Source: Basidiobolus meristosporus CBS 931.73 (taxonomy: Eukaryota; Fungi; Basidiobolomycota). Taken from it: a stretch of DNA of 64,000 nt. Positions 1 to 64,000 of this stretch are shown here, piece after piece. The notes under the pieces were generated by a model that saw nothing but the letters and a program-made list of their open reading frames with translations, did no database searches and had not been told where the DNA came from. Numbering within the stretch: the stretch's first letter is position 1; each line of letters opens with the position of its first letter. Location: assembly GCA_002104905.1 (NCBI GenBank), contig MCFE01000168.1, positions 1 through 64,000 on the forward strand. The letters are read 5' to 3'. The translations under genes and the position numbers were made by a program.

Positions 1-461
1 TTTGAATTCAGGCTACAAGCGCCATTGATAAACGGTCAGCGAGGTTTCCCCGCTTGCCTTAGCTCAGTGAAAGTACCCCGGCAGCAATCTGGCTGCACAC
101 TTCTGTGTTAATATCTTATTGAACTAGAAGTATACCCTTAATTTTCCTCGATTCTCCATAGTTTTGGCTGTAATATTGACCCTAATATTAATAATCTTTG
201 TATTTTCCCCCAATTGCACTGAATGAAATATCTCATATCCATACAAAGACAAGGAGCAAAGTGTGGTTCTGAGTGCGATATAGTGGAATGTTTATTTCCT
301 GAAACACAGAATAGATGGTAGACAAATGAATAATGCAACTAATACGTTAAGGAGTTTGTTTGTGTGTGGACCAACATGTTGAACGAAGGCTAATGTACAG
401 TCATCAAGGTAAAACAAGCCTTGGAATATGGTAAGGACGGCGAGCAAGTGGGCGAAGATGT

Positions 462-686
462 TTAGCGGAACTTGGCTTTTTCAGCCTCGCTCTTTAGGTT
501 CTCTTTGAAGGTTTGGGCAAAGGTGTTGGCTCTCTTGGAGGCGTCAGCAACGAAAGGGACGCCCTTTTGTGAGATGTTGGTGACGTGCTCGTGAGTTTTG
601 GCGGCAAGACGCTGGAAACCAGCATTTTGGACCAGCTTCTCGGTGATGAATTGGTTAGCCCAGTAGTTGATGAGTTTGCCGAACAT
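462..686 (-). CDS. 74-aa small protein, Mrx7/NCBP2AS2-like
   Basis: Single-exon ATG ORF. The segment KLVQNAGFQRLAAKTHEHVTNI resembles, from memory, yeast Mrx7 and related plant/animal microproteins. Codon usage looks like a highly expressed gene. Confidence 0.6.
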   Translation of the reverse strand: MFGKLINYWANQFITEKLVQNAGFQRLAAKTHEHVTNISQKGVPFVADASKRANTFAQTFKENLKSEAEKAKFR

Positions 687-1246
687 GCTTGCGTTAGATT
701 TTCAAGAGTTAGAAAACGAAGAAACAAAATTTGAGTTACTCCCGATTTTATATGATACTGGGCCCATCCCCCAAGAGAATTTTCGAGATGGATCTCCGCA
801 GCCGCTGCGCTGATGCCTTTTTTGTGACCCTGTTATAGCATCCAAAGGAGCATTAGAATTTGATTTGTGAGTAACTGCCGACTCAAGGAAACTCCATCCA
901 ATGAGCTTGATCCCGCCCTCCTTCATACCCCAATCTTCTGATTGTTTCATATCGATTTCGCGCTTTCATACTGTTTCCCATTAGTTTCCCCAGTTTGTAG
1001 GAAATTAATATGGTAATGCTGGGTGTTCCCTAGACCAGAATTGACGGGATTGCGGAGAAAAATTGGACGGATTGTGGTGGACAAAGCAATGAACATCTTA
1101 ATAGTTGGACTTCACTGTCAACAGGATGCACAGTAAAGCATTGATCTATTGGTTGCATGTTTCTCAAACAAACGTACTGGCATCTCCTGAATGGATTCGT
1201 TATATAATCCATTGAGAAGGAGCGGCTGACTGACTTTTCCGTTCTA

Positions 1247-2453
1247 ATGTCCTTCTATGAGCTGTCTGCTACGGTGGACATACTAGAGTCAGACGAGATT
1301 TCTGACTGCGTACTGAACACTAGCACCCCAGGTAATTCCATGAGCGGTTCCGCGGTCAAACATGTGTACTAATCTGGTACTGTAGATACTGCCACGCGGC
1401 AGTACGACGATTTACTCCAGTCACTGACCCATCGATTGCACACCATATCCGGAAATGTTGCATCGATACGGAAGCAGATTGGTATTTTGGGTACCAAGCA
1501 AGAGAAGAGCAACACACGGGAAGAAATGTAACACCCACAGCCTATATCTTCATGCTTAGCCGAGACTAACTGTCTTTCAGAAATTCTCAAGTTAAAGTCA
1601 CCAGGGAGGTGGTCACGTGGGTCAACGCTGACCTCAAGAAATTGGGAGGGCTCGATTGCAGTCAGGAGAGGGAGGGGGTGCGGGTATGACATCACTGTGC
1701 TTTTCACAACAACGGACTTCCTAATGTAGCCAATGGCCAATTATCTAGCGCCAGAGAAAATCGGAATATCAGAAACTTGTAAAGGATTTCCAGCTTGTGC
1801 TCAAGCAGTTTCAGAATGTTCAGCGCATATCAATCGACAAGACGAGAGACTACGTGACCTCGGTGAAAAGTCAGGATGTCAGAAATGATGAGAGGTAGCT
1901 TGACCTGACCACAATACTGCGGCGCCGTATTAACTTCTCTGGTAGCCTATTACTCTACGAAGAAAGCCAGGAAGTTGAAGTGCCGTTGCTGAATCTATCT
2001 TCGACTAGGTAGCTATGTCCCAGAAGCGCACAAATTGTATCTTTGCTAACGGCTCGCATATAGGTATGAACAGCAGATCCTGTCTAGCGAGCTGGAATGG
2101 CACGAGTCTTTGGTCCATGAGCGTGAAGCAGAGATACGTGAGATAGAAAGAGGCATCGTTGAGCTGAACGAGATATTCCATGACCTTGGCAATATTGTAC
2201 ATACGCAGCAATCCCAATTAGGTACAGTGGCCCATGGACACTTCATATTGGTGCTAGTTGAGTAATACTATTTCACCGCACTCCAGATAACATAGAGCAT
2301 AACGTCACCCTCATGTCGATGAACATATCATATGCAAATGACGAACTCTCGAAAGCCAACCGGTTCGCTCGCAAGAGAAAGAGCTGTTTATCCAGTGTGC
2401 TTATCGCGCTATTCGTAATGTTTATGCTGTTACTTTTGATTGCCATGGTTTGA
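1247..2453 (+). CDS. Qa-SNARE, syntaxin-7/Pep12/Vam3-like (multi-exon)
   Basis: Manual splicing: MSFYELS...QSLTHRLHTISGNVASIRKQIGILGTK (Habc), SNARE motif EREAEIREIERGIVELNEIFHDLGNIVHTQQSQL|DNIEHNV, and C-terminal TM helix SVLIALFVMFMLLLLIAMV*. GT-AG introns. Not in the ORF track. Confidence 0.88.
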
Positions 2454-2610
2454 ACGAGTGAGCTAAATAAACCAAACTCCAGCCTCCCATCTGAATATCG
2501 GTGGAGCCCATGCACTGGTCGATGGTAGTTAGTCATTAGTGCGACAACCAAGGAAGCCTCACGTTTATTATTGTTCATGTAGGTTCTTCTAGTGTAGTGG
2601 GGTAGGAATA

Positions 2611-4111
2611 CTATTTATACGGGTTAAAGCGGGATGAGCCGGCAGTGACCTACACACATTCTGATTAGCGCAAAATCCTGGTTCAGTGATTAGAGCAAGA
2701 AAGTACCTTGGCAACTGAAGGCGACTGCTTGGCAGAAAGTGAGTTCATGGCGTTGTTTCCACTGGGATCCCAGTAACAAAGTTTAGCATCCTCTCCTCCA
2801 GAAATCATGGTTCCAGACTAGAATGAAAAGCAGAATCAGAGTCTCGATCCTCGGGATTGGGGTTGGTCTACGGTCCACTTACGGTGATATCCCAGTATAC
2901 ACTTCGGACTATATCGGTGTGGCCACCGCTCAGTACATCACACAATTGAAGAGAGTCCGAGTTGACGTGGAAAATTCCCATATCTCCGCTGATAGAGAAT
3001 CAGGTTAGCTGGTTCGAATTCGGGTGGTTCATGCGGTCCTAACTTACTCTATTGTGCCACCAAGTAGGTACAGTCTTTGAGTAGCGCTATCGTAATGGCA
3101 ATCAATAGCGTAGTTCATTGGGAATTGCTGCTCCACGGCTTGTCGAGTGTCGCCAAAGTTAGCCAGAGTCTCACCCTGGTGGAAAAGAGTTAGTATCATC
3201 CATAAGCTCCACCTCAGACATGAAGCTACCTCATGATTCCAGAGGGAGAAAGTCTCCATATGATTTAGACAATAGATGTACTCGAAAGATGGCCCGAAAA
3301 ATCCGATCTTGGATACAGATGAGCCGGTATTAGCCACGGCCAACAAGGCATCGTCTTCGTTGATCGAAATGTCATAGGTGCATATGAGCCCATCCACTGC
3401 ACCGCTGGTTAATCTTTTCGGGTCGTTTGGATGAAAGCGAACCTGATATGGTGTTTCCAAGCGTGTTATGACATTGAAGCCAAAAGATACAGCGTAAGTC
3501 TTACCTGGGTAATATCGTCATTATGGGATTCGAAAAATTCAGTTACGCAATTGTTTGCGCGAACGTCCCTACAAGCAAATTCAGGTCAGCATTCTTTGAC
3601 ACTATATGCCGACGTTAACCAAGAAGCTCCCACCAGAATAATATCTTGGCGTCGTCGTCAAGCTCGGTTCCGGCGGCAAGAGCAGTGTCGTCCGAGTTGA
3701 AATCAAAGCTAAGCAGCGCTTCATTTTTGCTTGCTAAAGTCGGGGCTGTAAGTATGTGTGGCGCTAAAGTATGGCTCTTCAGCAATTACCCTTGAAAACC
3801 TGTGCCGGGCCATTGTTGTTTCTCAAATCCCATACTGCAACTGAGCCGTCTTTGGAGGAAGAGACCAAAATATTTTCTTGTTTGTATTTTATTTCGGTCA
3901 CGTTGTCTCTGTGGAATTGGAGAGTGTTCAGGATGCTCAACTTTTCTCTGTCGTAGGTTTTAATTTGATGGTTGGAGGCAGACACGGCAAAGTGTGAGGA
4001 ATTGGCCGAGCTTGTCACATCAAAGATATAACTTTGGTCGAGGGAAAAGAGAGTAGATCTCTTCAGCCATAGCTGTGGAAACAAGCTGAAACTCGGCTTG
4101 GTCAGCACCAT
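2611..4111 (-). CDS. WDR89: WD40-repeat protein, WDR89-like (multi-exon)
   Basis: WD repeats SSSKDGSVAVWDLR, TSGAVDGLICTYD, GGHTDIVRSVYW, ISGGEDAKLCYWD; spliced last exon VTAGSSRFNPYK*. Confidence 0.8.
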
Positions 4112-4505
4112 GTTTAACTATCAAGTCTATAGCCACAAGTCGAGCCTATATCCAAAGATTGGAACTACTTAATACAGATACATCGAAGAATCATGACCGA
4201 GGATTAAAAAAAAAATACTTGAAAAAATTGACGATCTGTTCGTGCAGACAGGCATCCTCATTTTATGGGTTATAGCCAACCAAGCTCAATAAGCCATCTA
4301 ACCTCATTTTACGGATCAATGTTAGGAGTGAGCCCCTTGGGTGGGAACCTGGTTAATTATTAGGTGGATTTGAAACCATCATGTAGCATAAAACGTAATC
4401 AACTCTGAGCTAACAGCAATATAGAGGGTGGCTTAGGGGCAATACCATACCAAACCTCCATTTTCTCTTTGGCTTTATTAGTAGGAAGTTAATACAAGAA
4501 GCAGA

Positions 4506-5059
4506 ATGAAACTCAATGTGGCGTTACTCTTAGCGTTGTGTGTAAGACCCATTCAGGGAAAATTCGACCCTGAGGATGACCATAGCAACTATGGTGATAT
4601 GGAAAAGGCGCGGTCGTAAGTATCATTCTCTTATACCACCTCTCTCAACTGAAGCAATCTCCGGCGCAGCCAACGATTCACCATGCTTTGCCGCAGATTT
4701 GTCAAGTCGTTCCTGTCCCAAAAGAAGTTGAAGGACCCACTGGAGGTGAACGAGGCGGATACCCCGTATTTTCTCTTCAACGTTTACGATACAGATGGGG
4801 ACGGCTATCTGGACGGGAATGAGCTACGCAATGGCTTCAAGGAGTTTGAGGAAAAGACGAATGGAAAGGCCCACCAATCGTTAAAGGCGTTAAATGAATA
4901 TGTCGACCATGTATTGGGAGAGGACGATGTTGATGGCGAGTAAGTTTCCTATGTTTCCACCAGGTTCTGTTGGTACATGCTAAACACAGTCACTTTCCAA
5001 GCGGAAAAATCTCGATGGAGGAATACCTGGCAAGTCAAGAATATCACGAGTCTGATTAA
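4506..5059 (+). CDS. Secretory-pathway two-EF-hand protein, MCFD2-like (3 exons)
   Basis: Signal peptide MKLNVALLLALCVRPIQG; EF loops DTDGDGYLDGNE and DVDG|DGKISMEE (the second spans the intron after ~4939); ends SQEYHESD*. Confidence 0.75.
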
Positions 5060-5257
5060 AGGCGGTCGGAAGAGATTTCTAATAAAATGGATTAGCATCA
5101 TTCATAGCACTTCAAATATATATGTTGGATTTGATTTGAACATAGTTATGATCAGCAACAAGCCATGCCAAAAAGAAAAAAAAATTAACCGCATTCTTTT
5201 TTATCCAAGGTAGGCGATGGATATCTAGGACTCCTGCTTCGCTTTATTATCAGCAAA

Positions 5258-5773
5258 ATGTCACAGAAACTGTCCAAAAAGGCCTTGGATGGGCTTCTGC
5301 GAGATCTCAATGGAAACCCTGCCCGTAAAGAAGTAAAGAAAGTGAAGAAGTCGAATAAGCTGCCTGATACCAAGAAAGGGTTGAGAAAATTCAAACTTGC
5401 CCAACTGCTTCAATCGAAGAAAAAAGTGACGAAGTCTCTCGCTAATCCACTTGGTACGTGCTTGCATATTTACCTTTGGGGGATATGAATTGCTGACTTC
5501 TTTCGATCGCCTACTAGACGAACTCCGTAGCGAAAAGAAACTTCAGGAGGAGATTTACAAAAAGAATTTGGAGTACTTCACGAGCACCGCCAGAACTAGC
5601 TCTTCCGAGAAGGAACTCAAGAGACAGGTATCTATCAAGGTTCAGTGTTTGGGCGGTGAATGTGTTTCGTTAAAATGGCCCCTGTTTAGGTTCTTGAGCG
5701 TATGAGAGCTTCCGAACTACCCAAGGAAACGCAAAAACAAATCGATTCTGATGACGACGATCTCTATGAATAG
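5258..5773 (+). CDS. Small Lys-rich, probably nucleolar protein (3 exons); weakly AROS/Rrt14-like
   Basis: ORF pieces join through GT-AG introns: MSQKLSKKAL...SLANPL|DRLLDELRSEKKLQEEIYKKNLEYFTST...|VLERMRASELPKETQKQIDSDDDDLYE*. The family call is weak. Confidence 0.6.
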
Positions 5774-5967
5774 ACTCCCCACCATGCACCATATATCAAT
5801 AGAACGTTCTCTTAATTATCCATCAAACGAGCCGTTACGGATGCTCAACCTTTTTGTCAAATAAAGCCACTTAAACTCTGTCGCCTATGAAGGATGATTT
5901 CTATTTATTTGCAGTATCTAATCATGGAAAGAATGCCGAGTTGGCGTTGGTGAAAAAGATGCACCAC

Positions 5968-7849
5968 TCAGAAGTCGGTTGTTGGAGTGTCTACAAAGGG
6001 CGGCTATTTAGTGGAAATGCTTGGTGGGAGCGCAGCCAGTCTTACACTACCTTTTCTGGACTGAATGGTGTTGTTGACCATCCGATTCACGAATTCATCA
6101 AACGCCTCGACATACTCTTTCAAGGCAGTCTTCTTATAGTCTGTTACGGCTTGTTAAAAAGAGTTACAGCTAAACGGCAGCCAATCAATCACCATACCTG
6201 GAATCTTCCGCTCGTTATCTTGCACAGGGTTTAGTTGATCATAATCATTGATTTCTTGTATCAGTTGGGTGACAGTAGGGACTTCCAGTGGATTGAATTC
6301 CTCACAAGTACTGGGGTCGATGGGCACGCATACACGCCCTAATAGGTGTTAGCGATGTTCATGTGTATGAGTGGTGCTCAGATGGTGGTCACCTGTTTTT
6401 GGATGCACGCAGAAGGGGCTCTTCAACAAGTGATTCAGTTGAATGGATACATTTCCATCCAGTCTTGGGTAGCAGTACTGGAAAATGATGTCACGCTTAG
6501 CTAACTCCATTCCCTTGACCTTCTGCTTTGGTTTCTACAAGGGTGGTCATGCATGTATTAGCTAAGAAAACTCGCCAACAGGCTATCGCGGTTACCTTTG
6601 TATTACAGGCTGCTTCGATTTCTCTGGACAGATCATCCCAGCGTTCGGTGGATGGACGACCTGGGTTGTCTTGCCATTTCTGTGATAATTCATTACGTAC
6701 ACCTAGGTGCCAGTCAACAACTGCCAATGTAACGGTCCGATGGAAGTAGGTGTACCTTCGTCAGGGATGAGAGCCAGCACCTTCGAGTAATGCTCCTTTT
6801 CGCGGAGAACGTCTTGCTCTCTCAAAATCAAGCGAGGAAAGCTTTCTTTCAAGATGTCCAGGGACGCACTAATCACCCACATCAATGGTTTGCGACTGAT
6901 TTGAATCGGTTCATGGATACTTACACAAGCGCAGGATGCAAAGTCCCTGGTAAATTGACCTTTTTCGTTTGCTGGACGCCACCCTAGTTAATCCAAGCAA
7001 ATCAACGATCTACTCCCCAACACTAGCACACATGTCTCGTTAGGTACCTTGATCACTTCAATAAAACCTACGATGGCCTTGCGCCCTTCGTTGGTAAGCT
7101 TTCGTGCTCGTTCATCGCATACCCAGCAATGGACACCACGACGACCACTGTAAACCCATAGTCGATTCTCGAACCCAAAATCCTCTATACTTCAGGGTTA
7201 GCAAATAACTAACTATGGGTGTGCAACAACAAGAGAGTACCATATAATACCCGGTCTACGACCTTGATGGCAATGGTCATGAATTCCCAGCATTTCAAGC
7301 AAATATCTCCTCCCCTATAAAGCTCTGTTAGCATGAGGGGCCGAGGTGAAAGCAACAAAATACGTACGAGCAGCATGTACGAATCTCATCATAGTCAGTC
7401 ATATCTATATCAAACACTAGCTCCTTTTCGATAGGCTGGAAGGCTCCAGGCTTTATGGCTTTCTTGTCTTTGGGCTAAATACGAGAAAATTAGCAAAAGG
7501 TCCTGCATTTCTCACTCTGCTTTGGCTAAACTGACCTTTGCGGTATATACTGCCCCGATATCTATCTTTGAAGGGCAAAGCCTGAGCAGCTCCTCTTTGA
7601 ATTCTTTCCCGTCTTTAAAGGACAAATAACGAATATATGTATCATTTCCCAAAGTGAAACTAAACTCGCGGTTTGTGAAGGACTTCGTGGGAGCTGGAAG
7701 AAACGTTACGAGTTAATCGGGTGTCTTTTGCTTGATTTTAGTCCAGATATCTTACCATTATCATAGGTTAACCAACGAAAACATGACTTGTGTGGAAACA
7801 ATCTTTGGTAAAACTGGCGAAGTAGTATGGGGAGATTTCCTTCTTCCAT
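5968..7849 (-). CDS. PRI1: DNA primase small (catalytic) subunit
   Basis: Spliced exons give [88 protein letters not shown]; ends DTPTTDF*. Confidence 0.96.
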
Positions 7850-8135
7850 GTTTTATGTGCTGCACAAAGTATATGGAATTGTATGTTTGCAAAGTGCCGT
7901 TTGGGAACTAGTATTCAAGTATCAAAATATCATTATGCTAGTTGTTTATTGTTTTGATGGTCCATCTTCCATGTTGTCTCGATCCAGAATATAGGAATCC
8001 TACGAGTTCCGTAATAGTTCATTATAGAGGGAACCATCAACAGGAATTATTCTTAATCACAGTGCTTTCTATCCCATAGATGCCTTCACTTTTGACGACT
8101 GGTGGATTTTGAAGTGTTTGTGGGGACTTTAGTAT

Positions 8136-8767
8136 TTATTGAGTTGTTTCGTTTGAGGTATTCACTTCCTGCTTTGGTGGATTGCTAGTGTCGTTGCTGT
8201 CTACACTAGTACTCTCTAATTTGGGTTTTTTATCCTTGGTTTGTTGGTTCTTTTTCCGTTTTTGACGTTTGGCACGGTTCTTGGCGGTTTTTTCGTCTGC
8301 CTTTTGCTGAAGCTCTTCGCGTTTCTGATCGAACTCTATTTGATCTTGTTCCTAGATGGAATGGCATAAATGTGGGAGTTCTCTATTGTAAAGTGAAATA
8401 ACGCCTTTACCGCCTTCATTTCTTCCTCCATAATTTTGGTACGCGCGTATTCACGGCGTCGGTGAGCTCTATAGATGTGAAATTCTCCACTACCCGCACC
8501 AGCACTGGAACCTTAAATATGAACCGAGAAGATTCATTATTTTGACTGGCATTCGAGTAACAGGAGTGCTTATTTCGTACCTGGAACATTGCGAACGATC
8601 TCTTTTGGCGGCTTGAGTGTTTTCTGCTTTAGCTCTGGAATAACAACTGGTTTATCTATGCGTTCTAATAGCTTATCCAACTGCCTTTTCTGTAAGTCGT
8701 AAGGAGTTAGATTGTGCTTTTTTTGAGTCTCTCCTTCGTCGGAATGGTTTGGAGAATCTAGTGGCAT
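8136..8767 (-). CDS. PRKRIP1: PRKR-interacting protein 1 (spliceosome-associated) homolog
   Basis: KPPKEIVRNVP|GSSAGAGSGEFHIYRAHRRREYAR signature and a Lys/Arg-rich tail with KTAKNRAKRQKRKK. Confidence 0.9.
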
Positions 8768-9028
8768 GTGTCTACAAGGAATAGGTAGGAAGATTATTTT
8801 CACAAGAACAGTGCATGTTATATATATAGGTCGATACGATGAAGGATGAATGGTTCGTCAGATCACATATCCGCAACCCTTACATACTATTCCAGAACAC
8901 CAAAACCAGAATAGCCTGATGCTGACTACCTCTTAATAAAATATATGTTTATTTGTGAGTATCTGCAGATAAATCAATCATCACCAGTGATTTACAAAGA
9001 CTGATGTCAACATCAGTGGCAAGGGTTA

Positions 9029-9679
9029 CTAATTGTGCCAGATAAAGCTCACCCCATTTCCTGGTTTGAAGGTGGCATATTTCTTGATGTAAGGCCCTCC
9101 ATTGTAGTTGTAGTTACTTGTGTACACATTTCCATTGGCCTCAATCCTTTCAACAACAGCGACGTGTCCGGGACTGCCAGTTCCTTGAACTCCAGGCTGT
9201 ATTACTATAATACTAGGCTGCTTTGGTGTACCTGATACTGACCAACCAGGGGTGCTTTGTGCTTTGCTGGCCCAGACGCGAGCATCACCCCACCATTCAA
9301 TATGATGGCCAGTAAGCTGTGCATAGCGGGCATCAGCCCAGTCAGTACATTGACCATTTTTGAAGCGGAACTCCAGAGGCCCATTGGGTTGGGTGGTATA
9401 GCCGTTGTCGTTATCTGAGCTGTCGTTTCCATTCCCACCATAGCTATTATTTTGTTTAGAGTTTCGGTTCCCCTTTCTTGAGTTCTTGTTGTAGCTTGGT
9501 TTGTAGTTCTGGTTGGAATTCTGTGGATTGTAGCCCCAGGAATTCTTATAGGAATAGTACCGTGGCGCCAACTTGGGTTCCTCTTGTTGGATCTGACTCC
9601 CAGCGTCAGATATGCTGACCGGCAAGGCCCGAACCAATGCAACAGCGATCAAAAAGTATAGAACAGCGAATTTGTACAT
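9029..9679 (-). CDS. Secreted CHAP-domain protein (putative peptidoglycan amidase/peptidase), copy 1
   Basis: Intronless. Signal peptide, N/S/G/Q-rich linker, then CHAP motifs NGQCTDWA (Cys) and GHVAVVE (His), followed by TSNYNY. Confidence 0.9.
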   Translation of the reverse strand: MYKFAVLYFLIAVALVRALPVSISDAGSQIQQEEPKLAPRYYSYKNSWGYNPQNSNQNYKPSYNKNSRKGNRNSKQNNSYGGNGNDSSDNDNGYTTQPNGPLEFRFKNGQCTDWADARYAQLTGHHIEWWGDARVWASKAQSTPGWSVSGTPKQPSIIVIQPGVQGTGSPGHVAVVERIEANGNVYTSNYNYNGGPYIKKYATFKPGNGVSFIWHN

Positions 9680-10323
9680 GTTTCTTCCACTTTTCCAGAA
9701 AGTTGGTTTGTCCGGACCACATCTGACCAGCTTGCTTATATAAGAATGCTGGTTCTCATACCGTTGTAGCCTAGCCTTTCTAGATGGAATACAGTCTAGG
9801 GAACCTATTTTCGAGAAAAATTAATATGCAGTTACTACTCCAATTAGTAGTATTGCATATTGACAGCTGGGATGGCTGCATGGAAATCGAGTGCTTCTTA
9901 TTTTGCAGTTAATCTCTGCACCGTCCCTTGATTCTACCTAGAAATGCATCTCTCCCTCTGTTCCCTTGAAATGACATGATGTCAAGCACCCTGATAATCT
10001 TAGCTCTGGGATCTACAAGGTTGACGGTAACAGCGAATGGGTACAGCGTAGCCACACGGATGGCAGATAATAGTATTGTTTGTGAAGAATGTGCTATTCT
10101 AGATTAACAAAGCCATCGGAGAAAGAATCAAGACAACGGTTGGCAAGACTGGCGTACTTCTACTCGTTAGGTAACAGTTTCAAACCGGAAATTATCCCAG
10201 GGAAACAACAATGGGTCCACGTGATGTACTCGGAACATCCATATATGTCGTTGGTATGGAGCCTCCAACTGTTGGAGCCACCCCCTAATCCACTTTAACC
10301 TGTTAACCAGCACTAAGCCTTTG

Positions 10324-11582
10324 ATGAGGACCTTAGGGTATCTTTGGGTGCTGCTTTCGGTGCCGCTCGTGAGATCTCATCCGTATCACTCTGACACGGG
10401 TAGTTCGATTGATGTGGAGGATTTGACCGAGTACCTTAAATCCGACTTCGACGATAAGCCTAAATATGACCTCGATTCTGATAAACTTAAACATGACTTC
10501 GACTCTGATAAAGCCCTATATGACTTCAACTACAACCAACAACCACACGATCAACCAGTCGGGACGAATTGGTTCTTTCCCGAGCTGGACCCTCCCACGT
10601 ACGCTTACAACAAGGCTACTGAAACCTACCAGCGATGGGAATGTCTCAACTTCACCCAATCAGCGCTCCAGACCTGGGGAATAACCAAATTGCGATACGG
10701 TCGTGAAAACAAAGACGTTGTCCCTGACCCAAGTGACCCTACCACATCCGTATTGAGAGTGATTTACCCGAAAGGTAGTCGGAACCCTACCCATCACCCA
10801 CTTGGGGGAACTGGCTTTGATGCCAAGCCGATCTCGGTTGCTGATGGAATAGGCCAGACTGTTCGACTAAACTATCAGGTGTATTTCCCGGAGGATTTTG
10901 ATTTCGTGCATGGTAACAGGACGACTGACCTCCGCGCATACCCAGATCTTCGCTAACCCAACGTCCCCTGTCCAGGAGGCAAGCTGCCAGGGATTTATGG
11001 TGGTCACACCAGCTGCTCTGGTGGGAAATCCGCTCAAGATTGCTTTAGCGCCAGGTTTGTGGGTGTGGTTTCGCATTGGCAGGGAGATTCACTAATCCTC
11101 TCTCTAGATTCATGTGGCGTAAGGAAGGTTTGGGCGAGATTTACCTCTATGTACCAAAAACGGCCCTGCACCAACCTAGCTTCTGCAAGATTGCTCCTTT
11201 GTCGGTCTGCAACCAAAAGTATGGATTTTCCATCGGGCGTGGAAGTTTTCGGTTCAAGAAAGGGGCCTGGAATAAGGTCAGCGTCGCCGTTAGAATGAAC
11301 CAGGTCCCTTCAGAGCCTACTGGACAACTACGAGTATGGTACAATGACGAGATAGTCATTGACTATGACCAGATGGTTTGGAGGGTCAATGACACTGTAG
11401 GCTACGCAGGAATCGACTTCGAGACTTTCTTTGGGGGATCCAGTAACCGGTTTAACACCCCTATTGATACCTTCTCCCTCTTCAAAGACTTTCGGCTTGT
11501 GGTTGGCCAAGATCTGAATCAAACTCAGCTGGAGCCAAAGCCACCGACTGGCGATCAGTCTCTGGAATACGCTGAAGAATAG
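10324..11582 (+). CDS. Secreted polysaccharide lyase family 14 (PL14)-like protein, 2 introns
   Basis: Signal peptide; VLRVIYPKGS, YQVYFPEDFDFVH|GGKLPGIYGG (spliced), SARF|MWRKEGLGEIYLYVP, YGFSIGRGSFRF, FETFFGGS. These are typical PL14 motifs. Confidence 0.85.
10424..10521 (+). repeat. Degenerate ~27-bp (9-aa) acidic tandem repeat, about 3 copies, in the PL14 N-terminal region
   Basis: DFDDKPKY / DLDSDKLKH / DFDSDKALY / DF; the DNA units start gacttcgac, gacctcgat, gacttcgac. Confidence 0.6.
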
Positions 11583-11720
11583 ATTTTTGGACAATTTTGA
11601 TGTTTCTTGTATAAATATGCACATAGATCGAAAAGCTTTGACAAAACCAACATCCAATGATTCCATTTTATTCGATCTAATATTAATCGCAAGTGCTGGC
11701 GATCAACCTTGCTTTAAACA

Positions 11721-12386
11721 ATGAACTGGTATAGCCTAGCAAGAAGTAGAGCATCTTCCGTAGGCTTCACCAACCTTCCTTTTGCTGCAAGCACGCCGAG
11801 TAAATTGGTGGTCGTTCGCTGCTATACGGGGAAAGGTAGAAGGCGTTTGGTAGAGTGGACTCCTGAAGAGGATGCCAAGCTACTAGCCGGTATTCGAGAG
11901 CACGGCACCCAGTGGACAAAACTTGCGCAAGAATTTCCAAACAGAGGTCGTTTAGCTATTCGGTATCGTTATGTTTTCAATCTTAGGCCGGAGCTCAATG
12001 CACCCCCACCCGTAGCTACTCCCAGTCTCGCTATTGTCGACAAGGATGCACCTTTTCTGTGGACATCAGAAAGAGATGAGCTTCTTAAAGATCTGGTGAT
12101 TCGACATGGTCATCGCTGGCGTATGATTCAACGACTTGGGTTCCAAGGCCTAACGACTGGCAAGATACGTTATAGATACTCCTTGCTCTCGAATCCCGAC
12201 AAGGCGAAGGAGGTTTGGAATTTTGACCAAGACAAAGTACTTGTGGAAGCAATCAGGAAGCATGGATTTAATGCTTGGGACAAAGTAGCTAGTCAGCTAG
12301 CAACAAAGACTGACCAGGACTGTCGCACACGGTGGAGCGAATTGAAGAAGGAGGCGATCGCTTGGGAAAAGAAAGCACAAAAATAA
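11721..12386 (+). CDS. Intronless three-repeat Myb/SANT protein with N-terminal presequence-like extension
   Basis: Repeats WTPEEDAKLL..HGTQW..IRYRY, WTSERDELL..HGHRW..IRYRY, WNFDQDKVL..HGFNAW..CRTRW. Confidence 0.88.
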   Translation: MNWYSLARSRASSVGFTNLPFAASTPSKLVVVRCYTGKGRRRLVEWTPEEDAKLLAGIREHGTQWTKLAQEFPNRGRLAIRYRYVFNLRPELNAPPPVATPSLAIVDKDAPFLWTSERDELLKDLVIRHGHRWRMIQRLGFQGLTTGKIRYRYSLLSNPDKAKEVWNFDQDKVLVEAIRKHGFNAWDKVASQLATKTDQDCRTRWSELKKEAIAWEKKAQK

Positions 12387-12813
12387 TCTCAGTGGATCAC
12401 GCCAATTATTAGGGAGAAACCAATTGATAGAGAATATGCCGAAAAGGAGACCTTCAAGTTGCGAGGAATATATCAACGAAAAAGGAGACAATAAAGCAAT
12501 GAGGCTTGGTAGAAACAATGTCTTATAACTTCATATCCGTTTCTCGATCGTTGAACCACCACTGATGGATGCAATATTAGAGCAGCTCTGTTGATTTGGT
12601 AGTTTGGAACTATTAAACGAATCTCTTGGTTCCTGCATTGATTGGAGATAAGCTTGAATTGGGAGGGCAGTGCACCCTTGGTCGCAATAGACGATGCAAG
12701 GTTCCTTAGACTTCTGGATGTGTGTAGTGCATTCTCGTGGCAACCAGGACACTATATAGACCGCTAACCATCCACCGACGAACATCAGCTTTCTGGCAAA
12801 GTGACTACATATC

Positions 12814-13536
12814 ATGTATTTTAGTGTTATCATTGCTCTCTATCTTTCCGGCCTTGCTGTGCAAGCCTTACCGCTCAACATCAGATCCTCCGATATCGAT
12901 GCAGTGGCTGGATCAGGCATCAACCGTCGAAGCAGCTATTCGTATGTCCCAAACTACTCGCAAGGGAATAGCCAGTACCAGAATCAAAATCAAAGCCAAA
13001 ACCAGACCCAGAAGAAGCAAGGCAAACAATCTGATGGTCAAACAACTAACAGCAATAACAATGATGGATATGACACGAAGGGGACTTCCAACAGCAGCAG
13101 TAATAATGGATATGGTACGAAGGGGACTTCCAACTCCAAAGGTAAGAGCGACATTGGAAAGAGCCAAGGGTACAGCAATGCGGATGGAGGCCTAGAATTT
13201 CTATTTAAGAATGGGCAATGTACCGACTGGGCTGATGCACGCTATGCCCAACTCACCGGACACCACGTTGAGTGGAGAAGCGATGCCAAAAATTGGGCCA
13301 ACGATGCAAGATCAAATGGGTGGACTGTATCAAGCAAGCCTCAATCACCCTGTATTATAGTTTTACAACCTGGATCCCAAGGAATTGGTGCATCTGGTCA
13401 CGTGGCCGTGGTCGAGAGCATCAACTCGGATGGCAGCGTGTACACCAGCAACTACAACTTCAACGGCGGGCCCTATATCAAAGCGTACACGACCTTTAAG
13501 AGCGGCAACGGAGTTGATTATATTTGGCGCAATTAG
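12814..13536 (+). CDS. Secreted CHAP-domain protein, copy 2
   Basis: Intronless. Signal peptide, dibasic NRR site, Q/N/S/G linker. The CHAP domain is about 70% identical to copy 1 (82/117 by hand alignment). Confidence 0.9.
   Translation: MYFSVIIALYLSGLAVQALPLNIRSSDIDAVAGSGINRRSSYSYVPNYSQGNSQYQNQNQSQNQTQKKQGKQSDGQTTNSNNNDGYDTKGTSNSSSNNGYGTKGTSNSKGKSDIGKSQGYSNADGGLEFLFKNGQCTDWADARYAQLTGHHVEWRSDAKNWANDARSNGWTVSSKPQSPCIIVLQPGSQGIGASGHVAVVESINSDGSVYTSNYNFNGGPYIKAYTTFKSGNGVDYIWRN
13064..13134 (+). repeat. 42-bp (14-aa) direct repeat x2 in the CHAP2 linker
   Basis: atggatatgacacgaaggggacttccaac at 13064 and atggatatggtacgaaggggacttccaac at 13106 (GYDTKGTSN / GYGTKGTSN). Confidence 0.85.
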
Positions 13537-14540
13537 GAAATAAACCAGAGTTATCTATCATTGCAGTACCATTACAGTACCATTGCAGTTCTATTTAGAA
13601 CTGTCACTAGCATTAAGGTTAGGGGAAGGGGAAGGGCTAAGATTGGGCGCCAATATATACTATCTAGGAGGTCCAAGATTGGCCATCATTTAACACATTG
13701 TCGGTGTTACGAAAGTCTAGAGTGAGCAGCAACCAATTTGCCCAGGAGATTTGTTCACCAGCACTGTAACACAAGAACGCGAAACTGAATTAAACACCGT
13801 CTTTTTCTCTTTCAAGATTAGATGGCGCATTCCAACTGTATTCGATAAGTTTGGACATATTGTGAAAGTCTCGCCAATGGGCACTAGTCTCATCCCCCTC
13901 TCTCTCTTGAGTGAATTCTGAGTAGTTGCGTTTCAAGCAAACTTGTCGCGGTCTGGAATATTCCAGCTCAACTTGGACTCGGGTGGATTTCAACCATCAA
14001 CCTGATTTCTAAACAAACATGATGAGTTTAGTTACACGGTGAATCCACCCTTCTCAAGCATAATTAATACAGTCCCGTATTCCAACAATATCCTCAGATC
14101 GACAACTTGGGAATGACAAATTTAATAAAGTAGATGAACAATATTTCGTCGAGTGGAATGCATCGTTTGTATTCTAGGCTTGCGCATCCAAAGTTAAGAG
14201 CATTTGAGGCTCATTCAGCGTCTCACGCCGATGAAATACAAGACCGGATTCAAACACAGGACCTCGTGCTCTGGTTTCTGAGTTCTTCTCTCCTCTTCCA
14301 CAACTCGGCTTTCACACTAGGCCAAAGGAGAATATCAATAAACCGTAGGCACGCATTCAAAATTGAATTACTTGAAATCAAGTGGGACGATTTCTGAGCG
14401 TAAGCGAATAATGTTCTACAAAGTGTAGATGTGATATAGCTCTTCAATACAATGATAGACCACTATATGAAAGTACCAGAATAATGTCTCGTGGACAGAG
14501 GACTGCCTCGGCATTCAACTTAAATCACATGCAACTTCGA

Positions 14541-14548
14541 TATAAATA
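14541..14548 (+). promoter_or_regulatory. TATA box (TATAAATA) upstream of the small ORF at 14610
   Basis: Consensus TATA 62 bp upstream of the ATG. Confidence 0.5.
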
Positions 14549-14609
14549 GGCCTGTTCAGCAGCAGTCCCCCATCATACATCGCAACTAATCTATAACACT
14601 ACTCATCCC

Positions 14610-14876
14610 ATGGCAATGGCACATTTTCCAATCGAACCACACAAAAAAGCCAAAGACAGCATGCCACTAAAATCCCATCGCTCTGCCAATTACATCACTG
14701 CAGTGAACGCTCAAGCTACTCTGGTTCCTAAAGATTCCTGGAATCCATTCTCGGTGGCCGACATATTACGAAGTCCTCCATCTCGTCGCAAATCCTGTGA
14801 TTTCATAGTATCTGATTATATCTCCTTTCCCCATCATTATGAGGATGAGGAGGAATATCAGACACTAACTGCATAA
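14610..14876 (+). CDS. 88-aa hypothetical protein
   Basis: ATG ORF behind a TATA box in an otherwise gene-poor 3 kb; protein-like end RSPPSRRKS...DYISFPHHYEDEEEY. Confidence 0.5.
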   Translation: MAMAHFPIEPHKKAKDSMPLKSHRSANYITAVNAQATLVPKDSWNPFSVADILRSPPSRRKSCDFIVSDYISFPHHYEDEEEYQTLTA

Positions 14877-16603
14877 CCTTGCATTTGTCCACTACCGAAC
14901 CTAACTGACCTTGTCCACATAATCTACATTGTATTATATCAAGCATTCATTTAACGGCCGTGAATTTAGCATATGACATTGACATACACTTTGTCAGTTG
15001 GCAGTATAATCCTAACCACCACCACTATTACTTGGGCAGCACGCATAGAAAAATAACACTAGTAGCAGCACCATCACTATCTATCTATCACACACTGGCT
15101 ATCATCACATAATATAGAATCATTCACGGCTCAACACCGCTGCGAAGAAATCAGTCTTTTGACAAGCATGCTTTCTTTGCTGATAACCACATTACCCAAT
15201 ATAAACGTAATCCCACCTCTGAGTCACTGCTTATATCTTTACTTTAACGGAAGCTAGAGAACACCAATTACAGTGCAACACTGAGAACATCCATGAGGAG
15301 TTCCAGACATCTCGTCCAGTAGTATGCGATTCAAGTTCAACACAGTATGGCTTGAATGCATGATTGTGTGGAGATTATCTAAAAATGGAATATCGACATA
15401 TCATGAGGTAGCTCCAAGTGCGGCACCAACTCCATTCTATTCAGTGGAGTAGTTCGAAACAAGATTCGTCCATCGACCAATATCCTGAAGTACCATGGCA
15501 CATCACCTGACCAAGCGAGCCCTAGCCCTTATTGCTGATCAGCCCGAAAACACCCTACACTAAACCATATATGGGATCAGCTTCAAATAGGATATTTTAG
15601 ATCCAAAGTTCAAAGTGTAATTATGTGCAAATAGCTATCTACAGACACGAGCTCATCGTATAGGAGAAACTCGGATAATAATTCCCCAGAAGAGAAATCA
15701 GAAGTGAGGGGCTAGAAAAGGAAATATTAGCAGTTTAATCTTCGCATCATTATATTTCGTAAGAACATTCCTACATCCCTACACTTGAACCGATCCCAAA
15801 CGGAAACATCAGACAAATGAAGAAAATCCAACCAAACACCATATTTTCAAACCAATAGCCTACGACGCGCTGGTGTTCATTTGATTTGTATCGAGATTAT
15901 CAATTTGTCCCCCAAACCAAATTGGCTGCCAACAGAAGTAGCCCCAGAATTGCGCACATTTTCTTGGCCAATCGAGTTTTTTTGGAGCACAAGCTTACTT
16001 TTGTATCTCCCTCAAAGCAAGGTCAACTTAGGGTGAACAACTTGAAGTGCACCTGGTATTCATCTCGTCAAGTATGGAGGATATTGGTCACTCACAAGCC
16101 ACACCACACCGGTACACATCCACCTCAATTCATGAATCTGCACTGGCAAATAGTTGTGCCTGTATGAGGTCCTTCGATTCCCATATTTAAGTGAATCCAG
16201 AGTATTTCCTGCTGTGTTTCCATATCGAATATGTCCCAAAAAATCCGCCATAATAGCAGGACCATTGCCGTATATGGAAGGGGGATTTGACACCGGTCGG
16301 GTATCATGAAGATAGCCCAGGAGATTGACTCTAAATTCTTTTCGGTAAATACCCACGTAAAAGGTTTCAAGCGAGCTGGACGCCGTATAAAAGATCGCGA
16401 GCGCAGACGAGATTTGTCCATTCCTTACAAATCGAATTATTCCTTATCTTCCAGTTTCCCCAATCTAATTCAATCGCACTAGTACAGTGGATTTCTTTTT
16501 CATTCCCTTGAAATTGAGGAGCTTCTCTGTATACATTTTACCCTGTGCTGATAACCTCCTTGAACTAATCGAAAAATATTAACCCCGTGTTAACTCCCTC
16601 ATA

Positions 16604-17796
16604 ATGGCCACCAGTCAAACACCCCACATTCGAATTGTCCCTCACATCGTGGACATCAACAAGTCCTTGTATTTCCCGATTATCGAGTCCGATGTTCCCG
16701 AAGGGACCGTGCTGAAAGTCGGCAGGTTTACCGAGAAATCGCAATCTCCTCTGAGAATAGCTTTCAAGAGTAAAGTCGTCAGTAGAGGCCATGCTGAGCT
16801 TTGGTCTGAGAAGGGCGAGGTATGTTTTTCATGGTTCGGTAGACCAAAGGCGCTTTGCTAAATGTTACATCTGTCTAGTTTTTTATCCGTGATATTAAGT
16901 CCTCTTCCGGTACTTTCTTGAACAATTCTCGTTTAAGCCCGCCTGGTTGCGAGAGTAAGCCATATTCGCTGAAAGATGGGGATATCGTCCAACTGGGCGT
17001 CGATTATCAGGGCGGTCATGAGGAAGCGTATCGTTGTGTCCGTATGAAGGTTGAATTCAACCATCATGGTAAAATGAAGATGTCCAAGGAGTATAGGTAA
17101 CGTTTGTCTGGAGATTATTGTCAGATATTAGCAATGGAAAACTCATGGTTTCCCAATAGAGAAAACGCTTTAAAAACTCTCAGAACACTCACAGAGGGTA
17201 ACGAAGAGTGCAAGAAGGAGGAGTGCTGTATCTGCTTATATCCTATTGCCCAGCTCCAAGCCTTGTTCGTGGCTCCTTGTTCGCACGCTTTTCACTTCAA
17301 GTGTGTGCGCTCTATGATCGCAACCAAGCCAGGGTTTCTTTGTCCACTATGCCGCCACTTTGCGGACCTGGATGCTGATGTAACCATCGAAGACCCTTTC
17401 CCATTGCCGAAATCTTGCGAACAGGAAATGGCACTGTCCAAGACATTCAGGGCAGAGGAATCCAGCGGATTGGCTGCCATGAGTAGCATTTCCATGAATG
17501 ACGAAAGTGATTCCTCAGATGCTGGTTCTTATAATATCGGCATTGGCAGCTCAACACGACCACTTGCTATCAATACCACCAGAGTGGACACAGCCAATGA
17601 GGCATACCTACTGGATTCGTCAGAAGAGGAGGATCAAGTAATGCCCTTGTCTTCCACGCCCACATCATCGTTGAGCCAAGCTTCACCCAGACCCATTGGG
17701 TTGGTACGAAGAATGTCTAGTAGCAAGAGTGAGACAGTCAAGAGCGCATTAACCTCTCTTTTCCGCAGCCGAAAATCATCAGTCAGCCAGAATTAG
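16604..17796 (+). CDS. DMA1: FHA + RING-H2 E3 ubiquitin ligase, Dma1/Chf-like (3 exons)
   Basis: FHA: GRFTE..FKSKVVSRGHAE|FFIRDIKSSSGTFLN..DIVQLGVDYQGG. RING: CCICL..PCSHAFHFKC..CPLCR. Confidence 0.93.
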
Positions 17797-18726
17797 CATG
17801 CGCGTCGGTGGCTCTGCCCCCACGCATGTTCAAGTTTGTATTTTTCCCTCCTCATCATCGCATATCCCCTCCATTCAACCCAATATCAAGATCTTTTTGG
17901 ATGTAACAAAAAGCGCGTACTTCCTTATTTAAGGCTATTGGCGAGCCTTTCCCGCCGATAGACTCCGTCCCTATGCTATCCTTCAACCACTTCGTTTCCT
18001 GAATTCCAAGGAAATTTTGTAAAGCACATACTCCACGCACTCCGTTCACCTCAGACAATGCCAAAATTCGCGTACAGCTTCTCTCAGAGCCCGCCAACCC
18101 CGGGCCCAGATTCAGCCATTTGTTATATATGTCTTAGCTGCTTGCCCACAATAAAACGTAAATATACATCATCCTGCCAGATTGCATTTCCAATAAGGTC
18201 TAACCACCAGGGTATAACAATGGGCCCAGTCTGGGATCTGGACACTCCGGATATGCGGATAATAAAATAATCGGTACATGTGCCAGCTGATAGCCATATG
18301 TGGACTCCATTATCAGTGGATCACGCATACCTCATAGCTTATATCTCTTACAGCAAAATTGATATTCCAGCTATCAAGATCTGTAATTGTTATACGTTTT
18401 GCCTTGCGAATCCACGGTTGCTTCATCAGTCAAACCAATCGATCTAGTATTTCCCCGGAGATCATGGACAATTCGGCTGGTGGTGATTTCAAGGACATCA
18501 AGTCTGGTAACTGCATAGCCAAGAATAGAAATACATGGTCATAGCTGACTAGCAAATCCATCTACAGTTGGCCCTATGAGGTATACGATAATGGGATTTA
18601 TTCAATTCAAATGGAAAGCGAAATGGTACAGCCGGTGCGCGAGTGTATAACGTAAAGATATGGGGATGTATGAAAATTATGCGCTAATAGGAGGTCATGG
18701 TGATTTCACCTTTTGGTTAATCGAAA

Positions 18727-19977
18727 TTAGTTGTTTTCGGGTCGGAGGCTGCGAACAGTCTTGCCGGCACGCCACATTTCGCTTTCGCGAATCTCTTCGA
18801 GCTCCTTCTCGAGATCCTCACGGTAGTTGGATTTGGAGTTCTTGTCCAAGGAGCGACGGGTTTCGCTTCCGTCGGCAACTGAATCGTACAACTTCTCGAA
18901 TACAGGCTTGGTGGCGGTGTAGAACGGCTTCCACCAGTCGAGAGCACCACGTTGAGCGGTGGTTGAGCAGTTGGAGTACATCCAGTCCATACCCTTCTCA
19001 CCAATCAATGGATAGAGTGACTGAGTTGCTTCCTCGACAGTTTCATTGAAAGCTTCGGATGGAGAGTGACCGTGAGCACGCAAAACTTCATATTGGGCCT
19101 GGAAAGCACCTTGGATAGCACCCATTAAGATGCCACGCTCGCCAGTCAAATCGGAGTATACTTCCTTTTCGAAGGTGGTTTCATACAAGTATCCTGAGCC
19201 GATACCTACACCAAGGGCGATGGCTCTTTCTTTGGCATTTCCGGAATAATCTTGGAAAACGGCAAAGGAGGAGTTGATACCGCGACCTTGTTGGAAGAGG
19301 CGACGTACGGTGAATCCGGAGCCTTTAGGGGCCGCAAGGATTACATCGACATCGCTTGGGGGAATCACGCCGGTATCTTCTTTGTACACCACTGAGAAAC
19401 CGTGCGAGAAATAGATCGTCTTTCCTTTTGTAAGGTAGGGCTTAACCACGGGCCACAGTTCTTTTTGGGCAGCATCGGAGAGCAAGTTCATGATAACTGT
19501 GCCCTTATCACAAGCCTCCTCGATGGAAAAGAGATTCTTTCCTGGGACCCAACCCTCTTCAACAGCCTGGTCGTAGGTCTTTCCCTTACGCTGTCCGATA
19601 ATAACGTTGAGACCATTGTCACGCATGTTCAAAGCTTGACCACGGCCCTGAGGTCCATAGCCGAGAACGGTAAGGGTATCGTTGGCGAAGATCTTTTGAA
19701 TTTTCTCTTTGGGATAGTCGGCGCGCTCATAGACTGTTTCATCAACACCACCAAAGTTCAGCGTTTTAATGGTGCGAGATTGAACCTATTCAAGAAATAT
19801 ATTAGCATACTATTCACTGTAGCGGAATGTCTATCCTAGCAGTACCTTGAGGGCAGTAGCTTGGGCAGTAGTTCTGAGAGCAGGGCGCAGAGCGGTAACT
19901 GACATCTGACGAAGAGGCAGACGGGGAGCGAGCTTGGCTCTTGCGAGAGCTCTGAAAGAAGTGCGAGCGGCGTTCAT
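18727..19977 (-). CDS. ILV5: Ketol-acid reductoisomerase, mitochondrial
   Basis: Presequence MNAARTSFRALARAKLAPR, one intron; GYGPQGRGQ ALNMRDNG, APKGSG, SDLTGERGILMG, CSTTAQRGALDW. Confidence 0.97.
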
Positions 19978-20315
19978 GGTAAATGGGGAGTTGTTGGTTG
20001 ACAGGCACAAGTACTGATGGGACAGAGAGTAGAAACTCATTGGTATTTATAATGGCCACAAGCTTCGGCAAACTTGGACGATGGACTGCGTTTTAGGTGT
20101 CCACTCTTTGCGCACATGATATCAAAGTAATATTCAACCCAAAATAAGCCTTGCAAGATCAACTGCTAATTCAGAGAAGAGCCATTGGTTGTCATGGTAC
20201 ACTAAACGGGACAAGTACTGTGGAACATATCCCAGATGTTAGTAGGAAATCTAGGAAAGCGAAGCCCTGTGGTTCGATTATCACCAAAATCATATGTCCG
20301 AAGATGTACAAATTC

Positions 20316-20911
20316 TGAGTCATGCCAATTCATGGATCTCTACATTACAGTTGGCAACGAGGTGAGGTAGGTGTCCTGGTGATTCCGAAAGTATGGCTCA
20401 CTTGGATTCATAACATGTAGGTGCTTGTTCGCACGACAACTGATTTTCTCATCGATGCCTTATCATCCCTCTTGTTACAAGGGCCACTGCCCCAGGTGTA
20501 TATTTTAAAGTACACTCGACTACACTATTGCTATAATTGGTATTGGGGTATCAAGAAGCGAACGTGATTCATTGGGAGTCAGTCCGAATACAGCCAATCA
20601 ACTCTGGTTTTCCACCATATTAAGACTCGAGACAACGTTGAAAACTAGATATGGAAGTTCGTTGCTGTTTGCGTTCACGAGGTTGTACTACCTTAACTTT
20701 GCCCGAAGTCGATCCAATATTGCTATGCAATTCTCTAAAATAAAACAAGCAAAGTCAACAGGTCTGCAGTTACCCATAATTCTAATGGCATTTACCTATG
20801 TGTGTTTCTTTGCTAAATGGTCGACTCGACCAATCATCTGCGCAATCTGAATCTATCATCTATGCTACCAGTTCATGTCGTGCAAAGTATGGACGAACAG
20901 GTGCGAGTCAT
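20316..20911. promoter_or_regulatory. Gcn4/CpcA-type motifs in the ILV5-LEU2 divergent promoter
   Basis: TGAGTCAT at 20316-20323, GAGTCA at 20576-20581, GAGTCAT at 20905-20911, near-match TGATTCAT at 20565-20572. Confidence 0.45.
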
Positions 20912-20975
20912 CATACGTCAGAGCTTAGATTCGTTTAAATTCACTTGGCTTGCATAAGCTCTGCGAACACCTTGA

Positions 20976-22272
<1,297 letters not shown>

Positions 22273-22386
22273 GGAGCCACTCAATTCACCGAACCCAATT
22301 GACCGCAGTCATTGGCTTGTTTATATTTCAAAACCCAGCATTCATGATAATACAAACGGGAGAAATTTATTTACATTGAGAAGAGA

Positions 22387-23919
22387 TTAAATTAGAATAG
22401 TAGGTAGAGACATTTTTTCCAACTGCCGGTGCTGCAACAGTGCTTGCAACCCTGACTCGGTGGTCACCATTTCCGGAGCGTACAGCTGCTTCAATAAAGG
22501 ACAATTCTCCAAAATCACGTTCACCATGTGATCCCCGTCCGCTGGCAAATAGCTAGACAACTCGCCAAATGAGAGGTACTTCAGTTTGTGACAGCAACTC
22601 AACAAGTTGGCCAAATCTACGTTGTCAATGCGAATCAGTTCGATTTGGAAGTGTTGGATGTTCCTGCAGCTTTGAGCAATGGCTTCCACGGTTTCAGTGT
22701 CCAGCACATGCTCATGGATTTCCTCAATGACCAGCTTGCGCAAGGCTGGGCCGCTCTTTTGGACCAGCTTTCGGATGCTTCTACAGGTGATTTGATGCAG
22801 TTTACGTAGAGCGATCTTCGCCAGGGGGCTTCCTTTGACCGCGATGGATTCCACATCTCGGTCCCTAAGGAAGCAATCCACCAGCTCCAATGCCTTCAGG
22901 TTCGGGAAGTCGGCGATTTTCGAGAAGGGAATCTGACCAGAGTCGTTGTTGCATATGCTCAAAGACGTGAAACTTCCGCGGTGGTGCTCCACTAGAGCCT
23001 CTAATGTTTCGTGTAGCGGGTCGCTTACTCCAGAGATCTTGAACTCTCTCAGCGAGTTTGGTTGCTGATTTCTTATCACATTGGCAATGTCCCTATCGAG
23101 TATCTGGATCTGTCGATTCTCGGTGGTGAGGTGTAAGACTTCCAGGTTATGACACGACGAGGCCACGTATTCGAGATGGTTTTCGGGGATCTGGCTCGGT
23201 ATGGCATTGGGCTTCCATATTAGCTTCAGCTCGGTCAAAGAATAGAAAGTCAAGGGTTCCGGGAAAATCTCTTTCAGTGGTACGGTGGCATTCCAAGTCA
23301 AACTGGTGATGCATGGGGCGCACCTGCTCCTGGTGACGCTCCAAAGCTTCAACGCCAGCCTCTGGTCCACCAATGCCTCCTCCGGTGTATACTCGAAGCT
23401 TAGAAACGGGAATGGGTCTGCTTTAACCAAGCGTAGAAAGTCCTGCAACGCTACCAAGTCGAACGTACGGGCCAGACAAAGGTAATCATAGAACGGCCTG
23501 TTGAATGCCGAGTAGTACATGGACTCGAAGGCCTCCACGGCAAGTTGGAGTTCCACCTCATCCAAGATTGGGTTCATCTGGTTGAAAAAGTTCTGTATCA
23601 GAAGATAGAAGCGATCGAGATAACCGACGTGGGAGCATAAGGCGTCGATCGTGGTGACCGCGTCCAATTCTTCCGAGTCAAAAGAATCGTACTCTAGACA
23701 ACTGAGGTAGGTTCGAAGTAACTTGGTGAGGGCCAATTTGCGTGTGCTTTGGGGGATGTTTTTGTGGGCAAGTAATGTCCAAGGATCCCGATACAGATAC
23801 ATAACAGCGGCCTCCGACCACAAATGGTTCACAAAGGTGAGCGCGTGGCAGGTGTCTTTATCGGACTTTAGCCACCCGAAAATCTGTCGCAGACATGGTA
23901 GAGGAAGCTGAACAGACAT
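22387..23919 (-). CDS. F-box / RNI-like leucine-rich-repeat protein (intronless, 510 aa)
   Basis: N-terminal LPLPCLRQIF..VNHLWSEAAVMYLYRDPW F-box-like motif; repeated SCHNLEVLHL / FPNLKALEL / CHKLKYLSF / CPLLKQL. Confidence 0.8.
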   Translation of the reverse strand: MSVQLPLPCLRQIFGWLKSDKDTCHALTFVNHLWSEAAVMYLYRDPWTLLAHKNIPQSTRKLALTKLLRTYLSCLEYDSFDSEELDAVTTIDALCSHVGYLDRFYLLIQNFFNQMNPILDEVELQLAVEAFESMYYSAFNRPFYDYLCLARTFDLVALQDFLRLVKADPFPFLSFEYTPEEALVDQRLALKLWSVTRSRCAPCITSLTWNATVPLKEIFPEPLTFYSLTELKLIWKPNAIPSQIPENHLEYVASSCHNLEVLHLTTENRQIQILDRDIANVIRNQQPNSLREFKISGVSDPLHETLEALVEHHRGSFTSLSICNNDSGQIPFSKIADFPNLKALELVDCFLRDRDVESIAVKGSPLAKIALRKLHQITCRSIRKLVQKSGPALRKLVIEEIHEHVLDTETVEAIAQSCRNIQHFQIELIRIDNVDLANLLSCCHKLKYLSFGELSSYLPADGDHMVNVILENCPLLKQLYAPEMVTTESGLQALLQHRQLEKMSLPTILI

Positions 23920-24602
23920 GAGTGATGTGAGGGAGAAACACTACTACCGGCAGTACAGATGGGGAATCGTGGCAATTTTTCAAGATCTAAAAGGTGCCCA
24001 CCTCAAGGGTGGGTTTTATAAATCCCTGCCAAATACCCCGAGATCCTGACCAATCTGGAGAAATTCGCTCAATTACCCGACGCACATGACTACTGGATTC
24101 ACCCAAACCCTTGATCACGTAGGAGTCGTGTGGAACTGCGCTCAATGAAATCATATGAAATTTACTTGTAGGCTCAGCGGATGGCCGCTCAGGGTCATCC
24201 AAACATACGTGGACCTCCACCCGTTCTCAGGATCATTCATCCGCCGCTGAAATTGATGGAATTCTGATGTTGTCGACTGATGAACAATCCTTTCCCCTCG
24301 GGTCAGCTGATATGGGGGAGTGGAGTGACTTAATGCAACAGTAATGTATGATCTAATAATGAACACCTACTCATAGACCTAATATCCATGTGCCCAAGTG
24401 AAGCCTTCACTAGTTGATGAGATTGAAATTAGAAGCTAGATAATCGGTGGGCTTGGTGATGAAATGAATGTATTTCAACAATGATGGAGATTTCTTTGAG
24501 ATTCAATACTGGCGTTTGAACAACAATGATGTACTATATAACAGGGTTAACATAGGGTATTGCAGGTGAGGTTGAAGAGGGAGATGCTAAACATCCATTA
24601 GA

Positions 24603-27600
24603 TTAGAATAAGCCCATAACTCTGCCGGTTTCCGGATCCAAATCAACATCGTAGAAGCAGGGGCGCTAGAAGGGAGCAAAGAGACGAAAGTCAGCCAACA
24701 GTGATCCTTCAAAAGGAGAGATGAAATCAAGTTACAGTGGGGAGGCCTGGCATTGTTTGCATTTCACCCACGAGAGGGTAGAGGAATCCAGCACCTACAC
24801 TGGCGCGGATATCACGGATGGGTACGGTGAAGCCTAGAGGAGTACGTTGGTTTAATGTATCGGAGAAAGATCGTCCGATGGGCGTGCTTACCAGTTGGAA
24901 CGCCCTTGAGCTTGGGATCGTGGGAGAGACTCAAGTGAGTTTTGGCCATGCAGATGGGAAGATTATCAAAACCCTGAAGTTAAGCGGGATTAGTGATGAG
25001 TATGCTCCAGCCGAGAGGGAGAAGATCCGCTGCTATGAATCCACTTACTTGTTTGGTATATAGTTCAACCTTTTGACGAGCGAGGTCAGAGAAGGAGATA
25101 CCGTCCGCACCGTACATCTCCTTGGCAATAGTTTCAATCTTTTGCTCGATGCTTGTGTTGACATCGTAAAGGAACTTGAAATCGGACTCCCTCGAGCATG
25201 CGTTGACCACGGACTTGGCGAGATCAATGGCCCCGAGACCACCTTGGGCCCAGTGGTTGCAAGACACTGCATCATCCGCACCAGCTGACAATGCCAAGCT
25301 CTTCACCAACTCGATCTCAGCGTCGGTGTCGGTCTTGAACTTGTTGACGGCAACGATGACGGAGATTCCGAACTTCTTGGCGTTTTCGATATGCTTCGCG
25401 AGGTTGCCACATCCCTTTTCGAGGAGCTCGAGATTCTCGCTCTGGTACTCGTCGGGCAGAGGCTTGCCAGGGGTGACGTCGGGTCCGCCGCCGTGCATCT
25501 TCAATGCCTTGATGGTGGCGACGAGGATGACCGCGTTCGGGACCAAGCCAGAAACTCGGCACTTGATGTCGAAGAATTTCTCCATACCAATGTCAGCACC
25601 AAAGCCTGCTTCGGTAATCACGTATCCGGCCGCGGAGTCATCCTCGCTCTCCTCAACACCGGCCAGCTTGAGGGCGATGCGGTCGGCGAGGACCGACGAA
25701 TTCCCGTGGGCGATGTTGGCGAATGGACCGGCGTGGACAAAGACTGGGGTGCCTTCAAGGGTCTGCATCAGGTTGGGCTTGATTGCGTCCTTCATCAACA
25801 CGGTCAAAGCGCCACCAATGCCAATATCATCGGCGGTGACTGGCTCCCCGGACTTGCTGGTGGCAATCACCATGCGACCTAATCTCTCGCGCATGTCGCT
25901 CAGCGAGGTGCTCAATGCCAGAACTGCCATGCACTCGCTGGCAACGGCGATGTCGAATCCGGTCTCGCGGCTGTGGCCAAGCTCGGTGGAGTTTTGGCCA
26001 ATGGTGATCTTTCTCAAGAAGCGATCGTTGGTATCCAGAACCCTTTGCCAAGTGATGGTGTTGGGGTCGATGTCTAGTCGGGCGAAGCGGGCCTTCTCCT
26101 CAGGGGTCAAGGAGTCAGGGTCAGTCTTGTTGATGCCCAACTTCTCGAGGCGAGTGAGCATGACTTTCGAGAACTTGCGGACACCGTTCTTGGCTGGGCA
26201 GAGGCGGTTGAAGAGCGCGTTGTCGCTCTGCGTAGACTCGTGGAACATCCTGGCGTCGATCGCAGCCGCGAGCAAGTTGTTGGCCGCGGTGATGGCGTGG
26301 ATATCGCCAGTAAGATGAAGATTGAACTCATCCATAGGGATAACCTGAGAGTAACCACCACCTGCAGCACCACCCTTGATTCCGAAAGTAGGCCCTTGAG
26401 AAGGTTGTCTAACGCAGGCAAAGGCAATCTTGTTGAGGTGGGCACCAAGGGCTTGGACCAAGCCGATGGTTGTGGTGGATTTTCCTTCACCCAATGGGGT
26501 GGGGGTGATGCCAGTCACCACGATGTATTTACCATCCTTACGGTGCTTCAATCTCTCCAGAATAACTGGGTCGATCTTCGCTTTGTACTGGCCGTAGAGA
26601 TCGTATTCTCCTTCGTAGAGCCCGAGGTCCTTGGCGATATGCTTGACCTTTTTTGGCTTCTGTGCCATGGCAATGTCAATATCGCTAGGAACAGGCTCTT
26701 TGAGTTCAAGATGGAGGGGACAGATCTTACGCTCCCTGCTCTTCTCCAGGAAGCGCTTGGCACTGAGCAAGGTATTGGCCATCAACATGGCAACGGTCAT
26801 GGGACCGACACCTCCAGGAACGGGAGTGATCATGGAGGCTACTTCGGAGACCGAGGCGAAGTCAACATCGCCAGTCCAACGGATACCGGACTTTTTGGTC
26901 GAATCGGGGATGGCGTTGGTGCCCACGTCAATGACAACAGCCCCGGGCTTGACCCAGTCTCCCTTGACAAAGTCAGCCTTGCCGATGGCCACCACGAGAA
27001 TATCGGCGGATTTGACGACCTCGGGGAGGTTCTCGGTCTTGGAATGGCAAAGGACAACAGTGGCGTTAAGGTTGGTCAAGATGTTGAAGATGGGGGTACC
27101 AACGATATCACTGCGTCCGATAACCACGGCTTTCTTTCCGGCAATTTCGACATTGGAGCGAAGTAGAAGCTCCTGGATCCCGTAAGGTGTGCAAGGTAAA
27201 AACATGGGCTCACAGCTACGCTTTGAGAGTCTTCCGATATTGTAAGGGTGGAACCTACGAACACAATGGCATTAGAGGCGGAAGAACGTTTCGAGGGCCC
27301 CGAGTGTCAGCGTACCCGTCAACGTCTTTTTCGGGGCTAATAGCTTCGGTGATTTCAATCTCGTTAATGCCTTTAGGCAGGGGAAGTTGGACCAGGATAC
27401 CGTGGATTTTTGGGTTGCTGTTGAGCTCGTTGACAACTTCCAACAACTAGCAAGGAGTTAGATTATGGTCATTTGCTTCGGGTGACTGAAAATACTCTAC
27501 CTCGTGTTGAGTGATGGTTTCCGGTAGCTTATGGTCAGTGAAGTCAAAATCAATCTACAAACAGAGTTCAGGTTTCAGTATTGCCTCGCGAAGCAAACGT

Positions 27601-28011
27601 ACGGGAGTCTTACCTCTTTGGCACATCTTTCCTTTTGTCTGACATAGAGGGAGGAGTCCTCGCGGTTCCCCACTTGAACAATGGCCAAATGTGGCTTGAA
27701 GGTAGAGTACTTCTGCTTTAGTTCAGCGGTTTCTTCCTTGAGCTTAGCACGGATAGACCTGTAGCAAGCAACACACGGTGAAGAGAGAGATTGGGAGAGT
27801 AAATATGGAGTTGCTGGAAGATTCTAACATAAAGCGAAACATACTGAGCAATACTCTTTCCGTCGATGAGTTGGGCCGGCATATTTTGGCAATGATAATT
27901 GAGGCGCGGTGAGGTTAGACGATAAGGGGGGTTAAGGCTTCGAGTGGAAAGACCTCCTAAAGTTATAGATGGAAGAGCTCTAGATTTTGTACGATGTATC
28001 AAACGTAGCAT
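24603..28011 (-). CDS. ADE3: Trifunctional C1-tetrahydrofolate synthase (ADE3/MIS1 type), multi-exon, two in-frame starts (28011 and 27882)
   Basis: [109 protein letters not shown]; ends [13 protein letters not shown]. Confidence 0.97.
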
Positions 28012-28313
28012 GGGTATGGCAGCCTCCGGAGATATCCATCGCTGATGATGAATTCAATGATATCTGGTGGGTGGGAAAATTTTTTTGACTACTTCATACC
28101 CTGGTATGGTGATGAGCATTGCGAGTGTGATAGCTTCTTACTTGATTTGGGTTTGGTTGACACATATCCAGTCATCCACTCTGAAAGGCTTGTCAATGCG
28201 CGGTTATCACTGTCGAGCCCGTTCAACTTCCGGTCATGGGATGCGTAATAAGTGGCAAACAGCTACATTGCAAGGCTCATGCCAATATGCTACCAACGCT
28301 TCGGATCATTGTG

Positions 28314-31300
28314 ATGGCTGAATTTGTATTCGAGGCATTGACGCACATCGCGTTCCATAACACCTCGTCCCGCAATACCCCGTCCTATAACATTGAACCC
28401 GGTACTACATCAATTTGGGCCAAGTTTTCTCGTACTTGCGAAATAGTCCCGCTGGATGTGTCTGGCGTAATTGATAAATCAGAGATCATGGTTTATCATC
28501 GATCTTCGAATTATCAGAAATCTGAAAAGGCAAATCACCCACTAAAGGTGCTCTTGGATGGAAACGAGGCAATCGAATATCTCCATGCACCAATAATTCC
28601 TGACATATGTCGAGCTCAGGTAACGTCCTCTATCTTTGGCCATACCGCCTGCTCCCTTGTTGACGTCCTCTGTAGATTATCACTTTACAGTGCAGACTTT
28701 GAATAGCTGGTCGCAAGAGAGTTTAAGTGCCGTCAAGAATAAAGTAGCGTGAGTGCCCTCAGCCACCGACACTGACAACCAAGTTTTACCAATCAATTCT
28801 ACAGACAGATCGAAAGTTCAACAAATACAACAGTACACTTTATCTCTTCCACCAACGTAACTGTATCACATATACCTCCCGTTTACCAGAATGGGTACAT
28901 AACTAAACGTTCTGGCAAAATACAACACAGGCCTTCAAAGTTCAAGGGAGTAGCTACGAAAAAGTAGATGCGGCGTACGTATGTTACATAGAAAAAACAG
29001 AGTGTTCCCGAGCTAATGGGAGTATTATGGGTCTGTATCAAAACCTATCAGTGCCAGAAAGCTTTTAAAGATAATCCAGGTTCTTCAGAGACAAGAGGTA
29101 TTTGTAAGTGTTCGATAAATACGGAAGGCAAGACATTCACCGTGAGTTACATTGTAGAAATTCTCCCAAAATGCTCGTGAACGGGCTCCTACCACTTCAC
29201 TGTACACTTTTACAGGACAAAGACAGCAGGGTACTGAAAGTGCCTCTGTGTACATACAAAATAGAGAGAAACCCTCTAGTGAACATCCGGAGGATACCTT
29301 GTCAAAATCCTTCCAATTTCATGCAGATATAGAAAATCCTTCCAATCTTTTGGTACCACAGAGCGATGTCAACTACCTGGAGGAAATCTCTTCGTCGACC
29401 AAAACAGTCGCGCTGTTAAAGGATAGGGTATTTCCATCTCCAGAACGTCCAACAAATTCCATGATTCTGATTGTTGATTTTTTGCTAGACTATCACAGTA
29501 ACCGGTCAACGCCTTGAGTGTATCGAGGAAGCCTTGGCTAGATTTCAGCACCTGGAGAATCGAGCAGTGAGAACGGTTCATTTATGTGGCGTCGGACACA
29601 CGCTGATGATTGATTTATATAGCTTCAGGCGTCCTATCAAAACACGATACTCTCGCTAGTTCACTACCCATATGTAGAAAAACGTATCAAGCTGTTCTTT
29701 TTCAACTATTCACCCGCTGGCCTGCATCTCGGGGTTCCTTTCACCAGTAAACATGCGCTCTCAAGTATCTACTTTCTTCTTCCCGTTGTAGAGAATCAAG
29801 AGACTGGCATATGGTCCGGGCCTGACAACATCTATTCTTCCGCATTGAGTAAAATCATTGACTGGGAAAACGCACTTGCCACGCGTACTATACCCAGAAA
29901 CGACTCAAGGCTTGCGGCGATGGATGTCCAAACGAACTCGGCTCCCACCGTAAAGATCGCTTGGAAAGACTTTGCAAACTCCGACCCAATGGAGGTTAAC
30001 GAATGTCCAGTCACTACTACATTAACCACCACACCAAACCACCTCGATGACAACATTGAGAGATCAGATATGAACACGAATCCCACCACCTCAGAACCCT
30101 TACAAGCTTGCCAACCAACACAAGATGTACAAGGCAAGAAAAACCCCGAGTGGAGTCTTCCGGGAAAGCTGTAAATACGACGCTATATTGATAGCACTGC
30201 CTGGGGAACTAAACCACTTCGACTTCTAGACTTCGAGACTACAACTTCAACGAGATTAAAATGGCTTTTCGCAAGAGGTAGGCAGCCGAGCGTATATCCT
30301 GCTTCGTTAAACAGTTATCCAATACGATATCTCCAGCCTAGACCATGTTCGTTATTTCCAGGGCGAAGTTACACTCGAAGCTAGGTCAGTGGTTCGTAAT
30401 AGGGTTGGCTAAAGAGAGCACTCATCCTCATCCCTGCCATTTTCAAATAGATTGGGCAAGATTGCCTATGGCAACGTAACCTCTGATGTTTTGACAAAGC
30501 TCTGGGAACCTCATGAGCTCAATGAGGGGATGAACATCAAACCCATTTTTTCGAACATGTAAGTCGTTTCACTCTCAATCATTCCAACCGCTCTAACCAT
30601 ACTGTCAGAGTGGCAACCGAGTACAGTACAATCAAACACCTGCTGGATCAACTAGGCACTGGCCATTCTCGTCAACCATACTACATCGTTGAAGCAGATG
30701 CGCGATTCAGCCCCAGTAAAAGTTACTCAACAGTACAATTGCACATCAACGCCAATATGGTCAATCTAGAGAAGGTGGTCACCAAGAAAGATCATGTCTT
30801 GGATATCAACTGGAACTCTCTTTCGAGGTAATTTTCTCTCAAGCTTCTTTCACAAAACCCCTGATTAATGGGCGCAGGGTCTACGATTTTCAACTCAAAA
30901 TCTGGACGCGCAAACACCTACGTCACGACATCAAGCCATACACCACCTTCCTGAAGAACATATCGATCAAGTAATGCCATCTTTTAGCCCTCCACCATGA
31001 CGCCAACTAACCAAGCCACACTTGCGACCAAGCCCAAGCGACTTGAAATTTGTATATCGAGACGATGATCGGCACATACGCGTCAAGCAGATCAAGCTCA
31101 AAAGAAAGCAGTTCTACCGAATCGACGATCATCTTACGCTCGAGCTGACCCTTGTCACGATCCTTTCCCCCTTCACGAGCTTCAGCGGGCGAGTAGAAGC
31201 CGATCCGGCACAGGGCAAAAGTTATTTCACTATCCGGGTAAATGTTCCAGGCCTAAAACTAAATGATTGACCGTCACTAATTCATCGAGTCAGGTAAGCA

Positions 31301-31494
31301 GCCACACTCTGGATTCTCACATGTGCCATAATATCTCCCTCCGCCCTGGAGATATACCGCCTTGGTCCGTTGATGAGCTCGTTGGAGGCCCTTCCTGTCA
31401 CCACCTTGTACGGCTCATTCGGACCATGATAATCTTGACTGAGCGAGCGCAAGAGAAACCAGGTGGCAACAAGCAAGCTGGCTCGCCGCAATAA
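28314..31494 (+). CDS. Large multi-exon protein of unknown function
   Basis: A chain of ORF blocks flanked by GT-AG signals (MAEFVFEAL...; ...GKIAYGNV...QPYYIVEADARF...LDINWNSLSR|VYDFQLKIWTRK...). Exon structure is only partly resolved and no family was recognised with confidence. Confidence 0.6.
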
Positions 31495-32391
31495 GCAGGC
31501 GACACCACATCTTGTGTGGCAATTAACCTGGCACAACCTACCATAGGCGAAGCAAATTGGAGATGCAAATTGAAATAATTCAGCATTATGGAGCAACCGA
31601 TAATTCAAATGGCACAACCAATAAAATCCCTCCGCACCAGACCCAACTATTAGTGAATTATTAGCCACCAACAGGATGCACATGCGGCAGCATCTGGCCA
31701 TTCTTACGGACTCGTGCAATTCACGGGTCATCCAACAATTAGTTGGATCATGCTACAGTGTCAATATCTCCTCAGTTTGCACCCAAATCACCCGACCGGA
31801 TAATTTAGGCTTGTTTAAGAGGCACCTTTGTCAAAAGAGGGGATTGTTACAGAAATCATCGGGATCCCCTGGCACAGACAAACAATAACAACCGTCCCAA
31901 TTCGGTGTCGCAGTCACTGGCAGAGAGAACTGGATGTTATCGAAATCGCAAATCTCCAGTGCAGGTTGAATCATTGTATTAAATGCAAACCGAGTCCCTC
32001 TAGGGATTCCGATTTCCTTGTCAACCCATTTGTGATCTTTAACTGTCTCGCTTCTCCCGCCTCTCCTTTCTCCCTCACCCCTTTTTGGTAACCCTCTGTA
32101 GACTGAGAGAAGTCGTTCCATTCCATACTCTCCGCAACAAAGGCTACACGGTGGCCCAAAACTAGAACGCCAACTATAGTCCGTTAAGGATTTCGGTGAA
32201 ACCACTTGAAGCTAGCTTGATACTGGAATAGAGATTCAAGGAGGCTCCTGAACCCGACCTGAAAACCTCCAGACATGCACGAAGGCGAGGTTGAAAAGCA
32301 CCTGAGGTCGCCAGGTTTCGGCGACCTCAGGGTAAAGAAGGAACAAGACCCCCCTAACCTTAAAAGCAACCAGTATGTCATGTGGAATTAT

Positions 32392-33602
32392 ATGGACGAG
32401 AAACTTATCATCAACGACCCTCAACTTCCGACCCTTGACCAGGTCCTTTCAAGAAAGACTACCCCGCCAGTCTGTCTTTACAACTACTACCTATTCCTAC
32501 GGGACACCCACCGCTCCGTAGAGAACCTGGACTTTTGGTTGGATGTTGTCGCGCATGAAAACCTATGTAAATTATATTGTAAAGAGCTTCTCCATAACCT
32601 AAACGAAACCCAAAGCCACGGAAGCTCCCTGTCACCTCCGGAAACCTATGGCACCTCCAACAGTTGTAAGCTCAGCCTCCAGGAAGTCTCCAACGAGCTC
32701 CGATACAGTGCAATCAGTGGAACTAGCACCGAGAGGCGCAGTAGTTCCAATGCCAAATCGGAAGATTTGCCTGACCAAGCTTCCTCTTCTATTGGCACAA
32801 ATCCAAATGCACCGTACGCCAAGCCACGCGCCGCTTCTAGCCTACCGCTGCACCAGACTCAGACCAAGGTCAAGCGGGAAGATTTGAGACAGTCAGCGGA
32901 AAAAATCTACTACAAGTACATCGTTTCCGGGGCAGAAAAGGAACTGATACTTCCCGAGATGATCAAGTATCGCATCTCCCACATGATAGAGGTAGACCAG
33001 CGGGACGATCCGGAAGTCTTTCTGGAGGCCAAACTGTTTGTGTTCGATTATATGGCCCAGGACTCTTTCCCAAGATTTATCCGAGCCAGAGCCTACTCCA
33101 ACCTTGTCGCTCTCCATGCCATGTTCCGGCTAGTGCTAGGTCTCTTCATACTCTTCATAGGCTTTACCGTCGAGTTCACCCTCATCTTTCTAGACTACCA
33201 ACCGCGGCTTACGCGGCTCTGGGTATGTTAATCGGCACTCGTTGGTTTGTGACCGACCCTGTTCTAACTCAACTTCATTGCGTAGGGATTTATTCCAATC
33301 TGGGTTGGAACCCTGAACATCTACGTCCATCAAAAGAGATTCTCGCCCCTTCTTACCATTCTGGGGATTAGGTAACACAGGGTCAACTTCCTACTAAGAA
33401 AACCTCAGGCTAACCGAAACTTCCCCCCCACACACACACACACCTTTCTAGCGAAAAAAGCCTACTTCACTTCAACCGTATCAAGGACTCGCATATCCGG
33501 CATCTTCATGTAGTTCAAGCAATTCGTATAGTCTGCCTCACGTTGGTCATTAGCACGGCTGTGGTTGGCATCTTCTATGCAATCCCAGGGTGTCGTCTAT
33601 AA
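32392..33602 (+). CDS. RAX1: RGS-domain membrane protein, bud-site selection Rax1-like
   Basis: LPTLDQVLSRKTTPPVCLYNYYLFLRDTHRSVENLDFWLDV, DDPEVFLEAKLFVFDYM, three C-terminal TM segments; two introns. Confidence 0.88.
33429..33442 (+). repeat. (CA)7 microsatellite in a RAX1 intron
   Basis: Direct reading of the sequence. Confidence 0.8.
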
Positions 33603-34221
33603 TAGAGCAAGTCCCATATCCCCCCCCCTCATCCAACTAGGGAGCCATCCATTCCCAGATCCAAAAACTCACTCAGTCATCCCCCCCCCCTCCCCACATC
33701 AAAAGCAGTGAGCAAAACCTGCAGGTCCATCCCATGGATCACTTGACCAGACCAACCGTGAAGTGGCCCCCAACATCGGAGTGTTGATTTAGAACTATGT
33801 ATCTTGAGCATTAACTGCACATATTCGACAGGCACCCCACAACAGTGCCTTCCCCTGATTTGCCAATTGATTGGTTGAGTGTATGTAATTATTCCCCACG
33901 AGCACCTCTCGATCCCCCTCATGAGCATGGAGAATCCTTGTAAATTCGTAACATCCGCCGATATTACCACAGTAGATGTATAAAGGACTTTGCGACCATC
34001 CGGGGCACCGTTACACTTGATACCATGAACAATACGTGTCACACGTGCGAAATAGGTTTCTCTATGTCAAACATGGTCGATATCTTTATTTAGTTTACAG
34101 TTGGTAACGTGAAAGGGATATGGTGGTGGTGGTGGTAGGCTCTAAGGAAAGGAATGCGTGAGAAGTCGATGTTCTTTAGGTCGGGATAGTATATGTGAAA
34201 GTGTAGTCGGTTGACAGTGGA

Positions 34222-35035
<814 letters not shown>

Positions 35036-35612
35036 GTGTTTGACTTGAAAGAAGGATTGTGACGGTAATTGTGATTTACAAACGCAGAAGTGAAATATAT
35101 ACGAGCATTGCCTCACAAATCTATTTATTGTGTTGCTAACCTCGCCATCCATTGGCTGATAACCAACGAATCAAACGTAAATAGTGAGCGAAGCGATATC
35201 ATTGGAGGATCTCGGGAGAAAGAGCGAGGAAAAACAAACATCAGAAAAATAAACCATTGACAAATGGATGAAAATGGACGCGTTACTACGCGCATTGAAT
35301 TCCCAACGTAATCATTGGGTGAGACTGGGGTCAAATGTTTCGTGTCTATTAATAAGAAACATCGGTAGTTTAAATGGTGGGAAACTGGCTAGTCCCAGTA
35401 GATTCCTTGATCTGGATTCAAACTCAGCCTGGCTTCAACAACTGTATTCAACCTACCTAAAAGCTATTAGAATACACCCAGAGTAGTGATTTTTTTCAAG
35501 ATCAAATCGCAGTTGATTAATCACAAAAACGATTTTTCAACCGATCAATTCACTGAATCTCCAAAGAAAATTCCACTATGAGCTAGCTGTTGTTCCCTCT
35601 GTTTCTTTTCGT

Positions 35613-35620
35613 TGAGTCAT
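35613..35620 (+). promoter_or_regulatory. Gcn4/CpcA-type site TGAGTCAT just upstream of the GCN3 ATG
   Basis: Perfect core 36 bp before the ATG at 35656. A single site can arise by chance. Confidence 0.3.
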
Positions 35621-35655
35621 TGTACTTGTTGAAACGTTGGAAATTATATTCAAGC

Positions 35656-37130
35656 ATGTCTTCAGGTCAGTACTGATATATAACCTATAATACTAGACTG
35701 AGAAGTAGCTTTGCTAAATGTGCTTCCACTTACATAGTACTGGCACAGAATGTTGTTTTCAACGTGAAGAAATACTTCCATGATCTTATGGCTAGTGACG
35801 AGGTAGAGCTATTTATAACCTTGCCACTCTTCTGGTTTAATAATCAATTGAAGTACTAAATGTGGATACGTTTTAGGACATTTCGATGCCTGTAGCCGCT
35901 ATTCTTACCCTCGTTGAAGTGATCAAGCAGAGCAAAGGTTCAGATTTTCGCCTCTTTGAATGAATATATAGCTAGTTATTCATGTCGAGCGTTGTCAACT
36001 ATAGCGAGCACCATGTCAGAGTTTATGGAGATGTTGGAGGATGCTAGTTTAAGCCTAAAGAGCTCTACTCGTAATTTCATCTCCCTGTCTGCTGGCTGCG
36101 ATCTGTACATGCGATTTGTGACCAGAACCATTCACGACTTATCCGTATGATATTTAGCGTTACGTAATCACCTCCAACCCCTATGCTAAGTTCTGTACGT
36201 TAACAGGACTTCGAAGCTTGTAAAAACCACCTGATCGAGCGTGGAAAATTGTTCAAGCAAAAGGCTATTGATTGTCGCCAAAGCATCGCCTCGTTGGGTT
36301 GCCAATTCATCAAAGACGACGCGGTAAACGTTCTTGTGCAAACAGCTTGGTTGTCGCTGATCCTAAAAGTCACCCGCTTTAGACCATTTTGATCCACTCT
36401 TACTCTCGAGTAGTCATGTTATTGTTGCTGCAAGCGGCTTCCCAGAAAAAGCGCTTCAAGGTCTATGTGACCGAGTCGAGACCTTTGAGTCAAGGGTAGA
36501 GCGAACAGTACCTTTGGGATGATTCTTCGAAATTGGCACTGATACATTGTATCTTAGATTGGAAGCTGCCAAGATTCTTCGCAAGGCTGGAGTCCCAACT
36601 ACCGTGATATTGGATTCTGCTGTAGGATATATTATGGAGAAGGTCGATGCAGTCATTGTTGGTGCTGAGGGAGTTGTCGAGAACGGTGGTGTCATCAACC
36701 AGGTACATATGACCAGTGCTCCAAACATTGCTGCATAAATTAACTCAGCTTATCTCAGATCGGAACATACCAATTGGCCATCGTTGCCAAAACCGCCAAC
36801 AAGCCATTCTATGTGGTCGCTGAGAGTTTCAAATTCGTTCGTCTATTCCCACTTAACCAATACGACCTACCCACCATCACACCTACCACACTGAGCTTCG
36901 ACGACATCGATCAACCAAAAGACACCGACGAGCTTGATGAGGCAGCCTATGTCGTAAGTGGACCCACATTGCCGTATGTGTGAATATGTACTCAACCCAA
37001 CCATGATTTCCAGGCAAAGAACCCTTGCGTCGACTACACTCCACCGGAATATATCACATTGCTTTTCACCGATATCGGTGTTCTTACCCCCAGTGGAGTC
37101 AGTGATGAGTTGATCAAGCTTCATTACTAA
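35656..37130 (+). CDS. GCN3: Translation initiation factor eIF2B alpha subunit (about 9 exons)
   Basis: [51 protein letters not shown]|[57 protein letters not shown]. Confidence 0.96.
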
Positions 37131-38313
37131 GTCCCGCCCAAACCCACCGCATCCGACGTTGGGCCCTTCCTTCACAAGTTGATATTTGATGATTTTTGTT
37201 AGATATAGAAGCTTTCATTTATACCATTACACCAACGTATGGATTTCATTAATTACATTACTAATTAATAAATCATGGCAATGTAAGTAAGATAACCAGA
37301 CTGCACAAAGATTGACCTCGCACAAAAATCACGCCAGCGAGAAAAATGGTTTCAAGCAAGGGTTCGCCGGCGACGGAGATAATCATTTCTAGGAATCTAC
37401 AACAAACAAACGCAGAGTGAAAAAAAGCCATGTACACATTCGAGCCGGCAGGGATCCCACTGGCCCCTTCACAGCAGTGGTAACAATATTTACCGGTATC
37501 CATTTCCACTTAAGGTGCGGGTGGTGACCCTGATGAATTCGGGTTTGAATGCAATCGTTGCTAATCATGAGTGTGCTCTACAAATCCTGCATCGCCCCTA
37601 TCGTTTGGTGATCAGCCAATTATTGGGTGTGTTTTGTCACGTTTGAAACCACCACCAATCTCGCGCGCTCCACTCACATATCCGGTCGCTGCCACAACCC
37701 TGACATGTGAAGAAAAAAGAAAGGTTAATCATGATTCAATTCATCAGCTGTCGTCAACTTAAAATGGTCATGATGATATCAACCTGCGTGCCTGGTATAT
37801 TTACATGGTCATCCCGACTTTGGCCTCATCTCAGATTCACCGCTTCATGCTTATGTTCATGGTCGCTGGTCAGTCGGCATCTTGCAGGGAAGCAGAGCCC
37901 GAACCCGCTGGTGGCCATGTCCTTTGGATCTCTCGTCTGGCTCTTGTCCTGACGTTTGGTCCACCTATGGACTGTAGTACCTAGCATTTCCCTGACATGC
38001 GAGCTTGCAGGGTCGTTTGCAGCTTATTACATCGGGATTGTACGACCACAAATTAGGCAAATTTCCCAAGTAAAGGGTCCAGAAGGAGATTGAACCCTAC
38101 GGTGGTGACCCTGGAACAGCCCAGCGTTAGCCCCAAATATCTACAAACGCATTAGCATGTGAAAGTCGGCAATAGAAAACCAAAATGACATTTTCATATG
38201 AGAGTATGGGGAGGGCTAGGGTTAGGGGAGTACAGGGATTTGATGATCACTGTGGTAGCATTCCCTACATCGCTCAATGGAAAGTCGTGTGCTCTCACAT
38301 GCCACGCCATTGT

Positions 38314-39045
38314 CCAATAGGATGTCTATGGGAATCTAGAAAAGCCATCACAAGACTACTCTTGTCAATGGGCAATTCCCGATGTCCAACCAAAAGCCTC
38401 AGCCGATAATTGGATCCAGCTGCATGGAATTGCGGCCAATGGCAGGGCGTGGTCATTGACGTAGCTATTATTGGTACTGAGGATAGAATCCATTGGCTTG
38501 CCGGCCCAGGTGATTGGCCATCGCAATATCACACTACCCACTCCCTACGGTGTAGCAACCGAATGTATATTAATAAAGAATAAGAGGAATCGACTTTCAC
38601 GTGCTAGTCATCAGCCATGATCACTTTCACATGTTTCGTCTGAATACGAAAATGTGTAAGCGTGAGTTTGAACTTTATGGCGAAGTAGTCACCCACGACG
38701 GCCATTGGCCCAAAATGGTGCGTATGAAGGGTATCAGAGCAATTCAGAAGCATTGGAAAACAAACAAGTGCTCGCCGTGCGTTGCACCGATATTATTGGT
38801 ATCCATCTTTTTTCCAACATCATATGAAAATTTTGACTCCATACATATGTAATCGATTGAAACGGATGCCCACCAATATGGAAATATCGATATTTCAACT
38901 CTGATTTTCATATGCTTTTCATTGCGATCGCCTGCCCAACCCCTTAGCCTCGATTTTCTATATTATGGCCAATGCTGCCGTGCAATTCAGAATTCATTCG
39001 CTTTGTTTTTCACTCACCTCGCCTTGTAGACACCTCACATCCAAT
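38314..39045. promoter_or_regulatory. Dense CCAAT/ATTGG cluster plus E-box TCACGTG upstream of the bHLH gene
   Basis: 12 CCAAT/ATTGG pentamers counted by eye in ~730 bp; TCACGTG at 38597-38603. Confidence 0.5.
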
Positions 39046-39790
39046 AATGGGTAAACAACGTATTCTCCGACCCAACTCTCAGAGCATGTCTCCATTGAGC
39101 CATGCCGAGTGTTCCCCTTCTCCGCCACTTTCTCCCTCGGCCAAAAAGTCGCATTCGGCGTCGCCAACAATCGCTCCAACCCAGCCCAACGCGGCATCTG
39201 GTGGTCGCTACGAGCGCATCCTTCCAAAGTACCATCAAGTTCCCATTGTCCCACAATACGCGATTCCTATGGTGCCTGCGCATCCCGCCTTCCCTTACCC
39301 ATACCCATTCCCGGCTCCAGCGAGCGGTGTGTATTCTCGTGTGTCTGAGGAGCGTCAGGAGAAAGAAATGCTCCGCAAAGTGTCTCACTCTGCCATTGAA
39401 CGCCGCCGTCGTGAGCGCATCAACGACAAGATCTTCCAATTGAAAACGCTGATTCCCAGCTGTGCCAACCAAGTCAACCTTCACAAACTATCTATCTTGG
39501 AGTCTGCCATCGATTATATCCAGGAGCTTCAGAGCCGTCTATCCGAGGCTGGCGATGGCTCTCCAGAAGCACGCGAAAGCATCAAGAGGGAGTCCCCTGG
39601 CTTCAGTACGCCTACTGAATCCAAGGCCAGCGACACTGTGCCCACACCTGTGTACGAAGATGCAAATAACCTGCTCATGTTGGCCGGTAATTCGCCTCAA
39701 TCTAGCTCCGATCAATATTGTTATCAAGAATCAACTGATTTGGACACCATGCGCAAGACCGGGATGAGTGTATACGACCTTTTGTGCTAG
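38972..39790 (+). CDS. bHLH transcription factor, intronless (true start may be 39047)
   Basis: RKVSHSAIERRRRERINDKIFQLKTLIP...LHKLSILESAIDYIQEL; Pro-rich N-terminal region. Confidence 0.92.
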   Translation: MLPCNSEFIRFVFHSPRLVDTSHPIMGKQRILRPNSQSMSPLSHAECSPSPPLSPSAKKSHSASPTIAPTQPNAASGGRYERILPKYHQVPIVPQYAIPMVPAHPAFPYPYPFPAPASGVYSRVSEERQEKEMLRKVSHSAIERRRRERINDKIFQLKTLIPSCANQVNLHKLSILESAIDYIQELQSRLSEAGDGSPEARESIKRESPGFSTPTESKASDTVPTPVYEDANNLLMLAGNSPQSSSDQYCYQESTDLDTMRKTGMSVYDLLC

Positions 39791-40796
39791 TCTGCCTCGC
39801 TCAGTCTCGCATCCATCTTTGTTTCTGTGTAGCATACTCCTGGCAGTTGCTTTCTCCTGTATTCAACCCATCATAGACTGATCGTGCGTGTTAAACTGGA
39901 CAGCAATATTCATCTAAGCGCATGCAGTATCTGACCAATATCGATATTTCATACCACATGTACTGCTTGCCACGATCACCCCTCCGTCATCCACTAGCAC
40001 TTATCCAATGTAATATTTCAACTGTATATAGGCGGTCAACAATGTGTAAAATACACGTATATGGAATTTTTGCGCATTTCGAATAATAAATCACCAGATT
40101 ATCAGTCATCGCAGATGAGAGTCATGTAACCGGTGGAATTGGTTTCTCTTTGATGTACGTGTACATATTGTCATCTGGATGGTCAGCCCGTCACTACGTG
40201 GGAGAATTGAATTGGTTTCATGAGAATGTCTCGCACGAACGGATGGTGGAGTACAATGGTTGCCATGTTCCATACAGCATATCCACTGTGTAGGCGGCCT
40301 CTATACAGGGTCCAAAACCCTTAGCTGGTGTCACATGGAGATTTCCGGGAAGAAATTCACTTGGGGTTGAGCATCGTCGTTGGTATACCCCAATTGAATG
40401 GGAAAATCATGAGAGGTATGTGCTAATCGGTTACAAATAAAGCTAGAGATGAAATTAGGACCCTGGGTGCATGGAGTGCGAACATCGTCATGAGTTGATG
40501 GGACTGGTGTTACACAGAGCAACCGCAATTTGGACGGTCGTTGACGTATCGTGGTCTCATACTAAATTATTAATCAAGTCGAGGTAGCCGCCAGTATGGT
40601 GTTACTAGACTAATCGTTTATCCGGGCAGGCACCCCTTCATCGGATATTCTGGTAGAGATCTAGTTTATCAGGTTTACTAATCAGGTCATTAAACAAAAA
40701 GTTTAGCGCAGTTAGAATTTTTCCCGGGTGAAAATTTATTCCTCCTGTTGTACATCGGATCGATTTCCCTCTCACCATTCACACAGTTGCTCTAAC

Positions 40797-41095
40797 ATGC
40801 GTGTGCCAGCCAAATCTACCGCTCCAGTTGTGAACGTGGCGAAGGAGCATATTTGCTCCTTGTATAGAGGGCTACTACGCAACACCCGTGGTTTACGTTA
40901 CTCTGATAAGGATTTCGTCGTTGGAAGAATTCGGGAGGAGTTCAAGAACAATATGGAGGTGAACAAAACACGACAGGAGAAATTGGTCTTGGTATGGGGT
41001 TTGGATATTCCCTATTTTGACGAATATCAACTAACGTATATCGAGTTTAGAAGGCCGAGAAGGTGTTGGAAAACAATTTCGGTGGTCTCTTGTGA
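40797..41095 (+). CDS. LYR-motif microprotein resembling the human MIEF1 upstream-ORF product (L0R8F8/AltMiD51), 2 exons
   Basis: Intron 40992-41050. Spliced protein ...CSLYRGLLRNTRGLRYSDKDFVVGRIREEFKNN...KLVL|KAEKVLENNFGGLL*. Confidence 0.8.
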
Positions 41096-41456
41096 GGTTG
41101 CCACCAGTTCCGTGGAAACAGCATCGTCGACATTATTCTTCCAATGCCACAACCATTCGCTACAACTCACTCCATACTGTACAAAAATCGCAATTTTTCG
41201 TTTCAGTACGCCTGTCGCGCTTACACTTGGCCACTTTGTATTGAAACATGGCTTAGGTTCACTATATTTATTACTTAAAGCATGTCTCCGGGTAGAAAGT
41301 ATGCAAATAAACCACACAAGCATAAACCTAATTCGAATATCCAACCATTCCGAGACGTCCGAGTCTCAGCCAAGAAGCGTGAAAAGTAAATTTATACTAA
41401 AAAGGATCTAGAGGTACAGAAGTAAGTGGTAGAGTCGATTGATATATATTCAACGG

Positions 41457-43304
41457 TTAGATGCTCTCGTTCTCCTTACGAGATTGACAGTATTGGTATA
41501 CTAAGGCAATAAATATCATGATTGCTGCATATCTAATATAATCCGTCATTGGGTTGTGCTTCATAACTGCAGCCTTGAGCTGGGAATTGGTTTCACAGTA
41601 CTGCAACACCTAAATCCCACCTTCAGTTAGCACACGTCCGAACTATGGCGTCTTCTGACCTTACCTTTCCGTATGTTTGACTAATCTTGATGTAGTTTGG
41701 ATCCTTGGCGTTGTTCTTCAGGACGAATTTGTACATGAATTCCTGGAAAATACTGCGAACATTCTCCATACTGTTGGCCTCGTAAATAAGCTGAGCGTAG
41801 GAAGGGGTATGTTAGTCGAGGATTCAATATCGGCGAGGAATCTCTGATTGAGGCTTACTCTAATGGCGAGCCCCTTTCTAATCTTAACATTCCGGGAGAA
41901 CACGTTGTAATTGTTGAAAACCTCAGCAATGGTAGCGACCGCCATCACCTGTTAGACAAAAGTGAGTTTATGCTCAGTAGTGCCAGGTGATCGACTTACC
42001 TGTGGAATGGCGCAGAAGTTAAATATAGTTTGGTTGCGGATCCGGGACATGTAGTCTAGTGAGTCGGTTACATGTGAAAGAGCATCTAAACACATATGGT
42101 TCAGACAAGCAAGTGCCTGCGAGGGTTTGGATTTGATTAGCGCACTATCATCAAGGGGATGGGGAGGCAAAGTGCTTACCTTGTCCTTGTTTTCAGGCTT
42201 AGGAAGATCGCCGAGATCTTGGACATACTGGCCGTAAATATCTTTGGGCCAGAATGTTCTGCCATCCAGTAGATCCTCGTAGAAGTCGCGAATTATATTG
42301 GTTTTTTGTAGAAAGAGTCCCATCGAGTTTGATCTAGAATCCATGTGAATTAACACGTGCTGTCAAGAAGAGGTGATTATCGTAAACCTACAATTCGTCC
42401 ATATCCCCGAAGCTGGAATCTACGCAAGAGTTGCTATTAGAGATCAGGTAAACAATGTTATGTTTTAGTGACGGTACCTTCCAAACCAGAGGCTGCAAAC
42501 AGCTTGCTTAGCCCAATGCCAACCAAGCCAGCAACATAGTGGCAATAAAGATTATAATCATCCGTGGAGGAGACACGTTTGTCGCAGAAGTCAGCCATGC
42601 CATTGCCCATTCTCTGGGTAATATCCTTGATGACATCTTGGTATCTTCATTGAAGACGTTGGTTGATCAATGGTATTTAGTGAATGATTATATGGCTACG
42701 TACTCCTCCTTCAAGGTCAAAAATTCTTCAATAACAGTATCGAACTGAACCAAAAGCAAGCGGTCCTTTTCTTCTGAGTCATCTTTGGAAGCACAAAGGT
42801 TATACACTGGTGAATGTGAGCGTTTTGTCAAAGAAGAGCCTACTCTCAGTGAAGTTCCAACCACGCAGGTAAATAATCTCGTGGAACGAACGAAGTAAAG
42901 GGAGCTTCTTGGAGTTTGGAATTGACATATCATCCTCTATAAGTATGCAAGAGTGGGCGCATGTAAGTAAATGGTGCCTCACTGTGTTAATTTGTATGAA
43001 TAAGTACCAATTGTATCAAGACCGCGAAGAACCAGATAGAAGATACACACCTAAGATACACACAAGAGTTAGCCAATGGGTTACTCAACAGGAACAACCA
43101 GATAAATATCCTTACAGCATCTCGAAGTTCGTCATCTAATTCCTTGATAACGCTAGCGAACGACCTGGATGTCTGTTCCAAAAAATCATAACATGTGAAT
43201 AATGTAGGGCGAGCATATTCTTGAGGTTTGGGAGTTGCGTGGGAGAAGAACTTGACGATAGAAACCAACTCGCTGGGATGAAAAACAGACTCTAGTAAAC
43301 CCAT
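41457..43304 (-). CDS. ERG9: Squalene synthase (multi-exon, includes a 28-nt micro-exon at 42392-42419)
   Basis: [66 protein letters not shown]|VMAVATI, VKIRKG; C-terminal TM anchor. Confidence 0.96.
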
Positions 43305-44753
43305 TATAAACAGTGAGGTTGAGAAGCGAGGTTTCGAAAGAGAAGTAAAGAGCACGAATATATTACGACTAATATTCTATGATTCAATGGTTTAGGCTGA
43401 AATATCATACCCTATCACCTATTTGAATCCATTTTTGTAACAACGATTAGCCAAAGTGCTCGAATCAAGCTAATTGAAAATCCATTTATTCTTGATTCAA
43501 CTGTCCTTATGCACTTACATTTGTGAACCCTAAGAAGTGGAACTCTATGCGGTTTTCCAATGGTATGGTTAAATGCGTACTAGCACACCGCAAAGTCAAA
43601 CATGGTGCTATATTTGGTGTGCTGTTAAATGCTGCTCAGACGGACAGTCGGCCAATCCGGCCTCTCTAGGCGAACGACTGACAATTCAACATTAAGACAT
43701 TATATTTAATGTACAGATAAATACTGGTAACCAATGAATTTATGGAGCTGGATGATCACATAAACAGACATTAATTGAAGGCATCTTCATGCTACTTGGA
43801 CGAAGCCCATAGCATAAAGTTGGAAATCAAGTCCTCAAGCACAGGTCTGTGTAACGTAAAGGTGGGTAAACTATGGAAACCACATATCCCATGAATGGAC
43901 ACGGGTGATGTACACTATATGCTACCCAGAAATTATTCGCCTGGTATTCATATGGGCGTTAAGCGTTTCTCATCGGCAAGAGACCCAGTCACAACGTGTT
44001 TGTAGAGCACATTGTGGGCCACGAAAGATCTCCTGGAAGTGGTGGCTTAGGATCAATTACCGAACGCGAATTCTCAGACTCATTTCATGCCGCGGCGTGT
44101 AACAGCATTCAAAGTACTGCATGCTGTAGGTAGCCATTTCGATGTAATATATCAGCATTTTCGCTCTATATTCTAGAACCCCCTGAGAGATGGCAGTTGC
44201 CCTTTTTGGTAAATAGGTCCACAGGACTATATCCACTGCCGGCTGACCTTCAGTCGTCTGTTTATGTCAGCTCCATTCCCACACCCATAGCTACTAGTCT
44301 CTTACCCTTATCCATATGTACTTTGATACGGTAGTGAGTCATCCTTCGTCTTTACAACGTGCCAAGTGGTAACGACGTTTTGTATTCAGAAGGTGTCAGC
44401 TTTATCACATACATAGAAGTACTTGCAAGACCCTTGATGATTGGATCGGATCAACTTCATCCAAAAATCATTACCAATCCCGGAAAGCGTTCCATCGTTG
44501 TCAATACTACAATCGAACACAATAGCCACTTTATTCTTATTATATACACAGATTTTGGGGTTGCGCGCTGTTTGGTAAGCTGGTTGTAAGGTTGAAATCC
44601 CAACACCTGGTTGAGGTACATCGCTCGAACCTATATTTATCGCTTTTTTTCAACCTAAAATCCATGGATTGCGGCCACGAGGAGATGAGATACATATAAA
44701 TAGTGTGGATCACCTTCTTGACGTGCTACTATTTCCCATATATCCCCCTCCCA

Positions 44754-45852
44754 ATGCACACCAACAACCTATTAGATATTCAACTAGAGACCGATACATT
44801 AATATTCAATGGGTCCCCTTCTGACTCGGCAGGAGCATTGCTGAAGGGCAAAGTTATCTTGCGATTAAAGGAAGCCACGAAGCTGCGATCGCTAACACTA
44901 AATCTCAAGGGAAGGGCCAAAACTACATGGACTGAATGTAAGTTTCTTTATGATCTGTTCGTTGCCGTATCAAAAGCTTACATAATTCCCAGCATACGGA
45001 ACAAAAGCATTTGCCAACTACGCCAAGAGAAAGCTGGTCGATCACAGCTGGATCCTACTTGAACCCAAAAAAGAAGGATACCAGTTTATGGCCGGAGAGT
45101 ATACGTACATGTTTGAGTATGTTTTCTCCGGTTCCTTACCAGAGACCATCCATATTGACAGCGGAAAAGTCGAATACAAACTTCAAGCTTCTGCTGAAAG
45201 GAGCTTTCTTCAAAGAAATTTGTCCACTGAAAAAGAGATTATCATCAAGCGGTACACTAATTGCCAGAGCAATGAATCAACCGATCTTGTCGGCATCTGG
45301 GAAGGCAAGGTTCGCTACGAAGTCCACGTGCCAGTGAAGTGCTTTGGCCTCGGGGAGTCTGTCCCGATCAGCATCAATGTAGCCTCTTTGGTAGAGCAGG
45401 CCCACATCAAGAGGGTTGTTTGTTTTCTGAAAGAGTCTATTACCAATCGCATACCGGAAATCAACAAGTTCAACGTCGATCACAATTGGTTACGTCTTTG
45501 TTCAGAAAAGCTCACCCCAACCAGTCACCTTGAGACTACACTCCAGCTGCAGATCCCAAATAATTCCAAGTCTGTGCACATCGACTATCGCTCGGAGCTG
45601 ATTCGAATTCGACACATCCTCCAGGTCAAGATTGAGGTGGAGAAGGCGAATCTTGTCGATTATGTGATTCTTGATTTGCCGATATATATTCTTCCCGCGG
45701 CTCATGATGACTTCTTTCAGGATTTGCCTTCATATTCTCCTCAATACCTCGAGCACTTCGCTCTTGATGAATATGAAAATAGCCCTCCACCATACCCAGC
45801 TCAAGATACCTTCACAAATTCTGTTAGATACAACGTTCAGTGCTCTCGTTAA
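44754..45852 (+). CDS. Alpha-arrestin (ART-type Rsp5 adaptor), one intron
   Basis: LIFNGSPSDSAGALLKGKVILRL, AGEYTYMFEYVFSGSLPETI, GKVEYKLQA, IRIRHILQVKI; C-terminal PY motifs LPSY and PPPY. Confidence 0.88.
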
Positions 45853-46016
45853 GCATCACATATTCACTAATCTAAAGATAAGTTCTAATATGGGCTATCT
45901 ACTAGTAATGTATAGATACCTCGCTTTGTACCATATAACTTTAATACTTTACACATAATAAACCGTCAACTGTAAACGTAGCAGAATTTATTTCTATCAG
46001 TTTGAAAACACTAGGT

Positions 46017-49000
46017 CTAGTAGCCAGAGTCGTTATCATCGGTTTCGTCACTGTTTGCATACGCCGATTTGGCAGGAGCATATTTGTCGAGTGTCAAGAG
46101 TTTGTCGTCGATGTCGTCAGAAAGATCGTTAACATCCGAGTCATATGAATATTTCTTGGAGCTGTTAATTACTCGTTTGAAGTCGTCATTTCCGGGATAC
46201 CAGTAGTCATCATGGTAGTCGTATCCATCATGTAAATCATTATAGGATCTACTGTTACCGTAAGTGTTGCCATACCAATTGCTATCATGACCGGAATATG
46301 AGTTGCCATTGAAGTAGTCACCAGAGTCCTGCCCGTTCCAGGACTTTCGCCTTTGCAATGTGCGAGTGTTCTTGCCACGGTAGCCAGAATACATCTCGTA
46401 TCCATCCATATTTGATCCTACCAATATCTCTTTCTGGTTGAACACACCTTTAAGGTCTAGAATGGCCTTATCACATTGTATTATTGACTCTCTAATGGAT
46501 GCAAGCTCTTTTGCGAATCTTCGCGAGTCAGTAGCACCTAGTAGCTCCAGTCGTCTAACGGATTCGTTCAGGCTAGGAATCACGTTCAATAGGAACGCCA
46601 CCTTTGTACGTTGCTCTTCATTTAGCGAGAGTAGTTTGGCTGTACCCTCTGCTTGGATTTCGGCAAGTCGGACCATGATCTGGTCAAGGTGTACCACGCG
46701 CTGTCTCAAGTCCTTGAAATCATTGGAGTGATTGGGGAAGATCAGATCAGGTCTGGTGACGATCTTTTCCAAGACTTTAGTGATTTGATTTAGCCTGGAC
46801 TTGATTTCCCTGTTCTCCCTGGACTGCTGGCGTGAAGCCAGTTCAAATCGGTTGATGAGTGAATTGGCGTCGGTTCCGGCAATTCGCTGCAGTGCAAATC
46901 CAATTTGATCCAGACGATCATCCATGTGCTTGAAGCCTTGATCATTTTGCTTAGAAAGTTCGGTAAATCCTCTTTCGATTAACGAAGTCTGCTCAGTGCT
47001 TAAGCGTCTCGTCAGTTGAGCCAGGTCATTGATGAACCCAGAGACACGCGAGATTGCACCAACAATCTTTTCGTTACTAAGTGTTTGGCGTTTTATATGG
47101 GTCAGGATGATGTCTTGCTCCTGAACGAGATGTGTCATTAAGCTACCCAGTTGGTTGATGCGTTGTTCAAAGTGGGTGATGATTTCTTGGTCATACTGCT
47201 TCGTCTCCACTCGCAACTGGTTGATCTCTCTGTGGAGCAAGGTTTGGTGTTGGCTGATGATATTGGTGACTGCTTCCTTCAGTTGTCCCAAGCGACCATT
47301 CATCTCAGAGAATTCGGCGTGATCGTGTTGCTTAGTGTAGACAAGCAGTTGCTGTTGCTGGGACACGAGCTTTGCAATAACTCCGTTTAAGTTTTCAAGC
47401 GCACCACCCATTTTGTTGATGGCCATGGACTGCTTTTCGACTATACCTGCCAGGCGCATTACGGCATGTTGTTGGTTGATAAGCTGTTTTAGCGCATTCC
47501 CGAACAAGTTCAGCTTTTGATCCAGCTTGGCGAATTGTTCGCGCTGCTCATTTCGACTCAACGTGAACAACTTTCTCTGTTCGTTTAGCAAAAATTCAAC
47601 CACCTCTTCAATTCTCAAAACCTTCGAGCCCAACGCTGCGATCTCTTGACTGTGCTTATTGGAGTTCTGGGTTTCCACTGTCAAGAGTTGGTTTTGTTGG
47701 CGTGTGAGCTGACTCACTAATCTTGCAATTTCCGAGAGTTTGACATTCATATCTTTGGAGAGGACATGTTGCTGTTGATTCAAGGAGCCTAGGCCTTCAC
47801 TTGTGGACTTGAATAGTAACGCATGCTGCTCGATCAATCTGTTGGTTGCGTCGCTAAGATGTGCCAATCTGGCCTTAACCTGGTTCATATCTTGAGGTAA
47901 TCCCAGCAATGTAGAAACCTTTGCATCGATGTTTCGAGTTTCCTTAACCAAAAATTGGACCGCATCATCCAAGTGAATCAGGTTGTTATTCAACTTTTCG
48001 ACACCGCTGAATGTTGCTTTTGTGATTTCTGTATTTTCTTTCTCGATGGCAATAAGGCTTCTTTGCTCCTCAAACAGGCGATCCACCACTTGAGCTAGTC
48101 GTGTTAGCTTCTCGGTAAGGAATCGGGTCGAATCAACGATTTTCTCATCTAGACGGTTTCCTTGTTTTACCAACAGCTCGCTAAATGCTTGCTGTTTTTG
48201 TACAACAAACTGGATACCTTTCTCCAAATCGACCAGGCGGGACAATACTGCATCGATTTGCGCACGAGAGTAGCCGGATTTTTCAAGTTTCTGTAGAATA
48301 GCACCCAAGAGGGAGCGTTGCTGGCTTATCAGAGAGTCAACACTCTTACGAAGATGCTCAACTCTAGTGTCAACGCCGTGAATAGCACCAGATTGCTGAC
48401 GTAAAATTGCAAGTAGCTCCTCACGATTTAGGAGGTTGTCTTGTTTTTGGGCAATATATTTTGCGATGTCATAGAGGTCTGCAGAGCGTTGAGAGATCAG
48501 GTTCAGTCTTTCCAAAATCTGCTTACTGGGGAACTCTTGATGCCCATGGCCCAGAATCTCCTTTTGAATTTCAAATAGTCTTCCGATTCCAGAGTTCATG
48601 ATATCGAATTGTCTATTCAACGACATAATCTGCCCCAGTAACGCTTTCGGAGCCTTTGTCACTACAGTTTCTGACAGTAAAGTGGTCTGCTTCGAAATAA
48701 GTTGACGGACATTACGACTAAACACGTTGAAACCATCGATAATTTGCTTGCTGATGTCGGTGCCAACGCCATACACTTTTTCCACCATTTGTGTAATAGC
48801 GTCCTGTTGGCGGAGCAATACATCAAGTCTTTCATTCACGCCAGACAAATTATGCTTGATGGGTCCCAAATCCCTTAGTCTCTCGGCGATTACTTTCAGA
48901 ACTTGCTCGTCGCGCAGAATATTCTTTTGCTGCTCGAAAATGGCGCGCACCAATCCATGTAAAGCCTGCAGCTGCTGGTTTAGGCCATTGACACTCTTCC

Positions 49001-52000
49001 CAAAGTTGACATTTAGCTGCCCTTGGCTTTGGAGAATCATATTTTGCTCTTTTTGTATACGCTTCATATCATCTCCTAAACCAGAAACGCGACCGCCAAC
49101 CGCTCGGATTGCTTCATAGAGGTTTCTGGCCACGGCATTCAATAGTTCCGGTCGTACAAGGTCTTTCTGCTGCTCTATCAATACTTGTAGCATCTTGTGG
49201 AGATCGCCCAATGTTCCAAAAATCTTTCTGTCATCAAGATTGTTTTCCCGTACAAATCTCTGGAACTCTTTGGTGGTGACCAAAGTTCGCTGATTTTCCA
49301 AGATATGCCCAACCAGCTCGCCCATCTGTGATAATCGACCATCAACCCTTTGGAATTCGCCGTAGAATTTCTCAAGGATTGGCCCGACCTTCTCGTTATG
49401 TAGGATGGCTTGTTGAAGCTCCAAAATATGTCGAACAGATCCGCTTAGTTGATTGAATCTCTCGGATATGATTTGGACATTCTTGGCCAAATCTCCGGTG
49501 ATCTCGTTGTTTTTACTCTGACTATTGAGGAGGACTGCTTGTAGTTTTCTTATTTCTCTAACAGCCTCGGTCAAACCTCGAACTTGTCCGTTCAGAACCT
49601 CGATGTCTTGGACGACGCGTTTGGGGAATTGATTGACCAGTTGAGAATTGGCGAGTAGCTGTTGTTGCTTGAAAAGTTGGTCCACCACACTAGTAAGGTA
49701 CCTGATGTTACCTCCGATTTTTTCTAAGTTTGCGGCTTCGCCTTGATGAATTCCATAGCCTTGTTCCAGCAACTTTTGCTGCTGGTTGATCAACAGGGAG
49801 ATTTCCTTGCGAACTGTGTTGATGTCTAATCCCAGACCTCTTATCTGCTTTGACTGATTACTCAGCAAAGCTACTACCCGATCATCATGGATCAACCTTG
49901 TCTGGACACTTGCGATCTCTTGAAGTGCATTACCAAACTTGCCAATACGTTCGTTAAGAATATTCAACATTTGGCGAACTGATGAGTATTCCTTGTCCTG
50001 TTTCTCAGCAATCGCACGTTGTTGTTGGCTAAGGTCTCCAACATCACCAGTCAATCGAATGATTTTTCCTGAAAGGTCACGAACTATATCAGCCAAGGCA
50101 CGAGGTAGCGAGCCAATTATCTCCGGAAGATTGAGCGACTGTTGCCAATGCAATACACTTGCAACCACGTTTTGGAGCTGCTTAACCCGGTTCAGGATTT
50201 CGCTTAGACCTTTTCTATCGACATCTTCCAAGGTTAGCAATCTCTCAAGTAGTCTAGATTGCTTGGAAAGGAATTCGGTGGTGCGAGCGGCAAAGTTCGC
50301 TAAACGGCCATTGATGTTCTGAATATAACTTAGCTGTTGATCGAGTGCGGCCTTGACTTCTTTGTTTTGGGAAATGATAATATTCTGCTCTTCCCGAATT
50401 TGCCTGACCTCCTTTAGAAGTTCAACAATTCCATGGGATACATCACTGACGCCTTCCCGAATTACGGTGGTTTCCCGTTTTTCAGCTGAAGTCAATTTGA
50501 GCAGTGATTCCTGGCGATTGACCAATACAGAAATGGCTGGCTCGAACTTCTCCAGGCGAGCATTGATTCTATGCACTTGTGAGAGGATTTCTTTGGGAAT
50601 TATTTTGTAAATATCAGAGTTCAACACAATTTGTTGAATATTTACTATTCCTTCAGACAGCTCTTTCAGTTCCGCTAGTCTCTTGATGACATCAGTGTCT
50701 CTAGCTTGAGATCCTTCATTCCCATTCTGAGTCTCACGCAGCAAAGTGTTCTGAATCTCTACAATGCGAACGATGCCATCTCTGAATCGTGCAAGTTGTT
50801 GCTTGATCAATTGAATGTCGCCAGTTTGCACTTTCAAGATCTCCATCACTTCTTCCTTGTGAAGCAGAGCATTCTGTTCCTCCGCAATGCGCTTGACCCA
50901 TTCGGCTACTTGGGCAAATTGACTACGTATTTGGGCCAATTGGCGTTCAACTTGCTTGTAATTTCCTCCTTCGCTTAGAACCTTGAGGATTAGAGATTGT
51001 CCGTCTCGTACATTTCGAATAGTAGTTCCAAGTTGAACCATACGATCGTTTAGATTGGCAATGATCTTGAAAATTTCTTTCCCAACTCTTGAGGCGATTT
51101 CTGGACCTGCAAGGCTCTTCTGTGAATCAACCAAGTGCCTTACAACATCACGCAGCGATCCGAGTTCTTGCGCAATTGCCCGATCACGTTTAGTATCCTC
51201 TGCAGAAACTTCGCCAAGCTGTTTTATGATCAATCCTTGTTCATTGACCATTCTGTTGAATTGATTTCCCAGTTCATTGAGCTGCACCCCAAGGCTGGCA
51301 ATGCGTTGATTCTGTACCTTGAGTAAAGCAGTAATCTCTCTGGTATTCAACACCTTTGTTTGTTCCGCAAAGGTTCGTCGAATAAATTCAAACAGCCCTA
51401 GTAAACGCTTGTTCAATTCTGAAACCTCCTCCTCCAAGTGATGACCTGTTGCATTGCTATCCTGGGATAATTGGAAGAGTGCGTTTTGCTTTGTTGTAAT
51501 CTGGTTGATGATTTCGATCAGCTGGGCATATTTATCATTGAGCATTTCTATCTTGCCAAGAGTAGACTCGGATAATTTGCCAGTTAGTGATGCTGAAACC
51601 AATTTTCTCTGCTGTTCAATTAGCTGAACAATCAAGTTCTGGAGTCCGCTTAGCCCTTGAAGAATACTTCTAGTTTCCTTAGAATCTACCCCGTTTTCTC
51701 CGGTAACTTTTTTCAATAGATCAAATTGAATACGCACAAGGGTCTCTATCTTCTTGTCGAGTCTTCGCACCTGCTCATTCAAAAGGTCCGTTTTCCCCAA
51801 GTTCTGTTTGAGAAGTTCAGTGTTGTGGAGTAGTATTGCTTTTTGCTCAGCATGAAGCTCCTTGACATAAGACCCAAGTTCACCTAGCCTTGCCCCTAGT
51901 TTATCGATACTGTTGATAATTAACCCAGTATCCTCCTTGGATTGAGCAAATAGTTTCTCCTGTAGCTCTTGGACCTGATTAACATCCTTATTCAAGCCGA

Positions 52001-55000
52001 TTAGTTTGTTATTGAGTCGCACTATTTCAGCCGGAATCCTTTTTCCCAACGCTTCGTTGAAGTTTCGTGAGAGGATATTAGTCTGTTGACTTGTCAGCTC
52101 GTAAATTGTTTTGCGTAATTCCGCTAGGTTTTGAGCGATTTCTCCTAATTTGCCGTAGTCTATTCTCCCGTCTTTGGAAAATACAGCAATGAGTTTCTGT
52201 TGCTGTCCAACCAAGGATTCTACTTTACGGTCTAATACGTGCAGCCCAGCTTTGATCTCTTCAAGATTCTTGGCCTGTTCAGGTGTAAGGCCGCCGCGTT
52301 TGAGGATCTCCAGTTGGAACTGTGCAACTTTCTCAACCATCTGGGACAACCCCGAAAGACCCTTCTTTACCTCATCTATATCTTTGACAATATACTTAGT
52401 ATCGCCATCCTGCTGCTGAATGAGATGGTCTTGCTTTTTGGAGATTTGGACAACCGCTTGGCCCAATTGCTTAAGTTGCAAGTGCAAGGCCTCAATATCT
52501 TTCAAAAGTTCCTTCGGTGCCTTGTCCCATCCGCTTTGAAGCAGGATATTCTGCTGTACTAGCACCTTCCGGATACTCTCACTAATCTTGGTTAGCACAT
52601 CTCTCAGAATGTTCAACTCTCCGCTATCCCCTTTCCCCTGGCCCAAGAGGTACTTCTGCTGGTTGAGGAGTTGGACGATGTGATTGCTGATTTCCGCTAA
52701 TTCCAAAGATAGGTTCTTGATATCGCCACCTTGTTTCTTGAAAAGAGCAGCGATCTCTTCACGAGTTACCAAGTGTCTTTGGGTTCCAATTACCTGGGTA
52801 ACCATATCGTAAAGTTTGTTCATTTGGTCGCCAAATACTCGAAGTTCTTTACCATGATTCCTTATCATGGCACTATTCTCTTGTGTAAAGCCTAGTAGTT
52901 TGTTTTGTTGATCCAGTAAGCCTCGGACATATTTTGTTAGTTGGTTCATTCCGTCATCAAGTTTCGAGAGCTCTGCTACTATCTCCTTAGAACCAACTCC
53001 CTTATTTTCGGAAATATGGTAAACAAGCTTGCGTTGTTCATTTATCATAAGCTCAATTGACTTTCTTAATTCCGATAGTTTAGCTCCCGAAATGCCAAAG
53101 AGTTTTTCGACATCGCTGCCATATTTCTCCAAAATCTCTCTTTGCTGAGCTGTCAACTGGTTTATATCCTTTCCAAGCGTGTTCAAGCGCTGGTTGACAA
53201 TATTGAAATTTCTGTCCTGGGATCGTGAGAGCTGCACCGTTAGTTTCAATAAAGAGTCCTGCTTTTTTGAAACTTCCAGAGTTGCTGTGGCCAGCCTTTC
53301 TATCTTGACGTCAATTTGTTTTGTATCACTAGCAATGTTTTTTGTAGTCTCGCCGATCTGAGAAAGTGCGGACTTCACTTCCATAAGAACAGTTTGGGTG
53401 GCTTCAGTTAATAGGCCAATTCTCTTGCTCATCTCTCGGATGCCTTCGATCCCCTTAATAGAGGTGCCACTTTGAAGGTAACGAAGGATTTCTTTTTGGC
53501 TATTAAACATTTTCTCGATGTCTCCATAGATTTTTGATAATCTTTGGGCGGTACCCTTCGCGTATTCCAAGGTTTCTTTGTCGGTGATGGAATTCTCTTT
53601 CTCAAGAGATGTCAATTCTTGGAGAAGCTTTCTCAAATTACCCATTTGACGGTTTATCCTTTTGATATCGGCTGCTTCTTCTTGAATTATTGGAGCAAGC
53701 TCTACCAGTTTGAGGGTGTAGCTCTGTTGCGTATTCAAGATCCTCACAATCTCATCGAGTTTTTCAAGCCTATTGAGAAATTTCCCCAGAGCCATATTTG
53801 TATTGCCCTTGTTTGAAACGCTTAAGAGAGCAATTTGATCCGAAGCTAGTCTCTTGACAAGAGCAGTTAGTTGATCTACTCTTTCTGCCAGCTTCTCTTC
53901 ATTCTCAAGAACTTTCTGTGAAGTACTCTCTTTGGCAACAACTTCAAGTAGTTTCCCTTGGCCGGAATAAAGCGAACTGATTGCTTGTTGGATATTGCTG
54001 AGTCGTTCGCCAAGTTTCAATAAATCGCCTTGGGAGGAGTTTTCAGCATTTTTGAGCGATTTTTCCTGGAGCTCTATCATTTGTGTCGTTTTTTCTCTCA
54101 GAACGCTCAGCTGCTCGTTTAGTTTCTTGATATCTCCTGAGTAGCTCGGCCCGTTGTAATTTCCATTAGACAAACGTCTCTGTTCCTTGAGCACAAGGGC
54201 TATGACATCGCTCAGCTGTGAAAGTTTGCCGTTAATCTTTTTGATATCTTGAGATTGGCCATTTTCGTTCATCAGAATCTGTTGCTGGTCAACTGCAACT
54301 TTCTCTATGATCTGGAGAATCTTCGAGGTCAGCTCCTCGAGTCTATCGACATCTCTATCATACTTCCCTTCATCATTTTTTGGATAGGTACGTCGTTCCT
54401 TGGAGATGCTTTGGATTGATTTACCTAGTCTATCAAGTATACCCCGGAGACTGCTGAATTCCTCACTTTGCTCCTTACTGAGTCGTGAAAAGATAGATTC
54501 CTGTTGCTGGAGTACGAGATCAACTCTTTCACGAAGCTTGGCGAGTCTACTATCCAGACCACCTAGGTTCCATTTCGCAGAGCCCGCGTCAATATTCACT
54601 GGCTTGCCATCAAGCAAATATTTCTGTTGCTTGGCAATCAGTTCTACAACTTCCACCAGCTGCTTCACTCGTGAGTTGAGACCGTTGATAGACTCAGTGA
54701 CACTTTCATCTGTAGAATGTTGATCCTTTCCGGAGCCATATCGCTTTATCAACTCTCTTTGCTCCTTAATCAGTCGGTCCACAATGTTGCTAATATCGGC
54801 GAGTCGGTAATTGATGCTTCCAATATCCTTTGTCAGTTCCTTCGGGATGGTAGCTGTTCGATATTGTTTAAGTAGAGTCTGCTGAGACTCAACCAGCGTC
54901 TGGATTATGGCTCGAAGCCTATCTAATGAGCTCGCTACTTTCCCATTCCCATCTTTAGGATAGTCGTCTCCTGCCTTCATATCCTTGTAATTGAACACCT

Positions 55001-57023
55001 TGGCTTGCTCCTCAATCAGGTAGTTGATTCTCTTTCCAAGATCATCCAATTTACCATCCATTTTCGTAATTAAAGTATATTGTTGCTGAAGCCAGGAATT
55101 GTGTTCTGAAAGTGGCGACAAAAGTTTGTCAAACTTGATCAGCTTTTCATTGAATGCTGACCATTTTTCTTCTCCATATGGCGCTTTCGACTTGATCAAT
55201 GCTGCTTGTTCTTTAAACAGACTCTGGACCACGCTCTTAAGAGTCATAATCGCTCGTGTCATGCCCTTGACATCTCGAAGGAATTCAACTGGTACACCAC
55301 TAGAGTGGTGACCTTCTAAAATCTTTTGTTGGCCATCTACAAGACCTTCACATTTGTCTTCAATACGATGGAGTAGATCAACGATCTCGGTTGACCCCGA
55401 ACTTTCGTTTTTCTCGCTGGAAGTCTCCTTGACATACCCGACTTGTTGTGATACGATCTTGTTGATCGATTCTCTGAGCAACTTGAATTCAGAAAAGATG
55501 GCCTGAATGTTCTTGCCATCCAAGTAGTGATTTCCACCTGAACCTTGCTCACTGGTTAGGGTTGTCTCTCTCTGGACCAAGGAGGCCAGTGAAGAGTTGA
55601 CCTCATTCAGCCGGAGACCAAGACCATTAATATCCTGGAAAATACGCTTGTTGACTTCAGTTTTGGCGGAACCATCATTGCGGATCCCTTCAGCGACAGT
55701 ATTCAGAGTTTCAACCAGTTGACCAATTCTTTCAGAAAGAGCCTTGAAGTTGATGCTTTGATTTTCTCTAACCTCCGATATAAGCTGGATCTCTTTCCTT
55801 TCAGCCGCACGAGATTGCTGGATACTGCCCTGTAGGAGTTGCTTAACCTGATCAAGTTCTTCTTTCAGGCGAACGATACTCGTGTTGTCTTCTTTGGATA
55901 GTTTTGAGACCTTACTAACAACATCGCTAACCTCCCTTGTAATAAGGTTAAGTCCTGATTGTAGCCCACTAAGGTTGTGGCGTATCTCCTTAAGCTCATG
56001 GTCATGTGCAGTATCGCTTTTCTCCGAATTAGTGTACCCGGAATCAATTTTATATGATCCTTCTTTACCAAGTTGGCCGACTGCACGAAGCAGCTCGGTC
56101 AGTCTAGTGTTGATCTCGGCAACATCTTTGGATGATTTTACGATAGCAATACGTTGTTCCTGAGTATTTTGCTGCTGAACGTCCGAAAGCTCAGAAACAT
56201 CACGTCTAAGCTGTTGTAGCTTGTCGTTTAATGCGCCCACTTCGTTGAAGGTCTTGGTGCTAATCGAATATGTCTTTGAAGTCTGCTCTTCAATGACTTT
56301 GTTTTGTTCAGAGATCCCACCCACCGTGCGAATAAGCTCCTCCACCTTTCCAGATAATACCGATAATTCCTTATTCGATCCGCCACCAAAGTTATAACGC
56401 TCTTTAGTGATCCCCTTGTGTCCTACGGCCGCTTCCTGAATTAAACGATCTAATTTTTCTTCAAGCCTGCTGAGGTCCCAACCAGAAGATTGGTCCTGCT
56501 TATGGAATGACAATCCCTTGCCAGCATTTCGTTCATCGATCTCCACTTCATTATCATATTCGAAATCTTCCACCAAGCTGCCGATGCCATAACCACCCTC
56601 ATACCAATCCTGAATTCCTCCTAGGAATCTCAATTGATTATCGGGAAACAGAATAATTTGCTCTTCTGGAACCTCCGTGAGATACACCTCCTCTATCACG
56701 TTGATTGGTTGTGGCGCAATAAGTCTGATGGAGTCACTATTTTGGAACACTCTGGTAACTCCATGCGCTCCTTTTTCTAGAGACTCTTCAGCATCTTCCT
56801 CAGATTCCTCCTGTTCTTTCACCGAAAGAATACTACTGTTGCCGTCATTCTTCTTTCTCAGGTATACTGAAGAGTCGTCACCACCGCCAGTATGCTTTGA
56901 TAACTCTTCACCCAGTATAGTATTGCTCAGAGCGAGTTGGCTGAATAGAAACAAGGCTGTACGCCAGTTCTTACTGGCGTTAGAGTGACGGAATTGGCTA
57001 CGTAAAATAGTGTTGGATAGCAT
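46017..57023 (-). CDS. Giant intronless 3668-aa coiled-coil repeat protein, probably secreted; function unknown
   Basis: 11-kb open frame. Possible signal segment WRTALFLFSQLALSNTILG, acidic head, several dozen heptad blocks ending L/I-x-x-x-Q-x-x-L-L, Tyr/Asp/Gly-rich tail. Confidence 0.9.
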   Translation of the reverse strand: MLSNTILRSQFRHSNASKNWRTALFLFSQLALSNTILGEELSKHTGGGDDSSVYLRKKNDGNSSILSVKEQEESEEDAEESLEKGAHGVTRVFQNSDSIRLIAPQPINVIEEVYLTEVPEEQIILFPDNQLRFLGGIQDWYEGGYGIGSLVEDFEYDNEVEIDERNAGKGLSFHKQDQSSGWDLSRLEEKLDRLIQEAAVGHKGITKERYNFGGGSNKELSVLSGKVEELIRTVGGISEQNKVIEEQTSKTYSISTKTFNEVGALNDKLQQLRRDVSELSDVQQQNTQEQRIAIVKSSKDVAEINTRLTELLRAVGQLGKEGSYKIDSGYTNSEKSDTAHDHELKEIRHNLSGLQSGLNLITREVSDVVSKVSKLSKEDNTSIVRLKEELDQVKQLLQGSIQQSRAAERKEIQLISEVRENQSINFKALSERIGQLVETLNTVAEGIRNDGSAKTEVNKRIFQDINGLGLRLNEVNSSLASLVQRETTLTSEQGSGGNHYLDGKNIQAIFSEFKLLRESINKIVSQQVGYVKETSSEKNESSGSTEIVDLLHRIEDKCEGLVDGQQKILEGHHSSGVPVEFLRDVKGMTRAIMTLKSVVQSLFKEQAALIKSKAPYGEEKWSAFNEKLIKFDKLLSPLSEHNSWLQQQYTLITKMDGKLDDLGKRINYLIEEQAKVFNYKDMKAGDDYPKDGNGKVASSLDRLRAIIQTLVESQQTLLKQYRTATIPKELTKDIGSINYRLADISNIVDRLIKEQRELIKRYGSGKDQHSTDESVTESINGLNSRVKQLVEVVELIAKQQKYLLDGKPVNIDAGSAKWNLGGLDSRLAKLRERVDLVLQQQESIFSRLSKEQSEEFSSLRGILDRLGKSIQSISKERRTYPKNDEGKYDRDVDRLEELTSKILQIIEKVAVDQQQILMNENGQSQDIKKINGKLSQLSDVIALVLKEQRRLSNGNYNGPSYSGDIKKLNEQLSVLREKTTQMIELQEKSLKNAENSSQGDLLKLGERLSNIQQAISSLYSGQGKLLEVVAKESTSQKVLENEEKLAERVDQLTALVKRLASDQIALLSVSNKGNTNMALGKFLNRLEKLDEIVRILNTQQSYTLKLVELAPIIQEEAADIKRINRQMGNLRKLLQELTSLEKENSITDKETLEYAKGTAQRLSKIYGDIEKMFNSQKEILRYLQSGTSIKGIEGIREMSKRIGLLTEATQTVLMEVKSALSQIGETTKNIASDTKQIDVKIERLATATLEVSKKQDSLLKLTVQLSRSQDRNFNIVNQRLNTLGKDINQLTAQQREILEKYGSDVEKLFGISGAKLSELRKSIELMINEQRKLVYHISENKGVGSKEIVAELSKLDDGMNQLTKYVRGLLDQQNKLLGFTQENSAMIRNHGKELRVFGDQMNKLYDMVTQVIGTQRHLVTREEIAALFKKQGGDIKNLSLELAEISNHIVQLLNQQKYLLGQGKGDSGELNILRDVLTKISESIRKVLVQQNILLQSGWDKAPKELLKDIEALHLQLKQLGQAVVQISKKQDHLIQQQDGDTKYIVKDIDEVKKGLSGLSQMVEKVAQFQLEILKRGGLTPEQAKNLEEIKAGLHVLDRKVESLVGQQQKLIAVFSKDGRIDYGKLGEIAQNLAELRKTIYELTSQQTNILSRNFNEALGKRIPAEIVRLNNKLIGLNKDVNQVQELQEKLFAQSKEDTGLIINSIDKLGARLGELGSYVKELHAEQKAILLHNTELLKQNLGKTDLLNEQVRRLDKKIETLVRIQFDLLKKVTGENGVDSKETRSILQGLSGLQNLIVQLIEQQRKLVSASLTGKLSESTLGKIEMLNDKYAQLIEIINQITTKQNALFQLSQDSNATGHHLEEEVSELNKRLLGLFEFIRRTFAEQTKVLNTREITALLKVQNQRIASLGVQLNELGNQFNRMVNEQGLIIKQLGEVSAEDTKRDRAIAQELGSLRDVVRHLVDSQKSLAGPEIASRVGKEIFKIIANLNDRMVQLGTTIRNVRDGQSLILKVLSEGGNYKQVERQLAQIRSQFAQVAEWVKRIAEEQNALLHKEEVMEILKVQTGDIQLIKQQLARFRDGIVRIVEIQNTLLRETQNGNEGSQARDTDVIKRLAELKELSEGIVNIQQIVLNSDIYKIIPKEILSQVHRINARLEKFEPAISVLVNRQESLLKLTSAEKRETTVIREGVSDVSHGIVELLKEVRQIREEQNIIISQNKEVKAALDQQLSYIQNINGRLANFAARTTEFLSKQSRLLERLLTLEDVDRKGLSEILNRVKQLQNVVASVLHWQQSLNLPEIIGSLPRALADIVRDLSGKIIRLTGDVGDLSQQQRAIAEKQDKEYSSVRQMLNILNERIGKFGNALQEIASVQTRLIHDDRVVALLSNQSKQIRGLGLDINTVRKEISLLINQQQKLLEQGYGIHQGEAANLEKIGGNIRYLTSVVDQLFKQQQLLANSQLVNQFPKRVVQDIEVLNGQVRGLTEAVREIRKLQAVLLNSQSKNNEITGDLAKNVQIISERFNQLSGSVRHILELQQAILHNEKVGPILEKFYGEFQRVDGRLSQMGELVGHILENQRTLVTTKEFQRFVRENNLDDRKIFGTLGDLHKMLQVLIEQQKDLVRPELLNAVARNLYEAIRAVGGRVSGLGDDMKRIQKEQNMILQSQGQLNVNFGKSVNGLNQQLQALHGLVRAIFEQQKNILRDEQVLKVIAERLRDLGPIKHNLSGVNERLDVLLRQQDAITQMVEKVYGVGTDISKQIIDGFNVFSRNVRQLISKQTTLLSETVVTKAPKALLGQIMSLNRQFDIMNSGIGRLFEIQKEILGHGHQEFPSKQILERLNLISQRSADLYDIAKYIAQKQDNLLNREELLAILRQQSGAIHGVDTRVEHLRKSVDSLISQQRSLLGAILQKLEKSGYSRAQIDAVLSRLVDLEKGIQFVVQKQQAFSELLVKQGNRLDEKIVDSTRFLTEKLTRLAQVVDRLFEEQRSLIAIEKENTEITKATFSGVEKLNNNLIHLDDAVQFLVKETRNIDAKVSTLLGLPQDMNQVKARLAHLSDATNRLIEQHALLFKSTSEGLGSLNQQQHVLSKDMNVKLSEIARLVSQLTRQQNQLLTVETQNSNKHSQEIAALGSKVLRIEEVVEFLLNEQRKLFTLSRNEQREQFAKLDQKLNLFGNALKQLINQQHAVMRLAGIVEKQSMAINKMGGALENLNGVIAKLVSQQQQLLVYTKQHDHAEFSEMNGRLGQLKEAVTNIISQHQTLLHREINQLRVETKQYDQEIITHFEQRINQLGSLMTHLVQEQDIILTHIKRQTLSNEKIVGAISRVSGFINDLAQLTRRLSTEQTSLIERGFTELSKQNDQGFKHMDDRLDQIGFALQRIAGTDANSLINRFELASRQQSRENREIKSRLNQITKVLEKIVTRPDLIFPNHSNDFKDLRQRVVHLDQIMVRLAEIQAEGTAKLLSLNEEQRTKVAFLLNVIPSLNESVRRLELLGATDSRRFAKELASIRESIIQCDKAILDLKGVFNQKEILVGSNMDGYEMYSGYRGKNTRTLQRRKSWNGQDSGDYFNGNSYSGHDSNWYGNTYGNSRSYNDLHDGYDYHDDYWYPGNDDFKRVINSSKKYSYDSDVNDLSDDIDDKLLTLDKYAPAKSAYANSDETDDNDSGY

Positions 57024-57283
57024 TACAACGAGCGAGGTTACAAGAATGTGTCAAGAAAAACCGAAATTACTTTCAAGGTCTATTAAAAAAAGGAATGCTA
57101 CGATAATTAAGAATAGTCGGCAAAAGCAAAGGACTCGGAAGTTAAGTTCAAAATTGGTGGGTCCTAGAAGTAAGGTTTTCTCTATACCACCTTAGTAGAA
57201 AAGTATGTTTTAATATAACCCCAAGAGTGACGAAGAAAATTTCTACGCTTGTATGATAGCTAGCTGTGTCTCCCGAGCGAGGC

Positions 57284-57291
57284 TATTTATA
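57284..57291 (-). promoter_or_regulatory. TATA box (TATAAATA on minus strand) for the 3668-aa gene
   Basis: tatttata on the plus strand, ~260 bp upstream of the ATG at 57023. Confidence 0.45.
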
Positions 57292-57962
57292 CCACATGTA
57301 CAACATTTATTCCCTAAGGATATAGCAATCCTCACAAGGAACATGAAACTTGACAGCCAGGATTTCCTCTAACGTGACGAAGATCCACGGTGTTGAATTC
57401 AACTGTTTTTGAAGTACCATCCGGCCTCGATTGTTTCAGATAATTCGGCGAGAACATATGATGTATTAGCATAGATCTTAGAGCCCACCGATTTCAATGA
57501 ATTCCAAACCAAGTGGCCTGTGGATGCTGTGATATCGATTGGTAATGCGGTGGTCTTGTTGCCTGGTTATTGATGTTAAATTGGACGCACAACCACACTA
57601 TTGTCGGGATGAAATGATCCTAAAGTAAACGATATCTTCATCTTTTGCTAATGTGTGTAAAGCAGCCATCTTCCTTGTTTCAAGGACGAAATGTTTAGAC
57701 GTATGTAACCTTATGTACAAAGGGATCAGAATTGTCTTACACATGCACTTGCGGTTTCTGGATTGTTTTCTAGTAGATATCCATAAGCATTCAACCAGAA
57801 TTAAAGCTGGCACATTGATTGCAGGTGCATATATATATGCCATTCATCGTTGCTGCTATTTTGGTTTCTCTTTAAAAACACTCAGATGGTCCACTGTTCA
57901 TCTATCCTGCAGTGAGATGCTGAATAAACACTGTTACTCTATCAACATGAGCAACTGCATTT

Positions 57963-57969
57963 TATAAAT
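57963..57969 (+). promoter_or_regulatory. TATA-like element (TATAAAT) for the paralogous giant gene
   Basis: About 110 bp upstream of the ATG at 58078. Confidence 0.45.
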
Positions 57970-58077
57970 GCGAGTAGTCATGTGTTGATCCATTAAACCT
58001 TTAATCGCGATATCTATTTGTGTATCCATTTCTATCTTCTCAGGATATTCCACACTGTTTACGTTCGGCTAGTAATT

Positions 58078-61000
58078 ATGACCCATCAAAATGGGATGAA
58101 TACTTTCAAGAGACTGCGTTGCAATTTTTACTTACTATCGCAGTTAGCTGTGGTACAATCCATTCAAGGCTCCATATACCATCACCCGACTAACAATTCA
58201 TTCGTGTCTAATGAATTCGCGCTTCATACAAACTCGAGTAATAGAGCTAACTTGTTAAGCAATATACACCTACGAAGTCAAACACGCTCTACAGATCCCC
58301 TTGACAATTGGAATACTGTCAATTTAGGGCTGGACCCATCGGGTATCGAGCTCTCACCCTATTTAGAGTCTGGGGACTATCCACTATCAGAATATGTTCA
58401 GGCGTTCTCTTGGAAAAATCCAGGCGAGCAGGTCCTACTCTTTCCGGACGGTCAACTGAGATATGTGAAATCAGCTCTACATCCCTACTCTTCTGTTGAG
58501 TCGGATAAGACGAACGTTAGGACTAGCTTGCCAAAAGATCACGGAGCGAACAAAGATGATGGGATTGCCACAAAAGAAGAATCTCTAATGTTGGATGTGA
58601 AATTGGATCAACTCATCCTGGCTTTGTCACCAGCTTTACTACACGAAAGACACCATTCCGGCATTCATTTTCAAGGGTTGCATGAAGATATAACCCAACT
58701 GAAACAAAACGTAGAGAAGCTGGAGAATGCAATCGGGATAACATCGACATCAAATCAATCGAATCAAGCCCATACTCAACTTTATGAGAAACTGAATGGC
58801 CGTAACCATAACTTCGTCGGCGCTCAAAATAATACCGATAGTCTTGAGCAGCTTCGAGATGCGTTCAGCGACATGATAATGGAGCAACAAATTTTACCTA
58901 GGGGGATAGGCGACGTTACGCCAACTGAGCTTAAGAAGATAATCGAAGACTTAACAAGTCTGTTCTCTCGTACTCACAGAATATTAGTAGAGATTGGCAA
59001 TGAAAAAGATATATTCCTTCGCAAAGACTACTCAGAAATGAAAAATTTTCAAGGAATTAACAAGCTGTCGAAACTGAAGGATATATTGGACCTGATAATG
59101 AAACTACGGGACCGCATCTTGGGGGAAGATTTTCATCAAAAACTCAGGAATTACTCGGGAGATATTAGTAAGCTTGGGGAGCAATTTATTAAATTGAAAT
59201 CTACCATGGATCTATTGGTATTGCAGCAACAATGGACATCAAAAGGAGTGAGGGCCAGCCAGCTGACTAATGATCAAGCTACTAAGCAATTAGATGAATT
59301 GTATATGGTGGCTGATCGAATAATGCAGGATCAAGAGAAGCTATTTTCCATCAAAACCAGTGGCAAGGAAGATTTAGTACTGGAAAAAGCTATTCATAAT
59401 TCTCTTAAACAGTTTGCAAAACTGACCATCGTGGTTGAGAGATTAATTGAACCGAGTGGACTTGTAAAACCCCACGGAGATCCCGGAAGTGCTAAGGTTG
59501 TTGAGAGTAGATTAACAATCATTACTCCGAAGCTTGATCTACTGAGAGATGCCATGATACAGATGAATAAGCAGCAAAATATCCTCTTGGATATCTCTAG
59601 ATATCACCAACGGATGGAATCGCAATCCCAAGATATTCGAAGACTTGAAGAACAATTGGATAGGATCCAATCAACTATGCTTGCCTTGGAGAAGAACGGA
59701 CCTCAACACCAACGAGCAAAGTTTGTTAAGGCTCATCTAGAGCAATTTAATAATCTCTTTCAAAAGGCACAACGGCTGGTGAGAGGACAATATCAGTTAC
59801 TATCACTTGTGAAATCCAATAGGTCTGAAAAACGCTTGAATAATGTCGAAACCATGAATCTGAAGCTCTATCTGCTGAACAAAATTATCGAGCAAGTCAT
59901 CAGCAATGAAAGGCCTTTGGTAAATTCAGTTAACTCTAAAGGCAGGAACATGGCGAGCAGGATTTTACAGGTCGATATCAAGATTGGCAAGCTTAATACA
60001 GCAGCTATAGAAATATCTAGACGTCAAGAGCAACTATCGGAATCTCTCAACGTCTCTTGGGGAGAACAAGATAACAACTTCAAGCTTATGAGCTATATAC
60101 TGAATAATCTGGGTTCAGGCATCAATAGATTAGTCACACAACAGCAACGACTTCTCAACGATAAGGGGTATACAAATGAACCAGCAATTAACGGAAAATT
60201 GTTGGAACTGGAGAAATCTGTGAATCGTTTGGTTGATGCACAAAGCAAATTGCTCCTTATCAAGCCAGCCAAACTCTCAGGAGAATTGATGCAAGAAATT
60301 GATTCAATGGGCGAACGTGTCAAAGAGCTCGCCAAACTCATTGAAGATTTGAATTCAAAACAAGAACAAGTTTGGAAGATCTTTAGGAATGGGAATGCAG
60401 TAAATGATTTTGAGAAGGCCCTCGCAAAGGACTTGCATAATCAATTTTTATCGCTTTCTTTTCTTGTTGATAAGTTGACTCAGAAGCAAATAGCATTTAC
60501 CACTCGAGAGGAGGTGACAAGACTTCTGAGTGTCCAAGATAAAGGAATCCAGCAACTATCGTTCGATCTTGGTCAAATTTGCAATAAGGTGGGCCAAATT
60601 TTGCGGCAACAAGAAATTCTAAATGCCAAGAATAATAGATCAAGTTCCTTGAAATTATTGTTGGATATTAGTAAGAATATCTGGCAGCTTCTGAAACAAC
60701 AAAATCTACTAGCCCGGTCCGCACATGAGAAGGATGTAGACAAGCACGCATCAAACTTGCGAAAGAAATTGGACAACCTCAAGATAATTATCAGTAAAGT
60801 ACTTTCGAGCCAAGAAAGTTTCATCCAGCCAGCATTCGCCGGCAGCGAAACTTCTTCTGTTACAAGTACTAGGGTAGGGGAGCTCGAATTGGAATTGACT
60901 GAACTAAACAATGGGCTTGATATTGCTTCCTTTGTGCAGATAGAAATTCTCAAGCAGATTGGTGTTCTCAACGATCAGCAAAACGTCAAAAGCATAAACT

Positions 61001-64000
61001 CAAAAACCTCCACTTTAGGGAAGCGAGTTGATCAGCTAGTCAAAGAGCAAAAGGCACTCATCGATAAAGAGGGCCGCAATGATAAGGTGGCTAAAGACTT
61101 CGAGGAAATTCGGAAGGTTATTTCCAAAATAGTTGAACAACAAGCTACAACTTTAAACGCTACCTGGAGGAGTATATTTGAGGAAAGAATACCATTCGAT
61201 GTATCCGTGGTCAACACCAGGATTGTAAAGCTAGGTGACATTGTAGATCAACTCCTAGTCAAGCAACGTACTCTCTTTCCCCACCATGCAAACAGTGGCT
61301 TGCACAAGAACTCAGTCAAAGGGTTGAGAAGTCTAACAATCTCAATCAGCCAGGTTGGCAAATATGCTAAGAAATTATTATCTGAGCAAACACAGATATA
61401 CCAGAATCATGAAGTCTTGAGACAATCCCTCACCAATACCAGTAAGATCGACAGCCAGCTAATCGGATTAACCAAGAAAATCGACACAGTTGTACGCATC
61501 CAAGCTGCTCTATTACGACGTGCTCGAAAATATAACTATAGGAATACTGAAAGGCTTGGTGACGATCCTATTATCCAAAAACTCTGTGGCTTACAAAGTT
61601 CTGTCAACCAAATTATTTTACGTCAACAGAAATTGACCAGGGCCAAATTAGACGGACGCATTCCAGATGAAACTCTCAAAGAATTTGGGAAACTTGACAC
61701 GCATTTCAAGGAGCTGATAGGCTCAGTGAACCAATTTTCCACCAAGCAGTGGACAGTTATTTTGAAGGACTCGAAAAGCGAATTAACTGAAGACTTGGTG
61801 AGGAATATTTACCGCCTTTCTGAAGAACTCAAAGATATTTCGAACTATGCAACGGAAACCATGAAAATTCAGTCGAGGATTTTTGGCAGTAAGGAAGTCA
61901 CCAGAATACTCCAGCTCCAATCCAGTCAAGTAAAGGACTCTGGTTTAAAGTTAGGCCAGCTAAAGTCAAAATTTCAGGATCTATTAAAGCAACAGGCAAT
62001 GGTGATCAAGGAGTTAGGATACAGCCCAGGTCTAAAGAAAAATTCAAACGATCGCTTGCAAATTATTTATGAAAAGCTTCATGGACTACGTGGCGATTTT
62101 GAAAAGGTTATTGGATATCAAAGAAGTTTTATTAACCTCAAGATTAGATACAACCTGCCGAAGGAGATATCTTTTATAGTTGAAAAATTGAATGAACGTT
62201 TTACGGCTCTAGAAAAACAAATCGTTGACTTATCTAGGGGTCAGGATAACTTCTTGAGACTTGAAAGGAAAGATGAGCAACATCTATACACCATTGAAAA
62301 TTTCGCCTCGAACACAACCAAGGAGATTGGATCCTTGAAGGAATTGATAAACCAAATTATCCTCGAGCAATCAAAACTCTTCAAGCGTAGTGATGTTACG
62401 GCCCTTCTACAGCAACACACAGCAAGTATCGAGAAGATGGATGATCGACTACAGGATCTCAGCGCTCGAGTGATTCAACTTGTCAGTAATCAAAAGGAAC
62501 TGCTGCTTGCTGGTGAAACAGACAGATCTAAAAATTCTGCAAACAAAGACCTAATTAATAGATTTACCGAATTAAGAACAACAGTTCAAACACTTGTCCA
62601 CAAGCAGAATGAGTTATCTAAGCCACAGATTTTCAACCAAATCTCAGGGGATATAGCGCATGAAATTAAGGAGCTAACTGTGCAACTATCCAAACTCAAT
62701 GAAAAGGTCACCGCATTGAACGATAAGCAGCAAGCCATTCTTCTTCAAGTAGATAGCGCTGGTAAACACAATATCAATCCTCACAGACACAACGTTCAAT
62801 ATTTGAATGAACAACTAATTGATCTGGGAAAATCAATCCATGACATCTCCAGTCATCAAGCAAGAATTGCAAACGACCACCGAGTATTGGATGCGCTAAA
62901 GAAGCAAAATACGCAAATACTCTCTTTAGAAACAGGAATGATCAATCTCCGGGGAGAATTGAGGACTTTGATCTATCGTCAACAAACTCTGCTCAATGAA
63001 ACACACAACACTATCCAGCAGAATAGTGGTGAGATTTTAGAAATCCTGGCGAAACTCCAGAACTTGGACGGTAAAACAAATGGCCTATTCGAGCAGCAAA
63101 AAGCACTGATCAATAGAGATGTTTATGCAACTATTCCTAAAGAACTTACATTCCAGATTGATCAGATCGGTACTCGAATCGAGGATCTTCAGCATTTCGT
63201 GACCAAAGTTTCCAGAGACCAGGCAACATATCTTGAGTACAAGACAAGAAACAAGAATGGTGATTCGAAGAAATTACTTCGACTCAATCAACAATTTGAT
63301 CGATTGTTAACCATCATATCTCGGATTCTTGACGACCAAAATAAGATTACTACCAACGAGCATGTAGTCAAGATACTGAAAGAACACTCCAAATCAATCC
63401 AAAAAATTGATATCAGGCTCACGGGTATAAGCACTCTAATTCGAAAAATATTAGATAACCAACTCCGATTCATTCAATCACACAACGATCATAATCATAC
63501 TAGCCGTACTGCTCAGAATTTACCGCCTATAGCTACAGCCTTGTTGAGGATTCAAGAGGAGGTTGAATATCTCATTGAACAGCAGAGGAAGCTTAATCTT
63601 CCAGCAGTTGTGAATGTTCTACCTACAAATCTTCTGGACAAAGTGGTTCAAATCAACTCAGCTTTGGACGGCTGGAACGGGTATATTCAGCGTTTGTTTG
63701 AAAAGCAAGCCGAGTTGATCAAGTCATCAGAGAGCAGACAAGCCCAGGATTATAGGCATGCAATTGACAAGATCAACGAGAATTTGAGCGATTTTGGCCA
63801 CGCAATGCATACTCTGACTGTCCAACAGACGGAAATCTTCAAGAATGAGGAAATTCTAAAGATCGTGGCTGATGAACTCGGGGATCTGAAAGCAGTCAGA
63901 GCAACCATGAGAAAATTCGGCAGTCAGATCCAGAGTGTGATCAACCAACAAAAACACATCCTGGCTAGTATCTCTAATTTATCGAATCGGGATTCAGTTG
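58078..64000 (+). CDS. Paralog of the giant coiled-coil protein, at least 1974 aa, runs off the window end (absent from the ORF track)
   Basis: In-frame stop at 57994-57996, ATGs at 58078 and 58096. Stretches I translated (58.0-59.2 kb and parts of 60.5-64 kb) had no stops, and the track lists no closed ORF in this frame. Shares SQLA, EQVLLFPDGQLRY, KKIDTVVRIQ and NEEILKIVA with the minus-strand giant. Confidence 0.9.
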   Translation, partial: MTHQNGMNTFKRLRCNFYLLSQLAVVQSIQGSIYHHPTNNSFVSNEFALHTNSSNRANLLSNIHLRSQTRSTDPLDNWNTVNLGLDPSGIELSPYLESGDYPLSEYVQAFSWKNPGEQVLLFPDGQLRYVKSALHPYSSVESDKTNVRTSLPKDHGANKDDGIATKEESLMLDVKLDQLILALSPALLHERHHSGIHFQGLHEDITQLKQNVEKLENAIGITSTSNQSNQAHTQLYEKLNGRNHNFVGAQNNTDSLEQLRDAFSDMIMEQQILPRGIGDVTPTELKKIIEDLTSLFSRTHRILVEIGNEKDIFLRKDYSEMKNFQGINKLSKLKDILDLIMKLRDRILGEDFHQKLRNYSGDISKLGEQFIKLKSTMDLLVLQQQWTSKGVRASQLTNDQATKQLDELYMVADRIMQDQEKLFSIKTSGKEDLVLEKAIHNSLKQFAKLTIVVERLIEPSGLVKPHGDPGSAKVVESRLTIITPKLDLLRDAMIQMNKQQNILLDISRYHQRMESQSQDIRRLEEQLDRIQSTMLALEKNGPQHQRAKFVKAHLEQFNNLFQKAQRLVRGQYQLLSLVKSNRSEKRLNNVETMNLKLYLLNKIIEQVISNERPLVNSVNSKGRNMASRILQVDIKIGKLNTAAIEISRRQEQLSESLNVSWGEQDNNFKLMSYILNNLGSGINRLVTQQQRLLNDKGYTNEPAINGKLLELEKSVNRLVDAQSKLLLIKPAKLSGELMQEIDSMGERVKELAKLIEDLNSKQEQVWKIFRNGNAVNDFEKALAKDLHNQFLSLSFLVDKLTQKQIAFTTREEVTRLLSVQDKGIQQLSFDLGQICNKVGQILRQQEILNAKNNRSSSLKLLLDISKNIWQLLKQQNLLARSAHEKDVDKHASNLRKKLDNLKIIISKVLSSQESFIQPAFAGSETSSVTSTRVGELELELTELNNGLDIASFVQIEILKQIGVLNDQQNVKSINSKTSTLGKRVDQLVKEQKALIDKEGRNDKVAKDFEEIRKVISKIVEQQATTLNATWRSIFEERIPFDVSVVNTRIVKLGDIVDQLLVKQRTLFPHHANSGLHKNSVKGLRSLTISISQVGKYAKKLLSEQTQIYQNHEVLRQSLTNTSKIDSQLIGLTKKIDTVVRIQAALLRRARKYNYRNTERLGDDPIIQKLCGLQSSVNQIILRQQKLTRAKLDGRIPDETLKEFGKLDTHFKELIGSVNQFSTKQWTVILKDSKSELTEDLVRNIYRLSEELKDISNYATETMKIQSRIFGSKEVTRILQLQSSQVKDSGLKLGQLKSKFQDLLKQQAMVIKELGYSPGLKKNSNDRLQIIYEKLHGLRGDFEKVIGYQRSFINLKIRYNLPKEISFIVEKLNERFTALEKQIVDLSRGQDNFLRLERKDEQHLYTIENFASNTTKEIGSLKELINQIILEQSKLFKRSDVTALLQQHTASIEKMDDRLQDLSARVIQLVSNQKELLLAGETDRSKNSANKDLINRFTELRTTVQTLVHKQNELSKPQIFNQISGDIAHEIKELTVQLSKLNEKVTALNDKQQAILLQVDSAGKHNINPHRHNVQYLNEQLIDLGKSIHDISSHQARIANDHRVLDALKKQNTQILSLETGMINLRGELRTLIYRQQTLLNETHNTIQQNSGEILEILAKLQNLDGKTNGLFEQQKALINRDVYATIPKELTFQIDQIGTRIEDLQHFVTKVSRDQATYLEYKTRNKNGDSKKLLRLNQQFDRLLTIISRILDDQNKITTNEHVVKILKEHSKSIQKIDIRLTGISTLIRKILDNQLRFIQSHNDHNHTSRTAQNLPPIATALLRIQEEVEYLIEQQRKLNLPAVVNVLPTNLLDKVVQINSALDGWNGYIQRLFEKQAELIKSSESRQAQDYRHAIDKINENLSDFGHAMHTLTVQQTEIFKNEEILKIVADELGDLKAVRATMRKFGSQIQSVINQQKHILASISNLSNRDSV

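What the first reader, a model, noticed from the sequence alone, without database searches (positions are those of the whole stretch)
9029..13536. Two intronless bacterial-type CHAP hydrolase genes refitted for fungal secretion
Seen: both ORFs lack introns in an intron-rich neighbourhood, keep the catalytic Cys (GQC) and His (GHV), and carry a signal peptide followed by LP, a short pro-segment ending in APR or NRR (Kex2-like) and a low-complexity linker. Known: CHAP domains are mainly bacterial and phage peptidoglycan amidases/peptidases, and Basidiobolus genomes are reported to be rich in bacterial transfers. Inference: a horizontally acquired, duplicated (about 70% domain identity) antibacterial or bacteria-digesting enzyme.
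Basis: partly seen in the sequence, partly recalled or inferred. Interest (0 to 1): 0.75.

Follow-up and report, generated by a model that had tools for sequence, protein, structure and literature searches.

The report
Bacterial-type wall-cutting enzyme genes, Basidiobolus
Two genes of the fungus Basidiobolus encode small secreted enzymes of a bacterial type (CHAP) that normally cuts bacterial cell walls; the family came once, long ago, from Ktedonobacteria-like soil bacteria into the ancestor of Basidiobolus and the insect-killing Entomophthorales, and probably serves to kill or digest bacteria.

Summary
ORF1 (9029-9679, minus, 216 aa) and ORF2 (12814-13536, plus, 240 aa) are uninterrupted. 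Each has a signal peptide, a short pro-segment ending in PR or RR, a disordered N/S/G/K-rich linker and a C-terminal CHAP domain with the catalytic Cys, His and Asn. The domains are 71% identical.

- The nearest non-fungal relatives are all Ktedonobacteria (Chloroflexota) CHAP proteins, 50-62% identical.
- All fungal copies form one clade (UFBoot 100). It includes Entomophthora muscae and Conidiobolus coronatus. This points to one ancient transfer into Entomophthoromycotina, followed by expansion to at least 20 paralogues per Basidiobolus species.
- The exact donor position is unresolved (AU p = 0.67).

The locus CHAP(-) / PL14(+) / Myb(+) / CHAP(+) is collinear with B. ranarum, so the two copies are old paralogues, not a recent duplication. 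The domain is under strong purifying selection (dN 0.08-0.11, dS saturated).

Peptidoglycan hydrolysis, secretion, kexin processing and expression are inferred, not shown; no RNA run was listed.

The scan found this same family earlier, on other DNA of this genome. I found no paper describing it. It is a new member of a known kind, of moderate interest.

The parts
9029..9679 (-). ORF1: intronless gene for a 216-aa secreted CHAP protein (stop codon included)
9626..9679 (-). ORF1 signal peptide (aa 1-18, predicted cleavage VRA|LP)
   Evidence: hydrophobicity profile; coordinates
9560..9625 (-). ORF1 pro-segment (aa 19-40), ending in KLAPR before YYSY
   Evidence: alignment A3; pLDDT below 50
9383..9559 (-). 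ORF1 low-complexity basic linker (aa 41-99; 16 Asn, 9 Ser, 8 Tyr; pI 9.5)
9032..9382 (-). ORF1 CHAP domain (aa 100-216). Cys111 codon is 9347-9349, His172 codon is 9164-9166; Asn189 and Asn191 follow
9736..9742 (-). TATA-like box 63 nt upstream of the ORF1 ATG
   Evidence: consensus match only
8948..8953 (-). AATAAA 75 nt after the ORF1 stop codon
   Evidence: consensus match only
10324..11582 (+). Polysaccharide lyase family 14 gene with signal peptide; two short introns at about 10913-10974 and 11056-11108
11721..12386 (+). Myb-domain protein gene (three Myb repeats)
   Evidence: conserved next to the CHAP orthologue in B. ranarum
12753..12759 (+). TATA-like box about 60 nt upstream of the ORF2 ATG
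   Evidence: consensus match only
12814..13536 (+). ORF2: intronless gene for a 240-aa secreted CHAP protein (stop codon included)
12814..12867 (+). ORF2 signal peptide (aa 1-18, predicted cleavage VQA|LP)
12868..12930 (+). ORF2 pro-segment (aa 19-39), ending in INRR
12931..13185 (+). ORF2 low-complexity linker (aa 40-124; Ser/Asn/Gln/Gly/Lys-rich; pI 9.2)
13186..13533 (+). ORF2 CHAP domain (aa 125-240). Cys136 codon is 13219-13221, His196 codon is 13399-13401; Asn213 and Asn215 follow
13539..13544 (+). AATAAA directly after the ORF2 stop codon
   Evidence: consensus match only

Best explanation
ORF1 and ORF2 are two old paralogues of a fungal family of secreted CHAP cysteine amidohydrolases. 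The family descends from a cell-wall hydrolase of Ktedonobacteria-like Chloroflexota. It was acquired once by an ancestor of Basidiobolus and the Entomophthorales and has multiplied in Basidiobolus. Proposed working (inferred): the N-terminal signal peptide takes the protein into the ER and is cut after VRA or VQA. A kexin-type protease removes the 21-22-residue pro-segment after PR or RR. The mature protein is basic, about 20-22 kDa, and consists of a disordered Asn/Ser/Gly/Lys-rich tether plus the CHAP domain; it is released outside the hypha. There the Cys-His-Asn triad cleaves an amide bond of bacterial peptidoglycan, either MurNAc-L-Ala or a stem or cross-bridge peptide bond. This lyses bacteria or digests their walls, for competition or nutrition in soil, dung and the herptile gut. 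Shown here: family membership, catalytic residues, fold, bacterial ancestry, chromosomal residence, and purifying selection on the domain. Inferred: secretion, processing, substrate and biological role.
For: Pfam CHAP at E 1e-15 to 1e-17. Cys, His and the Asn at His+17 and His+19 are invariant or conservatively N/D across 24-45 fungal and bacterial sequences. They align with the catalytic residues of the staphylococcal CHAP 2K3A. The AF2 domain model has pLDDT 94; the best structural match is the S. aureus CHAP of 5T1Q (TM 0.83, rmsd 1.9 A), followed by phage phi812, LysK and LysGH15 lytic CHAP domains. Every named non-fungal relative is Ktedonobacteria or Chloroflexota, 50-62% identical in the domain. 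The fungal sequences form one clade: SH-aLRT 100 with 118 rows, 99 with 240 rows, and UFBoot 100 / SH-aLRT 99 with 89 rows in the careful search. The locus is collinear with two abutting B. ranarum contigs, flanked by intron-rich housekeeping genes that are 85-98% identical in protein; this excludes contamination. Domain dN is 0.08-0.11 against saturated dS of about 1.7 or more. GC and GC3 match the neighbouring genes. Signal-peptide-like N-termini and an RR/PR/KR site are conserved at one column in 10 of 11 paralogues. TATA-like and AATAAA motifs flank both ORFs.
Against: There is no activity, secretion, processing or expression data; no RNA run was listed. CHAP domains also act on non-peptidoglycan amides, for example glutathionylspermidine amidase, so the substrate cannot be read from the fold. 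No recognisable wall-binding module (LysM, SH3b) is present; the linker is predicted disordered and does not dock on the domain. Monobasic PR is a weaker kexin site than KR or RR. The donor position within Ktedonobacteria is unresolved: the AU test does not reject a tree with the main Ktedonobacterial group held together and the fungi outside it (p = 0.67).
Confidence: 0.7

Rival explanations
1. The bacterial-derived CHAP domain is kept but has been repurposed for a substrate other than peptidoglycan. Candidates are an amide or peptide bond in the fungus's own wall or matrix, in host or insect material, or in a bacterial polymer such as poly-gamma-glutamate.
For: The family has lasted since before the Basidiobolus-Entomophthorales split, and persists in obligate insect pathogens such as E. 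muscae. No wall-binding domain was found. Architectures are diverse within the genus, including a Cys-rich N-terminal module in P0016-P0018 and P0021. The CHAP superfamily includes non-peptidoglycan amidases (Gsp amidase appears among the distant structural matches).
Against: The closest sequence and structure relatives with known roles are all cell-wall hydrolases of Gram-positive bacteria and their phages. The groove-forming motifs are 55-62% identical to the bacterial donors. Fungi have no peptidoglycan, so an extracellular enzyme of this type most simply targets bacteria.
Confidence: 0.18
2. A recent, Basidiobolus-specific transfer from gut bacteria followed by a local duplication.
For: Both genes lack introns. 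Basidiobolus is reported to be rich in bacterial transfers (PMC7466969).
Against: E. muscae and C. coronatus homologues sit in the same fungal clade on 260-316 kb fungal contigs. The two copies fall in different sub-clades, each with a B. ranarum counterpart in a collinear locus. Composition is fully like the neighbours. The donors are Ktedonobacteria, which are soil bacteria, not typical gut taxa.
Confidence: 0.05
3. The genes are decaying or silent relics, or assembly contamination, with no present function.
For: No RNA run could be listed. Other family members are visibly degenerate: P0304 has Phe in place of the catalytic Cys, and earlier scan notes report broken copies in other arrays.
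Against: The reading frames are intact with all catalytic residues. Domain dN is far below dS against the B. ranarum orthologues. Position is conserved between species. Fungal-type flanks and intron-bearing neighbours exclude contamination.
Confidence: 0.05

Closest known systems
Membrane-anchored CHAP proteins of Ktedonobacteria (Thermogemmatispora, Dictyobacter, Ktedonobacteraceae MAGs; e.g. P0073/P0076, loci L001-L076)
   Same: C-terminal CHAP domain of about 116 aa, 50-62% identical. Shared motifs include GQCT.WA..RY, PSIIV.QPG.QG, GHVAVVE and SNYN. The domain sits at the C-terminus in both.
   Different: The bacterial proteins are about 310-370 aa, with a Pro-rich cytoplasmic N-terminus and one transmembrane helix. 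The fungal proteins instead have a cleavable signal peptide, a pro-segment with a basic site and an Asn/Ser-rich linker. The fungal domain reads TDWAD where most bacteria read TYWAN.
Staphylococcal SsaA-like CHAP domains (PDB 2K3A, 2LRJ, 5T1Q) and phage lytic CHAP domains (phi812 hub 9EUM, LysK 4CSH, LysGH15 4OLK)
   Same: Same fold (TM 0.64-0.83) and the same Cys/His/polar-residue positions. All are extracellular wall hydrolases.
   Different: Sequence identity is only 18-36%. These enzymes are usually joined to SH3b, LysM or amidase modules, which are absent here. The bond cleaved by the fungal enzymes is unknown.
Secreted CHAP family of the oomycete Saprolegnia parasitica (7 genes; PMC3681718)
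   Same: A eukaryote with a duplicated family of secreted CHAP-domain proteins attributed to bacterial transfer.
   Different: It is a different eukaryotic lineage. That paper's table names no donor. Whether it was an independent transfer was not tested here; no oomycete appeared among the best 150 representatives I inspected.
Other peptidoglycan hydrolases transferred from bacteria to eukaryotes: GH25 lysozymes (PMC4241558), Trichomonas NlpC/P60 (PMC6299479), tick and mite Dae amidases (from my own knowledge)
   Same: The evolutionary logic is the same: a bacterial wall hydrolase is captured, given a eukaryotic secretion signal, and used against bacteria.
   Different: The enzyme family (CHAP), the donor (Ktedonobacteria) and the recipient (Entomophthoromycotina fungi) all differ. 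Activity has been shown for those systems and not for this one.

Membership tests
CHAP domain (Pfam PF05257 / MEROPS C51) | Sequence match above the curated gathering score | tested here: met
   56.9 and 61.7 bits against a cut-off of 26
CHAP domain (Pfam PF05257 / MEROPS C51) | Catalytic Cys at the start of the first helix and His in a beta-strand | tested here: met
   Cys111/His172 in ORF1 and Cys136/His196 in ORF2. Both are invariant in A1 and A2. The model has helix 12-24 and strand 72-79.
CHAP domain (Pfam PF05257 / MEROPS C51) | Third polar residue (Glu/Asp/Asn) about 17 residues after the His | tested here: met
   Asn189 in ORF1 and Asn213 in ORF2, at His+17 (N or D across the family). 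It aligns with the Glu of SEMNY in 2K3A. An invariant Asn sits at His+19.
CHAP domain (Pfam PF05257 / MEROPS C51) | Papain-like alpha+beta fold | tested here: met
   AF2 pLDDT 94 and pTM 0.89. Foldseek match to 5T1Q: E 7e-8, TM 0.83, rmsd 1.9 A.
CHAP domain (Pfam PF05257 / MEROPS C51) | Amidase or endopeptidase activity on peptidoglycan | not testable with these tools
   Needs enzyme assays.
Bacterial wall hydrolases domesticated by eukaryotes (GH25, Dae, NlpC/P60 type cases) | Gene tree places the eukaryotic genes with a bacterial donor group, away from other eukaryotes | tested here: met
   The fungal clade has support 99-100. All named nearest relatives are Ktedonobacteria. The position inside that radiation is unresolved.
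Bacterial wall hydrolases domesticated by eukaryotes (GH25, Dae, NlpC/P60 type cases) | Stable residence in the eukaryotic chromosome | tested here: met
   About 18 kb is collinear with B. ranarum on both sides, with intron-bearing neighbours and GC like the neighbours.
Bacterial wall hydrolases domesticated by eukaryotes (GH25, Dae, NlpC/P60 type cases) | Eukaryotic secretion signal in place of the bacterial anchor | tested here: inconclusive
   The N-terminus is an 18-residue hydrophobic stretch with small residues at -1 and -3, and there is no later transmembrane segment. No dedicated predictor or proteomic data were available.
Bacterial wall hydrolases domesticated by eukaryotes (GH25, Dae, NlpC/P60 type cases) | Expression and antibacterial activity | not testable with these tools
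   No RNA run was listed.
Kexin (Kex2)-processed secretory pro-proteins | Conserved KR, RR or PR site at the end of a short pro-segment | tested here: met
   RR in 5, PR in 4 and KR in 1 of 11 paralogues at one aligned column, followed by YYSY in most; the surrounding segment is otherwise poorly conserved.
Kexin (Kex2)-processed secretory pro-proteins | Actual cleavage at that site | not testable with these tools
   Needs N-terminal sequencing or mass spectrometry of the secreted protein.

The most novel reading that the evidence does not exclude
The conserved block CHAP array / PL14 lyase(s) / Myb factor / CHAP array may be a co-regulated 'bacteria-digesting' secretion locus. In this reading the lyase strips bacterial acidic exopolysaccharide (alginate or glucuronan type), the CHAP enzymes then open the wall, and the adjacent fast-evolving Myb protein acts as the local regulator. 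This would be a fungal, chromosomally fixed counterpart of a phage depolymerase-plus-lysin pair. Alternatively, the family has taken on a substrate other than peptidoglycan in Entomophthoromycotina.
Probability: 0.12. Interest if true: 0.65.

Novelty: new member of a known kind. Interest (0 to 1): 0.4.

Why it matters
Basidiobolus lives among dense bacterial communities in soil, dung and the guts of amphibians and reptiles. It is reported to shape those communities (PMC12400927), and horizontal transfer has so far been discussed mainly for its secondary metabolism (PMC7466969). A family of at least 20 secreted, selectively maintained enzymes of bacterial wall-hydrolase type per species would be a direct, testable protein-level means of fungus-bacterium antagonism or bacterivory. 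It would add an old Chloroflexota-to-fungus case to the short list of wall hydrolases captured by eukaryotes. The enzymes are small, single-domain and basic, so they are also simple candidates for lysin-type antibacterial screening. This locus adds nothing categorically new beyond what the scan already saw at other places in the genome.

Tried and rejected
- **Single-domain genome scan.** A scan of genome contigs with the single domain found nothing. The profile A1 then found 212 relatives. Its search patterns came from this subfamily, so the all-Ktedonobacteria result is partly built in. The word search and the index-free HMMER search gave the same picture.
- **Expression.** No RNA run was listed.
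- **Deep nesting in Ktedonobacteria.** The quick tree suggested it, but the AU test does not reject the alternative (p = 0.67; the constrained tree even scored better). I claim only a Ktedonobacteria-like donor.
- **Inhibitory pro-domain.** The full-length AF2 model of ORF1 gives pLDDT below 50 for residues 23-94 and shows no docking on the domain.
- **dN/dS.** dS is saturated or undefined, so omega is only bounded as much less than 1 in the domain.
- **Further copies or relics in the window.** None was found by tblastn.
- **Contamination.** Rejected by synteny and intron-bearing neighbours.
- **Literature.**
  - No held paper contains both 'CHAP' and 'Basidiobolus'.
  - The texts of Tabima 2020 and Ciach 2024 do not mention CHAP, C51 or peptidoglycan.
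  - The Ciach supplements contain no CHAP, PF05257 or C51 entry.
  - The Tabima supplements are not held, so these genes may be among that paper's 811 unnamed candidates.
- **Species of the window.** Not tested. The window's own proteins carry no source names. Earlier scan notes call the genome B. meristosporus.


Full report
**1. What is in the sequence**

One search lists two uninterrupted ORFs at exactly the stated places: 9029-9679 on the minus strand (216 aa, ORF1) and 12814-13536 on the plus strand (240 aa, ORF2).

Both match Pfam CHAP (PF05257) in their C-terminal 115-117 residues, at 56.9 and 61.7 bits against a gathering score of 26. They are 48% identical overall and 71% identical in the domain.

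Each protein is laid out as follows:
- It begins with an 18-residue hydrophobic N-terminus ending in VRA or VQA, followed by LP.
- A 21-22-residue segment follows, ending in APR (ORF1) or NRR (ORF2).
- A 59- or 85-residue Asn/Ser/Gly/Lys/Gln-rich basic stretch comes next (pI 9.2-9.5).
- The CHAP domain is last.

Between the two genes lie two others:
- A polysaccharide-lyase-14 gene, about 10324-11582 on the plus strand, with a signal peptide and two short introns.
- A three-repeat Myb gene, 11721-12386 on the plus strand.

A tblastn search finds no further CHAP copy or relic in the 64-kb window. TATA-like boxes lie about 60 nt upstream of both ATGs, and AATAAA follows both stop codons. These are consensus matches only.

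**2. The domain**

Across 24 and then 45 fungal and bacterial sequences the following are invariant: the Cys of GQCT, the His of GHVAVVE, the Glu five residues later, and the Asn at His+19. The residue at His+17 is Asn or Asp.

In ORF1 these residues are Cys111, His172, Asn189 and Asn191. In ORF2 they are Cys136, His196, Asn213 and Asn215.

A profile search of PDB sequences finds the staphylococcal SsaA-like CHAP domains 2K3A, 5T1Q and 2LRJ (E about 1e-15 to 1e-16) and the phage phi812 hub CHAP. GQCT aligns with GQCT, GHVA with GHVA, and our Asn at His+17 aligns with the Glu of 2K3A.

AlphaFold2 on the domain alignment gives pLDDT 94 and pTM 0.89. Foldseek's best match is 5T1Q (TM 0.83, rmsd 1.9 A), followed by lytic CHAP domains of staphylococcal phages, PcsB, LysK and LysGH15.

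Membership of the CHAP family is therefore met on sequence, catalytic residues and fold. Activity cannot be tested here.

**3. Relatives and origin**

The word-indexed search returns about 30 paralogues from B. ranarum and B. meristosporus. After these it returns only Ktedonobacteria/Chloroflexota CHAP proteins, at 55-62% domain identity. A second search with the domain profile, confined to short proteins, adds more Basidiobolus paralogues and again only Ktedonobacteria among named hits.

I count at least 20 distinct 90%-identity clusters in B. meristosporus and 18 in B. ranarum.

A profile scan of one genome per bacterial and archaeal species gave 212 relatives. The best 76 loci are all Ktedonobacteria: Thermogemmatispora, Dictyobacter, Tengunoibacter, Ktedonospora, Ktedonosporobacter and Ktedonobacteraceae MAGs. 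The scan's patterns were drawn from this subfamily, which favours that result.

The bacterial proteins are about 310-370 aa, with a Pro-rich N-terminus, one transmembrane helix and the CHAP domain at the C-terminus.

The index-free HMMER search of 1.84 billion representatives finds 13 proteins at E up to 1e-30. Apart from the query itself, all of these are other Basidiobolus paralogues. Bacterial-looking proteins follow.

- P0291 is Entomophthora muscae KAJ9049577.1.
- P0333 is Conidiobolus coronatus KXN74260.1.
- Three further unnamed sequences resemble these.

Ten other representatives without a clear membrane anchor are metagenomic; the one cluster that carries an organism name is Ktedonobacteraceae. 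The E. muscae and C. coronatus genes are also intronless. They lie on fungal contigs of 260 and 316 kb, the C. coronatus one beside eukaryotic genes.

**4. Trees**

| Data set | Method | Result |
|---|---|---|
| 118 rows | quick | The 37 Basidiobolus sequences form one clade (SH-aLRT 100) on a stem of 0.74 changes per column |
| 240 rows | quick | Basidiobolus plus the five Entomophthorales-like sequences form one clade (99); Basidiobolus is monophyletic (97) |
| 89 rows | careful | The fungi-versus-bacteria split has UFBoot 100 / SH-aLRT 99; the order inside the fungal clade is unresolved |

The quick tree drew the fungi deep inside Ktedonobacteria. However, an AU test does not reject a tree in which the main Ktedonobacterial group is held together with the fungi outside it (p = 0.67; the constrained tree scored better).

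My conclusion is one old transfer from a Ktedonobacteria-like donor into an ancestor of Entomophthoromycotina, with the exact donor position open. The reverse direction is unlikely. CHAP is a broadly bacterial fold, and Ktedonobacterial sequences lie on both sides of the fungal clade in every tree.

**5. The locus is old and collinear**

- The B. ranarum orthologue of ORF2 (P0002; 81% domain identity, support 98) lies directly after a Myb gene and is followed by a second CHAP gene.
- The nearest relative of ORF1 (P0013; 86% domain identity) lies in a row of three CHAP genes placed divergently next to two PL14 genes.
- tblastx shows that both B. ranarum contigs end inside PL14.
- Their outer flanks are collinear with the window over about 7 kb on the left (DUF1168, DNA primase small subunit, EF-hand, WD40, syntaxin) and about 5.5 kb on the right (a small ORF, FHA-RING, ketol-acid reductoisomerase). 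Protein identity there is typically 85-98%.

The arrangement CHAP(-) / PL14(+) / Myb(+) / CHAP(+) therefore predates the split of the two species. B. ranarum has 3 + 2 CHAP copies where the window has 1 + 1. ORF1 and ORF2 are old paralogues, not a recent duplication.

Contamination is excluded. GC and GC3 equal those of the neighbouring genes.

**6. Selection**

| Comparison | Domain dN | dS |
|---|---|---|
| ORF1 vs B. ranarum P0013 | 0.079 | 1.7 |
| ORF2 vs B. ranarum P0002 | 0.114 | beyond the method's range |

The N-terminal and linker parts have dN of 0.36-0.58. The catalytic domain is thus under strong purifying selection while the linker drifts. This fits a working enzyme on a flexible tether.

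The full-length AF2 model of ORF1 has pLDDT below 50 for residues 23-94 and a confident domain. There is no sign that the pro-segment docks on the active site.

**7. The pro-segment**

In an alignment of 11 paralogues of this architecture, the segment after the signal peptide is poorly conserved. It nevertheless ends at one column in RR (5 sequences), PR (4) or KR (1), followed in most by YYSY. Cleavage itself is not shown.

**8. Mechanism and rivals**

The most likely working is secretion, pro-segment removal, and Cys-His-Asn hydrolysis of a peptidoglycan amide bond of neighbouring bacteria. The purpose would be antagonism or feeding.

- The main rival is repurposing to a substrate other than peptidoglycan. 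I give it about 0.18 because no wall-binding module is present and the family persists in obligate insect pathogens.
- A recent, Basidiobolus-only transfer is contradicted by the trees and the synteny.
- A silent-relic reading is contradicted by the selection signal.

**9. What is known**

No held paper contains both 'CHAP' and 'Basidiobolus'. The two large studies of transfers into early-diverging fungi do not mention CHAP, C51 or peptidoglycan in their text, and the Ciach supplements do not list the family. The Tabima supplements are not held.

Comparable cases are known:
- a secreted CHAP family in Saprolegnia (PMC3681718);
- GH25 lysozymes across domains (PMC4241558);
- NlpC/P60 in Trichomonas (PMC6299479);
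- Dae amidases of ticks (from my own knowledge).

Within this scan the same family has already been reported at several other places in this genome, with the same reading. At this locus I add the cross-species synteny, the old paralogy of the two copies, the conserved basic processing site, the PL14/Myb linkage, and the caution about donor placement.

**10. Verdict**

This is a new member of a known kind. Interest 0.4.

Noticed in passing
window 10324-11582 (+); L078 399-974 and 1946-3122: A secreted polysaccharide-lyase-14 gene with two short introns (about 10913-10974 and 11056-11108) lies between the two CHAP genes. In B. ranarum two PL14 copies hold the same position, and both contigs break inside them. 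The CHAP-PL14 linkage is conserved between the species. Its substrate, and any functional tie to the CHAP genes, are unknown.
   Followed up: partly
window 11721-12386 (+); L077 425-1131: The Myb gene next to ORF2 is conserved in position in B. ranarum. It is only about 33-47% identical in tblastx blocks, far less than the housekeeping neighbours (85-98%). It may be a fast-evolving local regulator.
   Followed up: no
window 14610-14876 (+); L077 4488-4736: A small ORF (88 aa) without a Pfam match is conserved in sequence (about 57% identity) and position in B. ranarum, where an 82-aa gene is called.
   Followed up: no
P0304 / P0342 (B. meristosporus K493DRAFT_367689 and K493DRAFT_304908): A family member on other DNA has Phe in place of the catalytic Cys (GQFT) and ends early in the domain. 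It is either a decaying copy or a non-catalytic derivative.
   Followed up: no
P0016, P0017, P0018, P0021 (Basidiobolus paralogues on other DNA): A sub-clade carries a Cys-rich N-terminal module of about 60 aa (CP.GNGLYCG...C...C..GC) in place of the pro-segment. It may be a binding domain. It has no Pfam annotation in the precomputed column.
   Followed up: no
window 13040-13150 (ORF2 linker): The ORF2 linker holds a short imperfect internal repeat (GY-D/G-TKGTSNS, twice). This suggests the linker grows by slippage. The B. ranarum orthologue's linker is 56 aa longer.
   Followed up: no
P0222, P0258, P0272, P0321 (metagenomic/bacterial representatives): Some bacterial relatives join an N-terminal lysozyme- or transglycosylase-like segment to the CHAP domain and a C-terminal membrane anchor. 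Others have the CHAP domain at the N-terminus with a C-terminal anchor. The donor group therefore has several architectures.
   Followed up: no

Follow-up and report, generated by a model that had tools for sequence, protein, structure and literature searches.

Four genes are neighbours in the fungus Basidiobolus meristosporus CBS 931.73: two for CHAP (cysteine, histidine-dependent amidohydrolase/peptidase) enzymes, one for a PL14 lyase and one for a Myb protein. They raise the question of whether they act as one functional unit or share only a history of lying side by side. Basidiobolus is a fungus of gut, soil and dung, and a first-pass annotation of this locus had proposed a co-regulated bacteriolytic module. 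Our comparisons neither supported nor refuted this proposal: the CHAP and PL14 genes have separate origins, no recurrent pairing and different promoters, while the flanking genes are equally conserved. Rather, the four genes are probably neighbours by history and not a single functional unit, and the locus most likely arose when an acquired gene for a secreted peptidoglycan hydrolase was duplicated locally, so that the pair now straddles two resident genes.

Gene content of the locus

The window, i.e., the whole 64-kb stretch of DNA analysed, matches contig MCFE01000168.1. The four genes were confirmed in it, with positions and orientations as proposed before, and Pfam matches bear out their identities:

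5968-7849: flanking DNA primase small subunit gene (PRI1), Pfam label of the called gene
8136-8767: flanking DUF1168/PRKRIP1-like gene, Pfam label of the called gene
9029..9679, minus strand: CHAP1, intronless, 216 aa, Pfam CHAP E 3e-15, database protein P0007
10324..10912, plus strand: PL14 exon 1, Pfam PF21294 E 1e-10
10976..11054, plus strand: PL14 exon 2, splice sites read from the sequence, same junctions in NCBI model P0121
11108..11582, plus strand: PL14 exon 3, remainder of the domain and stop codon, Pfam PF21294 E 2.5e-39
11721..12386, plus strand: Myb gene, 221 aa, three Myb repeats, Pfam Myb_DNA-binding E 2.7e-31 in three stretches
12814..13536, plus strand: CHAP2, intronless, 240 aa, Pfam CHAP E 1e-16
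16604 (start): flanking FHA-RING (DMA1-like) gene, 3.07 kb past CHAP2, Pfam label

CHAP1 and CHAP2 are oriented outwards and enclose the PL14 and Myb genes; no CHAP or PL14 gene besides CHAP1, CHAP2 and the single PL14 was found elsewhere in the 64-kb window. The divergent intergenic region between CHAP1 and PL14 measures 644 bp (9680-10323), close to the ~640 bp reported earlier, and the Pfam labels agree with the housekeeping flanks described there (PRI1 and PRKRIP1 on one side, DMA1 past ~3 kb on the other). The earlier claim that the CHAPs and PL14 are secreted also fits the starts of CHAP1, CHAP2 and PL14, in which a short hydrophobic stretch is followed by a small-x-small site (VRA/LP, VQA/LP and VRS/HP); these signal-peptide-like starts were read by eye, without a dedicated predictor. 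The Myb protein has no signal peptide and is fast-evolving, with only 34% identity to its syntenic orthologue in the sister species B. ranarum.

The PL14 gene consists of three exons (10324-11582, 380 codons). Its two GT..AG introns measure 63 and 53 nt, have the branch sites CTAAC/CTAAT and recur in the partial NCBI model P0121. Exon 1 encodes the signal-peptide-like start, an acidic D/K-rich linker and the beginning of the PL14 domain, and the B. ranarum orthologue P0142, which is full-length, keeps this N-terminus (..SHPYHSD). Exon 2 encodes GGKLPGIYGG...CSGGKSAQDCFSA, containing the catalytic-region Lys and a Cys..Gly..Cys loop (as seen in an alignment with 5GMT, an alginate lyase of Aplysia), and exon 3 is 78% identical to its B. 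ranarum counterpart.

Separate origins of the CHAP and PL14 genes

The best 120 relatives of CHAP2 comprised 30 Basidiobolus sequences, the remainder being bacterial, and the named bacteria among them were all Ktedonobacteria/Chloroflexota (domain identity 55-62%). When 185,579 prokaryotic species genomes were scanned, 76 CHAP loci emerged, and in nearly every case the title named Ktedonobacteria or Chloroflexota; no PL14 gene was found within 3 kb of these loci. One of the 76 came from a 'proteobacterium' MAG. In a profile search of 1.84 billion representatives, only Basidiobolus clusters scored above the bacterial range. The 30 fungal CHAPs formed one clade against 90 bacterial sequences (SH-aLRT 99), and this clade contained several B. 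meristosporus/B. ranarum orthologue pairs. The Basidiobolus family comprises ~35 genes. The CHAP genes of this locus have no introns, lie amid intron-bearing fungal genes and are present in two independent assemblies. Because the fungal sequences form one clade with Ktedonobacteria as nearest relatives, the comparisons indicate that the Basidiobolus CHAPs derive from a bacterial transfer followed by expansion to this number.

The list of PL14 relatives began with B. ranarum (69%), followed by chytrids, Olpidium, Mucoromycota and Agaricomycetes; bacteria came only far down. In the tree, the PL14s of Basidiobolus, including this one, grouped together within the fungal radiation. Judged by these relatives and by its two spliceosomal introns, PL14 belongs to an old fungal family (chytrids, Mucoromycota, mushrooms).

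Linkage within and beyond the locus

In an antibacterial or bacterivory module, PL14 would strip a bacterial polyuronate capsule or biofilm, such as alginate, which is mannuronate-rich in bacteria, and thereby expose the wall to the CHAPs; the Myb protein may then be a local regulator. We consider this unlikely. It fits the signal-peptide-like starts on all three enzymes, but the differing origins of CHAP and PL14 (bacterial transfer versus old fungal family) speak against it. The polymannuronate-specific lyase of Aplysia is a closer match to PL14 (E 1e-34) than the glucuronan lyase of a chlorovirus (E 1e-13), the Cys..Gly..Cys loop that confers polymannuronate preference on the Aplysia enzyme is kept (PMC8618178), and the fungus lives among gut bacteria (PMC10964425); however, the PL14 features are the same in chytrids, Mucoromycota and mushrooms, which have no CHAP. 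No fungal PL14 of measured activity was found in the literature searched.

Synteny had been named beforehand as a check, and the genes do stay linked in B. ranarum, with orientation kept, in the order PRI1-DUF1168-CHAPx3-PL14a-PL14b-Myb-CHAPx2-...-DMA1-KARI. The CHAP1 co-orthologues form a three-gene tandem row and the CHAP2 orthologue, P0002, is syntenic. Both families are amplified there (five CHAP and two PL14 genes), as joint selection would likewise predict. That the linkage outlived a species split long enough to saturate synonymous sites also counts against a purely historical explanation. Nevertheless, the housekeeping flanks are kept as well as the four focal genes, so the conserved CHAP-PL14 linkage carries no extra weight.

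The pairing is also not repeated at five other loci: two other CHAP arrays (of six and two genes) contain no PL14, and no CHAP lies beside three other PL14 loci (two same-genome paralogues and the closest non-Basidiobolus PL14), which have housekeeping neighbours. By a rough estimate (~12 CHAP loci, at least 3 PL14 genes, ~16,000 genes), CHAP-PL14 adjacency alone had a prior chance of ~1%, a figure weakened by the fact that the pairing was picked afterwards from many possible secreted partners.

Promoter elements of the CHAP and PL14 genes

The 644-bp region common to CHAP1 and PL14 would also suit a module, since divergently transcribed gene pairs are often co-expressed. The elements in this region and upstream of CHAP2 were as follows:

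9688..9703, minus strand: CHAP1 leader element ACTTTCTGGAAAAGTG, 9-24 nt before the start codon
9735..9742, minus strand: CHAP1 TATA box TATATAAG, ~60 nt upstream of the ATG, read from the sequence
9794..9806, minus strand: second shared element of CHAP1 AGGTTCCCTAGAC, ~115-127 nt upstream of the ATG
10216..10227, plus strand: conserved PL14-proximal element TCCACGTGATGT with a CACGTG E-box, ~100 nt before the start codon of PL14
12699..12711, plus strand: CHAP2 copy of the shared element AGGTTCCTTAGAC
12753..12759, plus strand: CHAP2 TATA box (TATATAG), ~60 nt upstream of the ATG, read from the sequence
12788..12803, plus strand: leader element of CHAP2 GCTTTCTGGCAAAGTG, 11-26 nt before the start codon

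CHAP1 and CHAP2 thus have a three-part layout in common (an element at ~-115, TATA at ~-60 and the leader at ~-10 to -25), and the element AGGTTCCCTAGAC of CHAP1 has an exact counterpart upstream of CHAP2. The CHAP1 leader matches its B. ranarum orthologue at 22/22 positions despite saturated synonymous sites, and that of CHAP2 at 18/18; within the 193 kb of Basidiobolus DNA searched, the leader is confined to the promoters of this locus's CHAP genes in both species. CHAP1 and CHAP2 are therefore probably regulated alike through these common promoter and leader elements. In contrast, the conserved CHAP elements are absent from the PL14-proximal promoter, which carries its own E-box; this element is 12/12 identical before B. 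ranarum PL14a and absent from the rest of the 193 kb. Overall, all tests able to tell a functional cluster from plain synteny went against the cluster.

Predicted function of the CHAP proteins

CHAP1 and CHAP2 share 48% identity over their full length. In CHAP1, an N/S/G/Q-rich linker joins the signal-peptide-like start to the C-terminal CHAP (peptidase C51) domain. CHAP2 begins in a similar way; its linker is disordered, rich in N/S/G/K and repeat-bearing, and its CHAP domain occupies residues 122-240. In the AlphaFold model of CHAP2, a helix at the N-terminus (3-13) precedes the disordered linker, and the domain has pLDDT ~85-97. The 30 fungal and 90 bacterial CHAPs vary little or not at all at Cys136, His196, Glu201 and Asn215, and have Asn or Asp at position 213. 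Between B. meristosporus and B. ranarum, dN of the domain is 0.07-0.12 (0.07 for CHAP1) with dS saturated. The nearest solved structures, by sequence and by fold, are staphylococcal and phage CHAP peptidoglycan hydrolases, and such hydrolases are the top Foldseek matches of the CHAP2 model. Given the intact catalytic residues, the strong purifying selection and this fold, an antibacterial or bacteria-digesting role is plausible for the CHAP enzymes; this part of the first-pass annotation stood, whereas a joint cluster with PL14 was not supported.

Less likely still, both enzymes would target the fungus's own surface or other fungi, with PL14 acting on wall glucuronan and CHAP on a non-peptidoglycan amide or peptide. 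Wall glucuronan remodelling is a role proposed for Mucoromycota PL14s, and one PL14 paralogue adjoins a Kre9/KNH-type wall-synthesis gene. CHAP domains also include non-peptidoglycan amidases such as glutathionylspermidine amidase, a distant fold match here, but this match is weak (E ~0.015, 10-13% identity) and the closest structures are all peptidoglycan hydrolases. Moreover, the 55-62% domain identity is to bacterial wall-associated homologues, and ~35 secreted copies better suit an external, variable target than self-remodelling. Bacterial contamination or an assembly artefact, although the closest relatives are bacterial and the genes intronless, can practically be dismissed, as the CHAPs have intron-bearing fungal genes on both sides within a 145-kb contig, are found at the equivalent syntenic place in the other species' independent assembly, show eukaryote-type TATA promoters and signal peptides (read from sequence), resemble their neighbours in G+C content and form a fungus-specific clade with orthologue pairs.

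A possible history of the locus

If the four genes are neighbours by history, a Basidiobolus ancestor would have gained a CHAP gene from a Ktedonobacteria-like soil bacterium. The C-terminal catalytic domain would have been retained, and a eukaryotic signal peptide with a disordered linker would have taken the place of the bacterial N-terminal part. The family would then have multiplied to its present size, chiefly in tandem or inverted arrays, and a local duplication including ~130 bp of promoter could have placed copies on either side of PL14 and Myb. Once secreted, CHAP1 and CHAP2 may cleave bacterial peptidoglycan, cutting either the amide bond or a bond within the stem or cross-bridge peptide, which would kill or digest bacteria around this gut- and dung-dwelling fungus. 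PL14 is predicted to be a secreted beta-elimination lyase acting on polyuronate, either of the mannuronan/alginate type or glucuronan; its task would not differ from that in the many fungi with PL14 but without CHAP, and it would be driven by its own promoter.

Comparison with known systems

Like fungal co-regulated clusters (secondary-metabolite or catabolic), the locus has linked secreted/interaction genes, an internal transcription-factor gene and one divergent promoter; unlike them, it has no shared pathway, common origin, recurring gene combination or promoter motif common to the CHAP and PL14 families. PL14 shares PF21294 membership with AkAly30 (5GMT, polymannuronate-specific alginate lyase of Aplysia kurodai) and vAL-1 (3A0N, chlorovirus glucuronan lyase). 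The alignment shows that the GGKLPG Lys, S-x-R and Y-x-Y of the active-site strands are conserved, along with the Cys..Gly..Cys loop of AkAly30. PL14 differs from both enzymes in being fungal and in its extra acidic N-terminal linker.

The CHAPs have the same fold and aligned Cys-His catalytic core as staphylococcal SsaA-type and phage CHAPs (PDB 2K3A, 2LRJ, 5T1Q, 9EUM; LysK CHAPK 4CSH), with sequence E of 2e-13 to 5e-4, Foldseek probability 1.0 and rmsd ~2 A over ~111 residues; however, identity is 28-35%, and the fungal proteins carry a disordered linker instead of an SH3b/LysM wall-binding module.

As in Basidiobolus, the CHAP genes of the oomycete Saprolegnia parasitica (7 genes) were judged bacterial-acquired, predicted to be secreted and repeatedly duplicated (Jiang et al. 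2013, PMC3681718), with no PL14 neighbour reported there. Since the recipients are unrelated, two independent acquisitions are probable; Basidiobolus has a family ~5x larger, for which a donor group can be named.

The CHAP superfamily is related to the NlpC/P60 superfamily. Multi-copy NlpC/P60 peptidoglycan hydrolases of bacterial origin, in a eukaryote living among bacteria, keep their activity and help to outcompete bacteria (2018, PMC6299479). Basidiobolus likewise lives among bacteria and has a multi-copy, bacterial-origin family of papain-like peptidoglycan hydrolases, but here the family is CHAP, the recipient a fungus, the donor Ktedonobacteria-like and the activity predicted from sequence, and the proteins bear classical signal peptides and low-complexity linkers.

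Four neighbouring genes and their models

Two outward-pointing CHAP genes (CHAP1 and CHAP2) enclosing a PL14 lyase gene and a Myb gene had been proposed in the first-pass annotation, and an ORF list combined with a Pfam scan recovered all four at the positions and in the orientations claimed. The four genes all lie within 4.5 kb. The window covers the initial 64 kb of a Basidiobolus meristosporus CBS 931.73 contig, and its coordinates coincide with those of the record (MCFE01000168.1, GCA_002104905.1).

Genes of the locus (window coordinates)
9029-9679, minus strand: CHAP1, 216 aa
10324-10912, 10976-11054 and 11108-11582, plus strand: PL14 gene, three exons, 380 codons
11721-12386, plus strand: Myb gene, 221 aa, three Myb repeats
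12814-13536, plus strand: CHAP2, 240 aa

The flanking genes named earlier, encoding the DNA primase small subunit (PRI1), a DUF1168 (PRKRIP1-like) protein and an FHA-RING (DMA1-like) protein, were found as well, and the divergent promoter region said to be shared by CHAP1 and PL14 was located and measures 644 bp. The DMA1-like gene lies 3.07 kb to the right of CHAP2. The interval between them had been called gene-poor; the gap itself stands, but it holds an 88-aa ORF with a syntenic homologue. This ORF (14610-14876, plus strand) belongs to no Pfam family; its counterpart at the matching position in B. ranarum (locus L001, 4488-4736), with 57% identity, is annotated as a gene of 82 aa.

The two PL14 introns (63 and 53 nt) are of the GT..AG type with branch sites CTAAC/CTAAT, and the splice junctions of the three-exon model are exactly those of P0121, the partial NCBI protein model of this gene (265 aa). 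The longer N- and C-termini of our model are backed by the full-length B. ranarum orthologue. The public gene model (K493DRAFT_147411, labelled 'partial', 265 aa) spans 10579-11489, as against 10324-11582 here, and leaves out the final 31 residues as well as the signal peptide and the acidic linker; a length of 380 aa is backed by both the open frame and the orthologue in B. ranarum. Read by eye, the N-termini of the CHAP1, CHAP2 and PL14 proteins consist of 13-14 residues of hydrophobic sequence, after which comes VRA|LP, VQA|LP or VRS|HP.

In the Myb protein, PF00249 matched three stretches in tandem (E 2.7e-31). All of its nearest clusters in the Atlas are Myb families, but generic ones with scores of at most 0.83, so that the protein could not be placed in an orthologue group. 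The N-terminus of this protein (~40 residues) is R/S/A-rich, contains no acidic residues and resembles a presequence.

Predicted fold and activity of the CHAP proteins

The CHAP profile (PF05257, peptidase C51; gathering cut-off 26 bits) scored 56.9 bits against CHAP1 and 61.7 bits against CHAP2, two proteins that share 48% identity overall and ~70% in the C-terminal catalytic domain. Across 30 fungal and 90 bacterial CHAP sequences, Cys136, His196 and Asn215 are invariant, Glu201 is nearly so, and residue 213 is either Asn or Asp; in alignments, the catalytic Cys and His coincide with their counterparts in 2K3A and 2LRJ. Between the two Basidiobolus species, the CHAP domain shows a dN of 0.07-0.12 with saturated dS. 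In the AlphaFold2 model, the domain (residues 122-240) has a pLDDT of ~85-97, while the linker (27-121) is disordered with values below 50. The top Foldseek PDB matches of this model were all CHAP domains, in line with a papain-like alpha+beta fold, and 5T1Q superposed with an rmsd of 1.9 A over 111 residues. The closest solved structures, by fold and by sequence (2K3A, E 2e-13; 2LRJ; 5T1Q), are staphylococcal and phage CHAP peptidoglycan hydrolases. The bacterial homologues are ~320 aa long with a C-terminal CHAP domain; in the fungal proteins, a signal peptide and a low-complexity N/S/G/Q/K-rich linker take the place of the bacterial N-terminal part. Given the conserved catalytic residues, the low dN against saturated dS and the peptidoglycan hydrolases as closest structures, the CHAP enzymes look active, and they probably attack bacterial walls.

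Origin of the CHAP family

The best 120 relatives of CHAP2 comprised 30 sequences from Basidiobolus (B. meristosporus and B. ranarum), the remainder being bacterial or metagenomic; every named bacterium among these 120 belongs to the Ktedonobacteria/Chloroflexota, with a domain identity of 55-62%. When one genome of each prokaryotic species was scanned with patterns derived from this same CHAP subfamily, 76 CHAP loci were returned, nearly all titled Ktedonobacteria or unclassified Chloroflexota (genera including Thermogemmatispora, Dictyobacter, Ktedonobacter, Tengunoibacter and Thermosporothrix) and one labelled 'uncultured proteobacterium'. In a maximum-likelihood domain tree, the 30 fungal CHAPs formed one group against the 90 bacterial sequences (SH-aLRT 99); the tree is unrooted, and a single fungal clade presumes a root among the bacteria. 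This clade contains several B. meristosporus/B. ranarum orthologue pairs, indicating that most duplications are older than the species split. The family amounts to ~35 genes, as the sum of the members of the B. meristosporus clusters. When a profile of the 30 fungal CHAPs was run against 1.84 billion representatives, only Basidiobolus clusters exceeded the bacterial range, and two short matches were bacterial and phage-borne. Entomophthorales were absent both from the best 120 relatives of CHAP2 and from the clusters above the bacterial range in this profile search, whose best 150 matches likewise included no protein bearing the fungal sequence signature. A 166-aa member of the subfamily (L088, 7800-8300, on a Logan SRR19971020 contig; E ~5e-32 against the profile of the fungal CHAPs) has Rad52, DnaB and DNA polymerase A as neighbours in a phage-like row of genes, so the CHAP subfamily also travels on phages.

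The nearest outside relatives are bacterial, the recipients form one clade, and the genes are integrated in the chromosome, where fungal genes that carry introns border them in the assemblies of both species. Judged by these comparisons, the Basidiobolus CHAP genes are of bacterial ancestry and were acquired by horizontal transfer. Bacterial contamination is excluded, as the neighbours are fungal, the promoters are of the TATA type and the genes occupy one and the same position in two assemblies. Neither CHAP nor peptidoglycan is mentioned in the text of Tabima et al. 2020, which reports 806 HGT candidates (PMC7466969), and our literature search did not find the CHAP family named in Basidiobolus.

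Relatives and possible substrates of PL14

The PL14 exons were searched one by one, and later PL14 searches were run with P0121. The exon 1 and exon 3 pieces scored 41.9 and 135.6 bits, respectively, against PF21294 (gathering cut-off 27 bits), covering profile positions 3-61 and 90-215, with exon 2 filling the segment between. The best relative was the syntenic B. ranarum gene (69%), followed by genes of chytrids (Batrachochytrium, Powellomyces, Spizellomyces and others), Olpidium, Mucoromycota (Spinellus, Umbelopsis) and Agaricomycetes; bacteria appeared only at the bottom of the list. In the tree, the window gene grouped with B. ranarum and a B. meristosporus paralogue within the fungal radiation. 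Together with the two spliceosomal introns, these relatives and this placement mark PL14, on such a comparison, as an old resident fungal gene. A joint transfer of PL14 with CHAP was rejected: PL14 groups with fungi, and no PL14 was found near bacterial CHAP genes in 442 kb around 76 genes, which argues that the two families were not transferred together.

The similarity of PL14 to the polymannuronate-specific Aplysia lyase 5GMT (E 1e-34), which suggests a beta-jelly roll fold, exceeds its similarity to vAL-1, a chlorovirus lyase acting on glucuronan (E 1e-13). When PL14 was aligned to 5GMT and 3A0N, GGKLPG, CFSARFMW and EIYLYVP matched the corresponding active-site strands, so that the active-site residues of AkAly30 (5GMT) and vAL-1 (3A0N), namely Lys, Ser, Arg, Tyr and Tyr, are conserved. 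The Cys..Gly..Cys loop of the Aplysia enzyme is kept in the window PL14 and, like the active-site strands, is also present in chytrid and Mucoromycota PL14s. In the Aplysia lyase, this loop tunes specificity (PMC8618178). A biochemically characterised fungal PL14 was not found in the literature searched, and a recent review makes the case that the PL14s of fungi have glucuronan of the fungal wall as their substrate (PMC11325530). One PL14 paralogue of B. meristosporus adjoins a Kre9/KNH-type gene for beta-1,6-glucan synthesis (L007, 7375-8913 and 10001-10666; MCFE01000762), which weakly suggests that this paralogue serves a function related to the wall.

Promoter elements

CHAP1 and CHAP2 have a common promoter layout, consisting of AGGTTCCYTAGAC at about -105 to -127, a TATA box at ~-60 and a leader element at ~-10 to -25. 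The leader (ACTTTCTGGAAAAGTG; consensus ACTTTCTGG(A/C)AAAGTG) was found only before the CHAP genes of this locus, at the following positions.

Occurrences of the leader element
9682-9703, minus strand, window
12788-12806, plus strand, window
7504-7519, locus L003
9053-9068, locus L003
1662-1677, locus L001

The two window copies are identical to those of their B. ranarum orthologues at 22/22 and 18/18 positions, despite saturated synonymous sites. Located between the TATA box and the ATG, the leader is probably part of the 5' UTR. Its sequence is in part a palindrome (ACTTT..AAAGT) and includes TTCnnGAA. As judged from the promoters, the common layout and the leader show that the flanking CHAP copies arose by a local duplication including the promoter, and that CHAP1 and CHAP2 are probably regulated alike.

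The conserved element proximal to PL14, TCCACGTGATGT, which contains the CACGTG box, lies ~100 nt upstream of the gene and differs from the CHAP elements. Shared cis-elements were common to CHAP1 and CHAP2 only. By eye, none of the conserved promoter elements of CHAP or PL14 showed a sequence resembling a Myb site. A scan for sigma-70 promoters and terminators yielded no signal beyond chance, in keeping with a eukaryotic sequence.

Conservation and recurrence of the gene arrangement

In B. ranarum, the syntenic locus is divided between two contigs whose junction falls within a PL14 gene. The genes run in the order EF-hand, a 129-aa gene, PRI1, DUF1168, three CHAP genes (minus strand), two PL14 genes (PL14a and PL14b), Myb, two CHAP genes, a small ORF, a methyltransferase gene, DMA1 and KARI. 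Synteny in relatives had been put forward as a check on the proposed cluster; CHAP-PL14 linkage is indeed kept in B. ranarum, as is the entire PRI1-KARI block. Because the housekeeping flanks are equally conserved, the conserved linkage says nothing specific; saturated synonymous sites indicate that it is old. PL14a and PL14b, with 54% identity in their N-terminal halves, are an old duplicate pair. The Myb protein shows 34% identity to its syntenic orthologue, compared with 69% for PL14, 82-87% for the CHAP domains and ~90% for DMA1. Between CHAP2 and DMA1, B. ranarum has two genes (L001 5428-6396) that are without a counterpart in the 3-kb gap of the window (13537-16603), one for a methyltransferase-like protein of 322 aa and the other for a second CHAP protein, of 148 aa, which implies gain or loss since the split.

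The CHAP-PL14 pairing did not recur at any of five other loci (L004, L005, L006, L007 and L084). Two CHAP arrays at other places in the genome, one of six genes (L004) and one of two (L005), contain no PL14, and two PL14 paralogues of the same genome and the closest non-Basidiobolus PL14 (L006, L007 and L084) lie among housekeeping genes with no CHAP nearby. A gene for an 8,462-residue protein with no Pfam match lies directly upstream of the two-gene array (L005 1-7338, MCFE01000126). With no recurrence of the pairing at these five loci and no promoter elements common to CHAP and PL14, the co-regulated functional cluster proposed at the outset looks unlikely.

Discussion

The arrangement is likely to reflect a locally duplicated pair of acquired, secreted CHAP hydrolase genes that straddles a resident PL14 gene and a fast-evolving Myb gene, with PL14 probably doing the same job as in many CHAP-less fungi. 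A co-regulated antibacterial or bacterivory cluster of secreted CHAP and PL14 seems improbable to us, even though CHAP1 and PL14 diverge from one 644-bp region, both families are amplified at this locus in B. ranarum and the window PL14 carries an AkAly30-like specificity loop. The prior chance of CHAP-PL14 adjacency alone is also near 1%, a rough estimate based on ~12 CHAP loci, at least 3 PL14 genes and ~16,000 genes, the last figure being derived from '806 genes = 5%' (PMC7466969). The pairing, however, was noticed after the fact, and the housekeeping flanks are conserved, the two families have separate origins and different promoter elements, and the pairing is non-recurrent. Several per cent of fungal genes encode secreted proteins, so that, given ~48 neighbour slots around the CHAP loci, a few secreted neighbours are expected by chance.

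It is at least as doubtful that the locus forms an antibacterial 'digestive island', in which a recruited PL14 would strip mannuronate-rich bacterial exopolysaccharide to let the flanking CHAPs reach the peptidoglycan, the Myb protein would serve as local regulator, and both enzyme families would have been co-amplified in B. ranarum under joint selection. If true, this would be a fungal anti-bacterial gene cluster built from one native and one horizontally acquired component; any cooperation of PL14 with CHAP would make a rare fungal cluster of a native and an acquired gene directed against bacteria.

With a duplicated CHAP pair around a resident PL14 as the preferred reading, the value of this analysis is mostly corrective, in that it shows how a functional cluster can be told apart from neighbours by descent. 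Basidiobolus lives in amphibian and reptile guts, where it is thought to shape the bacterial community, and its interaction with bacteria has so far been discussed only via bacteria-derived secondary-metabolite genes (PMC7466969, PMC10964425). The ~35 secreted, bacteria-derived genes for putative peptidoglycan hydrolases would add an enzymatic arm to this gut interaction. The nearest known parallels are the NlpC/P60 hydrolases that Trichomonas vaginalis gained by lateral transfer (PMC6299479) and the secreted and expanded CHAP family of Saprolegnia parasitica (PMC3681718).

Follow-up and report, generated by a model that had tools for sequence, protein, structure and literature searches.

Introduction

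Talin rod, vinculin and alpha-catenin each fold one chain into serial antiparallel helical bundles of ~130–170 aa, and spectrin, dystrophin and nesprin form giant rods of tandem helical bundles; the spectrin repeat (PF00435) is a 106-aa three-helix bundle. The soluble domain of Chlamydia IncA, a SNARE-like four-helix bundle, consists of one domain that follows a bacterial membrane anchor. Heptad periodicity and Leu-rich cores that also hold polar residues are features of Mlp/Tpr, Uso1, golgins, myosin tails and trimeric adhesin stalks, while the poly-HAMP arrays of bacterial chemoreceptors alternate helices and connectors with a period of ~45–50 aa.

Here we analyze a giant gene of the fungus Basidiobolus meristosporus CBS 931.73, K493DRAFT_351315, within a window of 64,000 nt (positions 1 to 64,000 of contig MCFE01000168.1, the whole stretch of DNA analyzed). 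The joint best explanation, to which we assign a probability of about 0.55, is that it encodes an A-type giant found only in Basidiobolus, a chain of ~20 helical bundles paired with a B-type partner and exported as a structural rod or tether.

Results

K493DRAFT_351315 occupies 46017..57023 on the minus strand as an uninterrupted 3668-codon ORF plus stop, with an ATG start and no internal stop, exactly as an earlier note on this DNA had read it. An in-frame stop lies 11 codons 5′ of the ATG, and an ML(S/A)N start is also found in four A-type homologues. The sole intron of the public model (48150..48218, minus strand; 69 nt, GT..AG, in frame) would delete residues 2936–2958, a repeat core including its Gln. 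This segment is conserved at the protein level in the homologues P0002 and P0004, so that the intron call is spurious; judged by sequence conservation, 48150–48218 codes for protein and the gene is intron-free. Of the nine complete gene models that lie nearby here and at the paralogous locus, eight have a span greater than their coding length and thus carry introns, and the earlier picture of an intronless gene amid an intron-dense genome therefore holds. Viral origin or horizontal transfer was rejected, as the relatives are all from Basidiobolus and the gene lies among ordinary fungal genes that carry introns. TRF detected no tandem repeats at the DNA level, and these, or an assembly artefact of that kind, were likewise rejected; with an amino-acid identity of ~20%, the repeats of the protein are ancient. 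The predicted product of 415 kDa (pI 8.3) contains 13% Leu, 8.5% Gln, 8.3% Glu and 22% charged residues (D/E/K/R), and its composition revealed no Ser/Thr-rich or Cys-rich region. Only two Cys and no TM segment were found, in agreement with the first reading, the 19-residue Kyte-Doolittle mean peaking at 1.22.

Pfam searches with the entire product, with its two ends and with the N-terminus of the partner returned no family above threshold. A PDB sequence search with the product and word-indexed searches for homologues, using the C-terminal 233 aa or the N-terminal 220 aa alone, returned no match, and ESM Atlas feature searches with a segment of the rod and with either terminus gave sub-threshold neighbours only (scores 0.73–0.83). 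The initial impression of a protein with no motor, ATPase, TM or other recognisable domain is borne out by the Pfam and PDB sequence results. Using a cut-off of E<1e-30, a profile search among 1.84 billion (1.84e9) predicted proteins recovered seven proteins, all seven from Basidiobolus, and by this search the giant four-helix-bundle family is limited to the genus. This result answers the question of taxonomic range that the earlier note had left to BLAST/HMM searches, and upholds its view of the protein as undescribed. Homology to golgins, Uso1, Mlp/Tpr or spindle-pole proteins, which the same note had named as the evidence that would speak against it, was looked for with Pfam, PDB and the profile search and none was found. 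The three B. meristosporus locus tags that we looked up are mentioned in no paper that we found, and the literature on Basidiobolus secretomes or adhesive yielded nothing useful. The first non-Basidiobolus profile matches were poly-HAMP arrays, at E 2e-11 and weaker, with only 4–5 bits per matched stretch; kinship to HAMP/HAMP_2 was rejected, as hhalign against 38 HAMP_2 repeats gave a probability of 0.3% and Pfam gave no HAMP match.

The family consists of the subfamilies A and B (clade support 100/100), whose genes are paired head-to-head at three loci in two species: on this contig (MCFE01000168.1), on MCFE01000038, and on JASJQH010007398 of B. ranarum. On this contig, the B-type paralogue lies at 58078..66462 on the plus strand (58078..64000 within the window) and encodes 2794 aa with ~25% identity to the A gene and an identical super-repeat phase; its gene model is missing from the public annotation. 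The divergent intergenic region between the two genes (57024..58077, 1054 bp) is presumed to be a bidirectional promoter, and similarity to the intergenic regions at the other two loci was not detectable. K493DRAFT_351315 fits the family in having 162-aa super-repeats of four ~41-aa core-Gln units, in the common N-terminal, LFPD[NG]QLR[FY] and C-terminal elements, and in the head-to-head pairing of A with B.

With a unit profile, ~80 units were located at residues 177–3476, with a period of 35–45 aa, mostly 39–41. Each ~41-aa unit comprises an amphipathic helix of 27 residues that carries a Gln in its core; linkers of 12–14 residues and four recurring kinds join the helices, which are interrupted by Gly/Pro-containing breaks every ~41 aa. 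The a/d core of the helix holds Leu/Ile/Val plus a single, nearly invariant Gln in an 'a' position: among 277 units from the seven family members, this position was Gln in 97%, and the core positions were 93–100% hydrophobic in a fixed register. The L..L...V..L...Q..LL blocks with a core Gln that the earlier note had described are thus real. The heptad lag of 7 gave the top autocorrelation, above every shuffle, while no 11-mer or 22-mer periodicity was detected by autocorrelation.

A second level of regularity had been overlooked: four ~41-aa units form one 162-aa super-repeat, with unit-to-unit similarity maxima at lags 4, 8, 12 and 16. A 162-aa profile built from K493DRAFT_351315 only matched the B paralogue full-length and in phase, at E 1e-21 to 1e-27. 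The protein contains 12 regular and ~8 degenerate super-repeats. On the minus strand, ~28 less regular helical units of ~35–45 aa, belonging to degenerate super-repeats (residues 177–1393; 52845..56495), precede the 12 regular super-repeats of 155–168 aa with their 48 units (residues 1394–3323; 47055..52844), and four final degenerate units follow (residues 3324–3476; 46596..47054). A bundle shares 50–77% identity with its orthologous bundle and ~20% with other bundles, a conservation pattern that we count as selection.

AF2 modelling of residues 1867–2515 produced an all-helical structure with four helices per super-repeat (pLDDT 69), and residues 1894–2218, with 34 alignment rows, were modelled at pLDDT 79.9 and pTM 0.50, with pLDDT up to 93 within bundles; the multi-bundle alignment was built from non-overlapping segments. 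The modelled helices are 28–43 residues long and form one antiparallel four-helix bundle per super-repeat, in a phase that begins at the 'REE..LLK.Q' linker (for example residues 1894–2056). These are monomer models, in which intermolecular alternatives cannot appear, and at pTM 0.38–0.50 they do not define the inter-bundle arrangement. According to the models, the product is a chain of ~20 antiparallel four-helix bundles and not a continuous coiled coil. Because the helices fold back in intramolecular bundles, the molecule would be ~four times shorter than the several hundred nm of the earlier estimate, which gives way to roughly 50–120 nm for the modelled chain, and the core Gln would belong to the bundles and not to an oligomeric stalk.

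Structural comparison indicated that each 160-residue half of the model separately matches four-helix bundles, the best match to a single super-repeat being the IncA soluble domain (6e6a/6e7e; Z 14.6 and 11.7, rmsd 3.8 Å, 158–159 of 161–163 residues), which agrees with it in helix lengths and in the up-down-up-down topology, but these Z-scores fall within the range reached by unrelated long helical bundles. IncA/SNARE-like membership was rejected, as the identity in the structural alignment is just 11–14% and the PDB sequence search found no match. Talin R11–R13, the HMP-1 M domain, vinculin and alpha-E-catenin were matched at the level of fold (Z 7–8, likewise in the range of unrelated bundles) and provide a plausible parallel for a tether that would bear force and unfold. 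Unlike this group, to which it has no sequence or Pfam match, the Basidiobolus chain lacks FERM, actin-binding and vinculin-binding elements, is built of ~20 uniform bundles in strict 41/162-aa periodicity, each helix having an invariant core Gln, carries a putative signal peptide and occurs in one fungal genus only. As at spectrin-like junctions, the last helix of a module nearly runs into the first helix of the next, with a break of 1–2 residues; spectrin repeat membership was rejected on the lack of a PF00435 match (Pfam, E<=1) and on the 162-aa period with four helices. With four helices per 162-aa module, the chain enters and leaves at one end, which would suggest zig-zag or side-by-side packing and not a straight rod. 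An Atlas structure search gave no match with a TM by query above 0.33.

The bundles are flanked by conserved termini. Residues 1–38 (56910..57023, minus strand) form a signal-peptide-like N-terminus present in all A and B members, with a basic n-region (four K/R, no D/E), a hydrophobic core of 12–15 residues (ALFLFSQLAL..) and I-L-G preceding Glu-Glu. A basic segment followed by LFL[FI]SQLA is common to all members, and the B-type proteins carry an A-H-A site downstream of the core. The n/h/c organisation is conserved, with a short and polar h-region; across the family, the core has an <H> of 0.5–0.65 and a hydrophobic moment as low as 0.05–0.2, and hence is not amphipathic. In the language-model comparison, the first 220 aa had small secreted acidic proteins as their sole neighbours, at a score of only 0.73. 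The motif EEQIxLFPD(N/G)QLR(F/Y) (residues 118–134; 56622..56672, minus strand) occurs in seven of the seven family members. At the other end, residues 3477–3668 (46020..46595, minus strand) comprise a conserved helical stretch with the sole conserved Cys (..IIQCDKAI..) and then a Tyr/Gly/Asn/Asp-rich tail; here the motif LHDGYDYHDDYWYPGNDDF (residues 3597–3615; 46179..46235, minus strand) is common to both subfamilies, and the consensus GY[DE]Y..[YF]WY(P) is found in all members. The B-type tails are Arg/Gly-rich.

Discussion

We propose that the ~80 helices fold back in groups of four into ~20 bundles strung between the short termini. The N-terminal basic/hydrophobic/small-x-small segment would be a cleavable signal peptide, by which the chain would enter the secretory pathway, and the shared intergenic region would drive co-expression of A and B, whose proteins may work together. 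In the wall, the spore surface or the adhesive, the bundle chain would form a structural rod or an extensible tether, and its buried Gln pairs may set the helix register and thereby prevent mis-pairing among 80 look-alike helices.

Export of the A and B proteins is plausible and leans towards probable. The earlier wording 'probably secreted' stands as a plausible prediction, given the signal-peptide-like N-terminus kept in every family member. Against export, the putative signal-peptide core is short, with a conserved Ser-Gln inside and a long n-region (13–21 aa) before it; the first 38 aa of the A-type proteins contain no acidic residue and may also be read as a mitochondrial presequence; and a protein with 22% charged residues and neither Ser/Thr-rich nor Cys-rich regions is more typical of intracellular helical proteins, with the B-type tails pointing the same way. 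The rival that survives best, which we consider possible but rather doubtful, is a cytoplasmic or nuclear scaffold, either a talin/alpha-catenin/spectrin analogue or an organelle tether, in which the hydrophobic segment would be a docking or peripheral membrane-binding element. The charged, Leu/Gln-rich composition and the B-type tails are consistent with such a scaffold, talin R11–R13, HMP-1/alpha-catenin, vinculin and THATCH are among the structural matches, and a Ser-Gln kept in the hydrophobic core across ~25%-identical paralogues is unusual for a signal peptide. However, every member carries the segment at its very N-terminus, where basic residues precede it, acidic ones follow and small ones occupy -3/-1; its hydrophobic moment is low as well, and no actin-, membrane- or microtubule-binding domain was found by Pfam.

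A bolder form of the exported chain, which we regard as improbable, has the A and B giants secreted together and joined via their conserved ends into a force-bearing polymer outside the cell, whose unfoldable bundles would confer elasticity or adhesion on a Basidiobolus-specific structure. Such a polymer would be an extracellular counterpart of talin or spectrin, with the invariant buried Gln pairs as register locks, and its candidate sites would be the ballistic conidiophore wall, the conidial surface and the capilliconidial adhesive.

The parallel, often trimeric, coiled-coil fibre favoured by the earlier note, with heptad blocks in register and Gln forming polar core layers over several hundred nm, now appears very unlikely. 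Strong heptad periodicity and the Gln at core 'a' in 97% of units would suit it, and AlphaFold monomer runs are blind to oligomers. Nevertheless, the 28–43-residue helices are interrupted every ~41 aa by Gly/Pro-containing breaks, and the strict 162-aa, four-unit periodicity and four distinct linkers have no rationale in a parallel fibre, whereas they are exactly what a four-helix bundle requires; the within-bundle confidence of the models also points to intramolecular bundles. In contrast to classical coiled coils and adhesin stalks, heptad runs here never exceed ~43 residues uninterrupted, membrane anchor and head domains are lacking, and Pfam gave none of the coiled-coil family matches that true coiled-coil proteins gave when scanned. 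Membership among long parallel coiled coils was rejected, since an uninterrupted heptad register over hundreds of residues is absent.

Still harder to credit is an exchangeable apolipoprotein-like protein, whose bundles would open to coat a lipid or other hydrophobic surface, for instance lipid droplets, the spore surface or the air-water interface. The helical bundles are amphipathic, and Apolipoprotein/FAM81B, baculovirus P10 and PEP families are among the language-model neighbours, with scores of just 0.69–0.83; but the Pfam families Apolipoprotein and ApoLp-III gave no match, the 11-mer/22-mer periodicity is absent, and core positions that are 93–100% hydrophobic in a fixed register suggest stable bundles. 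Finally, a Kex2-processed polyprotein, cleaved once exported into pieces of ~160 or ~41 aa, would suit a repetitive, possibly secreted product, and such repeat precursors are reportedly widespread in fungi, but it was rejected because the KR sites number 17 against 17 expected by chance and have no preferred position within the unit.

Three errors were found in the public annotation, namely the false intron of K493DRAFT_351315, the unmodelled 2794-aa partner, and K493DRAFT_297118, whose signal-like segment is spliced out; automated surveys of secretomes or orthology will therefore have overlooked the family or classed it wrongly. If the reading of an exported bundle chain holds, Basidiobolus has invented and long retained a family of 300–415-kDa modular proteins that joins two-level regular repeats, a near-invariant buried Gln per helix and a conserved two-gene arrangement. 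The extracellular A/B polymer, if true, would add a new class to the extracellular matrix proteins of eukaryotes. The family would offer a natural system for asking how tandem helical bundles escape mis-pairing, how giant repeat genes remain free of introns in a genome that is rich in them, and which lineage-specific structure of Basidiobolus requires such a tether.

An intron-free giant ORF and the spurious intron of its public model

In the window, MCFE01000168.1:1-64000 of Basidiobolus meristosporus CBS 931.73, the A-type giant gene (46017-57023, minus strand) was found to be a stop-free ORF of 3668 codons, as the earlier note, made from the sequence alone, had read it. The position of the start codon is well supported: a stop in the same frame precedes the ATG by 11 codons, and ML(S/A)N also opens the four A-type homologues whose N-terminus is intact. 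The public model K493DRAFT_351315 (P0001, 3645 aa) differs from this ORF solely in the excision of 69 nt as an in-frame GT..AG intron (48150-48218). The 23 residues thereby removed comprise a repeat core with its Gln, and their protein sequence is conserved both in a paralogue and in the orthologue from B. ranarum; the intron call is therefore spurious, which leaves a gene without introns. Of the nine complete neighbouring gene models here and at the paralogous locus, eight have spans exceeding their coding lengths and thus contain introns. Tandem Repeats Finder (TRF) detected no tandem repeat at the DNA level, which rules out an assembly artefact as the source of the array. On the plus strand, 45088-45852 is an exon of an arrestin-domain (Arrestin_N/Arrestin_C) gene that converges on the giant gene's 3′ end and has a public model of 347 aa.

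The predicted product has a mass of 415 kDa and a pI of 8.3, is abundant in Leu, Gln, Glu and Lys, and carries 2 Cys. Over the whole protein no 19-residue Kyte-Doolittle mean exceeded 1.22, and hence it has no TM segment; no match came from the PDB sequence search, and none above threshold from the Pfam scan. Composition and these searches thus agree with the two Cys and the lack of a TM segment or recognisable domain reported in the earlier note.

A two-level repeat of ~41-aa units and 162-aa super-repeats

A unit profile, seeded with the previously noted Q..LL motif and then iterated, identified ~80 units across residues 177-3476, with a period of 35-45 aa, mostly 39-41. Each unit consists of a 27-residue core with the consensus IRKLNGRLAQLGKAVEQLIEQQQKLLK, followed by a linker of 12-14 residues. 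Seven family members contributed 277 units, in which the a/d positions were hydrophobic in 93-100% and one 'a' position was Gln in 97%, which makes this Gln the most conserved residue of the family. The heptad lag of 7 was the strongest autocorrelation in the giant protein, above all shuffles; the heptad blocks with a core Gln described in the earlier note are real. Similarity between units peaked at lags 4, 8, 12 and 16, and four kinds of linker recur between them: a helix-like 'REE..LLK.Q..D', a Gly-rich loop, a 'PKE' linker and a variable loop.

A 162-aa profile built only from the 12 regular super-repeats (residues 1394-3323) of the A-type giant matched the ~25%-identical B-type neighbour at full length and in identical phase (E 1e-21 to 1e-27), indicating that the two-level repeat is real and old. 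Super-repeats share ~20% identity among themselves, against 58-72% with the corresponding module of an orthologue or paralogue, and identity to the B. ranarum orthologue is uniform along the rod (50-77% per 81-residue window); each module is thus individually constrained.

Each super-repeat is predicted to fold as a four-helix bundle

The AlphaFold2 model of residues 1867-2515 (12 alignment rows; pLDDT 69, pTM 0.38) was all-helical, with four helices of 28-43 residues per super-repeat, and that of residues 1894-2218, cut in bundle phase (34 rows), reached pTM 0.50 and an overall pLDDT of 79.9, the best blocks attaining 93. Each ~160-residue module of both models aligned separately to solved four-helix bundles. 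The top match was the Chlamydia IncA soluble domain (Z 14.6 and 11.7, rmsd 3.8 Å, 158-159 of 161-163 residues), followed by NLR coiled-coil domains, SPECT, Borrelia surface proteins, THATCH, talin R13 and designed helical repeats; such Z-scores are within the range common for helical bundles and speak for fold type, not kinship. The alignments establish an up-down-up-down four-helix bundle as the predicted module fold, and this reading is convincing because the four-unit sequence periodicity is independent evidence for it. A chain of such predicted bundles replaces the coiled-coil fibre proposed earlier.

In the models, only 1-2 residues interrupt the passage from the last helix of one bundle to the first of the following one. 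A four-helix bundle has its entry and exit at one pole, so the chain would probably zig-zag or pack its bundles side by side, although the low pTM gives this arrangement limited confidence. About 20 bundles with 4.5-6-nm helices would give a chain of roughly 50-120 nm, as against ~500 nm for a continuous helix, as assumed earlier. The Gln sits 3-8 residues before the C-terminal end of each modelled helix, which, judged from the secondary-structure output, would place the Gln of helices 1 and 3 in one layer near one pole and those of helices 2 and 4 near the other. Such buried polar pairs are proposed to keep the 80 similar helices in register and to decide which of them pair.

A genus-restricted family with divergently paired A and B genes

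A word-indexed search returned four long relatives, all from Basidiobolus. When 1.84 billion representatives were searched exhaustively with an HMM of the super-repeat, seven proteins scored E<1e-30, every one of them from B. meristosporus or B. ranarum. A gap separated this set from the next hits, at E 2e-11 and weaker, which were poly-HAMP chemoreceptors and generic coiled coils with single stretches scoring 4-30 bits. In P0011, a 1492-aa protein of a Candidatus Poseidoniales MAG, one stretch reached 31 bits over all 160 positions of the super-repeat profile; this protein is repetitive, helical and Asn/Thr-rich with a ~50-aa period and has no Pfam family, and the resemblance is probably convergent. 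Kinship with HAMP was rejected (hhalign against HAMP_2 repeats, probability 0.3%), as was the Kex2-repeat reading, and by the searches made the protein belongs neither to IncA, which it matches at fold level only, nor to the apolipoprotein or classical coiled-coil families. In its working it would most resemble the tandem helical-bundle rods of talin, alpha-catenin and spectrin, without belonging to any of these groups. The protein and its relatives form a new family, confined to one genus and built on a familiar fold.

The family tree separated an A clade (this gene and the relatives P0002, P0003 and P0004) from a B clade (the neighbour gene and P0005-P0008) with support of 100/100, and A and B proteins are ~23-27% identical. 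The B-type partner is a stop-free plus-strand ORF of 2794 aa at 58078-64000, continuing to 66462 of MCFE01000168.1 (L003:562-8946, minus strand of that extracted locus), and starts 1054 bp from the A-type ATG. It is absent from the public gene models, the next of which, past the ORF, is an enoyl-CoA hydratase gene. The divergent A(-)/B(+) arrangement recurs on MCFE01000038, where 1.5 kb separates P0004 from P0005, and on a contig of B. ranarum (P0003/P0008), and its conservation suggests that A and B genes are co-regulated and function jointly.

The intergenic regions of these two other pairs share a ~219-bp block, 72% identical, near the B-gene start (L001:9599-9813 on MCFE01000038; L002:9639-9842 in B. 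ranarum), possibly a conserved promoter or 5′UTR element; it was undetectable in the window's own A/B intergenic region. Read-through of P0004 (L001:238-8481, minus strand) met three in-frame stops at codons 146-153, so close to its 5′ end this copy has either a genuine small intron or a sequence problem; on the N-terminal side P0004 is also ~900 aa shorter than the A-type giant.

Conserved terminal elements and possible export

Three terminal elements are common to all family members: at the extreme N-terminus, a basic stretch, a 12-15-residue hydrophobic core (LFL[FI]SQLA[LV]..), small residues and then an acidic region; the motif LFPD[NG]QLR[FY] at residues ~100-170; and GY[DE]Y..[YF]WY near the C-terminus. 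No homologues of the termini alone were found in shorter proteins, and Atlas feature searches gave sub-threshold neighbours only. A-type tails (46020-46595 in this gene) are Tyr/Gly/Asn/Asp-rich and neutral to acidic, and B-type tails are Arg/Gly/Ser-rich and basic (P0005, net +14 over 128 aa), both terminating in the same aromatic motif. Their charges may be complementary, and tail-to-tail A/B pairing, though speculative, would fit these compositions.

With an Eisenberg <H> of 0.5-0.65 and a small helical moment (0.05-0.2), the N-terminal core is not amphipathic and resembles the h-region of a signal peptide; B-type proteins carry an A-H-A site past it. Against a signal peptide stand the shortness of the h-region with its conserved Ser-Gln, the long n-region, A-type N-termini lacking acidic residues over 38 aa, as in mitochondrial presequences, and a whole-protein composition typical of intracellular helical proteins. 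On balance, entry of the family proteins into the secretory pathway is plausible and slightly more likely than not. The public model of P0005 (K493DRAFT_297118, L001:10001-20752) excises as an in-frame intron 54 nt that encode the conserved hydrophobic N-terminal segment (..RKSNFRRNLFLISQLAVA..), and the stop-free read-through of 3583 codons regains it. Because that model splices the segment out, model-based secretome surveys would overlook the signal-like segment of P0005.

Follow-up and report, generated by a model that had tools for sequence, protein, structure and literature searches.

Giant proteins built as rods of tandem helical bundles are known from several systems, and in eukaryotes rods of such size are mostly intracellular. 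Spectrin, dystrophin, the nesprins and the plakins consist of many tandem modules, each a heptad-containing helical bundle that has diverged and become individual to its position. The spectrin repeat (PF00435) has 106 aa and three helices, and the proteins of this type are cytoplasmic, with CH, KASH and other end domains. The talin rod, vinculin and alpha-catenin contain consecutive four-helix bundles with helices of about 30 residues, and the paired bundles of vinculin and alpha-catenin share a long central helix. Staphylococcus aureus Ebh is a bacterial giant rod, exported and Cys-poor, made of 126-aa FIVAR-GA repeats, each of which is a triple-helix bundle. As for gene layout, COL4A1 and COL4A2 are head-to-head paralogs for very long structural chains; a very short stretch that acts as a true bidirectional promoter separates the genes, and partnership of the chains in a heterotrimer is proven. 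Here we describe a window of 64,000 nucleotides of Basidiobolus meristosporus DNA, the coordinates of which are also the record coordinates of contig MCFE01000168.1, in which two giant genes, A and B, lie head to head.

The initial annotation had proposed that the frame from the ATG at 58078 stays open to the end of the window and encodes a hidden paralog of the adjacent 3668-aa protein. Translation of this frame gave 1974 codons without a stop up to base 64000. Gene B was absent from the list of open reading frames only because the frame runs off the window end. When the sequence was extended along the contig, the stop was found at contig position 66462. The product has 2794 aa counted from ATG 58078, near the length of about 2900 aa that had been guessed, and its first 1974 codons lie in the window (58078..64000, + strand). 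No other stop and no frameshift was found before 66462, within or beyond the window, and the 8.4-kb frame is intact. An independent DNA contig covering 56427-61500 showed no differences from the window. The public annotation (GCA_002104905.1) calls no gene at this place, and no protein identical to the gene B product was found in a database of 5.8 billion proteins. Its orthologs, by contrast, are annotated: K7432_000011 in B. ranarum and K493DRAFT_297118 at another locus of B. meristosporus. In the comparison of gene B with its ortholog, pN was 0.33 against a pS of 0.80, with non-synonymous differences far below synonymous ones; saturation of the synonymous sites, at a pS of about 0.8, means that only pN < pS, and no dN/dS, can be stated for gene B. 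Judged from its sequence, gene B is a genuine protein-coding gene that was missed by the public annotation, and an ancient paralog of the adjacent gene A. A missing 8.4-kb gene is now added to the gene set of B. meristosporus.

Gene A (K493DRAFT_351315; 46017..57023, - strand) is an uninterrupted ORF of 3668 codons with about 20-21 modules. The proposed paralogy was borne out by BLASTP, in which the 1974-codon B frame matched A with an E-value of 8e-67 and 23% identity over 1357 aa; the full-length B protein showed 25% identity over 2171 aa. All three peptide pairs that had been quoted for the colinearity of A and B are present in the sequences, and two of them (at about residue 1753 of A and 1131 of B) obey the true module-to-module correspondence. 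Around these residues BLASTP is one module off the true correspondence, because A has one extra module. The modules pair one to one, A1-12 with B1-12 and A14-19 with B13-18. The description of A and B as an old, diverged and intact pair also stands: the A and B clades split at 100/100 support and both frames are uninterrupted.

The rod of the B protein is a tandem array of ~162-aa modules that begins at residue 203 and continues to the window end (58684..64000, + strand). The whole protein contains 15 full modules and some partial ones, and the range in the family is 15-21 tandem modules per protein. The family HMM matched all 15 full modules of gene B with E-values from 1e-12 to 1e-29. Autocorrelation revealed periods of 7, 41 and 162 residues, with the heptad lag of 7 at z 4-6, and a weak two-module (~325 aa) periodicity was also detected. 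Each module consists of four helix-plus-loop units of ~41 aa, in which the predicted helices have 29-43 residues and the loops, with elevated Pro and Gly, 5-10 residues.

Two modules (residues 1271-1598; 61888..62871, + strand) were modelled with AlphaFold2 as a monomer, using a repeat alignment of 96 rows. The model has four helices per module, with a pLDDT of 76, up to ~90 in the first module, and a pTM of 0.50; confidence is lower in the second module and at the inter-module junction. An earlier model (501 aa, 17 rows) had a pLDDT of 58.6 and was too poor for use. The number of helices per module is even in the model, and a near-continuous helix crosses the module junction. On superposition, the first module of this predicted model matched IncA with Z 13.0 (rmsd 3.4, 155 of 161 residues), Rx-CC with Z 11.3 (rmsd 1.8) and SPECT with Z 11.5. 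Unrelated helical bundles also reach Z ~13, so that such values can stem from a common arrangement, and any fold call made from them is one of arrangement and not of homology. The best match in the PDB profile search was to designed single-chain antiparallel bundles. We consider it fairly probable from the model that the module is an intramolecular antiparallel four-helix bundle. The gene product had been called a coiled-coil fibre. This description was not supported, as the helices are broken every ~41 residues by Pro/Gly loops and the 162-aa module is folded by AlphaFold2 into a four-helix bundle. The modelled fold makes a string of bundles the likelier structure, ahead of a long coiled coil between chains.

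Several described architectures were considered for the rod and rejected. A classical long coiled coil, as in the myosin tail, the golgins or intermediate-filament rods, does not agree with helices of 29-43 residues that are interrupted and, in the model, folded back. The spectrin repeat family PF00435 gave no Pfam match at E-values up to 0.1, and the module, with ~162 aa and four helices, is of a different build. For the vinculin, alpha-catenin and talin rods, no Pfam match was found and Foldseek gave TM values of at most ~0.26 with E-values above 0.1. A SNARE-like buried Gln layer was also discarded: each helix has its conserved Gln ~8 residues short of its C-terminal end, and in an up-down bundle these residues would therefore alternate between the two ends.

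The N-terminus of the B protein (58078..58170, + strand) has a basic stretch followed by a moderately hydrophobic core, with the motif L-x-SQLA-V/L. The basic n-region and a core of 10-14 residues are conserved in 8/8 family members; in gene B the hydrophobicity of the core is moderate only (Kyte-Doolittle 1.6-1.8 over 11 residues). This N-terminal stretch is a probable signal peptide. The head motif LFPD-x-QLR (residues 121-128; 58438..58461, + strand) is invariant across the A and B proteins. The tail is rich in Tyr, Gly and Asn and ends in a conserved motif of the Y-W-Y-P-x-N-x-x-F type, in which W2789 and Y2790 of B are invariant. Cys is nearly absent, with 1-3 per protein at lengths of about 2800-3700 residues, and the A proteins show a depletion of NxS/T sequons. 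In language-model space the N-terminal 200 residues are nearest to small secreted acidic proteins, with a score of 0.65 that is a lead and not evidence. A Kex2-processed peptide precursor was rejected, as KR and RR sites are at or below the expectation from composition (6 KR in B against 12 expected; 17 in A against 17).

Searches for relatives led back to the genus. A phmmer search of 1.84 billion representative proteins returned five matches and no others: P0001, P0003 and P0006 from B. meristosporus, P0004 from B. ranarum, and P0007 on a contig of the B. ranarum assembly. No relative outside Basidiobolus was thus found in this set. A scan of bacterial and archaeal genomes, made as a test of horizontal transfer and of low sensitivity, found none. 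A profile search with an alignment of six proteins returned two known members; it is limited by a word prefilter and therefore says little on distant relatives. Pfam gave no match for the A or B protein at E-values up to 0.1. The ESM Atlas feature search, with scores of at most 0.81 for a rod segment and 0.65 for the N-terminus, gave no usable relative. Foldseek searches of the PDB and AFDB clusters and the Atlas shape search remained below TM 0.5 throughout and pointed to no specific fold family. The A and B proteins were not mentioned in any published paper found. As far as these searches reach, the A/B family is restricted to Basidiobolus, with one A and one B head to head at every known locus. 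Gene B has all the features by which the family is recognized, namely the modules, the N-terminal motif, the LFPD-x-QLR head, the Y-W-Y tail and a divergent partner 1054 bp off. The outcome is a family of giant proteins, restricted to the genus, whose building block is a previously undescribed helical module of 162 residues.

The head-to-head layout, the conservation of which had been proposed as a check, was indeed found in relatives. A/B pairs are present at four loci in two species, with two ancient loci each, and the same arrestin and SQS_PSY flanks accompany them. In the same genome, the sister locus on contig MCFE01000038.1 (K493DRAFT_334011 / K493DRAFT_297118) has the same gene family, layout and flanks. 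At the sister locus both genes are annotated and the A copy is shortened, whereas in the window B is shortened and unannotated. The tree places the locus duplication before the species split. Branch lengths are uneven: B_mer1 has 1.07 where B_ran1 has 0.18, and A_mer2 has 0.70 where A_ran2 has 0.18. Gene B is the fastest-evolving member of the family, ~6 times as fast as its ortholog, with 48% identity to the ortholog P0005 over 2562 aa; the identity of gene A to its ortholog is 62%. N-proximal modules have been deleted in both B. meristosporus loci, B modules 1-4 at the window locus and A modules 1-6 at the other. The deletion in gene B is in frame, and the head, the tail and the module register are kept. 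The long forms have ~20.4 (A) and 19.5 (B) modules, and the shortened B. meristosporus forms 14.6 and 15.3. Both species still have at least one long, conserved copy of each type.

The duplicated B. meristosporus pair has diverged reciprocally. The window locus has kept a long conserved A beside a fast B without its four N-proximal modules, and the other locus a long B beside an A without six N-proximal modules. Since one copy of each type remained long and conserved after duplication while the other was shortened, A and B would not be interchangeable. The sixfold acceleration and the shortening of gene B could reflect relaxed constraint. Retention and divergence of the paralog pairs constitute a clean natural experiment.

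The spacer between the divergent start codons is 1054 bp long (57024..58077), the same length as originally reported. No RNA family, tRNA or DNA tandem repeat was found within 56500-64000. The outward-facing TATA-like elements that had been noted on each side were located again, by sequence only: TATAAATAG toward gene A (57285..57293, - strand), ~265 bp 5' of the A ATG, and TATAAA toward gene B (57964..57969, + strand), ~110 bp 5' of ATG 58078. In a MAFFT alignment, an element like TATAAATAG on the A side occurs at the equivalent place in both B. ranarum loci; the other aligned blocks of the spacer are not significant. A blastn comparison with the orthologous spacer of B. ranarum gave no significant match. 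The claim of one bidirectional promoter is thus unsupported, since the two TATA-like elements are separate, ~675 bp apart, and the spacer is unlike its B. ranarum counterpart. From the layout, we give about even odds to a co-regulation of A and B through their common spacer.

In our working model, the A and B products would be long, nearly Cys-free, exported rods or tethers of the bundle-on-a-string type, anchored or cross-linked via their ends. The two would be non-redundant and probably co-regulated from the shared spacer. The model as a whole, comprising the B gene, the A/B family, the exported rod or tether and the reciprocal divergence, appears to us reasonably probable. A structural role as a rod or tether, taken by itself, may well apply on the predicted fold, and the features of the N-terminus and the low Cys content suggest on balance that the A and B proteins would be exported. 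It is possible, if doubtful, that they are instead intracellular, as giant cytoskeletal or organelle tethers in which the N-terminal motif is an uncleaved membrane anchor or targeting helix; they might then, just as tentatively, be likened to spectrin, nesprin or talin rods. The intracellular location of most eukaryotic tandem helical-bundle rods of such size, a matter of general knowledge, would agree with this, as would a hydrophobic core that is weak for a signal peptide and yet unusually conserved between 25%-identical paralogs, and the occurrence of talin, vinculin and alpha-catenin among the weak Foldseek rows. However, so few Cys residues are unusual in large cytoplasmic proteins, and the Pfam search found no actin-binding, KASH or other cytoskeletal domains. 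The order of basic n-region, hydrophobic core, small residue and then acidic residues is moreover signal-peptide-like, and the language-model likeness to small secreted acidic proteins is a lead in the same direction. Exported rods or tethers of this kind, if that is what the proteins are, may be relevant to structures specific to Basidiobolus, for example the cell wall, the gut stages or the adhesive capilliconidia.

The relation between A and B is open to other interpretations as well. It is improbable, in our view, that gene B is a redundant duplicate under relaxed constraint, silent or being lost, with K493DRAFT_297118 as the working B. The longest branch in the family, the lower ortholog identity, the loss of four modules and the lack of an annotation all fit such a duplicate. 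So do the lower HMM scores of the N-proximal modules (35-61 bits against 57-101) and a GC content below that of gene A (0.40 against 0.44), and contigs of a related strain match the 5' end of A at ~88%, while none match the first 3.4 kb of B at >=85%. Against this, the frame continues for 8.4 kb without a stop or frameshift, the in-frame deletion spared head, tail and module register, pN is well below pS, and significant module matches occur throughout. Since an intact frame and register with pN < pS are unlike neutral decay, any loss of constraint would be very recent. The suggestion that one shared bidirectional promoter yields equal amounts of A and B, as the two chains of an obligately heteromeric fibre with matched modules in register, seems to us rather unlikely. 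It would account for a head-to-head layout that has outlasted an old duplication of the locus and a speciation and is kept at four loci, for the strict colinearity of the modules, for the similar rod lengths of both the long and the short forms, and for the conserved long A and long B in each species. Conservation per block along A and B is also modestly correlated (Spearman 0.51, p 0.011), in part driven by the less conserved termini. The repeat alignment, however, favours intramolecular bundles, and a long coiled coil between chains is hard to reconcile with loops that recur every 41 residues. As each B. meristosporus locus has one long and one short chain, length-matched partners would be encoded at different loci, whereas a shared promoter that served stoichiometry should preserve the reverse. 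Nor is the spacer DNA conserved, and gene B, as the fastest-evolving member with four modules missing, is no plain equal partner. It is highly improbable that A and B are obligate length-matched partners and that B. meristosporus makes long (A1/B2) and short (A2/B1) extracellular heteromeric rods, the second, shorter rod having arisen when one A copy and one B copy, at different loci, lost their N-proximal modules in frame and in parallel. If true, this would be a genus-specific structural system made from a new four-helix module.

The comparison with the collagen IV genes is an analogy of layout only. The A and B genes are likewise head-to-head paralogs for very long chains, and the layout has likewise survived duplication of the whole pair; the Basidiobolus spacers, however, are 1.0-1.8 kb long and not conserved in sequence, and the partnership of the A and B chains is hypothetical, whereas that of the collagen IV chains is proven. 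With the talin rod, vinculin and alpha-catenin the A and B proteins would share consecutive four-helix bundles with helices of ~30 residues, and the model suggests the same long helix shared by paired bundles. The likeness is confined to weak structural rows, at TM about 0.2 and E above 0.1; the sequences show none, and A and B are without FERM, vinculin-binding or actin-binding parts. Spectrin-type rods differ from them in the size and helix number of the repeat and in the Pfam match. Where spectrin-type proteins are cytoplasmic and carry CH, KASH or other end domains, A and B begin with a sequence like a signal peptide and have a tail rich in Tyr. They are likewise giant, nevertheless, with many diverged, position-individualised tandem modules of heptad helical bundles, and in the model the helix seems likewise to run on between modules. 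For protein engineering, the module could be of interest as a four-helix repeat that occurs naturally within one chain. The repeats of Ebh, three-helix bundles of 126 aa as against four helices in 162 aa, show no sequence or Pfam similarity to those of A and B, for which no bacterial relative was found. In general plan, the A and B proteins would resemble Ebh as exported, Cys-poor, very long rods of tandem helical-bundle repeats, of which Ebh has dozens.

Gene B starts at ATG 58078 on the plus strand, divergently from the A-type gene A (3668 codons, minus strand, 46017-57023). As the initial annotation had claimed, its frame is open to the window end, with 1974 codons free of stops between the ATG and base 64000. 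Extension of the contig, proposed there as a check, showed that the frame on MCFE01000168.1 (plus strand) does not meet a stop until 66462, so that the protein has 2794 aa counted from the ATG. The absence of gene B from the ORF list is due solely to this run past the window end. From 56427 to 61500, zero differences were found against the contigs of a DNA run that is possibly the window's own source sample. In the public annotation, the interval from the 3668-aa gene to an enoyl-CoA hydratase gene near 66.8 kb is empty of gene calls, and no sequence identical to the gene B protein was present among the 5.8 billion proteins searched. Its nearest match was the 3577-aa B. ranarum protein K7432_000011, with 48% of positions identical over 2562 aa, and the 3566-aa K493DRAFT_297118 from B. 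meristosporus also came close, at 41%. The proposed paralogy with gene A was borne out by BLASTP (E 8e-67; 25% identity over 2171 aa at full length), and the peptide pairs listed for it, the 1054-bp spacing of the starts and the outward-facing TATA-like element on each side were all present. Gene B is a genuine gene.

For gene A, ORF residues 1400-2800, the region searched, were 100% identical to K493DRAFT_351315 of B. meristosporus CBS 931.73. In a prefix/suffix comparison, the full ORF differed from that public model solely by a 23-aa in-frame block (ORF residues 2936-2958), which the model removes as a GT...AG intron of 69 nt at 48149-48217 on the minus strand. Since the removed piece holds the conserved helix motif of a module, including its Gln, the intron call may be spurious. 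A synteny block was noted at 45088-45852 and in the downstream flank of gene A. Elsewhere in the window, ORFs of 216, 211, 168, 221 and 240 aa lie within 9029-13536.

The divergent pair recurs in the genus. At B. ranarum locus 1, about 1.3 kb separates the divergent genes K7432_000010 (A) and K7432_000011 (B), and arrestin, SQS_PSY, Complex1_LYR and HLH genes lie downstream of A both there and at the window locus (B. meristosporus locus 1). The whole locus is duplicated in B. meristosporus on MCFE01000038.1 (locus 2; A of 2727 aa, B of 3566 aa), with flanks that match locus 1, of which the stretch covered contained only the arrestin and SQS_PSY genes. B. ranarum locus 2 is fragmented: on one contig, a B-type N-terminus lies on the opposite strand 1.8 kb upstream of an A gene, with none of the four flanking genes present, and a B fragment lies on another contig. 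The conserved synteny block suggests that a large genomic segment or the whole genome was duplicated within the genus. In the maximum-likelihood tree, the A and B clades were separated at 100/100, and each B. meristosporus locus was paired with one B. ranarum locus (B clade 99/97; A clade, locus 2, 100/100). The A/B duplication therefore predates the locus duplication, and the locus duplication predates the species split. The head-to-head layout outlasted both of the latter events and is thus conserved, and the pairs at two loci in two species support the earlier view of an old, intact divergent pair. The long B gene of B. meristosporus locus 2 occupies 1-8481 of the MCFE01000038.1 stretch (L003), minus strand, as a continuous ORF that starts with the basic and hydrophobic N-terminal motif of the family. 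The deposited protein of this gene (P0006) has a different N-terminal stretch; its gene model therefore probably mis-splices the 5' end.

Autocorrelation gave repeat periods of 7, about 41 and about 162 residues. With a module HMM iterated on the eight family proteins, tandem modules of 150 positions were found at a spacing of about 162 aa: about 20-21 in the long A proteins, about 19-20 in the long B proteins, 15 plus partial ones in gene B, and 15 in the short A copy of B. meristosporus locus 2. No tandem repeat was detected in the stretch at the DNA level. Each A module is closest to the B module of corresponding position and not to its own neighbours (A1-12/B1-12, A14-19/B13-18, A21/B19), and the array was therefore individualised already before A and B separated. 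In all members, the N-terminus is basic and leads into a moderately hydrophobic core with SQLA, the head motif LFPD-x-QLR is invariant, and the Tyr-rich tail carries an invariant W-Y. Each protein has 1-3 Cys, and dibasic sites are not in excess.

The model of a 501-residue piece, built on a shallow alignment, was poor (pLDDT 58.6). A two-module model (gene B residues 1271-1598; 96-row module-pair alignment) reached pLDDT 76, about 90 in the first module, and pTM 0.50. Each module in it has four helices of 29-43 residues with loops of 5-10 residues between them, and the boundary between the modules is bridged by an almost unbroken helix. With VIA-align, the modelled first module superposes on antiparallel four-helix bundles (IncA, Z 13.0, 155/161 residues; SPECT, Z 11.5; Rx-CC, Z 11.3, rmsd 1.8); a Z near 13 is common among helical bundles, and the model is a monomer prediction. 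The best PDB-sequence profile matches were designed single-chain antiparallel bundles. Foldseek and Atlas searches returned no specific fold family, and Pfam had no match for either protein. The coiled-coil fibre envisaged in the initial annotation disagrees with the model, in which the helices of each module are broken by loops and packed as a bundle. On this prediction the A/B rods would rather be a string of four-helix bundles than a continuous coiled coil, a reading we somewhat favour.

Gene B has evolved fast, with a terminal branch of 1.07 substitutions per site vs 0.18 for its B. ranarum ortholog, and has been shortened: B modules 1-4 are missing, so that its residue 256 aligns with ortholog residue 909. 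Pseudogenisation in progress is a minor alternative here; the 8.4-kb open frame is incompatible with long neutral decay. The loss is in frame and has left the head, the tail and the module register intact; all gene B modules still match the family HMM, and pN was 0.33 vs a saturated pS of 0.80. Given these features and the open frame, gene B is regarded as a functional gene whose constraint would be weaker or changed. The A copy of B. meristosporus locus 2 behaves alike (branch 0.70 vs 0.18; modules 1-6 lost). Each B. meristosporus locus thus holds one long conserved and one short fast chain, of opposite types. Since B. meristosporus retains just a single long A and a single long B, and no B. 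ranarum copy shows an N-proximal deletion, A and B are argued not to be mutually redundant. The likeness in length within the short rods (14.6 and 15.3 modules) and within the long rods (20.4 and 19.5 modules) is suggestive, as a single case. Contigs of run X6, which carries the same species label, are about 88% identical, with several small indels, to the gene A 5' end and adjacent spacer (55600-58031) and then diverge, with no match of at least 85% in the initial 3.4 kb of gene B. Either faster B evolution or a structural difference in that strain would fit this.

The two TATA-like elements of the spacer (57024-58077) are about 675 bp apart. No RNA gene was found in the spacer, and its comparison with the orthologous spacer of B. 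ranarum locus 1 yielded no significant match. The locus 2 spacers (L003:8669-8883 and, on the B. ranarum contig L004, 2737-2940) share two blocks of 49 and 93 bp near the B start, 84-88% identical between species, which could be a 5' UTR, a short exon or a regulatory element; no such blocks are conserved in the locus 1 spacers. The conservation profiles of the A and B rods show a modest correlation (Spearman 0.51, p 0.011), which fits a shared position-specific constraint and does not imply contact. A single bidirectional promoter and an A/B heteromer, both put forward initially, are hypotheses that received no support from what could be tested.

When 1199 residues of the B rod were compared by phmmer with 1.84 billion representative proteins, five matches were obtained, all from two Basidiobolus assemblies; four bear Basidiobolus names and the fifth (P0007) was placed by its B. 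ranarum assembly contig. No relative was detected in a prokaryotic genome scan, and no mention of the A or B proteins was found in the literature. The A/B proteins form a new family, restricted to this genus, of a protein kind that is known in general. Their likeness to the head-to-head collagen IV pairs is in gene layout only. They most resemble tandem helical-bundle rods, namely spectrin-repeat proteins, talin/vinculin-type bundles and bacterial Ebh, but stand apart from these in repeat length, helix number and Pfam match.
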